Of a stretch of 64,000 nucleotides of DNA, positions 1-64,000 are shown piece by piece. Made by a program: the position numbers and the translations under genes. Location of the stretch: contig OX597822.1 in the NCBI GenBank assembly GCA_951406725.2, positions 29,822,001 to 29,886,000 on the forward strand. The letters run 5' to 3'. How positions within the stretch are numbered: position 1 is the first letter of the stretch; every line of letters begins with the position of its first letter. Origin of the DNA: Octopus vulgaris (taxonomy: Eukaryota). The notes beneath the pieces are model-generated. The model was given only the letters and a program-made list of their open reading frames with translations, did not search any database and was not told the DNA's origin.

Positions 1-124
1 CTTACTTTTTTTGGTCTCTAAAATATACTTAATTTTGTAGCATTCTTTCATGTCAGCCGGCTTTTTTTGCGCTAACTGCACGTGCATTTTTCTCGCGTAT
101 GCGTAGTATCGATTTTTAGTAAAA

Positions 125-177
<53 letters not shown>

Positions 178-291
178 AAAGTAACAGGCTTTGTTATATT
201 TCTGCTGCTTTTAAATAAAGCATATTACTCTACCTCTGGTATTTGATTACCCTTTTTTCCACCTTGTTTCACATTTATGTGCTTATTCCAG

Positions 292-331
<40 letters not shown>

Positions 332-415
332 CACAAAAATATATTAATCCAGTACTTATTATGGGACACATTTGCGGGAGAAAGAATTAAGATATGACAA
401 TTTCTCATTATATAC

Positions 416-535
416 CTTCACATGAGCTGTTGTCAGCTTTTAGAGTGTAGCCTTTCTCACATTGGCATTTATAGCTTCCTTGTGTGTTTATACAGATTTG
501 CTCACACATATTCTGTCTGTCACATTCATTTATAT
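416..535 (-). CDS. uif: Exon: calcium-binding EGF domain ([40 protein letters not shown])
   Basis: Acceptor ctcttttcag and donor gtatat; 120 nt, phase 1-1; six Cys with the DINEC and CxNxxGSYxC motifs. Not in the ORF track. Confidence 0.93.
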
Positions 536-623
536 CTGAAAAGAGAAAGCAAAGTAGAGTTACGCTTGTCGCTAATGAATTCTATTGTATCATAGATAGA
601 TAGATAGACAAATACATACATTC

Positions 624-671
<48 letters not shown>

Positions 672-779
672 ATAATAATATGAGGGAATATTATTCCAAA
701 CTTACAGGGAAATATTCAATTTAGAAATACTAAATAAAATTTCACAAAATATAATATAATATATATATATATATATATA

Positions 780-1058
780 AATTAGAAAAAATCCCCACCT
801 TTTATCAATTCAATTATGAAAAATTAAATTATACCATTTAGAAAAATTACATCTTATAGAAACATTAAATATAAGATAAAACATATACCAATGATTAAGT
901 AAAGTGCAAAATAATAAATAAAACGTATGCACTTTACTTAATCATTATTATATGTTTTATATTATATTTAATCTTTCTATAAGACGTAATTTTTCTAAAC
1001 GGTATAATTTAATTTTTCATTATTGAATTGATAAAAGGTGTTTTTTTAATAATTTTTA
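780..1058. repeat. Fold-back inverted repeat (arms about 125 bp, spacer about 19 bp) between (TA)n tracts
   Basis: caccttttatcaattcaat...atgattaagtaaagtgca / tgcactttacttaatcat...attgaattgataaaaggtg. Confidence 0.85.
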
Positions 1059-1440
1059 TATATATATATAAAGGCATAATACAGTGGAGAATTGTACATC
1101 TTTAATAATATTTTCCTGCATATAAAATTCTAACACGGGTTTCTGTTGTTTTAAGGTCCCCAAATTTGATGGTACTGTGCAACTCTTCGATTCATATTAA
1201 ATCAGTTAAAACACAATTCATATTCGAAGACTGACCTTCTTGTACAACTTTATTCAATGTGCTCCTCACACGCGTGAATAATTCTGTTCGATTCCAAATT
1301 TATCCTAATATTCGATATGGCTAGCTAAGTCTGGATTTTAACACAATACTCGTAAGGTCTGTGCCTAGATTTAAAATCCCTATTCGTTTTGTGTTTAGTC
1401 TATGGCACTGTGGTTAGAGTGTCGGGCTCACAATCATGAG

Positions 1441-1760
1441 CATTTATAGATAGAAGGTCTTAAAGCTGTTTCTAGAATGTTAATTAATAATAATATCCCT
1501 TCATTGGAGACGGTGTGAGAGGAAAAGTTAAGTCATAGTTAGTTTCGATGTGCTATAAATAGAGAGTGAGGTGGAGGAAAGAAAATAGATGTAAGATATG
1601 TATGGTTATTGAGTTCATAAATCCGCTTTATAGGCATAATGATATATATGTGTATTATTCCAATATCTTTTGAGTAAAATCCAAAAGTCCAACAGAGTTT
1701 AATATGAGTTCATCCAAATGTAAAGTTTATAAGCAATGTAAGATTCTCTTAAAGTTGGTC
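1441..1760 (-). mobile_element. Penelope-like element 3' fragment (same family as 52590-52915) with a decayed hammerhead at 1458-1510
   Basis: Shares ccaaaagtccaacagagtttaa, aagtcatagttagttt and gaggaaagaaaatagatg with 52620-52900. Confidence 0.6.
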
Positions 1761-2325
1761 ATTCCCAGTAGGGAATTCATATAGAATTTATATATACAGT
1801 CTGTATAAATTCCCGACGTTTCGAATTTATTCACTCTAGTTAATGGAATGTGCCTAAGAGATGCAACTCTGTATAAACTTAGGAATCACAAATCAGTCAA
1901 TAACGTTGACCGAATTTTACATTAATCTATTGCTTTATAAGTTTGTCCATTGAAAAGAATCAATAACCTCGAAACTTCGATGTCTGGGATGCCTGATAGA
2001 TGGCGACACTGAACAAACCGGGAGTTTTCAAACTTTTTACCGGTAACTGCAATGCATTTGCGTTTTAGCTGTTGAAATATGTCATGTGTATATATGTACA
2101 TATACGTATATATATCTGTATATTTATGTATATATACATATGTGTACGTGTACATATATGCATACATATTTGTATACAATTATATATACATATAACTATT
2201 ATATCTATATCTAATCTATATCTATCTATCTATACATACATACATGCATACATAATGTGTATGCATCATAGATAACTCATACACTCATAAACAGACTCAT
2301 GCATATAGATATATGCACACACATA

Positions 2326-2362
<37 letters not shown>

Positions 2363-2406
2363 AAACACTCTTTTTCTCTCTCGAATTATATATACATTAG
2401 TATTAC

Positions 2407-2586
2407 CTGTACACGATGATAAACTAAAAGTTTGATTTTCAGTACACCGAATTGTATTAGGCTCTGTTAAATTATACCCTTCGTTACAAGTAATGTTTAA
2501 AGTCTCATCGTATGGTACATCTTCGATCTGTGTAATGTTTGCTTCTGGTATTTTATCAGAGAGGCCTATAATCGTGCAATTAAATT
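2407..2586 (-). CDS. uif: Exon: Sushi/CCP domain 4 (FNCTII...LNITCNEGYNL...IRCTENQTFSLSSCT)
   Basis: Acceptor ttttacag and donor gtaata; 180 nt, phase 1-1; four Cys. Confidence 0.9.
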
Positions 2587-3062
2587 CTGTAAAAGACAAA
2601 AAATAAATGAAATGTAAGAAAAATAATGACAATATTCATAAATCATAAACGGTTTAATTAATTATTGAAATCAAAATGTAAAATGTACAGGCGCCGGTTT
2701 GGATGTGTGGTTTTGGGTTCAATCGTACTGCGTGATATCTTCGGCAAACGTGTTCTATTATAGTCCGGGGACAACCAATGTTTTATGAGGGAAATTTGGT
2801 GGACGGAAATTCTGTGGAAGCTTCTCGTAAATCATAAATTTTATTTTAGAATTTACGGGAGCAACTGTCTTTGAAGATTCATATTGTCGTTGAATGCTCG
2901 AAATGAGGAGTAGACAGACAGACGATAACTGATGAAGGGTCGTTTCTCTGTGTTAACTTGTCCTATTTTTCATTTTCCCCCCCATTCTTTGCGTATTTAA
3001 CGCGTTTGTTTTCGTATTTCATATTATTTACACAGCTGGTGATGTTATGTACCCGTATATGC

Positions 3063-3137
<75 letters not shown>

Positions 3138-3205
3138 TGTATATATATCTATATACATGTATATATGTATATGTAAATATATATATGTGTATACATATAT
3201 TTATG

Positions 3206-3282
<77 letters not shown>

Positions 3283-3325
3283 GTATATATATATATTATA
3301 TATATTATATACATGTATATATGTA

Positions 3326-3363
<38 letters not shown>

Positions 3364-3377
3364 TATATATGATATAG

Positions 3378-3557
3378 AGGGAATATGGAAAATACGAGAA
3401 ATTTTATTGCTTACAGCAATCATTTCGGCCCACCATGCATCGATCCCTTGCAGGTGGGATACTGTGCAAGTGGTTGTGGTGCATCATCGAGGCATCGATG
3501 CAGGATGGGTCGAAACGATCGTTGTGAGCGATATAGTTTCTCGTATATTCCATTCTC
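3378..3557. repeat. Imperfect inverted repeat (arms about 70 bp) containing GAAACGATCGT
   Basis: tggaaaatacgagaaa...tgcatcgat / atcgatgca...tttctcgtatattcca; follows (TA)n. Confidence 0.7.
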
Positions 3558-4121
3558 TGCTTCTATCATTTGTTATATACTCAACGAACCCTAAGGAATT
3601 CCTGAGGTTGATCCAGTGATACTTTTGTAAATAGCATCTATGACGCCAGGTAGCCATAGACAGTGAAAATGCTTTCTCGGCTAACTACTAGGTACATACG
3701 TAATACATAATTACTTATATACATTCATATGTGTGTGTGTGTGCGTGCGTGTATTTGTGTGTGTTTTTGTCATTACGTCTTTGCTTGTCCACCCTGCTTC
3801 ACGGCCTGACAGAATAAGTTCTAGGCCTCATTAAAAATAAGTCCTGCAGTCGATTTGTTCGAGTAAAACCCTTCAAGGTGGTGTCCCAGCAAAGCGGCAT
3901 TCAAATAGCTGAAGCAAGTAAAAACTAAAAGATAAATAATTATAGAGCGGCCTTAATTAATCCATAGGAAGTTTAGAAAAATGTTGAGCGAAAAAAGTTG
4001 GTTTGGGATGTGAAAGGATCTAAATTTTCGAGTACTTACTCTTCTTTAGAAGAAGAAAAAATATCTAAAAATTAAGAAGGAAGAACGGAATGAAGAAATC
4101 GGTTGTGAAAAGCAGTCTTAC

Positions 4122-4304
4122 TGTTGCAAGTTGGTTCATTGCCTGTCCAAGATCGTGATTTCAAGCACAACTGAAGTGGATTTCCTTCAATATGATAGCC
4201 AGGATCACAGCTATATCTCAGTACGCTTCCCACTGTGGTTCCATTGCCGTTTTCAATCACGACTTGACCATTGGTGATGTTAGACCGCTCGCTACAACCA
4301 CTTG
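4122..4304 (-). CDS. uif: Exon: Sushi/CCP domain 3 (SGCSERSNITNG...YSCDPGYHIEG...CLKSRSWTGNEPTCN)
   Basis: Acceptor atttcag and donor gtaaga; 183 nt, phase 1-1; C..NG..G..Y.C..GY..C..W..P.C pattern. Confidence 0.93.
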
Positions 4305-4427
4305 CTGAAATAATTTACGTAGAGAATTGAAGAACAAAAAATAAAAACGAAAATCTTTGTAAGTGTTAATCGAATTTTTCACCCTGTGAAAATTTTAAGC
4401 TCAGAAAGTAAAGCCGGAAGAAATACT

Positions 4428-4669
4428 TATTTCTTTATTACCCACAAGGGGCTAAACACAGAGGGGACAAACAAGGACAGACATAGGTATTAAGTCGATT
4501 ACATCGAACCCAGTGCGTAACTGGTACTTAATTTATTGACCCCGAAAGGATGAAAGGCAAAGTCAACCTCGGCGGAATTTGAACTCACAACGTAACGCAG
4601 ATTAACGCAGACGAAATACCGCTAAGCATTTCGCCCGGCGTGCTAACGTTTCTGCCAGCTCGCCGCCTT
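4428..4669 (-). mobile_element. SINE family C nested in an older family C copy
   Basis: aaggcggcgagctggcagaaacgttagc head; TSD aagaaatact. Confidence 0.85.
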
Positions 4670-6022
4670 AAGAAATACTGCTAAGTGTTAGTCCGGCGTG
4701 CTAACGATTCGGTCGGCTCACTGCCTTATATAAAGCTAAAGTAGCACTCTAGTTACTCGGGACAGTAAATTGTATCTATACATACACATGGTACCTATTA
4801 ATAGTTATGTGGACTAATCTCTTTGGAACCAAATTAATTTCGCTATGGTCTCAATAAAACCCAATAGGAATAATTAGATGTAAATGATTAAACTTTTAGT
4901 TGATAGTTCGGCATAGTTAAGACGGCGAATTGGCAGAATCGTTAGACTATTGAATGGAATGCCTTGCGGTATCTGTTTCCGTTCTTTGCATTTTGACAAC
5001 AATGCCGTCAACAACACTTGTGCAAAGTTGTATCAGCTCAAGTCGGAGCCTTTCTTTTGGGTAAACATCGAAGACGTAGAGAGGGATTGGCTTGTACGCA
5101 TGGACAACTGCCAGTCTCTCTTACCCATACCTGTATATGTATTTGTAGCTGCTTAGTTACTATTGGCTTCAAATTTTGGCTCAAAGCCGGCAAATTCAGG
5201 GGAGGGAGTAAGTCGATTACATTGACCCCCCACTGGTTAACTGATACTTATTTTATCGACCACGAAAGCATGAAAGGTAAAGTCGACCCTGGCTGCATCT
5301 GAACTGAGGACGTAAAGTCGAAAGAAATACTGCTGAGCATTTTTCTCGGTGTGCTAACAATCCTGCCAGCTCGTCGACTTTGCTGCTTAGTTAACATTGG
5401 TTTTAAGTTTTGACACAAGGCTAGCAATATCGGGGCTGGGGTTAAGGCGATTACATGGTACTTATTTTATCAGACACAAAATGATGAAAGGCAAAGTTGA
5501 CCTAGGCGGAATTTGAACTCAGAACGTAAAGACAGGCGAAATGCCGCCAGGCATTATCCCCAGCGTGCTAACGACTCTGCCCAGCTCGCCGCATTTCTGT
5601 TTAGTTAATATTAAGACTAGGAAATTGTTAACACATTGTCCAAACGAAGTGACGGCAAAATTCTTATTTCACTGGTCCCATCATTGAATCGTTGATATCA
5701 TATGGAATCCCATCATGGGCATTTTTATAAGAATATAAAAAATGTATTATGAATAAAAAAAAAAATCTTGATTTGAAAGCATAATTCCTTCGCTCTTTAT
5801 CGCTTTTTAGTAAGAAATATGTAAAGAAATTTAATAAGAATATTTAAAAAAACTGATAAAGAATAAAAATTAAATCATATATAGATATAGTCGGAAAATT
5901 TTATGTTTTTATCGGCCCCTTGGATACCACATAGAATCTTCCGGGGTTCATATTCACCAGTTTGCTGATTCCTCGTTTAGACATTTGTGATTTTACAAGG
6001 AAAGGATAAATTACTATGTTAA

Positions 6023-7056
6023 TATAGGGTGTTCAGAAGGCAACGGACTGGCAGAAACGTTATCCCACCGGGCGAAATGCTTAGCGGCATTTCGTCTGTC
6101 TTTACGTTCTGAGTTCAAATCCCGCCGCGGTCGACTTTGCCTTTCATCATTTCGGGGTCGATTAAATAAGTACCAGTTACGCACTGGGGTCGATATAATC
6201 GACTTAATCCGTTTGTCTGTCCTTGTTTGTCCTCTCTGTGTTTAGCCCCTTGTGGGTAGTAAAGAAATAGGTATCTCATGTCTTTACGTTCTGAGTTCAA
6301 ATCCCGCCGCGGTCGACGTTGCCTTTCATCCTTTCGGGGTCGAAAAATTAACTACCAGTTACGTCTGAGGTAGATTTAATACACTGGAACCCTCCCCTCA
6401 ATGTTCGGTCTAAACCGGACGATTTTTAAAATACATTATTTACGTTATTTATATTTGACAGATATTTGTCCTCATCGGCAGGCGTTCTGACTGCTTCTGC
6501 ATGCCGGAGTTCATCCCCATATCTTTGAACAGGGCCTTAGGCTCAATTCTGACAGCTGTTAAGCTGCTGGAGACTGTGATCACAATCTGGCTGTAGAGAG
6601 AAGCTGCAGGAAGGCCATGTGTGTAGCAGCAGGATTCGGTTGTCAGAATGAGTCAGAAGTGGTTGATGGAGAATTTTTACAACTTCACTAGACAATTTCT
6701 GACCTCACTAACCCAACCGGTTATTATCCAATGGATCATTATATGTGGAACGCAGATGAAAAATACACCAATCGCTCTACCTGAATCAGCAAGGCCGAGC
6801 TGGTGGCCAAAATGAAGGAAGTGTTTGAAGATTTTCCCCAGGGACACAGTGAAGAAAGCACGCCCCAATATCCGGAGCTGCCTTGAAGCCGTGGTGGAAG
6901 CTGAGGGAGAATATTTTGAGTAAAGTGTTATCTCTCTCCCAGCCATAATCCAATTGATATTTTTTATATTTTTCAGAATACTTTTATTCTTGGATGGGAT
7001 ATCGTGTTTCGTTTTCCTTTTACAAAACCTATCAAGTTTAGCCCCAACACCCTGTA
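6023..7056 (+). mobile_element. Decayed Tc1/mariner-superfamily element with SINEs inserted in its left TIR
   Basis: Left tatagggtgttcag..ctaaacc versus right gtttagccccaacaccctgta; internal QKWLMENF..PMDHYMWN..CLEAVVEAEGEYFE* resembles a transposase C-terminus. Confidence 0.65.
6038..6400 (+). mobile_element. SINE family C, tandem partial dimer
   Basis: The 3' end aaataggtat runs straight into a second internal segment tgtctttacgttctgagttcaaatcc. Confidence 0.82.
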
Positions 7057-7216
7057 TATAGAAACACCCTGTATATAGAAATAAGAATAAAGAGAAACTA
7101 GATATCTAGGTATATTTGCCAATTCAGAAGAATCATAGTCAAAATAAGGCAAACGTTGGTACTGTAGGAAAAAAAGAAAACTGGTGATACTCAAAGCAAA
7201 CTTTGCTGGAACTTAC

Positions 7217-7390
7217 AGATGCAAAACGGTGAAGCCTCCCAGGTTCCATTAGAAGTACACGTAATGGTTCCATCTCCACTGATAACATAACCAGGATAAC
7301 AAGAATACGTCGCTGTATCTCCAACCATTGCACCAGTAGCGTTGAAAACAAAACCATTCTTAATGTATTTCGTTGGTCCACAATAGTTTT
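7217..7390 (-). CDS. uif: Exon: Sushi/CCP domain 2 (NYCGPTKYIKNG...YSCYPGY...TCTSNGTWEASPFCI)
   Basis: Acceptor aattttag and donor gtaagt; 174 nt, phase 1-1. Confidence 0.93.
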
Positions 7391-7744
7391 CTAAAATTAG
7401 AATCAAGAGTAACGATATATAAATTTTAATAGTAGGTTAAATAATTAATATGAACTAGAGAGAGAGGAGCAGCAGAGAGCCAGTGAGAGAGACAGATAGA
7501 TAAATAGATAAATAGATAAACAAATAGATAGGGAGTGAGAGAGAGAGAGAGAGGAAAAAGAGGGAGAGAGAGATTGAAAGACTCAGAGCCAAATACTGTG
7601 AAGATATCAACTTTGCTCCAGCTGTGTCTGAGTCTATAAGAAGCATTTTCTTTTGTTGGAGCTTTTCCGACCAGTTTAAATAAAACAATAAATCAAAATT
7701 AATAATACAATAAAATCCAACACGATCATAAAATTAATACTTAC

Positions 7745-7942
7745 TCAAACATTTTGGGATTTTTTCAGCACTCCATTTCCCACCTTCCTGACACTCGAGC
7801 AAGATAGATTTATTTCCCACAAATTTTTCATCCCGGAACCCGTAGTCATTAGCACAGCTAATGTTCACTTGAGAATCTTGATGCCATATACTTAAGGGTG
7901 GCTGAGCAACTGCGAAACTGTTCAGCTGCAAGGCAGGACAAT
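7745..7942 (-). CDS. uif: Exon: Sushi/CCP domain 1 (DCPALQ...ISCANDYGF...ECQEGGKWSAEKIPKCL)
   Basis: Acceptor catttcag and donor gtaagt; 198 nt, phase 1-1. Confidence 0.92.
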
Positions 7943-8572
7943 CTGAAATGGTAAAAAACTTTCTTTATACATACATAATAATACATACATGCATATATAC
8001 ATATACATACATATCTACATCCATATACGTGCATACATGCATATGTACATACATACATATAGCTGATTTGGCAGTTGGCGAGTAACAGCAATTCAGCAGT
8101 TTGTTGTGCGTAGGTGTCAAAATATAAGTAGATAAAAATCACTCAAATATAAAGGTGAAGCAAGAAAGAGACAAGTACAAGGAGACAAGTGAGACACGAG
8201 AGTGAAAAATCGTAGAAATATAAAGCGAAAAATGAACAATCAAAGGAGTGTCCAATGAAGATAAATATGCCAGTGAAACAGAACAGAATTTAACATTTTG
8301 TGTGATACTGGTTATGAATGAGAAGACATAATATTTGCCGGATTGACTATAAGAGCTATCATATATCTATATTCTGCGGCACCTTGTTTGTTTGTTTCTT
8401 TGTTTGTTTGTTTCTTTTTTCTTTCTTTTTCTCTCCCCCTCTCTCTCTTCCAACTACATACTCTTCTTCACATTTCTCTTTTCCCGTACTAAATTTACTC
8501 ATATGCTTGGATACATGAATGGTTATACGCTTCTAACTCTATGCTCACAAACACATACGCACATATAGACAC

Positions 8573-8635
<63 letters not shown>

Positions 8636-8755
8636 GAAGGGTGAAATTAATTAATTTGAGATCTCCTTTTTAGTAGAAGAAATAGCTATAACTCTTTGAC
8701 TGCTATTTCTAAATTCGGTATGTGGTAAGGCAATTCGTTGCCAAACCCTTTATTG

Positions 8756-8819
<64 letters not shown>

Positions 8820-9216
8820 TCTAACTTACAGGTGTAATTTGATTGTTCATTTTCAATTGATAAAAGGTGTTTTTTCTAATTTATATATATATATATCTAT
8901 ATATATATATGTGTGTGTGTTTGTGTGTGTGTATAGATACATATATATGTGTGTGTACGTGTGTGTGTATATACGTATGTGTATATATATATATGCGTGT
9001 TTGTTTGTGTGCGTCTGTGTATGTGCGCATGCGTGTGAGAGTATGATATACGTGAGTCATATGCAGGTATTTATCCGATATAAAATTTATGGTAATACAA
9101 ATGTGTACTCGTATAATGAGTACTCCACATGGACATAGGTAGGTTATCATCTACATTCTCTGATAGCATATAAATATACTCGAAACAGTTTCTGTAAAAT
9201 GTATATATACATACAT

Positions 9217-9254
<38 letters not shown>

Positions 9255-9334
9255 GTATGTTTATGTATATGATCCTATGCAATATACATTTATATAGACG
9301 CGTTCTTGCTCACGTACATACATACATACATACA

Positions 9335-9368
<34 letters not shown>

Positions 9369-9795
9369 CATACATGCATACATACTGTCTAAATAGCAAT
9401 CTTGAGAAATTAGACTGTTCAAAACCAGAAAGGAGAAAGGTGATTCGAAAACTACACATCCAGTCCATCACTGGAAATGTAAAAGCCTGCAAAACTTTCC
9501 AGAAGTTTATCATTTAAGTATATGTGAGCATGTCTAGACATGCACCTATATGCATGAGAATACATACATAAAACAAAACATGCAAATCTGCACATAGTTA
9601 CATCTGCATACATACATACATACATACATACATACATACATACATACATACATACATACATACATACGAAAATACCCTGTTGGTGTTGCAGAAATTCCAA
9701 TGAAGGAACCTTGGACCTAGGTTAAAAACCGGCTCTCTCTTTATTGGCAAAGGAATCTTGAAATAAAATTGAATGATGGCATACATACATACATA

Positions 9796-10121
9796 GTGAA
9801 GGCGCGTGGCTTAGTGGTTAGGGTCATTCGGCTCATGATCGTAAGGTCGTGAGTTCAATTCCCGGCGGCGCGTTGTGTCCTTCAGCAAGACACTTTCTTT
9901 CACGTTGCTCCAGTCCACTCAGCTGGCAAAAATGAGAAGTACCTGTATTTCAAAAGGCCAGCCTCGTAACACACTGTGTCACGCTGAATCTCCCCGAGAA
10001 CTACGTTAGTGTTACACGTGTTTGTGGAGTGCTCAGCCATTTGCACGTTAATTTCACGGGCAAGCTGTTCCGTTGATCGTATCAGTTGGGACCCTCATCG
10101 TCGCAACCGACGGAGTGCTCC
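9796..10121 (+). mobile_element. SINE head D plus tail b
   Basis: gtgaaggcgcgTGGCTTAGTGG..GAGTTCAATTCCC head and a CORE-like ttgtgtcctt..gcaagacactt segment, then the tail seen in 42795-43181. Confidence 0.82.
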
Positions 10122-10124
10122 TTA

Positions 10125-10560
10125 TACATACATACATACACATACATGCATGCATACATACATACATACATACATACATACATACATGCATGCATGCATG
10201 CATACATACATACATACATACATACATACATACATACATGCATGCATGCATGCATGCATACATACATACATACATACATGCATACATACATACATGCATG
10301 CATGCATACATACATACATACATGCATGCATACATACATACATACATGCATGCATGCATGCATACATACATACATACATGCATGCATGCATACATACATA
10401 CATACATACATACATACATACATGCATGCATGCACGCATACATACATACATACATACATACATACATACATACATACATACATACATACATGCATGCATG
10501 CATGCATGCATCCATACATACATACATACATACATACATACATACATACATACATACATG
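10125..10560. repeat. (CATA)n/(CATG)n compound microsatellite
   Basis: Direct reading. Confidence 0.95.
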
Positions 10561-10612
10561 TATCTGAAAATTACAATATAATGTTAAATCGGGTTATAAT
10601 GTTATTCCTTAC

Positions 10613-10757
10613 CCACTGAATATTTAGCTTTAAATCCTTTTGTATTCTTGATGCTGTTGGTAGTGAAGGAGACGTTTACTTTTCCATCAGGTACCTCTAT
10701 AACTGGCACATTGACAGCATTTACGTCCACGTTTTGACTGCCGTTATTATATTTCAC
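10613..10757 (-). CDS. uif: Exon: CUB3 C-terminal half (VKYNNG...VNVSFTTNSIKNTKGFKAKYSV)
   Basis: Acceptor cactttcag and donor gtaagg; 145 nt, phase 0-1; F.T......GF...Y CUB motif. Not in the ORF track. Confidence 0.88.
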
Positions 10758-10832
10758 CTGAAAGTGGGGAAAGTTGCAAAAGCAGAAAATATTTTATTTG
10801 TTCTTTATACAAACATACATATACATATGCAT

Positions 10833-10920
<88 letters not shown>

Positions 10921-11003
10921 GGGTTTTACTTATTCTTTTACACGTTTCAGTTATTGGACGGTGGCCATGTTGGGATAGTGGCTTGAAAGTTAACTATCGA
11001 GTC

Positions 11004-11241
11004 AAGGGCGGCGAGCTGGCAGAAACGTTAGCACGTCGGGCTAAGTGCTTAGCAGTATTTCGTCAGCCGCTACGTCCTGAGTTCAAATTCCGCCGAGGTC
11101 GACTTTGCCTTTCATTCTTTCGGAGTCGATTAAATAAGTACCAGTTACACACTGGGGTCGATATAATCGACTTAATCCGTTTGCCTGTCCTTGTTTGTCC
11201 TCTCTGTGTTTAGCCCCTTGTGGGTAGTAAAGAAATAGGTA
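11004..11241 (+). mobile_element. SINE family C inserted in a decayed family A tail
   Basis: TSD tatcgagt(c/a)aa. Confidence 0.87.
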
Positions 11242-11888
11242 TTTTATCGAGTAAATTGGCCCCGGTGCTTATTTTTATAGTCTGGTACTTAATCTATTGG
11301 TCTCTTTTGCCGAACCATAAGTTAAAAGGATATAAATAAACCGACACCGGCTGTCAAGTGGTGGGAAGAGTTATAGGTTATTGATGAGTAAATCTTTGAG
11401 CTAATGGCTTATGTATGATGGTGACTGAATCTGTAAGTCAGAGAACTTAGTTAGAGAACTTAGTAAATTAACATTTTCATTACTGATATGGTGTTTGGAA
11501 TATGAATTAAGATAAAAGGTTGATGGAAGGTTTAAACTTAGATCAATGTAAACAAGAAACTTGTATCGCATAACCATAATAGAATTCAGGTAGGTTGGTA
11601 AAAAAAAAATTATATGCTATGTTAAAAATTATGAGACTGTTGTTCTGTTATTTAACTTCGGCATTGTGAAACCCGAAGTAAATGTGTGATGTATCTATTT
11701 TTACCTTTGAAGAAGATGCTAATCTATTCCTTTTTGGACTAAAATAAGGTGCAATTAAATATGATAAACGTAAATGGAAATTTTCCACCAATTCCTAATG
11801 AGTTCAAAAATCATCAAAGCTTTAGTTCTTAATTTAGACAGAGTAGAATAGGTTAATGACTTTGGCATTCCCTTTCATAATCTTTACA

Positions 11889-12017
11889 TCAACGGTTCCC
11901 AAACTTTTTTGCACCTCCCACTGCCTCGGTTTCACGCAAGAAAACTTTTTCACGGACCGGCCAATCGTGCGCCTAACAAAACAATAAAGTACATGATATA
12001 TAATTCTTCTTCATCTA

Positions 12018-12108
<91 letters not shown>

Positions 12109-12127
12109 ACACACAGACATACACACA

Positions 12128-12181
<54 letters not shown>

Positions 12182-12352
12182 TTAATATTATCAAAGGGTA
12201 ATCGAAATATTAGAAATTTCCATTACCAGCAGCCTAGGGTGTAAAAATTCAGTCAATAGACTATATAAATACAGTGTACATTTAAACACTTAAGAAGTAG
12301 CCATCATAGCACTACCTCTTATGTGTTTAAATGTACAATGTATTTATATGAA

Positions 12353-12414
<62 letters not shown>

Positions 12415-12601
12415 TTAGTGAATTGAAGAAATGGAAATTCACTAATAATATTAAAATTCAATTATCCGCACCAACGCACGGTTGCAACACCATATGGTTG
12501 TACCTCCAACCGTGCTGTCTTCTGCTGTGATTTTTGCTACCAAGGTATCGGTTAAACTTTTGATTAATCTGCAACAAGATTATTCATCTTTCTATTTCAC
12601 A

Positions 12602-12633
<32 letters not shown>

Positions 12634-12770
12634 GATACAAATATAATGCAAAGTATTCCTATAGACTGTGATAGTCAACAAAATAGAAATGAAGTTATTC
12701 TATATGTGTGACCGGTACCAACTGGTACGGTCCAGTACTGGTCCATGGTTAGATGATTGAGGACTCCCGT
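11889..12770. mobile_element. Old hAT(Charlie)-like MITE broken up by nested microsatellites and hairpins
   Basis: 5' caacggttcccaaactttttt and 3' gattgaggactcccg resemble hAT MITE termini. Confidence 0.4.
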
Positions 12771-13349
12771 TCTGCATGAATTCTCATGACTTTCGTATAC
12801 CTATTTCTTTACTGCCCACAAGGGGCCAAACACATAGAGGACAAACAAGGACAAACTAACGTTTCTGCCAGCTTGCCGACTTTCGTATACCTTTAGACGA
12901 CCCTTGCGTGACCTTTCAGACTGGCAATGTTAAAATGACTTCTCTGCCTGAACGTCTGTCGGTTTAATGTTTAATACTTCATCCGACCCCGCCCCTCAAA
13001 AAATAATAAGAACCACCAAAATATAGACATATAGGGAAACAAATGATCCATATGTTTACTTCGCGTTCGTTCCTGTACTCACTGTGAAACCAGGGAGTGG
13101 TGTATTTGGTTTACCACTCAAAACTTTTAAACATTGGATTAAATTTATTTAATTCCTTTGTGCTATGATCAAAACAGTAGAGTCTTTATACATCTATAGA
13201 TAGACTAGAAAGACAGATGTAATATGATCTGACCAGGATGCGGCACTCCCTGTACAGATATTAATTACACAACGCCTACAACTACTTGACCACAGATCTG
13301 ATTACTGCAGAGTGTAATAGAATATTTCTTAATTGTTGCATACAGTTGC

Positions 13350-13547
13350 AAGCTACGTACGTTGGGATCTGTTTTTGAAACCAAAGAAGTTTTACATTGA
13401 TGGGATTAAAAAGCTTGTAAATAGATGGAAGGAAGTCATAGATAATTAGGGAAAGTAAATTGATGATTAAATTTCAGTTAAATATAACATTTGATCACTT
13501 GTTTTCTTTATTCAAAATTCGGACAGAACTTATGGAATGACCTGATA
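13350..13547 (+). mobile_element. Mariner 3' fragment of another family
   Basis: Reads FYIDGIKKLVNRWKEVIDN*; TIR-like end cggacagaacttatggaatgacctga|ta. Confidence 0.65.
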
Positions 13548-13551
13548 TATG

Positions 13552-13609
<58 letters not shown>

Positions 13610-14062
13610 GCTCAAAGAGTTTGATTCAAATTCGTTGGTACTCCGAGTTTCAAGCATGATGCTAGTCTTCAGTCATTTTGAATTTGAATGAATGAAGTTA
13701 ATTGTTATTACCATAAGGTGGGCTGCAATTGTTCGAGGAAGGTCGCATGGTGTCGTGGTTTGATGTTGGTATATCGGTAATAATAACGATAACAATTAGT
13801 TGGAAAATACTGCCTGGTGAACATGAAATCGACCGCGTGGTGGACAGTAAAACGGTCGGGTTGTTGGAGGGAAAGTAGGGAGAAGCGGTATGTGCAAGTA
13901 CATAGTTGTAAATGCGGGTGTGTGGACGCGCTCATATAGTTTTGCGTGCATGTCTGTATTGATGCAAGCGTGCGCATCTGTACATGGGCACGCACGTCCC
14001 CCGCCACATATATGAACGAACATGTGCGGGCGCACACACACATGCATAGACATGCATGCACG

Positions 14063-14121
<59 letters not shown>

Positions 14122-14462
14122 GCACACACATTCATCAGAATCGATCTCCATACTGAACCGATTATTTATCGAAACCGGAAAGAATGAAAGGTAAAGTTGA
14201 CCCTAGTTGGATTTAAACTGAAAGCACAAAGAACCAGATCGAAAACGGCAAATCATTGAATTATTCAATAAGTACACATTCAGGAAAAGCTTGGTTATGA
14301 GAACAGGAAATGAAGCCGTTCAAAATATAATGCAGATATGGACGAGATTAATGATCCGAGAAATTATTATCGGATTTACCGCAATAATTCCAGTTGGACA
14401 TTTTAGGTATTTAATGATTTATTTTGTAGTATATGACTGACAAGAAATATATAGTTACTTAC

Positions 14463-14635
14463 ATGTAAAGTGTCATCGTCTGACAGGTCAGGTATAAATT
14501 TGAGGATGAGACCCCTTGACATTTCGGAAGAGATGGTCCATTGACAAGAAAGTGAGTTAGGGTACTTTATATTTGCATAATAGCCAGGAGATACGATTTC
14601 ACCAGATAAAGCATTATTAATCATAACGTTGCAAC
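14463..14635 (-). CDS. uif: Exon: CUB3 N-terminal half (GCNVMINNALSGEIVSPGYY...YPNSLSCQWTI...)
   Basis: Acceptor gttctag and donor gtaagt; 173 nt, phase 1-0; SPGY..YP...C.W.I motif. Confidence 0.92.
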
Positions 14636-14694
14636 CTAGAACGGATAAAAAATACATTAATAACGAATACAATTAGTTGACGCAGTGAACACCC

Positions 14695-15080
14695 CTCTTT
14701 ACTCTTTTACTCTTTTACTTGTTTCAGTCATGTGACTGTGGCCATGCTGGAGCACCGCCTTTAGTCGAGCAAATCGCCCCAGGACTTATTCTTTGTAAGC
14801 CTAGTACTTATTCTATCGGTCTCTTTTGCCGAACCGCTAAGTTACGGGGACGTAAATACACCAGCATCGGTTGTCAAGCGATGCTGGGGGGGACAAACAC
14901 AGACACACATACATATACGACGGGCTTCTTTCAGTTTCCGTCTACCAAATCCACTCACAAGGCTTTGGTAGACCCGAGGCTATAGTAGAAGACACTTGCC
15001 CAAGGTGCCACGCAGTGGGACTGAACCCGGAACCATGTGGTTGATAAGCAAGCTACATACCACACAGCCACTCCTACGCC
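14695..15080 (-). mobile_element. tRNA-derived SINE family A, full length
   Basis: Head ggcg(c/t)aggagTGGCTGTGTGG..GGTTCAGTCCC (A/B boxes), internal microsatellite, (gtaaaaga)n tail. Confidence 0.88.
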
Positions 15081-16068
15081 TATCGCATAAATAAAATGCC
15101 TGTTTTATATTTGACTTTAACACATCAAACAAATAATAAAAGGGATTCTCAGATAAGTGGAAAATGTATTTAAAAGATTACAGAAACACATAATTATCAT
15201 TAGAATACTTGAAATTAAAAGTTTTCGGGCATCAAGATGGTTTGATTCTGGTAATTCTAATGAACATTTAGAAAGCTTTATTGGGCAAATTTTTGAATTG
15301 TAGCGCCAATTAATCAGCATCACATGAGGAGTAGCCATTGACATGTCGTAATTGTTCTGTTGTAAACAAGAGCACTCAGACAGCGCAAACCTCCGCCAGG
15401 GCAACACCAACGTCCCCTCAACGCTTAGACGGATAAGGTTTTTTTAAAATGCATCTCAAATCAACTGCCAGATGTATCTTGAAACTAAATTAAATCACAC
15501 ACACACAGACAGACATACACACGCGCGCACACTTACGCACACATACACACACAAACGCTTGTAAGGAACTTGAATAATGAATAATCAACATCGGTTAGAC
15601 AGAAAAACGTTTGTTCTTAAATGAATTAATATTACCTTTCTGAAATTCAAAATTATATGGCTGATAGTAATAAACATTTATTCAACCATAATCAAAAACG
15701 CAAATCAAATGACACTCAAACATTTTAGTGAACCGCAAAGGTGAGTTGCCGTTTATGATTTGAACTCTGTTGAGCTCTATCAGCATGAAACCTTGGGTGA
15801 CTGAAAGGTAACATAAGTTCTATTTAAAAGTATTATATATTTCTTTTACTTTTCTTTTATTCTTTTACTTATTTCATTCAGTTGACTGCGGCCATGCTGG
15901 AGCACCGCCTTTAGTCCGACAAATCGAGCTCAGGATTTATTCTTTGTAAGTGTAGTACTTATTCTATCGTTTTCTTTGGCCGAAACGCAAAGTTACGGGG
16001 ACGTAAATGCACTAACATCAGTTGTCAAGCGATGACGGTGGAGACAAATACAAACAGACACAAATACA

Positions 16069-16111
<43 letters not shown>

Positions 16112-16530
16112 CGGGTTCTTTATAGGATAAAGGACGAAGGATAAAGATCCATCCTATGTCATAAAGACTCATAGCGCCGATTTCCCGATTTTCGTGGTGC
16201 ATATATACCCCACTAGACGGGACGCTGATCCGTTGCATTTTGGTATTTTGGCATAACACTATTTTGGCAGCTGATTGAACTGGAAGAACGTGAAAGGAAG
16301 TGTTTTGCACAAGAACACAGCACGTTGCCTGGTCCAAGAATCGAAACTACAACCTTACGATCATGAGTCCAACAGCATAGCGCGAGAGAGGGAGAAAGAG
16401 AGAGAAAACAGGTTGACTGTGACTTCGTCATCAGGCTTGCAACAATAAATGTGGTACTCGACAGTTTTTATACACAAATTTGCATATAAACAACAAACAT
16501 TAACACACACTCACGCACAAATACATACTC

Positions 16531-16917
16531 TCTCTTTTACTCTTTTACTTGTTTCAGTCATTTGACTGCGGCCATGCTGGAGCACCGCCTTTAGTCGAGC
16601 AAATCGACCCCGGGACTTATTCTTTGTAAGCCCAGTACTTATTCTATCGGACGTTTTTGCCGAACCGCTAAGTGACGGGGACGTAAACACACCAGCATCG
16701 GTTGTCAAACAATGCTAGGGGGACAAACACAGACACACATATATATATACATATATACGACAGGCTTCTTTCAGTTTCCGTCTACCAAATCCATTCACAA
16801 GGCATTGGTCGGCCCGGGGCTATAGCAGAAGACACTTGCCCAAGATGCCACGCAGTGGGACTGAACCCGGAACCATGTGGTTGGTTAGCAAGCTACTTAC
16901 CACACAGCTACTCCTGT
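16531..16917 (-). mobile_element. SINE family A
   Basis: Near-identical to 53672-54081. Confidence 0.88.
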
Positions 16918-16975
16918 ACATGTACACACACGCATACGTATATAGATATATAGATTGTTATGTACTGTGTCTTAC

Positions 16976-17183
16976 CTTGTTTGTATAAAAACTTTATGTT
17001 GACATTTGAATCAAATCCCCGTGTTTTTAAAAGGATGTGCATTTTTTGTCCAGTCGACATGATTGTATCAGGTCCATCAGTGCCAAAGTCAGTGAGTTTG
17101 TATTGACCAATAATAGGAGATTCAACACTATCTCCGTCATACACAATAACTTCGTCTTTGTCGGAAAGTACCATGTCTTGTTT
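16976..17183 (-). CDS. uif: Exon: CUB2 C-terminal half (KQDMVLSDKDEVIVYDGDS...IMSTGQKMHILL...FLYKQ)
   Basis: Acceptor gtcacag and donor gtaaga; 208 nt, phase 0-1; D.V.VYDG and STG motifs. Confidence 0.9.
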
Positions 17184-17628
17184 CTGTGACAATATAAAAG
17201 CAATTTGATTCAAAACAACAGCATATTTGATAGTTATAGAGAATATAGTATCAAACGAGAAATGAAGAAAGTGAAATGCTGTCGGGATTAATGAAGATTA
17301 ATAGTGAGACAAACATAAAAAGGAAATAACTTGAGGGAGATTTTGTCGACTAATTACAAGGATAATCACACTTAAGTGAAGTTTGGTATGCAGAATCTTC
17401 TCTATGTTGTTTTCCCATCAGTCCTATTATTCGTAACTAATGTTATTACCTTCATTCTATTTCTCAAATAGACAGAAACAGGCCCCACCTTCAAATGTTA
17501 GTGAAATTTCCGACTCCACCCCAACAGCTTTATTAATGAGAATAAAAAAGATTTTGTGACCAAATAATCCTTATTTCTTCAGTATGGTGTTGAAAAATTC
17601 ACAAAAGTTGAAAGCCATTTTGATTATA

Positions 17629-18159
17629 TTGGGTTTACAGGAAAGTTCGTGCCGATTTATAGTAGCTTACATTTCAACTTATTTTAGAACATGGCTGAGT
17701 CCGTAAAATAGGATTTGACTACACCTCCGTTTAGAGCATAGTTTAAGCTATCTTTTCGTGGAAGCTTTATGTTCCTATAACCTGTATTAAGTATGTGACC
17801 ATTTAAAATGGAAGATAAGAAAGTTCATTTTCGGCACTTGAAACTTTGGGAACCAGACAAAAATTGCTGCAGCTCGGCTGGGATGTGTTACCCAACCTTC
17901 CATATTCACCAGATATTGCTCCTTCAGATTTCCAGTTATTCAGGTCTCTGCAGAATAGTCTTAGTGGTAAAAATTTCAATTCCTTGGATGACGTAAAAAG
18001 ATACCTTGATGAATTCTTTGCCATGAAACCACCTCAATTCTGGGAAGAGGGTATTTTCAAGTTAAAGGGAAGATGGAGATGCACTGTGCAACAAAACGGT
18101 TCATATTTGGATGATTAAAACTGTAATTGCAAGTATTTATTGACCTTTTTCTTTCCCTT
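17629..18159 (+). mobile_element. Second copy of the same deleted mariner, right TIR missing
   Basis: Left TIR, same deletion junction, YSPDIAPSDF motif (ORF 17846-18118). Confidence 0.9.
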
Positions 18160-18800
18160 ATATAGACAGTTTTTCTGCTTTTTTTTCTAGTTTCCTCAGG
18201 CTTTCGCCTACGAGAAACGATAAATTACTGGGGTGAGTAAGCTTTTCTGAAGAAATCGAATAAAATGAAATGGGATGAAAAGTACTATTGACGAAATGTT
18301 GATACGTTAGCCGTATCTTCTATGATATACAAACAAGCTTATTGTAACTGAACTAGTAAAGGAAAAGACCATCGTACATCGAAACATCTCTGTTGTTTCA
18401 TCAGTTTGTTTTAAAAATTTTTTAATAAATTCCACTTGTTTAACATGGCTGGAATAATTTCCTTTGCCTGTGTTTTTTTTAATTCTAAACGTCCCTTGAG
18501 GGTGGTTTCCTTTCCTAATTGTTAATATAATCTCAGCGATTCGAATTTTTTTTAAACCACCATGTTAGATATGTGAAACTTTATTATTTACCGAGTAAAA
18601 AAAATGAAAGCAAAGTAAATAAAAACAATGAAAAAATATAAAAGGAAAATAAAACAATAACATGGTTGTGTTTTGAGAACGATCAGGAAAAGTAGAAAGT
18701 AGATATAAAATCACAAATTTGCAAGCAATATTCTCAAACGAAATTGTACTCCAGAAAATTTCGTGCACACTGGGTAAGAAAAATAAGGTACATAACTCAC

Positions 18801-18937
18801 TATTAAGGTGACTATTTCTCTTCTATCTTTTGTTGTTATTGTCCATGTGTTATGTAGAAGATTCGCATTATCACTGAAGCTGAGTATTTGTTCATTTTCA
18901 GTGGCCGTTAACATAGAGTGTGAGTGAGCAGTGGAAA
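18801..18937 (-). CDS. uif: Exon: divergent CUB2 N-terminal half (VSTAHSHSMLTATENEQILSF...WTITTKDRREIVTLI)
   Basis: Acceptor aatttttag and donor gtgagt; 137 nt, phase 1-0, which bridges its neighbours exactly. W.I motif kept, Cys absent. Confidence 0.82.
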
Positions 18938-19525
18938 CTAAAAATTAAAATAAAAGATCGGAAGAAAACAAAACTCACTGTAATATGTATATTCTTTAAA
19001 TAAATAAACAACCACCGTTTCAATGTCAAAATTTCGTCTGACGTCTTCTGATTACGCTGAGAATCGATAGACATCCTTAAGGCATTATAATAATTGATTC
19101 TGACAGGTACAAGGCGAATAATTTTCACCTTGTACCTCAATTTTTTGGGAAAGGAGTTACTTGCTTGGTACTTAATTTTATCGATCCCGAAGGGAATGGA
19201 AGGCAAAATCGTCCTTGGTGGTATTTGATCTCAGAATGTAAATAACAAAAAGAAATAACTCTACTAGCTCGCCGATGTAAGGCATAAAAGGCAAAAGTAT
19301 CGAGAAAAGCGGCGAACTGGCAGAATCGTTACCACATCTGGAAAATGCTTAGCGGTGTTTCCCACGTCTTTACGTTCTGAGTTCAAATTCCAGCCAGACT
19401 TACTTTGCTTTTAATCCTTACCGGATCAATAAAATAAGTTCCAGTTGAACACTGGGAACGATGTAATCAACTTAGCCCCACCCCACTAACGTGTTAGTCT
19501 TGTGCCAACATTTGAAACGAATTAT

Positions 19526-19836
19526 GCTGTTGTTGTTGTTTGTTCCTTCTCGAGCCACGCCTGGCTCATAAGGGCCGGTTTACTGGTTTCCTTGGCGTAT
19601 AGGTTCCCCACCTGGACGGGACGACGGTCCGTCGCAGGTGAGCTGCAAGATGCAGGAGGAAAGAGTGAGAGAAAGTTGTGGCGAAAGAGTCAGAAGAAGT
19701 TCGCCATTACCTTCTGCCGGAGCCGCGTGGAGCTTAGGTGTTTCGCTCAACACACACATGGCCCGGTCTGAGATTCGAACCCGCGATCCCTCGACCGCGA
19801 GTCCGCTGCTCTAACCACTAGGCCATGTGCCTCCAC
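19526..19836 (-). mobile_element. SINE head B plus tail c with (caa)n end
   Basis: Perfect 12-bp TSD gaaacgaattat; sister copy at 24623-24884 (+). Confidence 0.88.
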
Positions 19837-19952
19837 GAAACGAATTATAGTAAGGAGAAAGGTGACAATGACGATGTTGCTGATGATGGTATGAACCAAA
19901 ACTTATAAATACGATTTCAAGAGATTCAGTATGGTTAGACCAAATACTTTAC

Positions 19953-20160
19953 CAGCAGTCCAAGTTGCAGAAAACCCTTTCATTGTGTCACTGAGGTCAC
20001 TTGTGAATTTGAGAAGCATTTTGTTGTTGTAGCTTAAATATTCAGTATTTGTAGGTATGTTTCCTGAGAGTTTAGCTAACAAAATGGAATATGTTTCGCT
20101 ATCACCTCCAGCGAATATTTCAACAACATCTGTACAATTTTCAGTAAGAAATTCGGTAAA
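19953..20160 (-). CDS. uif: Exon: CUB1 C-terminal half (FTEFLTENCTDVVEIFAGG...LKFTSDLSDTMKGFSATWTA)
   Basis: Acceptor atttacag and donor gtaaag; 208 nt, phase 0-1; FTSD....GF motif. Confidence 0.93.
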
Positions 20161-20854
20161 CTGTAAATACAAATCAACAAATGATTAAATAAATAGAAGA
20201 TAAAGTAAACAAAAATACATAATAGCAAAATGTATAGGGAAGTAAAGCAAGTTTAGACCTTTTCTTAGCCTATTTCTGATAAAATACTTCACTTTTGTCA
20301 ATTAATTTCGAAAAAAATAAAGGATTTAGTAAAGATAACGTCGCCATTATTGAGCTGATGTTTAGATTATAAATTAGCATGGAATTTTGATGGATGCTTT
20401 TTACAAGATAATATTTCAACTGGGAGTTTGTATCAAAATTGTATCATAAAATCAGAGGCGATATCAAGCAACATAATATCAAAGTGCTAAGAGAAACAAA
20501 AAATGATATGTCCGTAAATCAGATATAGTTTTCTCTGGTCTTATTCATTATAATCCCATTCTTCGCAATCGTTATTATTTATGATGATTTACGATCTATT
20601 TTATTGAATTTGGGGAATAAGTACTAATGAGTTCAGACGATATCCTCGTTTAGGGTATCATATCAAGGTCCTTCAATCCCTATCTGTTTTACCAAGGCCT
20701 TTCATTTTTTTTAAAGATAGAAAACATTTCCTTTCCATGATTAAGAGGTAAAGATTAATGTTTTTGGACAGAGCTCTTTATCTGAGGGGTCCAGAGAACG
20801 TTAGACATCTTCATGATTTCAAAATTATGTATTCTAAGAGCGCTTTATTTTTTA

Positions 20855-21062
20855 TCTTTTACATATTTCCCTCATTACAATGCGCCCATGTTGGGGCAAC
20901 ACCTTGAATTTTTAGTCGAATTTATCGACCCCAGTACTTATTGTGTTTTTAAATTTGGTACTTATTCTATCAGTCTCTTACCGAACTGCTAAATTACGTG
21001 GACGTAAACGCAGCAACTCCTGTTGTCAAACAGTAGTGGAGGACAAACACATACACAAAGAT

Positions 21063-21156
<94 letters not shown>

Positions 21157-21308
21157 CGGGATTTCAATTTTTGTCTAATAAATCCACTCACAAGGCTTTG
21201 CTCGGTCGGCGGCTACAGCAGAAGACACTTGTCCAAGGTGCTACGCAGTGGGACTGAACTCGGAACCATGTGGTTGGGAAGCAAACTTCCTACCAGACAG
21301 TCACACAT
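20855..21308 (-). mobile_element. SINE family A, diverged, with expanded (CA)n
   Basis: Same head and tail modules as other family A copies. Confidence 0.75.
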
Positions 21309-21709
21309 GCATATTAAGTATGCCTTACCTACTTAATATACCCCCACAAAGACCTAACATGTTTTCTCGGTTTCAACTGTTTCTCTCTTTAGGTTATTGT
21401 TAAGTCCTTTATGTTGACAGTATCTTCCCATGCACCTAGATTTAACATCGCCTTCTTTTTATCTCTGCTTATCTTCCCAATCGTTTTTCATATTTCAAAT
21501 TTTGGTTCTACCTCCGGAATAAATAACGTTCAACAACAACTTAATAAAAAGCAACGCCAATAATTTCCATTCATTTTTGTCTTGTTCGGGTTTAAAATAG
21601 TTTCAATTTGGTATTTGGCCGTTATTTGTTTTAAATGACTTTAGACAGCTTTAACGTAGAGTTAACCTCAACTTAATATGTGTGATGCATAATATTAAAA
21701 TAATCTTAC

Positions 21710-21843
21710 TGTCAACTTGACGTAATTGCCAACATCTGCTTCTATTCTCCACATACAGAAAGCGCCATTGTCGTAATCACCCGGGAAGTTTTTAGTTTTA
21801 ATTAATCCGCTTAATCCAGAGCTATAATACTGACATTGTTGGT
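21710..21843 (-). CDS. uif: Exon: CUB1 N-terminal half (DQQCQYYSSGLSGLIKTKNFPGDYDNGAFCMWRIEADVGNYVKLT)
   Basis: Acceptor cattttag and donor gtaaga; 134 nt, phase 1-0. Not in the ORF track. Confidence 0.92.
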
Positions 21844-22845
21844 CTAAAATGGAAAGAAAGAAATGATTAATAATGTAAAATTCATAGTTGATACATTTTC
21901 TGGAAGAGAAGACAACTGAGTTATAGAATCATTGAAAACATCTTCAAACCAACAAATCCACCGTTCTGCTAATGTCTCTTTCGTTATCCACAAATAATGC
22001 GCCCCAAATCTTTCCCCAATCCTCATCTTTGTACAGGGCTAACTGCTGATCTTATAACAAAGGACAAGCCACGCTGTCTGTGAGGATTTCTACTACCGAA
22101 CTTATACCTTCAATATGGCCAGAACTGTGAAGCAAAGAATGGCCTCACCTTTCAGGGTTTGAAGATACTTATCCGTAACAAATATCATTTCTACTACAAA
22201 TCTCAAGTGAAATCCATAATGAAATACTTGCCCCACAGACGTGCAGTTTCATAGAACAACAAATTACATAACTAAGGCACATATAAAATCAGGTGGGGTA
22301 ATATGTCTCTCTATGCCACCCAGCACCATCTGTTTCATGCTTTCAGTTGTTTTGTGAATTTGCCTAGTTCGCCACCTTCTAACTATGAGCTGGTGAACGT
22401 ACTATTTAGGTAACTGTGAAGAAAATGACACAGAACGCAATGGCTTTGCATCGATAGGGTTTGTATAGATACTATCACATAACCCCGCACAATTATTAAA
22501 CAAACAATTCGAAGCTTTCTCTATGTGTATCCATAATTTTTAAGGTCATTCAAATTGTATCACAGGTCTAATTGCAATGAAACAATTATCTCTGATTCTT
22601 ACTAATATATTGTTTAGACATCATATGAACTCACTTAATTAAATTAGCACATCTGCAGTATCATCGTATCCTCTTATTTATTTTATAGATTTTTATTCTT
22701 TCTATTAATTCATATTTAACGCATCCCACCTAGATTATAATTAATCGAATATTCATTCAGTTACAACGCTCTCGTCATTAATTGAACACCATTAGGCCTT
22801 CTATTCTCGCACTTTGGAGTTATACACACAGTAATAACATACTTT

Positions 22846-23035
22846 TATTTGACAGCGGCCATACTGGAGCACTTCCTTGAAGGGTTTTAGTCGAACAAAT
22901 CGACCCCAGGACTTACTTTTTGAAGCCAAATACTTGTTCTAACAGTCTTTTTGTCGATCCGCTAAGTTACGGAAACATAAACAGACTAGCAACGGTTGTC
23001 AAGCGGTGATGAGGTCACAAACACAGACACAAAGA

Positions 23036-23079
<44 letters not shown>

Positions 23080-23236
23080 CAGAACGGTCTTCTTTCAGTT
23101 TGCATGTACCATATCCACTCACAAAGTTTTGATTGGCCCGAGGGTATAGCAGAAGACACTTGCCTAAGATCCTACGCAGAGGTACTGAACCCGGAACCAT
23201 GTGGTTGGGAAGCAAACTTCTTGCTACACAGCCACA
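22846..23236 (-). mobile_element. SINE family A
   Basis: Same head and tail modules as other family A copies. Confidence 0.8.
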
Positions 23237-23634
23237 TGTATATATATATTAGTTTAACTTTCTAGATCTTTTCACTAATTCATTCATGATATCTAGCTTC
23301 CATTGTGCATTATCACAATTTTTTCTTCATCCCTGGGCTTTATAATTTCACTATATTTAACGTCTTTTACTAATTTTTGATTTGTCTGTCATCTTTGAAT
23401 TTTATTTTTATTCATCGATTCCCAACGTGCATACACCTTCATTAACATTACCAATCTTTTAATTTTAATTAATGTTATGGGCATCTAACTTTCTTGGAAT
23501 ATATATATTATACTAATTATCTTTTTTTAATAATTTTGATATATATTTAAAATAATATAAATTAATTAATCTTATGTATTGGCTTAAGTTTTTCATTGTA
23601 TGATTTGCCTAATAGTGGTTTTATCTCTAATTTG

Positions 23635-23686
<52 letters not shown>

Positions 23687-24005
23687 GATGCATCGTTGTT
23701 ACATATTGTGTCACGCTGGTTCTGTTTGAGATTTGTCTTTGGAATCCTCAGCTAATTACTGGTTATTTTAACGAGGAAGTAGTTCAGTTGACTGGAAAAA
23801 AGCCCCTGAAAGCTTCCATCGTCAACACTGTATGTATTTGAATATGCGCATGTATTTACATATGTAGGTATCCCTAGTGTATGTAAGCATATATGCGCGT
23901 AGATAAGGTCTTGGTTTAATCCTCATAAATAAATAAATAAATAAATAAGGAAATAAATAAGGAAATGTAAAAACAAGAAATATCTAGTCTGAATATTTAA
24001 CTCAC

Positions 24006-24101
24006 CACAACTGACTTCATCTGTACTGTCCCCGCAGTCGTCAGTTCCGTCACAGAGCAATTGTTTGCTTATACACCGTCCATTGTTGCATCTAAACGTA
24101 T
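24006..24101 (-). CDS. uif: Exon: LDL-receptor class A domain ([32 protein letters not shown])
   Basis: Acceptor ttcaacag and donor gtgagt; 96 nt, phase 1-1; CDG..DC.D..DE motif. Not in the ORF track. Confidence 0.95.
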
Positions 24102-24622
24102 CTGTTGAAACAGAAATAGAAATATTATTACGATTGCAATCATTTCAGACTATATACAAGGCGCAGAAGTGCCTATGTGATAAGGAGTTTGCTTCCAAAT
24201 CGCATGGGCCCCGGGTTCAATCCCAATGCGTGGCACCTTAAATACAATTATGAGATCCATAAACTATTAAAATGTAAATCACACCGACACATTAACAACC
24301 ACAAAAGTAGTAATATTGAATACACATCATCACACACACTGAACAAGATAAAAAATATAAATATATATACTCACAATACAAATAAAAATATAAAAATATA
24401 TACATTCATAGAAAAAATTACCATTCACATAATACACATAAAATTATTCATAAAAATTCATTTAAAAAATACACTTAAGAATGCACACACAACTCAAAAT
24501 ACACCCACACAGCTTTGCATACTTCATTGGATGGCCGTTGACCCTTCTCAGTTCTTCCGCCCTTTGACGGGTCTTGTATTTTATCCCGCAGGGTGTCCAA
24601 CATTCACCATCCTCACCAAGTA

Positions 24623-24884
24623 GTGGAGGCACATGGCCTAGTAGTTAGAGCAGGATGTGTGTGTTTATGAGCGAAACATCTAAGCTCCGCGCGGCTCCGG
24701 CAGAAGGTAATGGCGAACTTCTGCTGACTCTTTCACCACAACTTTCTCTCACTCTTTCCTCCTGCATCTTGCAGCTCACTTGCGACGGACCGTCGTCCCG
24801 TCCAGGTGGGGAACCTATACACCAAGGAAACCATGAAGCCGGCCCTTATGAGCCAGTTGTGGCTGGAGAAGGAACAAACAACAA
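24623..24884 (+). mobile_element. SINE head B plus tail c, internal deletion
   Basis: Homologous to 19526-19836. Confidence 0.8.
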
Positions 24885-25589
24885 TGTGGAATTGTTACAT
24901 CGTTATGTTTTACAAAGTTGTTGATACATGGTATCACTGATTCCAGCAAGAGTTTTGTAACTGTGAGTGCATCATGTCCATATCTTTACAATGTCAACAT
25001 TTGAATTGTGGAACTTGTCAAGATAATATATGAACACTCTGTATATTTTTAACGCGCAGCCAGCTCTGACATGATTTCTTAGAATTTTCTAGCTGCAGTT
25101 TCTTGTTTTAAGAATCTTAGGAAACTTCAATTAAATTGACCTCAGTTTTTGACAGGTGGTTTGTTTTATCAACTCATATAGGATGTAAAATAAAGTTGAT
25201 ATTCGCGGTAAATGTATGGGTAAGAGATGAAATAGAATACAGCCTATATAATTCATCTGTAAAGAGATATATCAAGCTCGACCATGTATAAGTCCCGATA
25301 ATAATAGTAACAAGACAGTAAAATAAAAACTATGACAATAAAGACAGGATCTATAGTATATTAAATGGATTCGGATATTTTATCGTGATGCACTACCGTG
25401 ACAAATGAAATCAATCAGGCCTTTTCCATGAGAATGTAGGCAGACACGTTTGTGTACGAGTTTTAAATGAGTCACTGACGTAACTGTGATACTGACATGT
25501 ATTGTGTTGCAGTATTCATGAATGGTACATGAGAGTTTGCTAAAAATGTTTCTTTATGTCAAACAAAAGCAATGGTGTGACACACATTC

Positions 25590-25781
<192 letters not shown>

Positions 25782-26071
25782 CCGCACTAATAGCTTAGGG
25801 GTGAAAACTGATGCTCAGATGGGCTATTTTCATTCAAATGCTATTAGCGTGGTTCACCCAAAGACTAAAGAATCTGAAATAAAAAAGAAAGGCCATTACA
25901 CAGAATAATGAAAACATAATAATGGTGTTGCCATAGTGTGCAAACCAGCAGGGAAAAGTGTTATCAAAATCGATTCAAAGAAAACCGAGAAATCCTAAAT
26001 TGCGTTGCTAATTTATTGGCGTGGTTCTGTGTGTATGTGTGTGCGTATATATATATATATATATATATGTA

Positions 26072-26129
<58 letters not shown>

Positions 26130-26159
26130 GTAATATGTATATATATGTATGTATGTATG

Positions 26160-26207
<48 letters not shown>

Positions 26208-26269
26208 GATACACACACACACATACACATATATGTAAATTACTAACTTATCGGCCCACACCATGACTA

Positions 26270-26735
26270 ACTCAATACCACCATCTGGAAAAGTCTTAGT
26301 TAATTATTTCGGGACACCATGGACCACTCATGCAGAAAGTTGTTGCTAGTCGAGACGTATCCAGATGTACGTGGTTTATCCGGAATTTACTGGAGGAATT
26401 TTCCAGGTACCATTCGAAAGTTGTGGGATCTTTTCCTACTCTAATTTCTTTCGGGATTACACCGAAAAGTCCAGGTCCATTTGCAGTGAAAAAATTGTGT
26501 CGCAATGTTCTTATGTGATTTGATCTCGACATTTGTAGGGTACGCATTGGCCGAGGGTCTAGTCTTGGGTGAATTCTAAACATAATACCGATATGATTTG
26601 GATAATACTGGTGGAATATTTTCCACATGGTGCAAATAATATATCGCTCAAGGCGGTGTGGCAGAGAATAGAGCTTCAGTTGTTTAAGCCGAGCCCAATA
26701 ATCAAATCTCATCATTCTATTTATTTTCTTTTGTG
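26270..26735 (-). mobile_element. CR1-like LINE 3' fragment
   Basis: DYWARLKQLKLYSL..RLERY..WKI...R.NFF...GP.LF..IP, typical of the post-RT region of CR1/L2. Confidence 0.7.
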
Positions 26736-26952
26736 ATTGATTTATATATATATACATTCGTAAAACAAAGGAGACCAGTACGTGTCTGAGACTAAATAGC
26801 TTGTAGTTTTTAAGTGGTTATTTACAGATATGCACTTTAAGTATGCCAAGAAATAAATCAAAACGTGAAACAAAGACTACAACAAAAGAGTAAAGAAATC
26901 CAGATACAAATTAAGACAAAAATACGGAAAATAGTTGGAATTAATAACAAAC

Positions 26953-27171
26953 CTTTTGAACAGGCTGTCATTTCACAGGCGAAGACCTTAGCTAGGTCAC
27001 ATTTAGCAAACGACCACTTGTAGCTTTGTCCGAGTTGGCTAACTGCACTACATTTTCCTTCCTGCACATTGGGTTGGTAGTTGTTCCAGAAACCAGTCTG
27101 GGTATTGCTAAGAGAATCCTTTCCCCAATACGCCGTTTCATTTGAGTGGGTGGCGCCTAAACGATTGAATC
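26953..27171 (-). CDS. uif: Exon: C-type lectin C-terminal part (GFNRLG...GFWNNYQPNVQEGKC...WSFAKCDLAKVFACEMTACSK)
   Basis: Acceptor atttcag and donor gtttgt; 219 nt, phase 1-1; W...QPN...C...W...C.......CE pattern. Confidence 0.9.
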
Positions 27172-27524
27172 CTGAAATATAAATATGATTTGTTGTTTTA
27201 GATAACGAAAATTAATGCTATACTCATACATACATACATACATACATACATACATACATACGTACATACATACATACATACATACATACATACATACACA
27301 CACACATACATACATACATACATACATACATACATACATACATACATACATACATACATACATACATACATAGGGATATGTAACACACTACCTAAATACC
27401 AATCTTGAGAAATTAGACTCCTCAAAACCAGAAAGGAAAAGATAATTAGAAAACTACAGATCTAAGCAACCACTGGAATTGTAAAAATCTGTAGAACTTT
27501 CCAGAATAACGTACAAGCACACAT

Positions 27525-27588
<64 letters not shown>

Positions 27589-27892
27589 ACATACATATGT
27601 ATACACACTCACATCCTACACACACAGGCTACAAACCACATAGTAAACCAATACAGATGGGTGTAACGTGTAATCCCATGCAGTTGAAATCGAGTAAATC
27701 GAATTAGCAGTGATAATTTCATTAGGAGTAATAATTTTATGGATATCAATTGGTAAAATATATTCATGTCATACCTCCTGACTTTATATTATATTATATT
27801 CTACATACATCATTCATACATACATACATACGTACATACATACATACATACATACATACATACATACATACATACATACATACATACATAAC

Positions 27893-28083
27893 CATGATAG
27901 ATCGCTAGCCACTACACATTCTTTATTTTCTCTCCTTGTTTCTTTCTGTGTTCCTTTCTGTGGAAGAGCGTAGGCTCGAAATGTTAAAGAGTTTTTCACT
28001 TCTCAAGCGTTATACTAATACATCTGTTTGTTGTCTACACCACCTGTCTTCGTCTTTTGTTTTTTTTTGTGAATTTTCCTCCT
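27893..28083 (+). mobile_element. Short repeat with a hammerhead-like motif (variant core CTGTGGA); second copy at 57825-58020
   Basis: cttt-CTGTGGA-a-gagc gtag gctc-GAAAtGTT-aaag; about 190 bp shared with 57825-58020; flanked by microsatellites. Confidence 0.5.
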
Positions 28084-28155
28084 ATATACATGCATACATA
28101 CATATATTTCATAACTTCTCTATAATAACTACTACCTAAACATTTTCTCGCAACT

Positions 28156-28201
28156 TCTCTGATGAAGGGATATATAAAATATCCCAGAAACAACTGTAAG
28201 A
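28156..28201 (+). ncRNA. Minimal hammerhead ribozyme motif in a Penelope-like 3' fragment (about 28090-28270)
   Basis: tct-CTGATGA-a-gggatat(ataaa)atatccc-a-GAAA-caact-GTA-aga; core intact. Confidence 0.65.
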
Positions 28202-28270
28202 CCTTCTCTTTATAAATGTTCTGAAAACTATTCACAGCCTTGTATTTATTATCTCATTCTGTTAATTTTC

Positions 28271-28303
<33 letters not shown>

Positions 28304-28429
28304 TATATACATATATACATACACACGTGTGTATGTGCGTCTAAGTATATATGTATATAACTATATGTATATGTATGTATATATGCATTATTTAGGCATG
28401 CATGCATGTATGTATGGCTATGTTGGGGC

Positions 28430-28785
28430 AACAATAATTTTAGTCGATCGAATTGTCTAAAGAACTTCAAGCTTTGTACTTATCTATCGATCTTTTTTGC
28501 CGATTGTCAAGCGGTGGAGATGGGGTGATAAACACAGACACAAAGAAACACACACACACACACACAGAAACACACACACACACACACACACAGAGAAACA
28601 CACACACATACACACACATACATGAAGGGCTTTTTTCAGTTTTCGTGTCGCAAACCCACCCACAAGACTTTGTCATCTTGGGGCTATAGTAGAAGATACT
28701 GGATCAAGATACCACGCAGTGGGACTGGACCAAGAACCATGTAGTTAGGAAGCAATCTTCTTACCACACAGCCACGTCTGCGCCT
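28430..28785 (-). mobile_element. SINE family A, diverged
   Basis: Head ...accacacagccacgtctgcgcc on the plus strand. Confidence 0.7.
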
Positions 28786-29792
28786 AGTTGTTTAATGTTT
28801 GATAAAATAATGTTGATGTTGTATTAGAAAAACATGCTCTGCCTACAGAAGACGCTTGTTAAACCTTCTAGAATGTCCCGTTTTAGTGCGTATCTCTCGT
28901 AGTAATACAGAACTTTTATTTCTACGAAACTAACCACACTTTTTCAGAGTGATGTCTTTGAGAAAGGAAAGATTGTGATAAATTCATCAATGTGTGCCAA
29001 TAAGGATAGCAAAAAGGAGAATCGGTTGAACTGAGGGGTGTAATTGCATGTAAAACATAGTATGTAGCTTGAGGTTTTTGAGTTCACAAATCTTAGGGGA
29101 TTTGTGAATGGCTAAAATATATTGAACTGTAGATCGAACACAGTTCTTAACAAAACGATTTTGTGATATGATTTTTATGTGATTTATTTGAATTTACCTT
29201 CATTGCTCAACTAATAATTTATGGAAACTTTATTCTCTTCGCTCCCTATTAATTTATAACATAACGTTGATAAGTCTTAAATCATATTTAACATTGTTAA
29301 CTTCTAAATTTAGCCTAACCTGTATCGTGTTTTGTATTTCTATCAAACTGCAGTTTTTGTTAATATAATAAATGCATACGCACATAGGTAGACACATACG
29401 CACGTATATATTCACATAAAATATACGTATACACGACAGCAATTTACTCAGACAAACCTAGATACAGGACGACAAAGTTGATATGTTAACAGTAAGATGT
29501 TTGGCGCCACAAAACTAAAAATAATACCTTTGATATCTGTAAGCATGGCTAAATAAATTCTATTTATAATTTTTAAATATGTTGCAGAGCATTGGTACGT
29601 ACAACTTTTCGTGAGTATTATTAATAAACCATGAATTGGAGGCGACAATAGAGTGACGTCGTTCCTGTTTTACAACGCTCTACCTTTTCATAGCACGGAG
29701 TTCAAAATGCCTTTATCTATTATCTATTGTAAGCTCATGATCTAAGTATCCGGTATAATATCCAGTAGATTTCGTTGTAGTCAATATATTTT

Positions 29793-30177
29793 TGGAAGCA
29801 CTCCGTCGGTTACGACGATGAGGGTTCCGGTTGATCCGACCAACGGAACAGCCTGCTCGTGAAATTAACGTGTAAGTGGCTGAGCACTCCACAGACACGT
29901 GTACCCTTAACGCAGTTCTCGGGGATATTCAGCGTGACACAGAGAGTGACAAGGCCGGCCCTTTGAAATACAGGTACAACAGAAACAGGAAGAAAGAGTG
30001 AGAGAAAGTTGTGGTGAAAGAGTAGAGCAGGGATCACCACCATCCCCTGCCGGAGTCTCGTGGAACTTTATGGTGTTTTCGCTCAATAAACACTCACAAC
30101 GCCCGGTCTGGGAATCGAAACCGCGATCCTACGACCGCGAGTCCGCTGCCCTAACCACTGGGCCATTGCGCCTCCAC
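29793..30177 (-). mobile_element. tRNA-derived SINE, head B plus tail b
   Basis: gtggaggcgcaaTGGCCCAGTGGttaggg..GGTTTCGATTCCC head; TSD agtcaatat. Confidence 0.9.
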
Positions 30178-30299
30178 AGTCAATATGTATGACGACCAAG
30201 AAGAATGAAACTGTCTGTGTTTAGGACACAACCCTAGAAATCAAACTTATTGTTACCTTGTGTTGCCTTATAGTGGTTGCCGGATCAGACTCTCACCGG

Positions 30300-30640
30300 G
30301 TTTACTCAATACCAGTAATATGCTGGAGTTTAATTCGGTCGATTAGACTATCTTCTTCAGCAATTAGCTTAGTCATTGAGGCAGAGATTTTTATGTAGGA
30401 TAGAGGGATATTGAAATGCTCTTGATCGAAGGGGAACAAAGACAGTTCCAGCGTATTCCAAGCAATGTTGGATTTTACAATCAATGTAAAGCCTGCTCAA
30501 GAGGTAATGCTTATATAGTCAGAGTTTTCGATTTTCTCCAGCAGTTAAACTTGGAGTTTGGGGGCAGATTGTTAGGGGTTGCTTATGCCTGTGCTTGGTT
30601 GAAACAGGGTCTACGTTTTTCTAAAAATGGAGATCCATAT
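30300..30640 (-). mobile_element. Highly decayed LINE (CR1/L2-like) fragment
   Basis: Minus frame LSRLYIDCKIQHCLEYAGTVFVP resembles the LY...VRP.LEY...W.P motif. Confidence 0.35.
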
Positions 30641-30646
30641 CTTATG

Positions 30647-30755
<109 letters not shown>

Positions 30756-30856
30756 TAATAATAATAAATGGTAAAATTAATTAATTAAGAAGTAATCAGT
30801 AATTTCACCAAGTAGAATTCGGCATGAAAAAGACCATTTCATGGTAAGCTTAAGTA

Positions 30857-31152
30857 ATACTTTATAATCAGGGTTCAGCAAAGATTTGCTTCACCACATA
30901 CCGAAGTTTAGAAATAGCAGTCAAAAAATCTTAGCTATTCCTTCTACTTTAAAAGGGATTCCCAGAAAAACCTAATAGGTAACCTAATATCGATTGATTT
31001 TCGTTATTTTACCCTTTTGCCTGCGTGGATTGTGTTCAAGTACTTTGGTTTTTCTGGGAGTCCCTTTTAAAGTAGCTAAGATTTTTTGACTGCTATTTCT
31101 AAACTTCGGTATGTGGTGAAGCAAATCTTTGCTGAACCCTGATTATAAAGTA
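30857..31152. repeat. Inverted repeat (arms about 105-115 bp, spacer about 75 bp)
   Basis: tactttataatcagggttcagcaaagatttgcttcaccacataccgaag... and its reverse complement ending at about 31152; related fragment at 8635-8755. Confidence 0.85.
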
Positions 31153-31255
31153 TATATATATATACATGCACATACATACATGTCTCTCTATATTAATGTC
31201 TATGTGTGTAAGTGTATAATACATATATGTATATATATAATATATACATACTATA

Positions 31256-31676
31256 GGCGCAGGAATGGCTGTGTGGTAAGTAGCTTGCTAACCAACCACA
31301 TGGTTCCGGGTTCAGTCCCACTGCGTGGCATCTTGGGCAAGCGTCTTCTGCTATAGCCCCGGGCCGACCAATGCCTTGTGAGTGGATTTGGTAGACGGAA
31401 ACTGAAAGAAGCCTGTCGTATATATGTATATATATATGTGTATGTGTGTGTGTTTGTATGTCTGTGTTTGTCCCCCTAGCATTGCTTGATAATCGATGCT
31501 GGTGTGTTTACGTCCCCGTAACTTAGCGGTTCGGCAAAAGAGACCGATAGAATAAGTACTGGGCTTACAAAGAATAAGTCCCGGGGTCGATTTGCTCGAC
31601 TAAAGGCGGTGCTCCAGCATGGCCGCAGTCAAATGACTGAAACAAGTAAAATAAAAAAAAAATAAAATAAAAAAAA
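31256..31676 (+). mobile_element. SINE family A, full length
   Basis: ggcgcaggaatggctgtgtgg ... gactgaaacaagtaaaa. Confidence 0.9.
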
Positions 31677-32273
31677 TATTATATAACACACACACATATG
31701 TGCAGTAACCTTAGAGCTTTTGGTAAAAATGTCTAATAGGCCATTTAATCATATTTCCTTGTGACATGAATTCAAATCTCATCCACATCGACTCTGCCTT
31801 TCATACTTACGGACTCGATAAAATAACGACTGCGTAATGTAATCTGGGACAAACTATACGAGAATAGATGGAATAGCCATGGCAGGAATGCATTTGCTTG
31901 TGGTAGTGTCGGTGGTGCAATGTTCTTATTAATTTTTTGAAGGCTCTATGCGCGACAATCTTATATAGTGCAATTTTCTGTCTTTTACACAAAATTATGA
32001 GTGTGCTGAATGTGGAAAAATTGCAATTATTAATTATTGCTTTATTTTACGTTACTACCATTTTGAACAGATATTAATATTTTTGTCCGCACGATAATCT
32101 CTTTTGTGCGCTGGTTGCGAAAAGAGTGTACGCGGGCAAATGAGCACAGCATAGACAGAACAGTGTTGATGGTAGTAACTTTAGAGAGGGAGGACATAAT
32201 GCAGAGAAGGAAAGAGAGAAAGAGTGAGAAAGAAATGGAAATGAGACCGAAGAAAAAGGGTGAGGAAGTCGCC

Positions 32274-32319
<46 letters not shown>

Positions 32320-32482
32320 AAGGGTGGAAGAGAGACGTAGATAGACGGAGAGAGAGTAAGAAGGATGCATGTCTCTCTTTTATAAGAAAACTGAAGGTTA
32401 AACGACTTCAGCTGTACTTTTAACAGTGTCAACGATTTTGGAGATGTATCAGGCATCTCTACTGAAAAATGCTAACCTAGCA

Positions 32483-32535
<53 letters not shown>

Positions 32536-32894
32536 ACACACACACACAAAGAGACACAGACACACACGCATACTGATGCAAAAACTAAATGTAGAGGGAC
32601 AATAGCAAGTGACTGTTGAGATATTAATTATAGCCTATGGTTAGAGATACAAGTGAGTAGGCAATCTTTTGTATGTGAAAGTTAGACAAATTATTTATAT
32701 CATTTATTTTTATTTAGCAGATCAAATGATGTCCAGTAACTCCTGTTTAATTCTATTCTCTCAACCCCAGTCCTCGCTGAAATCCATTCAAGCATGATTT
32801 TGAAACCTAATTTTTCTCCCTTTTTGTTAGTAAAAGATAATTACCAACAAACTTATTGACACTGTCACGCTGTCTTCCCACTATAGCGTTAATA

Positions 32895-33460
32895 TTGGGT
32901 TGTCCGGAAAGTTCGTGCCAATTTTTAAAGAAAAGAAAAAGGTCAATAAATACGTGCCATTACATTTTTAATCAATCAAATATGAACCATGTTGTTGCAC
33001 AATGCGTCTCCATCTTCTCTTTAACTTGAAAATACCATCTTCCCAGAATTGAGGTGGTTTCAAGGCAAAGAATTCATCAAGGTATCTTTTTACGTCATCC
33101 AAGGAATTGAAATTTTTACCATTAAGACTATTCTGCAGAGATCTGAATAAGTGGAAATCCGAAGGAGCAATATCTGGTGAATATACAGGGTGGGGTAACA
33201 CATCCCAGCCGAGCTGCAGCAATTTTTGCCTGGTTCCCAAAGCATCAAGTGCCGAAAATGAACTTTCTTATCTTCCATTTTAAAGGGTTACAGAATTAAC
33301 ACAGGTTATAGGAACATAAACCTTCTCCCACGAAAAGATAGCTTGAACTGTGCTCTAAAAGGGGGTGTAGTCAAATTCTATTTCATGAACTCAACCATGT
33401 TCTAAAATAAGTCGAAATGTAAGCTACTATAAATCGGCACGAACTTTCCGGACAACCCAA
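32895..33460 (-). mobile_element. Internally deleted mariner element with both TIRs and TA target duplication
   Basis: TA|ttgggttgtccggaaagttcgtgcc ... ggcacgaactttccggacaacccaa|TA; MEDKKVHFRH start joined to the C-terminal HPVYSPDIAPSDFHLF motif. Confidence 0.93.
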
Positions 33461-34214
33461 TAGTTCAAACGTCATCTCTACCAGATTCCCGGTAAAATGG
33501 CAATAAACAACGCACACAGAAAAAGAAGACTCGCTGATTCTGTCCATTAGTTTTCCTGCAGACTCTTGAGCTGCATCTCTAGCAATTTATATTTTTGCTC
33601 GGAGGCCCAAGTGGCGGGTAAAGTTAGACACATGGGCCCAGTTCTATGAAGTTTAACGAACCCGTTGTATTTCTTGAGATGTTCTATGTAGCTCACTTTG
33701 TAATACTGTTTTTGTTTGGGTAGGAGCAAAACAATCTTTCTTCGTGATCAGCGTCGCCTCTTGGAGCGTGGGTGTTTCTTGTGGGTCCTTCCTATTGTAA
33801 GTGGATTTAAAATGGCCGAATGAATAAGATAAACATTTTGCAACCAAGAAGTTTCGAGTTTGATCCCACTACGCGGCATCTTAGGCAAGTGTCTTTTACT
33901 ATAGCTTCGGGTCAGCCCAAGTTTTGTGATAGACGGAAATTGTGCAGAAGCCCGTCGGATGGATTGTATTTGTGATTCAAAGATCCAACATTATCACGCA
34001 TCGTGTCATGCAAGTTCTGTTAAGAATTGCGTTAAGAAATGTGTTAAGGGTACACCTGATCGTGGAATGCTCAGCCACCAAGGGCTAATTCACCAAGCAA
34101 GTAAGTCAGTTAATCAAAAGGTAGAATCTTCATCGTCGAACTAACGGAGATCCATTATTGTTTCTCACTCACATAGAAAAAAACCCCAGCAATGTTAAGT
34201 GAATGTTTACTTAC

Positions 34215-34309
34215 CGATCCAATATTCGTCATGTCCTTTTTTCTTGACTGCTTCTGATATGTCCATATTTGTCCAGTAATCATCTATCATCACCAAATTG
34301 GAATGGAGC
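34215..34309 (-). CDS. uif: Exon: C-type lectin middle part (LHSNLVMIDDYWTNMDISEAVKKKGHDEYWIG)
   Basis: Acceptor gttgtag and donor gtaagt; 95 nt, phase 2-1; L..I and WIG motifs. Confidence 0.9.
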
Positions 34310-34424
34310 CTACAACATTGAAGAAATGCATGGAAATAATACTCATAATTACAACAAATTTCAGATTCAGAAATACACATACATACATACAAATAGACAG
34401 ACAGACAGACAGATAGACAGACAG

Positions 34425-34655
34425 ATACCTCATATAAGGATTTGGGACAGAGAAGAGAAACAGATAGAGAAGTGTACAGTTGTGGAAATCAGCTGCCAAG
34501 TGGATGTTAACATAAAGCTGAAGATGAATAAAAAAGAGAATACCTACGTTGAACTATTGAGAAATGTGCAGTTACTCTATCCAGATTACAAGTTACGGTT
34601 TATACTTGTAATGATTGGGGCCCTGGGATATGTATCACGCCGTCTAAATACCAAA
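34425..34655 (+). mobile_element. Non-LTR retrotransposon restriction-like endonuclease fragment
   Basis: PHIRIWD...CTVVEISC..D....K...Y..L....IGALG in ORF 34269-34742. Confidence 0.65.
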
Positions 34656-35420
34656 CGACTGAAGTGTGTTTTTGAAAAAATAAGAGATTACAGTTTCACA
34701 ATGAGTGAGGAGAAATGTGAGTTTTTTTTGCCTAAAATTTAGGACAAATTATTGATAGAAATGGAAGATGACCGGACCCGTCGAATGGAGACGCAATTAA
34801 AATATGCCTCCTCCGATAATATAACGACCTTACAAACTTTTCTAGGTCTAGCGAATTATTATCAAAATTACATACCAAACATGTATAATTTGAGAGCTCT
34901 ACTAAATAATTTGTTAAAAAAGATGTGATGTCGAATTTGGTCAAATAATTGTCAAAAGGCGTTTGACGGTATTAGAAAATATTAATACTGGATTTGTCGC
35001 AGGCTCATTTCGATCTTGCAGTGGAGATTGTTGTAACTTCTGATGCTTCTGAATACAGCTTAGGCATAGTAATGCTACACAAATATAAAGACGGGAATAT
35101 GAAGGCAGTGGTTCATGCCTCACGTTCTCTGATAGCAGCAGAAAAAAAACTATAGTCAAATAGAGAAAGAAGCTCTTGCGATTATTTTTGTGAAGAAATT
35201 TCACAGATTTTTGTACGGTAAAATGTTTAGGCTACAAACTAATCACCGACCATTATTATCAATTTTTGAGTCGAAGAGAGGAATTCCTACTCATACTGCA
35301 AATAGATTGCAGCGTTGGCGTACGATATTGTTGAAGTTGTTTAAGATGGAGAACAGTTCCTCTAAGAAAATTGGCCATGCGGGTTGTTTATCTAGGCGTA
35401 TTCCGAAGAATGCCACTCCT
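34655..35420 (+). mobile_element. Ty3/Gypsy LTR retrotransposon pol fragment (end of RT plus RNase H), frameshifted
   Basis: KCEFF, FLGLANYY, SDAS, HASRSL..AEKNYSQIEKEALAII, KKFHRFLYG..F.LQTNHRPL, ANRLQRW. Confidence 0.88.
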
Positions 35421-35745
35421 TCGCCTATGTAATGAACTTCGTTAGTTTACAGCTGCTTCTTCTATAAGATGTGTTGTTAGTCGCCCCACAGTTCTTGACT
35501 ACCGGTGCTGGTTTACATTCCCTGAAACCTAGCGCTTCTGAATAAGAGCCAGGCTTAAAAAATAAATACTGGGGGCGATTTGTTTGACTAAACTTTTCAA
35601 AGTGGTGCCCCGCCATCATTGCAGTCCAGTAATTCAAACAAGCAAAAGATAATTCATCCAACTGAAACAAACAATATATTAATTTGGGAGACATTTTGAT
35701 TTAGTGACAATAGATATATATGGCTACTATTAACGTCTATGTTAC

Positions 35746-35827
35746 CTTTTACATGAGTCATCAGCCAAATCCCATGGCATTTGCTTTTCAACGATATGGT
35801 AACACATATATCCAATGTTGAACCATT
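35746..35827 (-). CDS. uif: Exon: C-type lectin N-terminal part (KWFNIGYMCYHIVEKQMPWDLADDSCKR)
   Basis: Acceptor ctattttcag and donor gtaaca; 82 nt, phase 1-2; W......CY........W..A...C motif. Confidence 0.9.
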
Positions 35828-36332
35828 CTGAAAATAGAGACAAAGAATGAAATACATTAAAATCTTGGATTGTAAATGCTGCGGAATTTTTTATAGAGGC
35901 AAAATGGCTCACTGTTTTTAAAACAGAAATAAATTGAAGGCATATTATTTCGTCTGTATAGAATGAGTAGAAGTATAGAATGGGAAGGAGAAGTTCAGAG
36001 GACTATTACCTACAACTGAAGAGCATTTTATCTAAATGGAGTTTCATCTATCATCCGCTTAGTATCTATCATATGGGTCCATCGAGGAGCACCTACGCAG
36101 TCGTTCGACATGCTAGGAATAGCAATCAATATTATACAACAGCAGACTAACACACACACATACACACGCATGTATGTATGTATGTATGTATGTATGTATG
36201 TATGTATGTATGTATGTATGTATGCATGCATGTATGTATGTATGTATGCATGCATGTATGTATTTATGCATGCATGCATGTATGTATGTATGCATGCATG
36301 TATGTATGCATGTATGTGTGTATGTATGTATA

Positions 36333-36374
<42 letters not shown>

Positions 36375-36377
<3 letters not shown>

Positions 36378-36755
36378 TAATATATAAAAGTGAAGTTGTG
36401 TGTCTGTCTCCTACGATTTAGATTCCTAACTACTCCCACATTTTGCGGTGCAGTTTAACCAAAACCGGGTATCTTATAGTCGTGATTCATATCGAGCCCT
36501 TCTGGGTATTAGCGCGCGTCTACGATGAGTCTACGATTTAAAAAAAAAAATTACCATAATTTTTTCATTTTAATGCATTGTTTCGCTATTATATAAGGGA
36601 AGTAACTCTCTAAAAATGTCTACGAGTCAACGATTTAAAAAAAAAAGTTACCAGAATTTTTTTCCATTTTTAATGCATTTTTTGCTATTTTTTGGCTATA
36701 ACTCTCTAAAAATGCTTATATAGTTATTTCCCTTACAAACCCGAGCAACGCCGGG

Positions 36756-36756
<1 letters not shown>
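36375..36756 (+). mobile_element. Non-autonomous Helitron, same family, terminal CTAG replaced by (TA)n
   Basis: Near-identical to the reverse complement of 44647-45032; 5' TC and 3' hairpin present. Confidence 0.82.
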
Positions 36757-36798
<42 letters not shown>

Positions 36799-36808
36799 TA
36801 CATACACA

Positions 36809-37069
36809 TTCTTTTTTTATTCTTTTTACTTGTTTCAGTCATTTGATTGCGGCCATAGTGGGTCACTGCCTTTAGACATCAAATCGATCGCAGAACTTAT
36901 TCTTTGTAAGCCTTGTACTTATTCTATCGGTCACTTTTTGCTGGACCGCTAAGTTACGGGGACTTAAAAACACCACTATCGGTTGTCAAGCGATGTTGGG
37001 GGAACGAACACAGACACACAAACATACACACACGCATACATACATACATACATACATACATACATACAT

Positions 37070-37122
<53 letters not shown>

Positions 37123-37289
37123 CACACGACAGGCTTCTTTCGGTTTCCGTCTACCAAATCCACTCACAAGGCTTTGGTCGGCCCGAGGCTATAGTAGAAG
37201 CCACTTGCCCAAGTTTCCACACAGTGGGACTGAACCCGGAACCATGTGTCTGGTAAGCAAGCAACTTACCACACAACCACTTCTGCGCC
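36809..37289 (-). mobile_element. SINE family A
   Basis: Same modules, with an internal (CATA)n(CA)n tract. Confidence 0.85.
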
Positions 37290-38151
37290 TATACACAAAT
37301 ATATTTTAGGGTTTATCGTTCTTAATTGTTTGTTATTAGACTGCGGTCATGCTGGGGCATCGTCTTGAAGAGTTTGGTCGAACAAATCGGCCTCAATACA
37401 TTTGTTCTTTTTTTTTAAAGTCTGGTACTTATTCTATCTTTCTGTTTCTGTGGAATTGCCAAGTAGGGTGAGGTAAACAAACGCACACACACATAAGCAC
37501 AAGCACACTCATACACACATACACATACAAACGCACAAACACACATACACACACAAACACACACAACATACACACCCACAAACACAAACACAGACAGATG
37601 CACACATACGAACACCTACTGACACACACACACACACACACACACACGTATATCTATATCAGACGGTTTTCTATCAATGTGTGTATCTGTAGATTTGTGT
37701 TTGATATTTTCAATTCAAACTAAATAGACTGATCTCGCAGACTTGAACTCTAGCAGCTATGTTGCAAATTTCAGTAGTAGGGTTGTTGTGTATTTCAACC
37801 GTTTAATCAATGCATATTTTTTTATTAATACGTCAGCTAACCCTATTAAAACTCTCTGAAGCACATACTCAAATGTTATGCTGCTTGTCGATGATGTCAT
37901 TATGTAATATCTTTTTAGCACAGTAATAATTAAAACTAATAAACATGGTTAAAAATAGGAAAAGATCATTATATGGGCATTTCATTTCACTGATCACCTG
38001 TCACGAATGTAGACAGAACACAAATACGCTAACCTTAATTTAGTTAAGAATAGAAAAGATTGAGATTTTCGATTCGTTGAACATAACCAATACATGTATG
38101 AGGGTTTAGGAGTGTATTTATATTTGCATACCTAATATATGTGTCGGAATG

Positions 38152-38213
<62 letters not shown>

Positions 38214-38271
38214 TACATGCACATAGACACACACATATAATATATAAGCGCAGGTTTGGCTGTGTGGCATG

Positions 38272-38429
38272 GGCGCAGGAGTGGCTGTATGGTAAGTAGT
38301 TTGCTTACGAACCACATGGTTTCGGGTTCAGTCTCATTGCGTGACACCATGGGCAAGTGTCTTCGATTATAGCCTCGGGCCAAAGCCGTGTGAGTGAATT
38401 TGGTAGATGGAAACTGAAAGAAGCCCATC

Positions 38430-38481
<52 letters not shown>

Positions 38482-38695
38482 ATGCGTGTGTGTGTTTGTG
38501 TGTCTGTGTTCGTCCCCACAACATTGCTTGACAACCAATGCTGGGGTGTTTACGTCCCCATAACTTAGCGATTCGGGAAAAGAGTCCGATAGAATAAGTA
38601 CTAGGCTTACAAAGAATAAGTCCTGCGGTCGATTTGCTGGACTAAAGGCGGTGCTCCAGCATGGCTGCAGTCAAATGACTGAAACAAATAAAAGA
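38272..38695 (+). mobile_element. SINE family A
   Basis: Same modules as other family A copies. Confidence 0.87.
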
Positions 38696-38712
38696 ATATA
38701 CATACATACATG

Positions 38713-38833
<121 letters not shown>

Positions 38834-39739
38834 GAGATAGAAACACCCATAACTTCCACTACAAACGATATTAACTCAACCAAGCCATAAAATGTTAAAT
38901 AATAACCCGGATGCGAAATTCGTAGCTCATAGTCTCACTTGCATTATACACAAATAAATAACACATTTTACAGTTCACAATATTCTCTACTTCTTTTAAA
39001 TTTAATTGTTCAAGATGACGCAACAAGTTTGTTTTGGCGTATGACTGAGTTCGTGGAAATCCCAGTGACTTTACAATTAAAAGGGGAATTATAAAGAGCT
39101 CTGTACACAAAAGACCTGTTTATCAATTTTCAGATCATATTTAAGTTACTCTGTAATGGAATGTCTTTATAAGTCTTAGTGGGACAAAACACCAGGTCTC
39201 TGCCGATATATCCTATATTACAGACCATCATTAAGTTGAAAATGTTGCATAATATGGATTCATATCCAGCAACTGAACATTTTCAAGTAAAGGATTTAGT
39301 TTTAATTGGCAGACATGTTTCCCCAAGAAAAACTTAAACCAAGCATAATTCAAACAGATAAGTTCCATTATTTCTTATAACTCTTGAGATAAGGAAGTAT
39401 CTTTCCTACGGTATCCATTTAGTTGCTGTCGATAAAAGTGATACCTCCTCGAATATAAAGATTCCGGGAGAGTCAACTCTCCCCTCTTGGAAGCATGGAC
39501 ATTTGTAGTATTTAAGTGATAAAATGGCGCCATTTGCATTTGTAGGTAAATTGCGCTGTTTTTTCTCTTATATTCGCCGCCCTCCTGTGGATTGTACTGA
39601 GTTTGATTAAAAAATATTACGACCTTCAACAGAATAAACTGAGATCCACAGTGTAAAAAAGTTGAATTTCCATTTTAAAGCAATTAATCAAGTCAATAAT
39701 TTAATAACAATAACAGCACTTATAGTTCTATACAGGTAT

Positions 39740-40129
39740 GTGGAGGCACAATGGCCCAGTGGTTAGGGCAGCGGACTCGCGGTCATAGGATCGCGGTTTC
39801 GATTACCAGACCGGGCGTTGTGAGTGTTTATTGAGCGAAAACACCTAAAGCTCCACGAGGCTCCGGCAGGGGATGGTGGTGATCCCTGCTGTACTCTTTC
39901 ACCACAACTTTCTCTCACTCTTACTTCCTGTTTCTGTTGTACCTGTATTTCAAGGGGCCGGCCTTGTCACTCTCTGTGTCACGCTGAATATCCCCGAGAA
40001 CTACGTTAAGGGTACACGTGCCTGTGGAGTGCTCAGCCACTTACACGTTAATTTCACGAGCAGGCTGCTCCGTTGATTCGGATCAACCGGAACCCTCATC
40101 GTCGCAACCGACGGAGTGCTTCCATTCCA
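39740..40129 (+). mobile_element. SINE head B plus tail b
   Basis: TSD ta(c/a)aggtatg. Confidence 0.9.
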
Positions 40130-40251
40130 TAAAGGTATGCAAATTTGAATATCAAAATGTACCTCTATTTTGTACGTGATTCTTTTAGTTCTATGAAGCA
40201 ATACGTAATCTTTCCAAGAAATAATGATGAACATGGTATTGGGATGGAGGC

Positions 40252-40489
40252 GAGGCGGCGAGCTGGCAGAATCGTTAGCACGCCGGGCGAAATGCTTTGC
40301 GTTATTTCGTCTGCCGCTACGTTGTGAGTTCAAATTCCGCCGTGGTCGACTTTGCCTTTCATCCTTTCGGGGTCGATTAAATAAGTACCAGTTACGCACT
40401 GGGGTCGATATAATCGACTTAATCCGTTTGTCTGTCTTTGTTTGTCCTCTCTGTGTTTAGCCCCTTGTGGGTAGTAAAGAAATAGGTAT
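40252..40489 (+). mobile_element. SINE family C
   Basis: 17-bp TSD ggtattg(g/a)gatggaggc. Older copies at about 5160-5595, 19140-19520, 41220-41580, 54596-55030, 61500-61640 and 63180-63305. Confidence 0.9.
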
Positions 40490-41967
40490 TGAGATGGAGG
40501 CAACAGACTTTTTCTCAGAGACAATATTGAAGCTGTCCTCAAGATGTCACAAATGGTTCATCCGAAACAACCGGAGAACATGTGTTCCGCAAGCAACCAG
40601 AAGCGATATTGAGTAATGTAGGACCTAAAATGAAGTCGCTCATTGCAGAACCGGGTTTATGCCTCTGAGTTCATTACAATGTTTATAAATAGTTTTCGTG
40701 ACAATTGAAGATATTGTAAATTTATTGACGCAGTGAGAGCATGAATCATACTTCCTATTGATAAAAAATGACGAGACAGCTGCAATATGTTGGTTAATAC
40801 CTGTATGGACATCAAACAACATAAAAAAAGATATCGAGTTTAAAAAAATCGATCTTTACATCAAGGTTGCCGATACTTTTGCTTGAATAAAGTGAAATAG
40901 CTAAAATACAAATACTGTAGTCACGAACACACATTTCTTAAAGGAAAATGGCTTGCATTTGGTGAGAAAAACACACGCAAACGCAAAACTGTTCAACATG
41001 GAACGTGTTGGATGAATTCATACTAAAATATTTTATATTGAAACAAATGTATTTACATTGTAAAGCAAATTTTTCTTCTTACTTGAAGCTAAAATGAATA
41101 GCGGCAGTTTAGCTATTAGCATGTTTTGTTAAAGTGCTCCAGAAACAGTTTTTCGTTATGAAACTTTGCCACTAGTGGTTGCGGACTAAGACAAAACAGT
41201 TGGCCTTGTTGAAACTGATGTATTAAATATCAATATTGATTTAAAATTTTGACTCAAGACCAGCAGTATCGGGAGACGGGATAAGTCGTTTACATCGACC
41301 CCGCAAGGATGAAAGGCAAATTCTACACCGCTGGAAGTTGAACATAAAAGGCAGAGGCAGACGGAATGCTGATAAGTATTTAGTCCGACACGGTAATGAT
41401 TCTGCCAAGCTCGCCAACTTGTATTAAATATTAACATTGGCTTCAAATTTTGTCACCAGGTCAGCAATTTCGGGCGAGAATGAAGTCAGTTACATCGACC
41501 CTATCGTTCAACTGGTTCAACTATAACGAAATGGTGAAAGGCAAAAATCGACCTCAACGGAATTAGAACTCAGAACAGAATTAAATTAAAAGGAAATATG
41601 CATGTCATATTTTGATTGTTGGAAGCTACCAATTCATATTTTTTCCCAATAGTTATTCAGTTATGAAAAATGATTGAATAAAGTATATTAAAGGCTTTTC
41701 CTGACTTAGTGGTCAGAGTACTCTATTGTTGATATTGGACACCTGAGTTATACACTTCGGTGGGAATTATAAAGAATGCCTTATTCACAAAATTTCTTAT
41801 GATTCTTATTCAAGCCTAATATCAAATCTGTTTATCATTCAAAAGCTGGAAGGAAAGTTTTTGCGAAATTCTCTCATTGAGGTGCTTCCCATCAAATTCA
41901 TATCGATGATAACTTCATGGAATCACTCAAGAATACCATCGTAAAAAAGTAAAAGAAAAACTAATAA

Positions 41968-42128
41968 GGCGCAGGAGTGGCTGCATGGTAAGTAGCTTGC
42001 TTACTAACCACATGATTCTGGGTTCAGTCCAACTGCGTGGCACCTCGGGCAAGTGTCTTCTACTATAGTCTCGGGCCGACCAAAGCATTGTGAGTGGATT
42101 TGGTAGACGGAAACTGAAAGAATTCCGT

Positions 42129-42224
<96 letters not shown>

Positions 42225-42447
42225 TGTGTGTGTGTGTATGTTTGTCTGTCTGTGTTTGTCCCAGCAGCATCGCTTGGATGCTGGTGTGTTTGCGTTCCCG
42301 TAACTTAGCGGTTCGGCAAAAGTGACCGATAGAATAAGTACAAGGCTTACAAAGAATAAGTCCTGGGGTCGATTCGCTCGACTAAAGGCGGTGCTCCAGC
42401 ATGGCCGCTGTCAAATGACTGAAACAAGCAAAAGAGTAAAAGAGTAA
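41968..42447 (+). mobile_element. SINE family A
   Basis: Same modules, with an internal (TA)n(TG)n tract. Confidence 0.87.
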
Positions 42448-42794
42448 CCTTCTGGAATGTCGAAAAGCCAATTTCATATTAATGACAAAAGCGGCGTTAG
42501 TAACATTTCTTTTTGTATTTCCTGAAGCACTTAAAGCCTCAAAATTTTTCTTTATTGTAGTTACTAGAAGTGACTTTGAGTAGAATCTGAAACGGCTATA
42601 AACGTAAAAATGGCACTTGCTGACTTATTATTATTAGATTGGTATATTTATGACGCATGACCCTTTTTTTCCACATGAATGACAAAGGTTGTTTGGTAGG
42701 ATAATCTCTCTGTTTATGAATCTTACTTGTCAGATGATGTTGTGGAGGCTTTTCATAGTGGAATGTGTTGTTGAACGTTGATTATATAGCCAAT

Positions 42795-43181
42795 GTGGAG
42801 ACGCAATGGCCCAGTGGTTAGGGCAGCGGACTCGCGGTCGTAGGATCGCGGTTTCGATTCCCAGACCGGGCGTTGTGAGTGTTTATTGAGCGAAAACACC
42901 TAAAGTTCCACGAGGCTCCGGCAGGGGATGGTGGTGATCCCTGCTGTACTCTTTCACCACAAATTTCTCTCACTCTTACTTCCTGTTTCTGTTGTACCTG
43001 TATTTCAAAGGGCCGGCCTTGTCACTCTCTGTGTCACGCTGAATATCCCCGAGAACTACGTTAAGGGTACACGTGTCTGTGGAGTGCTCAGCCACTTACA
43101 CGTTAATTTCACGAGCAGGCTGTTCCGTTGATCGGATCAACCGGAACCCTCGTCGTCGTAACCGACGGAGTGCTTCCATCC
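42795..43181 (+). mobile_element. SINE head B plus tail b
   Basis: Perfect 11-bp TSD atatagccaat (42784-42794 and 43182-43192). Confidence 0.92.
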
Positions 43182-43214
43182 ATATAGCCAATAGCATTCA
43201 TCTCAGCCAATTCA

Positions 43215-43650
43215 TTGTCGTAGTCGTCATCATCATCATCAACACATCGTTACTGGTATTGTTGCCATTGTCGTCATCATAGTCAATGTCATTGTCGGCG
43301 TCACCGTCGTCGCCTTCGTCGTCGTCATCATCGTCATCGTCATCGTATCGTTGTTGTCGTCATCGTCGTCATCCTCGTTATCATCATCATCATCATCATC
43401 ATCTCCATCCCCCTCTTCTTCCATCTACTCCTACTCATCCTCTCATTATTGTCGTCGTCGTGGTCTTCGTCGTCGCTTTCGCTTTCGTTGTCGTTGTCGC
43501 CATGACCATGATCATTATCATCATTATCATCACCGCTATCATCATCTCACTAGTATCGTCGTCATCATCATCATCATCATCGTTGTCGTCGAGGTCATCT
43601 CATTTTCCTTTTCGTTGTCACCACCACCACCACCACCACCACCATCACCG

Positions 43651-43701
<51 letters not shown>

Positions 43702-43712
43702 CCATCATGCAT
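43215..43712. repeat. Degenerate trinucleotide tract (TCA/TCG/CCA)n
   Basis: Direct reading. Confidence 0.9.
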
Positions 43713-44646
43713 CAGCTACAACTTGTGTCGGGCACATTGACGGGCACCCTTCATAGCCTTTCAGCTCCACCATTAGTGTCCCATATTCATCAGTAACTGC
43801 AACACTGTTAAACGTCATTAGAGCCTAAACTGTGGTTTTATTTAGAAGCTTCAGCACAGTTTCTTTCCCAGTGACTTGATTCCAACAGAATGAAATACCT
43901 AGTGAGCCACAGTACATATTTTAGACAGCATCTTCCCCCACCCCCACCAGCACGACAAGCTGCAGTCTGTCTTGTTTAGTTCATTCTGTCTTTCTATGGC
44001 GGATATTCTTAACTGCACATGCATTTGCGTCTGTACCTGTGTGAATGTGTGTTAGTGTGTGTGCGTGTCTCTAAGTGTTTTGTACGTGTGTTTTTGTACG
44101 TGTATATGGGTTTGTTTACTATATTGTTTGTATCCATGCCCTTTATTTAGATTTTTCTTTTCATTTATGTACTTATTTATCTCTCTCTATGTTTATTTCG
44201 ACTGTTCCTTATTTCGGAAAAATGAGGCGCGGTAAGTGCCCCTGTAAGAAGTTACTCACATCATTCATAGAGAGAAAGAGATAGATAAGAATCGAACCAA
44301 GTACTTGATACGCATTATGTCTCAAAGCTGAAAGGATGAAAGGTAGAGTAGGCGTCGGTTTGATTTGTAAGAAAATCTGTTCGACTCTCTTGTAACTCCG
44401 CCATTTTATTTAGTTTTATTAACGGCTTGATTTTTAATTAACAATTATGAAAAGAGTCATACATATTCATATATACAAAAAGACTATTTTTAGTTGTAAT
44501 ATGAAACAATTTGCATGTTAAAGGAACAGATTTACTTGAAGGTGGAGATACACATCTAACTAGTACACTCCCAGGGTGTTAAAACTATAATATGAGTTTA
44601 ATTAAAAGAGGAAATATTTTGTCATATTAAATCAATTTATGGATTA

Positions 44647-45032
44647 CTAGCAGTATCGCCCGGCGTTGCTCGGGTTTGTAAGGGAAATAACTATATAACC
44701 ATTTTTAGAGAGTTATAGCCAAAAAATAGCAAAAAAAATGCATTGAAAATGGAAAAAAAATGATGGTAAAATCGTTGACTCATCGTAGACATTTTTAGAG
44801 AGTTACTTCCCCTATATAATAGCGAAAAAATGCATTAAAATGGGAAAAATGATGGTAATTTTTTTTTAAATCGTAGACTCATCGTAGACGCGCGCTAATA
44901 CCCAGAAGGGCTCGATATGAATCACGACTATAAGATACCCGGTTTTGGTTAAACTGCACCGCAAAATGTGGGAGTAGTTAGGAATCTAAATCGTAGGAGA
45001 CAGACATACAACTTCACTTTTATATATAAAGA
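44647..45032 (-). mobile_element. Non-autonomous Helitron, complete
   Basis: Minus strand starts TC(TTTATATATAAAAG) and ends with hairpin CCCGAGCAACGCCGGG then CTAG; inserted between A and T with no TSD. Confidence 0.85.
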
Positions 45033-45169
45033 TATTTCGTGCTGAGTAGTTTTCCTTCTACGCTATTCTTTTTTTTAATTAGTTCTGAAAATAAAGAGGC
45101 GAATATTCTGACAGTAATAAAACTAAAATAGTGCTTTCAACAAAATATATCAAACAAAAGGTTACTTAC

Positions 45170-45197
45170 TGACTGGACACTTGAATTCAATATCACT
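45170..45197 (-). CDS. uif: 28-nt exon supplying the first Cys of the CTL (SDIEFKCPV)
   Basis: Strong acceptor ttttttttctctctcttaacag and donor gtaagt; phase 0-1; gives CPVKW with the next exon, the typical CP..W start of a long-form CTL. Confidence 0.8.
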
Positions 45198-45981
45198 CTG
45201 TTAAGAGAGAGAAAAAAAAGGCGAGTTAGAAAAATTCTGAGAGTTTTCTGAGGATAGGTTATGGTGTGGGGAATGCAGAAGTAAGTCATTAAGCTAATAG
45301 ATTTTCTTTATTCCTTATAAAAAAGATACATAGAGGGAACAAACAAGGACAGACAAGGACATATAAGGGTCAGATACACTCTTACAACAGATTAAATACG
45401 AATGAGTTTATGGATATGAATGCAGAATGATGTAAGGTTAAAAATTAAGATGTTAAATTATTACTATTTACAGGGTTCGGGTTAGTGAACTAACCTACCG
45501 GTTGATTTCCTTTTGGTAATCTTTCCTGTTCTTCTATGCTCAGACCGACCGTGTCAGCACGGCTCCTTGCATTCTCATCTTTCTTACTACTTCCGTCCAT
45601 CTTTTTTCCAAATACTCTTTGCGGCAGGTTCCTCCTCTCCAGACGGATCTTGCTGGAAAGATGGGCAGCGATTTAATCCACCAGCTCACGTCCGGAGATG
45701 AATTGGCCCGTCGTAATCCCTTTCACTCGCGTCTTTCATACCGCGTCTTTCATACCGCGTCTTTCAATATGGTTATTACGCAGAGAAATAAGCTAACAGA
45801 CTACCAGATGAAACCTCGGCAGTTCATAAACAGTTATCTGATATCATGTTTTACTTTAACAGAAATGAAAATGGCTTCAAAATAGAGTAGAAAATAAGTT
45901 ATAATATTAATTTTATGCACATCCATCATAATTAGGATGTTTTGATCAGTATAGACTCTCGATTTATTAATGTCCTGCATT

Positions 45982-46318
45982 GTGAAGGCGCATGGGTCAG
46001 TGGTTAGAATGTCGAGCTTACGATCGTGAGGTTGTGAGTTCGAATCCCGGACCGGGCTGCGTGTTGTGTTCTTGAGCAAGACACTTTATTTCACGTTGCT
46101 CCAGTTCACTCAGCTGTAGAAATGAGTTGCAACGTCACTGGTGCCAAGCTGTATCGGCCCCTTTGCCTTTCCCTTAGAAAACACTAGTGGCGTGGAGAGG
46201 GGAGGCCGGTATGCATGCGCGACTGCTGGTCTTCCATAAACAACCTTGCCCGGACTTGTGCCTGGGAAGGTAACTTTCTAGGGGCAATCCCATGGTCAGT
46301 CATGACCGAAGGGGGTCT
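45982..46318 (+). mobile_element. SINE head D plus tail e
   Basis: A/B boxes (GAGTTCGAATCCC) and the same central segment as the 9796 copy, with a different 3' half. Confidence 0.8.
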
Positions 46319-46932
46319 CAGCAATATTGAAATCCCATATTACAAACGACACGATTCGTCTTCTCCCTTAGACGAAAACGATCACAATTACAAAGAATAT
46401 AAAAATACATGTAAAATAAATCTAAGGTCGTTGAATTTCAGAATTGGAAGGCCAAGCTAACGGACGTATTTCTTTCTTGTTCTTTTAATACTTTCGAAAA
46501 GGGATATTTTATCTGATTAAATACTTCTACTATAGCAATCCAACATCTTTGTCATTGTTCTTAGCGTGATTTAATGTTCAATCTTCTATAACACATTGAT
46601 TTTCTGCACACCCTGCGATACTGCAAGTTCACTACAATATTTTTTCAGTAATGAATTTGTGTATTGTAAGTACGAGAAGGATTCTAAAGTTTCGGACACG
46701 ACACTTTGTTAGAGAGCATTGATCTCAGATTACGGCATTGATGAAGTCACATGCTCATTTTCGTCATTTACGGCTTGAATTCCACCTTCAGCATGACGTT
46801 AAAGCGTGCATCAGGAGATCAGGGCGTTTCAATGAACTCGTCGGCCTGCTAAAAATAGCAATACAAATTTACGTCACATTACATCACTTCTCTTACAAAG
46901 GAGGATAAACTGGACAAAGTTGTCGAATACAC

Positions 46933-46998
<66 letters not shown>

Positions 46999-47134
46999 AA
47001 TATTATATTAAATTAGAGACAAAACCACTATTAGGTAAATCAAACAATGAAAAACTTAAGCCAATACATAAGATTATTTAATTTATATTATTTAAATATA
47101 TAACAAAATTATTAAAAATATATAATTAATATCA

Positions 47135-47198
47135 CACTACGATCGTTTCATGGCTGCTAACTTCTTCAAATTTTCAAGTCACAGTCATTCATCAGGTG
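47135..47198 (-). ncRNA. Minimal type I hammerhead ribozyme motif (mirror copy)
   Basis: Reverse complement of 47265-47328 in the other palindrome arm. Confidence 0.7.
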
Positions 47199-47264
47199 GT
47201 TTAAATATTTATCTTGGCGAGGTTTAAACAATTGTTTAAACCTCGCCAAGATAAATATTTAAAC

Positions 47265-47328
47265 CACCTGATGAATGACTGTGACTTGAAAATTTGAAGA
47301 AGTTAGCAGCCATGAAACGATCGTAGTG
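47265..47328 (+). ncRNA. Minimal type I hammerhead ribozyme motif
   Basis: cac-CTGATGA-atgactg..tgactt/aagtta..cagccat (stem II)-GAAA-cgatc-GTA-gtg; palindromic stem III ACGATCGT; 3-bp stem I. Confidence 0.7.
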
Positions 47329-47541
47329 TGATATTAATTATATATTTTTAATAATTTTGTTATATATTTAAATAATATAAATTAAATAATCTTATGTATT
47401 GGCTTAAGTTTTTCATTGTTTGATTTGCATAATAGTGGTTTTGTCTCTAATTTAATATAATATAATATTTTACTATAAAATTGAATTCAATCCTAAATCT
47501 GATTTTTCCCTGTAAGTTTGGATTTATTCCCTAATATTTAT

Positions 47542-47586
<45 letters not shown>

Positions 47587-47734
47587 TATATATATATGGC
47601 CTGTTCGCTTAGCTAGCGGGGTGGCATCATTTGAAGGCTAAAACAATGCGAAGTACATTGTGACCAGCGATGTGTAACAACATATGATAGCCTGGTCGCT
47701 CACGGTGGTTATGGTGATATATATATATATATAT

Positions 47735-48362
47735 TTAAAATTAAATAAGGGTAGAAATTGATATTAATCAATTAAAACCAGTGGCCTAGCATATTTTAAA
47801 AAATCCGAAGATTAAAAATTTTTACATACAAAATTTAGAGGAATGACCACTAAAAATGGTCAAGCCTGTATGCTAGATATAGACGTCAAAATCGCCATTT
47901 AACACGAAGAATGTGTTCTCAAGAAAAAATTCACCAAAAAACGAAAGTGTAAAAATAAGCAAGGCAAATGAAAATATACGAAATAAAAAACGATTACCTA
48001 TCTATTAATTAGTTTCATTTGTTAATATTTACATCTGTGAATACGTAAACATCTGCAAGATCATCAGCATAGTCTGTAGTTTACAAAACACAATTTCCAG
48101 AACTAGATACAGAACGCTCGACCGAAATCCAGCATGTATCAAGTTCTACAAATTATATTTATGTGTATCCTTCAAATGCTTTCACTTTGGCGCGCTGAGA
48201 TCGGAAATTACTCTGCAGTTAATAAACTACAGCAGTCAATTTACCGGCTAGAGAACATTTTTTAAAATTTAAAAGTAAATAAGAGTAGAAATTGATATTA
48301 ATCAATTAAAACCAAGTGGCCTAGCATATTTTAAAAAATTCGGATTTTTTAAAATATGCTAA
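47735..48362 (-). mobile_element. Penelope-like element with a terminal direct repeat and a degenerate hammerhead (about 48001-48072)
   Basis: tagaaattgatattaatcaattaaaacca(a)gtggcctagcatattttaaaaaat occurs at about 47750 and 48286, the second folding back on itself. Minus strand has ctatg-CTGATGA-9-bp stem-GAAA-ctaattaa-ta-gatag. A fragment of the terminus also occurs at 60655-60740. Confidence 0.55.
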
Positions 48363-48589
48363 GACAGAAAACATAGATTTTTACTTCTTCAACCACAGAA
48401 AGTGTAGGAAAAATGTCTGCAGCATAAAGATAGGTTTTCGCCTCGAATACGCTCCGTTGCTGCCTCGTCCTTCTATAGCATTCTCGTCGTAGCTGTTTTC
48501 AGAATTCAGCATGGCAACAGCAAAGATATATAGGCTTTATACAGAAAATGTCTATTTTCATGTCCATACTTGTTAATGCTGGATGTGTA

Positions 48590-48624
<35 letters not shown>

Positions 48625-48645
48625 GTGTGTGTCTGTGTTTGTATA

Positions 48646-48720
<75 letters not shown>

Positions 48721-48957
48721 TTATCACCCCTCGCATAATACGTATATACGCACGCATATATACCCACGCACATACAGACACCGACACACACACACACGCA
48801 CACAGTGAAACCTTGCGAGATGCGGTTGCTGGTTTTATTGTAATTATTGCGTTGTTGCTCTGATAGTTCTGTAGTTGCATGAATCATGCGTGTTTGCGCT
48901 ATTTATTTTGCGGCTATCCATCTATCTATCTATCTACAGAACCATGTATGTAGTTGT

Positions 48958-49087
<130 letters not shown>

Positions 49088-49532
49088 GTTTCGAGAAAGA
49101 AGATTGATTAAAAATTCTCTCGCAATGTAGAGGTTTGTGCTTAGAAGTGCTCAATAATCAAGAGTCACTTGAGACAGAAGATATAAATATGCAATGTGTA
49201 GAAACAAAAGACCTGGTAATTCTATCCACAAACATGACTGATTAGAGATAGATTTAAAGGACAAATGTACATGATAGAATAAAGATATATAAATACTCAG
49301 CGATTTAAAAAAAAAATAATCATAAATGAATAAATATATTAAAAATATGTGTAAATTAATGGATTAAAAAAATCCCCGAATAGAGGCATAATAACGTTAA
49401 AACATGCGTGCATAGGTTTTTTTGTTTCTTCACATTATATGAATGTGTGTATAGACACATTCACACACACACATATAATTTTTTTTTTTTGGTAATGAGA
49501 TAAAAAAACCAAGGCTGTGTAGATTTTAGAAC

Positions 49533-49572
<40 letters not shown>

Positions 49573-49577
<5 letters not shown>

Positions 49578-49774
49578 ATCCAAACAAGAAAACACAAAAA
49601 AAACACAACAACGCGAGGACGTGGAAAAAATATAGTATTATTGGAAACTCAGGAAAGAAGGGTAGAAGGAGGGTTTAACGTTTCGAGCGGAGTTCTTCGT
49701 CGGAAACATAGGAGAAGGAAAGATCCAGAGAAGGGAAGACAGAGGAAAAAAATCGCCAACGGTACACACGAGAT

Positions 49775-49775
<1 letters not shown>
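49573..49775 (-). mobile_element. Short Penelope-like repeat with a hammerhead-like motif (core CCGACGA) at 49673-49707
   Basis: gttt-CCGACGA-agaactccgctc-GAAACGTT-aaac; 3' end abuts (TA)n. Confidence 0.45.
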
Positions 49776-49854
<79 letters not shown>

Positions 49855-50192
49855 GAGAGACAGAGACAGTGATACAGATAAACACGATTAGGCTACATAT
49901 ATATATATGTTCAGTCAACCGTGTCAGCCTAAAACTTAGGACGCCAAACATTGTCACTTGATACTAATACAAGGACGTAACGGGTAACCTACAAAAGTTT
50001 CCAAGAGCAGTTATATGGCTATCCTCTACCAGTCAGGCCCTATTCAAAGCATACTAATTTGAGGTATGAACTCCCTATAAAAACTAGGCAAACTTCAAAC
50101 ACTAGTCAGAAGCAAAACAGCTGAGACACGGGTCAAGTCTTTCTATTTCAACAATTTGAAAAAATCAATGTAAACTGTGAAACCGGATAAAT

Positions 50193-50226
<34 letters not shown>

Positions 50227-50230
<4 letters not shown>

Positions 50231-50648
50231 TACTCGTTTACTTGTTTCAGTCACGTGACTGTGGCCATGTTAAAGCACCGCCTTTAGTCGAGCAAATCGA
50301 CCCCAGGACTTATTCTTTGTAAGCCTAGTACTTATTCTATCAGTCTCTTTTGCCGAACCGCTAAGTTACGGGGACGTAAATACACCACCATCGGTTGACA
50401 AGCAATGTTGGGGGTACAAACACAGGCACACAAACACACACAAACAGACACACACACACACACACACAGACACATATATATATACGACTGGCTTCTTTCA
50501 GTTTCCGTCTACCAAATCAACTCACAAGGCTTTGGTCGGCCCGAGTCTATCGTAGAAGACAATTTCCCAAGGTGCTACGCAGTGGGCCTGAACCCAGAAC
50601 CATATGGTTGGTTAGTAAGCTACTTACCACACAGTCACTCCACCGCCT
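50227..50648 (-). mobile_element. SINE family A
   Basis: Same modules as other family A copies. Confidence 0.85.
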
Positions 50649-50649
50649 A

Positions 50650-51607
<958 letters not shown>

Positions 51608-52190
51608 AAAATATGCATATACATACATAAATAGATAGCTGTTACATACTGCCTATGTATTTTACATATCAATCGTTGAAGAACAGTGTCATCGATCGTT
51701 GGTTTCCAGTTAGAAAATATCTGATTTCACAGTGTTTTTACAGTGAGAGTGACAAGAGAGTCTCTGTAATGCGTTAGAATAGATATAATAAGCTCAAATT
51801 TTTATTGCTGATGATTCATGTTGTTCACCGATATGCGGTAATTCTATTGTTGTTATTGTTCTATTTTTCTTATCTATATTTTATCTATGACGTGTATTAT
51901 ATCTGTGATATGACTAACCTCTCTATTTGATTTTTAATCATATTTTATAAACTATAAATTATAGAATTGCGCCAGTGGAAATAGTGCAGATGTGATGAGC
52001 TAGTCTTCAAAGCTGGCATTGAGAAATGACAGCTTCAAAGAAATATATTTATTCAGGTCTGAAATATTTTATTTTTCCCACGGTATTAAAATAGTAACGA
52101 GGCAACTATATCACCTGTAAATGATCGGTTGACCTGCTAGAAATAGCAACCAAATTTCCGTCATTTAAGATCAAATCCTATCGTCTTAAA

Positions 52191-52226
<36 letters not shown>

Positions 52227-52231
<5 letters not shown>

Positions 52232-52538
52232 CTGAGCACGTGACCGACTAGGCTATCAGATGTTGCTACACATCGCTGGTCACATTGTACTTCGTATTGT
52301 TTTAGCCTTCAAATGAGCCCCCCCCCCGCTGGCAAAGGGAGCAGGCCAACAGAAGAAAGAGTGAGTGAAAGTTGTGGCGAAAGAGTCCAGCAGGGATCGC
52401 CACCACTCCCTGCCGGAGCCTCGTGGAGCTTTAAGTGCTTTCTCTCAATAAACACTCATAACGCCCGGTCTGGGAATCGAAACCGCGATCTTATGACCGG
52501 AAGTCCGCTGCTCTAACTACTGGGTGATTGCGCCTCCA
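52227..52538 (-). mobile_element. SINE head B plus tail d
   Basis: Head B followed by a ..catttgaaggctaaaac..ctgatagcc..ggtgat(at)n tail. Confidence 0.82.
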
Positions 52539-52589
52539 AACACACACACGCACACACACACACACACACGCACACACACAAGAATGTTT

Positions 52590-52915
52590 TGCGTAATGAG
52601 ATAAAAAACCAAGTTTGTGTAGATTTTAGAACATTTATAGATAGGTCTTACAGCTGTTTCAAGGATATTTATTAATTATATCCCTTCATCGGAGATGGTG
52701 TGAGGGGATTGGTTAAGTCATAGTTAGTTTAGATGTGATGCAAAATAGAGAGTGATGTAGAGGAAAGAAAATAGATGCGAGATATGTAGGGATATTGAAG
52801 TTGTAGATTCAGTTTTTTAGGCAGAATGGTGTATGTGTAAGATTCCAATACCTTATGAGTAAAGTCCAAAAGTCCAACAGAGTTTAAAGTGGGTCCTTCC
52901 AAATATAGAGTGTAT
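52590..52915 (-). mobile_element. Penelope-like element 3' fragment with a hammerhead at 52646-52695 (core CCGATGA)
   Basis: Homologous to 1441-1760, 28090-28270 and 49490-49540. The minus frame reads ..[10 protein letters not shown].., resembling the P.LN end of GIY-YIG endonucleases; GAAACAGCTGTA stem III. Confidence 0.6.
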
Positions 52916-52989
52916 AGACACGCAGACACACACACATACACATATATATATATATACAAACACAGACACACACACACACATATACATAT

Positions 52990-53100
<111 letters not shown>

Positions 53101-53232
53101 CATACATATACATATATATATATATATATATCTATAGGTTCAGCAAAATTTAGATTCAGATGAATATGGTACTTAAGTTAAACGCACCAGAAATTTGGTA
53201 AGGTATTATCCATATAAATCAAATGGGGGTAT

Positions 53233-53390
53233 TATAATCAAAATAAGCAACAAGGATATCGAAGGTGGTGTAGTACAATCGTTTCATGCTATTTCATTTA
53301 ACTAAACAAATGAACGTTGTTTATTTAATTAAAGTACCATTAAACGATTGTACTACACTACCTTGGATATCCTTGTTGCTTATTTTGATT
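53233..53390. repeat. Inverted repeat (arms about 55-70 bp) inside TA-rich microsatellite
   Basis: taatcaaaataagcaacaaggatatc...gtagtacaatcgttt / aaacgattgtactac...gatatccttgttgcttattttgatta; includes GAAACGATTGTA (hammerhead 3' half) on the minus strand. Confidence 0.8.
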
Positions 53391-53392
53391 AC

Positions 53393-53431
<39 letters not shown>

Positions 53432-53572
53432 CATATATATACACATATATATACACATATATATACATATACATATATATATACACACATATATATACAT
53501 ATATACATATACATACATATATATATATACATATACACATATATATACATATATATATACATATATATATAC

Positions 53573-54206
<634 letters not shown>

Positions 54207-55508
54207 TGGAGAGCATATTGGGTAAGTTACTCATGGATGCACTTAGTCTGAGGGAAATTAGGTCACGGCTGATTCTGTTAGTAATTATAGATTAACTAAA
54301 AATAATATCTATTAATCATAGATTATTTGCCCTGCTATTAATTATAGATTTGCAAAAACGCCTGCAAAAGCAGCAGCAGTAACGCCATTTATTACATAGT
54401 TAAATTTGTTGCATCTCTACATATAAACTCCCTAATAAAGTCAAAGACTAACCGTTGCTTTCCATAGTTGTTATTTTTATTAAAAACCAGATCAACTCAA
54501 TTTTGCATTGTCTATAGTGTCCACAATTTCCTGTCTATTGGGCTCATTTAAGTTATCTCTTTCTGTTTTTTTTTATTAATATTAATCCAGCTAGTAAGGT
54601 AGCGAGCTGGGGAAATTGTTACCGCGCCGGGTAAAACGCTAAGTGTCATTTCGTCCGTCGGTAAGTTCTGAGTTCAAATTCCATCGAGGTCGACTTTGCC
54701 TTTCATCTCTTCGGGATCGATAAAATAAGTGCCAGTTGAATACTGGAATCGATGAAATTGACTTACCCCCTACCTCGAAATTGCTGGCATTGTGCCAAAA
54801 TCTGAAACCAATATTAATTCAGGGAGTAAGGCAGTGAGCTGGCAGCATTATTAGTACGACGGGCAAAATGCTTGGCAGTATTTCGTCCGTCTTTACGCCG
54901 AGGTCGACTTTGTCTTTCATCCCTTCGGGATCGATAAAATAAGTACCAGTTGCGTACTAGGGTCGTTGTAATCTAATTACTCTCTTCTCCAACCTTGTTA
55001 GCCTTGTGCCAAAATTTGAAACGAATGTTAATGTAGGGAGTTTGCTAGATTTGTTCTTTGTGTGCCGGACTTTCCCCTGATGCATTTTCTGTCATACATA
55101 TTTTGCATTTATATATAGGCATTTGACTCTCTTAATGTATAACATTATCAGCAATGCAGCGCGACAAAGATGTCATTTAGATTCGTCAAAGCTAGAGAAA
55201 AACTACATCGCAACATCACAAAAAAAATCAGGAAATAAAAGAAAAAGAAAAACAAGTATGGGCCTCCCATATGGGAGCTGTATAACGATTTAAACAGCTA
55301 ACTGAAATTTCCTACAAAGTACAGAGTACTAACATCTCTCCAGCCAGACATGATCATCACCTCTGAAGTAGTCAAACAAACGATCATACTGATACTTACA
55401 GGGCACTGAGCCCTGAAAGGAACTTCCACAATAAATTCCATTCCGGAGGATTTTTTTTTATTTTGTAAACTTTAGCACGGCATACAAACTCCACTTCAGG
55501 CCACCTCA

Positions 55509-55932
55509 GGATCTTTTCGGTTCGGCAGTTTTTAACATAATTTCTAGGTAACTAAAAAATTTTAAACTTCGTATACTGGTAGAATGTGTTTATAAAACAT
55601 CTTTTTCTCTTGGCTTTATTGAGAAAATTCTATAGTTTGTAAGATATTTGTTGTTGTTTTTTCTTCAATTTCTGCAATTTCAGCCAATCAGTGACATCTA
55701 TTGAGTTAAAAAGCATTCTGTGCCGTATGAATGTGTCCCTCGTTTAAGAAACAAATTGGGTTTATTTACATTTGTGAAGAAAAAAAAGATACCCTTCCCC
55801 CACCCCTAACCCTAACTAACCCTAACCCTAAAAGAGATTAAAATGCAATAGATCGATTCTAGGGTCATAATTATGGGTGACAATTTCATATGACACCGCT
55901 AGAAAAATCTGCCGTTCAAACCGAAAAGATCC
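55509..55932. mobile_element. MITE/non-autonomous DNA transposon with GGATCTTTTCGGTT TIRs and internal (CCCTAA)n
   Basis: ggatcttttcggtt..cggcagttttt / aaaaatctgccg..aaccgaaaagatcc; flanks cctca and cctcc. Confidence 0.75.
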
Positions 55933-57623
55933 CCTCCTCATTATGATGACGAAAATTTCCATTAAGTTTGAAGCAGTATCTAGCTTGGTTCCTCTGGTTT
56001 CAATGTTCACAGGCTTCAATGAGATTAATAGATGGCCGTGTTATGGATTCGGTCGATCACATATGTGACCAAGTTTGGATAACCCAGATCAATATCGTTC
56101 AAACGGAAGTATCAAACATCAAACCGTTCCATTCTTTAATAACATATCCTATTTTTGTAGAATGGGCTACACTGACAGTTGTAATCGCCTTTATTAAAGA
56201 TAGAGTGTAATTTGAGGAATATTTAGGTGCCTTTTTTTTATCAAATCATGTAACTTTGTAAAGTTACATAATAAGGCATAAAAAGAAAATGACTCTCCCC
56301 AGACACAATAGAATATGCTTCAACACACGAACTCATATAAAGAATCTTGAAAACCAAATCCAAAAACTTTGTAAGGTTTCTAGGAAATATGTGTTCTCTA
56401 AAATCGTCAAAACATTCAAAAACTCAATACTTTCTACGTTATAGTGGTAGCTGTGTTGGTGGTGATGGTCGTGCTGGTAGTAACGGTTGTGTTGTTGGTG
56501 ATGGTTGTGTTGGTGATGATGGCTGTGTGTGTGTGTAGGGGGGTCATGGTTGTGTTGGTGGTGACGGTTGTGATTGTGGTAGTATTACCAAAAAGCGTCT
56601 TAACACATTAAGGAAATAACAAGATCATTCCCATTGATACCGTTGAAGAAGAAAAAAACCATGAACACCAAGTGAGAATTGAGAAGCTGAAAGGAAAAAG
56701 AAGGCAAAGAAGACGTTAGAGAGAGGATGCACAATGTCCAGTAGCAGCTGGTTTCAGGAAGACCAACCTAATAGCGTAGTGATTTGTGTATGGGCCAAGA
56801 GGAAGTGGAGAGCCATGATCGTCAGCGCTAGTAGATATAGCATATAAAAAGAGAGGGGGCGGTGGTGGTGCCCATTATTTAGTCCCAGATCAGTACAGAT
56901 CGAATTAACCTATGAACTAAGAAAAGGGCAGATAACAATGTAACATAAGCCCACTTTATTCAAAGTCCTTTTCTAAGACGCTGATGTATGATACGATGAA
57001 GATTTGGCTGCTATCTCCAGCTTGTTGAGCGACTATACCCCAATTTGAGCCTTCCTCTCGAAAGCGCCCAACAACTGCTCTCAGACAAATTAGTACACAC
57101 ACACACACGCACACACACACACACGCGCACGCACACACACACACATACACACACACACACATACACACATATATTTTTCTCATTTTATCCTGTTATTGTT
57201 TTGGTCGTTGCTCTGCGGTGATGCTTGTAAGATTCAGTCGAACAAATCAACCCCACCTCACCATGCCCATTTTTGTTTAAAGTCTGGTACTTATTCCAGC
57301 GCTACCCTGAGCTGAGCCGTGAAGTCACGGGGATGTAAACGAACCAGCATCGGTTGTCAAGCGGTGTTGAGGAGAAAACACAAACACAGACAAACATACA
57401 TACATTCATACATACTCACATATACACACGCACACGTGTGTGTGTTTGTGTGTAAATATATACGACGGGCTTCTATACAGTTTCTACCTCTCAAATGTTC
57501 TCACAATTCAGTGGTTGGAGATATAGTGGAAGACGGGCCCCGAAACCAGTTGGTTTCAAAGAGAGTTTCTTAACCAAACAGCCATATCTGTCTGTCTGTC
57601 TCTCTGTCTGTCTGTCCGCCTGC

Positions 57624-57697
<74 letters not shown>

Positions 57698-57788
57698 GTG
57701 TGTCTATGTGTCTGTCTATCTATCTGCCTATCAATGTCTCTGCCTGTCTGTCTGTCTCTCTTTCACTCTCTCTCTTTCCCTCTCTCTC

Positions 57789-57820
<32 letters not shown>

Positions 57821-57824
57821 GCCA

Positions 57825-58020
57825 TAATAGATCGTTTGCCACTACACACATTTTCTTTTCTTTCCTTGTTTCTCTCCTTGTTTTTTTCTGTGTCCCTTTC
57901 TGTAGAAGAGCGTAGGCTCGAAACGTAAAATACTTTTTCTATTCCTGAGCGTTATACTAATACATCTGTTTGTTTTGTACACCACCTGTCTTCGTCTTTT
58001 GCTTTTTTCGTAAACTCTCC
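57825..58020 (+). mobile_element. Short repeat with a hammerhead-like motif (variant core CTGTAGA)
   Basis: ttt-CTGTAGA-a-gagc gtag gctc-GAAACGTA-aaa; lies between (TA)n tracts. Confidence 0.5.
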
Positions 58021-58023
58021 CAA

Positions 58024-58027
<4 letters not shown>

Positions 58028-58082
<55 letters not shown>

Positions 58083-58382
58083 GGTACCTATCTAGCAGTA
58101 TATTGGATATATGTTATCCCATGGTGGGTTGAATTTTCAACCCCTATCTCATTTTATATATATATATATAAATATGTATGTATATATATATGTGTGTGTA
58201 TGTATATATATATGTTTGTATGTGTATATATATGTGTGTATGTATATATATATGTGTGTATGTATATATATATGTGTGTATGTATATATATATATGTGTG
58301 TATGTATATACATATGTGTGTATGTATATACATATGTGTGTATGTACATATATATGTATATATATATGTATATATGTATATA

Positions 58383-58428
<46 letters not shown>

Positions 58429-58630
58429 AATATATGTATATATATGTATATATATATATATATGTATATATATATGTATATATATGTATGTATATATATA
58501 TATATGTATATATATATGTATGCATATATATGTATACATATATATATATGTATATAAATGTATATATATATATATGTATGTATATATATGTATATATATA
58601 TATATGTATATATATATGTATATATATATG

Positions 58631-58687
<57 letters not shown>

Positions 58688-58688
58688 T

Positions 58689-58724
<36 letters not shown>

Positions 58725-58927
58725 GTATATATATTTATATATATATATATGTATATATATATGTATATATATATATATGTATATATATATGTATATATGT
58801 ATGTATATATATATATGTATATATATATGTATGTATATATATATGTATATGTATATATATATATGTATATATATATATGTATATGTATATATATATGTAT
58901 ATATATATATATATATATGTGTATATA

Positions 58928-58960
<33 letters not shown>
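58028..58960. repeat. About 0.9-kb (TA)n/(TATG)n degenerate microsatellite
   Basis: Direct reading. Confidence 0.95.
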
Positions 58961-60135
58961 CATTTTGTGGAATTGGTTGAAAAATAGGTGACATAAGGCT
59001 AAAGAAGAATTATATTAATAACAGACACGCCCTACGATGAAACACTTGGCCATTAATAACATGATCCGATTTCTTTATGCCCGAAGTTGTCCATACCTAA
59101 AAGAGAAACTGAAGCGAAATAAAATGACTGTAACAAGGACATCGAACCTAGATATGCAGGTGGTGCTTTTTTTTCTCGGTATCAAATATTCAAGCAACCA
59201 CAACCGTGGGTCTTAAATTTCCTCGAATCTAATCGTGCTTATCGTTCATTAGATGTATTGCAAACAACATGCACATGCAAGTGCTACCAGTCATACCGGA
59301 AGCCAGCAAATGTATGGGGTCATCAGGAGAGAATGCGCGCCGTTTCGGGGCCTACTTCTCGACGGTATCAATGCGCACCGCACCCCCTCACTGACATGAG
59401 ACCCCGCTTGCTAGATCAGCTGGTTATCAAATACAGCTCAATATTCTTCTAGCCATCGCTCATCGTCTCTTTTTTACCAAATCCAGTGACTAGCCTTCTC
59501 CACTGTAGCTTGGATATCGGTCATGGTGATATTGAATTTTAGAACAATATTATTTAGTAAACAAGAAACGAAATAAAATGACTATAACATGATCATCGAA
59601 CCTAGTTGTGCAGGTGCAACCAGTTTTTTCTCGGTATCCACAAATGTAGGTCTTAAATTTCCTCGAATCTATTGGTGCTTAGATTTACTTAGAATTTTAG
59701 AACAATATTTTTTAGTAAACAAGGAGTATATTTGTCTTTTGGGTATGTTCTTATTTTGTTTACGTATTAGCTTAGATATTGTGCTCCTAAGTTGAATACG
59801 TGTACATTACACCTTATATTGATCTGTTTGAGTTGTGATCTAAATAGTGACAGCTGTTGCAATGGCTGATAAGATAGTTTATTACGATATTTAAGCTAAA
59901 TAAGAAAAGAGATAAAAACTAAACGATATAATCCTTGCTGTACTGTTTACGTAATAATGCTCTAACATCCCCAGTAAACTATGTTGAACAATAAGCTCCA
60001 TTTGGAAAATATATTCAAGCCTCAGGATTGCGTGAAGGCACCAAACCTGTTATAAAATGCTGTCTGAGCTGTTTTCATCGCATGAAATTATCAGCAGCTC
60101 ATAAATTTAAATACTGTGTTTATTAAATACTATTA

Positions 60136-60197
<62 letters not shown>

Positions 60198-60202
<5 letters not shown>

Positions 60203-60498
60203 CGTGATCACCGTGACCGACCAGGCTATCAGATGTTGCTCTACATTGCTCGTCACAATGCGCTTTGCCATGTTTTAGCCTTCAAATGACGCCACGCCGC
60301 TGGCTAAGCGAGCAGGCCAACAGAAGAAAGAGTGAGAGAGAGTTGTGGCGAAAGAATACAGCAGGGATCGCCACTACCCCCTGCCGGAGCCTCGTGGAGC
60401 TTTAGGTGTTTTCGCTCAATAAACACTCACAACGCCCGGTCTGCGAATCGAAACCACGATTCTACAACCACGAGTCCGCTGCCCTAACCACTCGGCCA
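60198..60498 (-). mobile_element. SINE head B plus tail d
   Basis: Homologous to 52227-52538; tail-only copy at 47598-47720 (+). Confidence 0.82.
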
Positions 60499-60510
60499 CA
60501 CACACACACA

Positions 60511-60579
<69 letters not shown>

Positions 60580-60584
60580 CTATT

Positions 60585-60632
<48 letters not shown>

Positions 60633-60736
60633 CATACATACATATATATATATATTTTAATCTTCGGATTCTTTTTTTAATATGCTAGACCACTGGTTTT
60701 AATTGATAAATATCAATTTCTACCCTTAATTAATTT

Positions 60737-60771
<35 letters not shown>

Positions 60772-61411
60772 ATATATATTCTATTATTTTTTTCTTTTAC
60801 TTGTTTCAGTCATTTTTGACTGTGGCAATGCCGGAGCATCGCCTTTTTATTCGAAGAAATCACCCGCTGAACTTATTCTTTGCAAGCTTGGTACTTATTT
60901 TATCATTTTCTTTTGCCGAACCGCTAAGTTACGGTCACCTAAAGACACCAATTGAATTATAGGTACAACTCACTTTTGCCAGCTGGGTGGACTGACCAAC
61001 GTGAAATAAAGCGTGGACACAACGCGCAGTCAAGAATCGAACTCACAAGCATTCGATCGTGAGCCGAGTACCCTAACCACTAAGCCACGCACCTTTACAA
61101 ACACCTTCACAAACAGCTAAATAAAATACTTTTTATTTTTTCAGAACTTTCAAGACAGGTACAAAAGAGGGAAGACATTATCCTGAAACAAGTGGCCTGA
61201 ACTAAATGCTTCTAAGAGAGTGAAACACCGTTGGATGTACCCAAGAGCCAGATGGTGACTCTAAACTGAGCGAAGGACTAAATCCACCACCCCAGAAAAC
61301 CGGAATGTATTGAATTCCTTGTATTCGCAAATATCGCTTTTGAATGAGACAATTCATTTGGCGAATGGAATTTATTTCACGGGTTCGATTAATGGTTGTA
61401 CTCTACCTCAC

Positions 61412-61425
61412 ACCACTACTCACAT
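61412..61425 (-). CDS. Tentative 14-nt microexon (DVSSG)
   Basis: Acceptor ttttgcattctgttttcag and donor gtgagg; converts phase 1 (signal exon) to phase 0 (28-nt exon). Supported only by splice motifs and frame. Confidence 0.4.
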
Positions 61426-62249
61426 CTGAAAACAGAATGCAAAACTTGAAATAAATACTGCAAGGTATCCAATCAGACATGTTTATATTTTTGCCAATCT
61501 ATCGCCCTTGACCAATATAATTTTTTTCATCGATCCTGAAAGATGGAAGGCAAAGCTGTGCGCAACAGGTATGAAGTTAGAACGTAGAACATCAGAACAT
61601 ATACCGCAGGGTATCTAATGACTCTGCCAATTCGTCGCTTGACTCTAGCTGGATTTTAACCCAGAATATATTTGGTGCTGAACTGAACACTGAACTAAAC
61701 ACAGGATGGCATTTACGTTTGTGCTCTTTTGATTTTATACTCCCATCCCATTCTCATTTGCCTGTTTCATAATTATTTCTAAATTTATTCCCCTTAATTA
61801 CAAATGTTTAGAGGATATAACCTATTATACAGACTTCAGTACTTGCCGAGTCCTATATTTTATCGACACCGATAGAATTTGAACTCAGAAATTAAACTCT
61901 TGCAAAAGAAATACTGGAAAGTATTTTGTCCTTTGCCCTGCGTATTCTAATCACCCCACTGCACTTAAGTGTCTCATTTTAGTCACTCGATGTGCTAGAA
62001 ATAGAAGTAAGGGTCCCAATAACCCTTTCCCTCAAAAGGAGTAATTAGACCCTAAAAAGGGGATGATTAGCTGGAATATTTTAGATCATTGTTTTGCTGG
62101 ACCAGGAATGATTCTATATTAAAGAACAATAAACAAAACATAGACGCAGGAGTGGTTGTGTGGTAAGTAGCTTGCTTACCAACCACATGGTTCTGGGTTC
62201 AGTCCCATTGCGTGACACCTTGGGCTATTGTCTTCTACGATAGTCTCGG

Positions 62250-62905
62250 TATAGTAGAAGGATGCAGAAAGTAGTAAACGCAGAATCTGTGGACAAAATG
62301 GTGAAACCGTATGGCATATAACCAGCCAGTGTACGCCGCTAGCCTAGAAGGAATATAAGAGACACCACGAAAATATAGCAAGGCTTGTCCATTGGAACTT
62401 TGCAACAAGTATGGACTTGACAGAACAAAAAATTGGTACGACCACAAACCCGAAAGCATCATCGAAAATGATAAGGCAATGCTCCTGTGGGATTTTATGA
62501 TTCATTGCGACCATGAGATAGAGAATAGGAAGCCATGCTGGATCATAGATATAGCATGCTCAGCTGACAAAAAGGTATGCGATCAGGAAGAAAGAAAAGT
62601 CGTTAGATATGACTGGTTAGCTTGGGAGGTTAAGCAATTGTCGATGAAAAAGGTAGTAGTAGTACCAATAATTGTCAGAGCCCTGTGAACAGTGAGTAAA
62701 AATCTGAAGAAGTACATGGGACAAATAAGGACAGCAATAAGGGTGGAGCACTTGCGGAAAACAGCACTGCTTGGTACCGCTCGAATACTCCGGAAGGTGC
62801 TCGAAAAATAAGAGGTGTTACCTCAGTTCAGTGGTAGTGAACAGCTGACATTGTAGTGCATCTCCAGCGTTAGAAGCTGTGCAAAGGTAATGATAATAAT
62901 AATGA
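62250..62905 (+). mobile_element. R4/Dong-type non-LTR retrotransposon 3' end with TAA-rich tail
   Basis: VHWELC.KYGL..WYDHKP..LLWDF.I.CD...RKP..IIDIAC...VPIIV.AL...TALLGTARILRKVL*, then a short 3' UTR and taatgataataataat. Confidence 0.85.
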
Positions 62906-63175
62906 TAGCGAGAGAGTTATGTAAAAGTGATACCAGTGGTTATCGGAGCGTTTGGCTCAATCCCATTGAAACTTCAAGACTTCTTAAGGCAACTGGAAAT
63001 CCCATGCAAGATTGATGTCTTGCATAAAACAGCCTTATTGGGCACAGCGCACATCTTAAGGAAAGTATTCTCTGTCTGAGGTCCTTGTTGTGACTTGACA
63101 GATGACTAAAGACTCCGGTGCATTTTTACCTACACCGTGTTACGAAGGAATAATAATAATAATAATTATAATAAT
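62906..63175 (+). mobile_element. Second, distinct R4/Dong-type 3' fragment with (TAA)n tail
   Basis: VKVIPVVIGAFGSIP...KTALLGTAHILRKVFSV* followed by (taa)n at about 63150-63175. Confidence 0.8.
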
Positions 63176-63392
63176 CCTTTCTAATTTGGTGGGGGACTAG
63201 TCGACAATCTCAAACCCAGTGCGAAACTGGTACTTAATTTATCGACCCCAAAAATAGAATATGTTAATCCGACCCCGGCGAAATTTGAGCTCATAAAGAC
63301 GGACGAGGGACACAGCTGGAAGAGCCAAGGTTTCATCCAGCTTGCTGACTTGATCACAATTGTTATAAGAATTGCTTTGTTATGTATTTCAC

Positions 63393-63498
63393 CACAAGAA
63401 CCACAGACGAGGGACACACTAGTAAGACAAATAAGAACAAATACGATCACGACGACGAGACGATAGACACATAACACAAACAATAGCAACAATAACAT
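63393..63498 (-). CDS. Tentative first coding exon: hydrophobic signal peptide (MLLLLLFVLCVYRLVVVIVFVLICLTSVSLVCGSC)
   Basis: ATG at 63498 followed by 35 mostly hydrophobic codons; weak donor gtgaaa (phase 1); possible upstream acceptor gctttgattcag at 63509. Confidence 0.5.
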
Positions 63499-64000
63499 TA
63501 TTACAGAACTGAATCAAAGCAAAACTTAACCAAATACTAAGGCAAACACAAAAAAGAAATCAGATAAAAAAAATATCAAGGGTTTGTTCAGGTGTGATAA
63601 ATTGACTCATCATGTGAAAATGATCTGGGTATTTTTTTGTTATTGTATGCTTTTTTTTTTTTTAAATTCATACCCTATTATAGATGATTTATGTCTGGGA
63701 ACCAACTTCTGAAAAATCAATGACAACATGAAACTACTTGTTAGAAAAAGAAGAAAGAAGGAACATCTACAAAAATATATTTAGGTAAATGGTTTATGTA
63801 TGGTCGTGTTTCACTATATAATTTAAGTTACCGTCCATTAAATTCAAGTGTTTTTTTTCTCTATTTTACGAGACCAAGGTTCTATAATTTATTGTTTAAG
63901 TTTGTGTAATATATCTAATGTAACATACAGTGAGCAGTAAACATTCAATTAGAAATATCAAAGCAGCAAGAATAGAATAACATTAAAATAGAGTTTTGAG

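Follow-up and report, generated by a model that had tools for sequence, protein, structure and literature searches.

The 64,000-nucleotide stretch of Octopus vulgaris DNA analysed here (the window) contains a 464-bp loopless palindrome, which we consider highly probable to be the product of a young Penelope-like retrotransposon (PLE) whose hammerhead-bearing, non-coding end (pLTR) was copied twice in a single insertion. The layout is most likely ordinary in kind, as it has been published and recurs several times in the window, and the single locus, a clean and young example of a published retrotransposon footprint, matters little alone. Its repeat family is of wider use: it is present in many copies whose 5' boundary and two 3' ends are fixed, and it makes twin priming and fold-back countable against each other from one assembly. 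It is a good system in which to study the formation of PLE inversions and the origin of double-stranded RNA in octopus.

The palindrome and its hammerhead motifs

The two arms (Table 1) are 232 nt each, 99% complementary, and meet with a spacer of 0 nt. Exactly two positions are mismatched between them (47036/47427 and 47034/47429), which agrees with a previous interpretation made from the letters alone (hereafter, the sequence-only reading) of a 464-bp loopless palindrome with 232-bp arms and about two mismatches. At 23% GC, it is the sole palindrome of such length in the window, the other perfect palindromes found being microsatellites. The same reading had the unit sitting in (TA)n. Both flanks do have (TA)n, but only on the left does it touch the arm directly, within a period-2 tract spanning 46936-47008; the right arm reaches it only after an 83-nt tail. 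The 47034/47429 mismatch coincides with a polymorphism that is frequent in the family (26-39% of depth has C), and rare alleles elsewhere are common to both arms; the mismatch pattern may reflect two templates, conversion or polishing.

Table 1. Features of the palindrome locus, in window positions
Feature	Position	Strand	Basis
Left (TA)n target tract	46936-46995	.	period-2 tract, sequence
Left arm, pLTR-like unit ending at the family's 'short' 3' end	47000-47231	-	inverted-repeat search, end mapping
Type I hammerhead motif, left arm, sense to host gene	47135-47198	-	descriptor match at 47195
CAATTG, spacer-free head-to-head joint located at the 5' boundary that recurs in the family	47229-47234	.	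joints of other copies
Right arm, pLTR-like unit	47232-47463	+	inverted-repeat search
Type I hammerhead motif, predicted cut after A47325	47265-47328	+	descriptor, folding
One-arm-only 83-nt tail ending at the family's 'long' 3' end	47464-47546	+	end mapping
Right (TA)n target tract	47547-47582	.	period-2 tract, sequence
Nearest host exon, ~28-nt micro-exon (bounds approximate)	45170-45197	-	homologue alignment

Each strand carries a full hammerhead motif, as had been claimed, and this is of type I. On the plus strand, it consists of a 3-bp stem I (47265-47267/47326-47328), CUGAUGA (47268-47274), a stem-loop II of 13 pairs with a 12-nt loop (47275-47313; z -2.6), GAAA (47314-47317), and a self-complementary stem III octamer, ACGAUCGU (47317-47324). 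Pair A47275-U47313 closes stem II right after the core, giving A10.1-U11.1 without the usual G-C and without an extra nucleotide after A9. The arm motif has the CUGANGA, GAAA and NUH core and the three helices of a type I hammerhead, as defined in a descriptor that we wrote ourselves and that fits the motif by design. This descriptor gave two matches in the 64-kb window, namely the two arms, none in 100 shuffles of the window, and none in 5000 arm shuffles (0/5000). The sequence-only reading had proposed an Infernal/RNAMotif hammerhead search as a check. Against the motif, the Rfam hammerhead models had no match in the palindrome even at E<=10, and the Rfam output held only hairpin and miRNA look-alikes, all below the cut-offs.

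The monomer core is predicted to mispair, with the active fold at -5.5 vs -9.7 kcal/mol. In an unconstrained co-fold, two copies of the motif form an 8-bp intermolecular stem III (-28.4 vs 2 x -9.7 kcal/mol). This co-fold and the self-complementary octamer are in line with the dimer-type hammerhead with palindromic stem III that had been proposed, and the ribozyme is predicted by these models to work as a dimer via stem III in the parent RNA.

To survey other copies, contigs from four public runs (of 24) were aligned to 47190-47550 at 85%. Among the variable sites listed (26 over the stretch), nine fall in the 64-nt motif, all in stem-loop II. None of these nine lies in the 25 positions of the core, stem I and stem III (P = 0.008); P falls to 1.7e-4 once the 12 proximal positions of stem II are counted as well, a selection made after the data were seen, and both values are read with the understanding that the variable sites are subfamily differences and not independent events. 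A core that was not conserved across genomic copies had been named beforehand as grounds to reject the sequence-only reading, and the core positions hold 0 listed variants. At the predicted cut site (47326), the run contigs, which cannot show RNA ends, have no depth step and no joint among those listed. Run X3, tentatively taken to be RNA, lacks depth on the left arm, and we draw no conclusion from that run.

The repeat family and other two-armed inserts

The palindrome unit belongs to a very abundant, 5'-truncated octopus repeat family. In the four runs, 9435, 2545, 2878 and 213 contigs matched the 361-nt stretch. In runs X1, X4 and X2, summed depth rose from 1-2e5 over the ribozyme core to 1.5-3.2e6 around 47440, so that the short 3' end had 14-16 times the depth of the core; summed contig depth is not a copy number, and many single contigs among those listed have a depth of 8-65. 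A 3' excess of this size, 14-16-fold, is the pattern that 5'-truncated retrocopies give. The window itself holds single-armed copies at 23.5k and 60.7k, the first of which (23510-23649, plus strand) is of the same family, 5'-truncated and 92% identical, with the short 3' end followed by (TA)n. No continuous open frame runs through the arm and tail, and GC content after the ribozyme is 14%. Pattern scans for family copies with flanks gave 0 in metagenome contigs and 0 in prokaryote genomes; two viral-contig matches to the family pattern (L001 and L002) are without stem I/II and look like chance matches. Bacterial promoter and tRNA scans found nothing.

Two 3' ends recur. Among the loose ends listed (23 of 317 rows), (TA)n follows behind 47464 in at least 35, 18, 21 and 4 contigs of the four runs, and (ATT)n-like sequence follows behind 47538 in at least 17, 36 and 2 contigs. 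Also among the rows listed, a variant 3' end lies behind 47451-47452, and ends behind 47538-47546 continue as (ATT)n-like sequence or (TA)n. Because 47463 recurs as a 3' end in other copies, the tail on the right arm alone corresponds to the known PLE tail. The two arms are then probably ordinary products of the family, the left one a short-end copy and the right one a copy with tail. This disfavours the earlier suggestion that the left arm is a deleted inverted copy, since 47463 is a recurrent 3' end before (TA)n (4/4 runs and a copy in the window); a 6-nt microhomology deletion keeps some probability as the origin of the asymmetry between the arms. That suggestion had drawn on a 14-nt match between the outer left and far right ends (46992-47005 and 47532-47545), which is real but is made of the letters A and T only. 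As a target-site duplication the match is rejected, being inverted rather than direct; as proof of a deletion it is disfavoured and is better read as similar end junctions. Long-end arms often run into (ATT)n before (TA)n (47538-47546, 30722-30767 and 669-685), and this (ATT)n may come from reiterative copying at the RT start.

The 5' side of the family was assessed from joints within contigs, with detection covering the part right of ~47210, as the aligned stretch starts at 47190. Of 15 joints listed (17 in all), 10 connect an inverted 5' end (47221-47233) to partners starting at 47256-47454, several of them, among those listed, with 3-6 extra letters, and the rest are two strand switches elsewhere and three internal deletions. 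Thus, head-to-head junctions are common in the family and differ between copies. Seven of the 10 inversion-type joints leave at 47229-47233, which places the palindrome centre at the 5' boundary of the family; from there it is 33 nt to stem I and 94 nt to the predicted cut. One X4 contig spans the centre, reaching 33 letters to one side of it and 47 to the other, and has 4 substitutions and 8 gap letters. Among the pieces listed (32 of 15153), none shows the exact loopless centre.

Closely spaced inverted repeats were sought by self-BLAST of the window, to which a motif scan added non-overlapping stubs. Altogether, there are about eight two-armed inserts in the 64 kb, that is, the palindrome and seven others, one of them less clear, and the palindrome is the youngest-looking. 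Six are overlapping-arm palindromes of the same build: ours and those at 669-1060, 12180-12356, 30770-31153, 53135-53393 and 3370-3600, the last being old and less clear, with arms ~70% identical. Five of the six clearly pair one (TA)n-ending arm with one arm ~80-100 nt longer, and none is symmetric. At 8634-8757 and 8812-8882, between (TA)n tracts, an inverted 25-30-nt long-end stub is joined to a short-end arm with which it shares no family sequence (non-overlapping arms); the stub at 8634-8757 has 19/24 identity. The remaining self-BLAST matches are repeat pairs, TA-rich tracts and a hairpin at 48322-48361.

The inserts differ in age and family. The one at 669-1060 belongs to an older, related family, with arms identical at 116/123 positions, a 19-nt spacer, the tailed arm on the left and (TA)n on both sides; its 669-760 part holds a tail related to that of the palindrome. 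A second family is found at 30770-31153 (arms 100/101 identical plus a 9-nt gap, ~75-nt spacer), where a tail of ~87 nt is followed by (ATT)15 and (TA)n. The inserts at 53135-53393 (arms 67/75 identical), 12180-12356 (35/38) and, less clearly, 3370-3600 are head-to-head with a one-sided extension. In those at 53.1k and 3.4k, half of a hammerhead survives, namely its 3' part, and its stem III is of the kind seen in the palindrome. A third family lies beside the palindrome at 47733-48400 (minus strand), with direct repeats (47733-47818 and 48267-48353), a decayed hammerhead-like motif (~47995-48073, minus strand) and an 18-bp stem in the hairpin at 48322-48361; another 3' stub is present at 60655-60741. 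Just left of the palindrome, 45980-46320 is a SINE-like repeat that has five or more relatives across the window. Transposase fragments at 17627-18160 and 32926-33462, which we take from their translation to be mariner-like, are 91% identical and in opposite orientation.

Probable Penelope-like identity and the proposed origin of the two arms

Five anatomical features of EN+ PLEs are present and point to membership: a hammerhead in a terminal repeat, 5' truncation with fixed 3' ends, a head-to-head inverted copy, a one-sided tail (83 nt here), and an AT-rich/(TA)n target. The partial tandem, with direct pLTRs around the ORF, is absent at this locus and is optional in truncated copies. The link to a PLE protein is one of anatomy only, as no RT or GIY-YIG gene was found within the window, where a six-frame PLE motif scan returned only five chance matches. 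The layout of inverted pLTR, one-sided tail and (TA)n target supports the young Penelope-like insertion in (TA)n that the sequence-only reading had put forward; for its suggestion of a non-autonomous element, a solo pLTR from an autonomous transcript fits equally well as a separate non-autonomous family. Partners are plausible because the available text of PMC13282606 reports 31 recently active Penelope-like families in O. vulgaris, and the repeat library of that study may already contain the family of the palindrome. Our search of the literature on octopus Penelope hammerheads found no paper describing this family.

Published EN+ PLE units are among the closest likenesses. The available parts of Craig et al. 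2021 (PMC8557442) describe a 5'-truncated copy that sits inverted at the 5' end, tails of 30-40 bp that are often restricted to one end, a (TA)n bias of PLEs and hammerheads in pLTRs, and call the mechanism of PLE tandem and inverted structures an open problem; those of Arkhipova et al. 2013 (PMC3846280) describe head-to-head pLTRs with palindromic junctions, read as self-priming. As presented there, these units share with the octopus palindrome the head-to-head inverted copy, the palindromic junction, the one-arm tail, 5' truncation, the (TA)n target and a pLTR of ~200-300 nt with a hammerhead. In contrast, both octopus arms are complete to the 5' boundary, the junction is loopless, the unit carries neither an ORF nor a direct pLTR, and its tail measures 83 nt vs the 30-40 nt given in the available text.

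The hammerhead resembles the PLE type I hammerheads of Cervera and de la Pena 2014 (PMC4209133), which, in the portion of that paper available, have a long helix II, a short helix I and a palindromic helix III, cleave weakly and dimer-dependently, and occur in Schistosoma as opposite-strand pairs 100-700 bp apart. The predicted dimer and the opposite-strand pairing are also alike; however, compared with those described, the octopus motif has A-U and not G-C at 10.1-11.1, no extra nucleotide after A9, a helix I of 3 bp and a helix II of 13 bp. For Poseidon of Anolis (PAc), the accessible text of Frangieh et al. 2024 (PMC11167929) states that the purified PLE protein cuts and extends both strands, that ribozyme cleavage is not needed (uncleaved RNA was used), and that RT starts at two internal sites bounding the tail. 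Common to PAc as described and the octopus family are two 3' ends bounding a tail, an AT-rich target, the uncleaved RNA template (proposed for octopus) and an ATG with which stem II opens (47275 in octopus). Unlike in PAc, the octopus frame after this ATG closes almost immediately, stopping at 47287-47289 in the palindrome copy, the tail is non-coding as read, and the palindrome has no linked protein. Metazoan non-LTR retrozymes, as described in the available parts of PMC7229834 and bioRxiv 10.64898/2026.07.22.740005, are similar in being ~300 nt, non-coding and AT-rich with a type I hammerhead, but they are tandem, whereas the octopus locus lacks a head-to-tail tandem and the ends of its unit do not match the predicted cleavage site.

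With modest confidence, we favour twin priming as the source of the two arms. In L1 twin priming, the two cut target strands prime two cDNAs, which are joined head-to-head. The same two-strand priming and head-to-head joining is what we propose for the octopus palindrome, except that in octopus the two sites of priming look fixed and overlap between the arms is usual, so that a palindrome results and not a simple inversion. In the proposed sequence of events, a PLE endonuclease would cut both strands of the (TA)n tract, and each cut end would prime RT on the uncleaved element RNA, one at the 'long' site (47546) and the other at the 'short' site (47463), leaving a tail on one arm only. Both cDNAs would run to the 5' end of the RNA (~47230-47234) and be joined without a loop, probably via the self-complementary AATT; one joint among those listed shows copies including the AATT letters. 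The hammerhead would act as a dimer in the parent RNA, while at the palindrome locus it would be locked in a 232-bp hairpin and silent, and the insert would likely be a dead-end by-product that adds double-stranded RNA to a host intron. In the literature searched, the coverage of which is incomplete, we found no paper that attributes PLE palindromes to twin priming.

Twin priming would explain why the tail is one-sided, why junctions vary and carry extra letters, and how stubs without overlap arise. The same PLE origin could also produce both arms by fold-back, in which one long-end-primed cDNA reaches the 5' end of the RNA, snaps back on a short terminal palindrome, copies itself and is captured at the TA-rich short site, a variant of the self-priming model in the available text of PMC3846280. 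We think this route less likely, although it explains the one-sided tail as well as the loopless centre with its self-complementary core, it fits minority alleles common to both arms (47287 T at <=5% of depth and 47344 A at <10%), as expected from one template, and its prediction that short/long asymmetry is always present is borne out by the five clear cases among the six overlapping-arm palindromes. Fold-back alone cannot make the non-overlapping arms at 8634-8757 and 8812-8882, and it is because of these two inserts that we favour two-strand priming over it; their stubs could be later central deletions, which fold-back would need. Six listed joints are without microhomology, most of them carrying extra letters, and the 47034/47429 mismatch, which matches a common polymorphism, is easier to explain with two templates.

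A separate question is the source RNA. Transcription of a dedicated non-autonomous element (a non-LTR retrozyme or a SINE-like PLE passenger) from its own loci is a serious possibility that we nonetheless rate below even, and it is compatible with the insertion steps proposed above. The lack of an open frame, the low GC content after the ribozyme, the sharp 5' boundary and the very high abundance are all consistent with such a source, as is the description of retrozymes as PLE pLTR derivatives in the available text of bioRxiv 10.64898/2026.07.22.740005. However, both arms reach 94 nt upstream of the predicted cut and so are not cut-to-cut monomers, and the head-to-tail tandem of at least two hammerhead units that defines retrozymes was found neither at the locus nor as a 'goes back' joint among 15 of the 17 joints. 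In addition, going by the accessible part of PMC11167929, RT from the first start-site copy on a pLTR-ORF-pLTR RNA would give the same short product.

Two further explanations carry very little weight. An assembly or read fold-back artefact, suggested by the near-perfect symmetry and by the missing exact centre among the pieces listed, is very improbable: other copies are joined head-to-head near the same 5' boundary in three independent runs with different junctions, the window also contains older palindromes built in this way, the arms differ at two sites, and the symmetry ends exactly at a natural 3' end of the family, beyond which the right arm continues into its natural tail and the flanks differ. 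Even less credible is movement of the whole unit as a palindromic MITE or a fold-back DNA transposon. Tc1/mariner MITEs are palindromes in a TA context, as is our insert, but a whole symmetric unit with constant ends and centre is not what we find: the ends are unequal, junctions vary between copies, copies are 5'-truncated, and the conserved feature is an RNA motif.

Host gene and predicted double-stranded RNA

A host gene with C-lectin, LDLa, CUB, Sushi and EGF exons occupies 411-45197 on the minus strand. Its CUB exon matches a protein at 87% identity in a cluster named Octopus bimaculoides LOC106868257, and the LOC106868257 protein aligns to 14 minus-strand exons, mostly at 80-90% identity, which points to an octopus host, probably of another species. 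Pfam on 15 frames, and on 102 of 163 candidate frames, returned only Sushi, CUB and a weak C-lectin. The palindrome is ~1.8 kb upstream of the micro-exon, and it likely lies within intron 1, a placement inferred from the homologue and not from transcripts, since the micro-exon encodes residues 29-37 of the homologue and residues 1-28 (the signal-peptide exon) were not found in 45250-64000 (best score 31 vs a self score of 134).

In a transcript of either strand, the antisense arm precedes the sense copy, and there is one sense copy per strand. The full RNA hairpin has a computed energy of -350 to -355 kcal/mol. When the transcript stops shortly after the motif, it folds at -185 vs -70 with the ribozyme fold forced, a cost of ~115 kcal/mol. 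Because of this cost, the ribozyme at the locus is predicted to be silent, buried in the hairpin. The computed folds thus agree, for either strand, with the masking of the ribozyme by a duplex that had been anticipated. Provided that the intron is transcribed, ADAR would find a strong substrate in the duplex, which has 178 A on the minus strand.

Editing could make such inserts relevant beyond this locus. The available text of PMC5625713, in which the repeats of this species are not annotated, gives Octopus bimaculoides a dsRNA-forming fraction of 4.4e-3, the highest reported, and one of the two strongest hyper-editing signals, and it describes a lizard Penelope as heavily edited. We counted near-perfect reverse matches of 50-mers by the measure given there, over 5995 positions in the window, and found 38 in two-armed inserts, 84 in microsatellites and 3 elsewhere. 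Two-armed inserts therefore hold 38 of the 41 non-microsatellite matching 50-mers, a biased count, as most come from the palindrome itself. With about one insert every 8 kb in the window, such inserts could be the main non-microsatellite source of double-stranded RNA. We tentatively suggest, as a speculative extension, that this is so and that octopus PLEs integrate by two-site twin priming as a rule, with a short-end and a long-end cDNA in every two-armed insert. If true, two-site twin priming would offer one explanation for the PLE 'tail' and for the palindromes joined head-to-head, and the inserts could underlie the near-perfect double-stranded RNA behind octopus A-to-I hyper-editing. At the DNA level, cruciform extrusion is plausible for a loopless palindrome of this GC content, with a modelled single-strand DNA hairpin of -248 kcal/mol.
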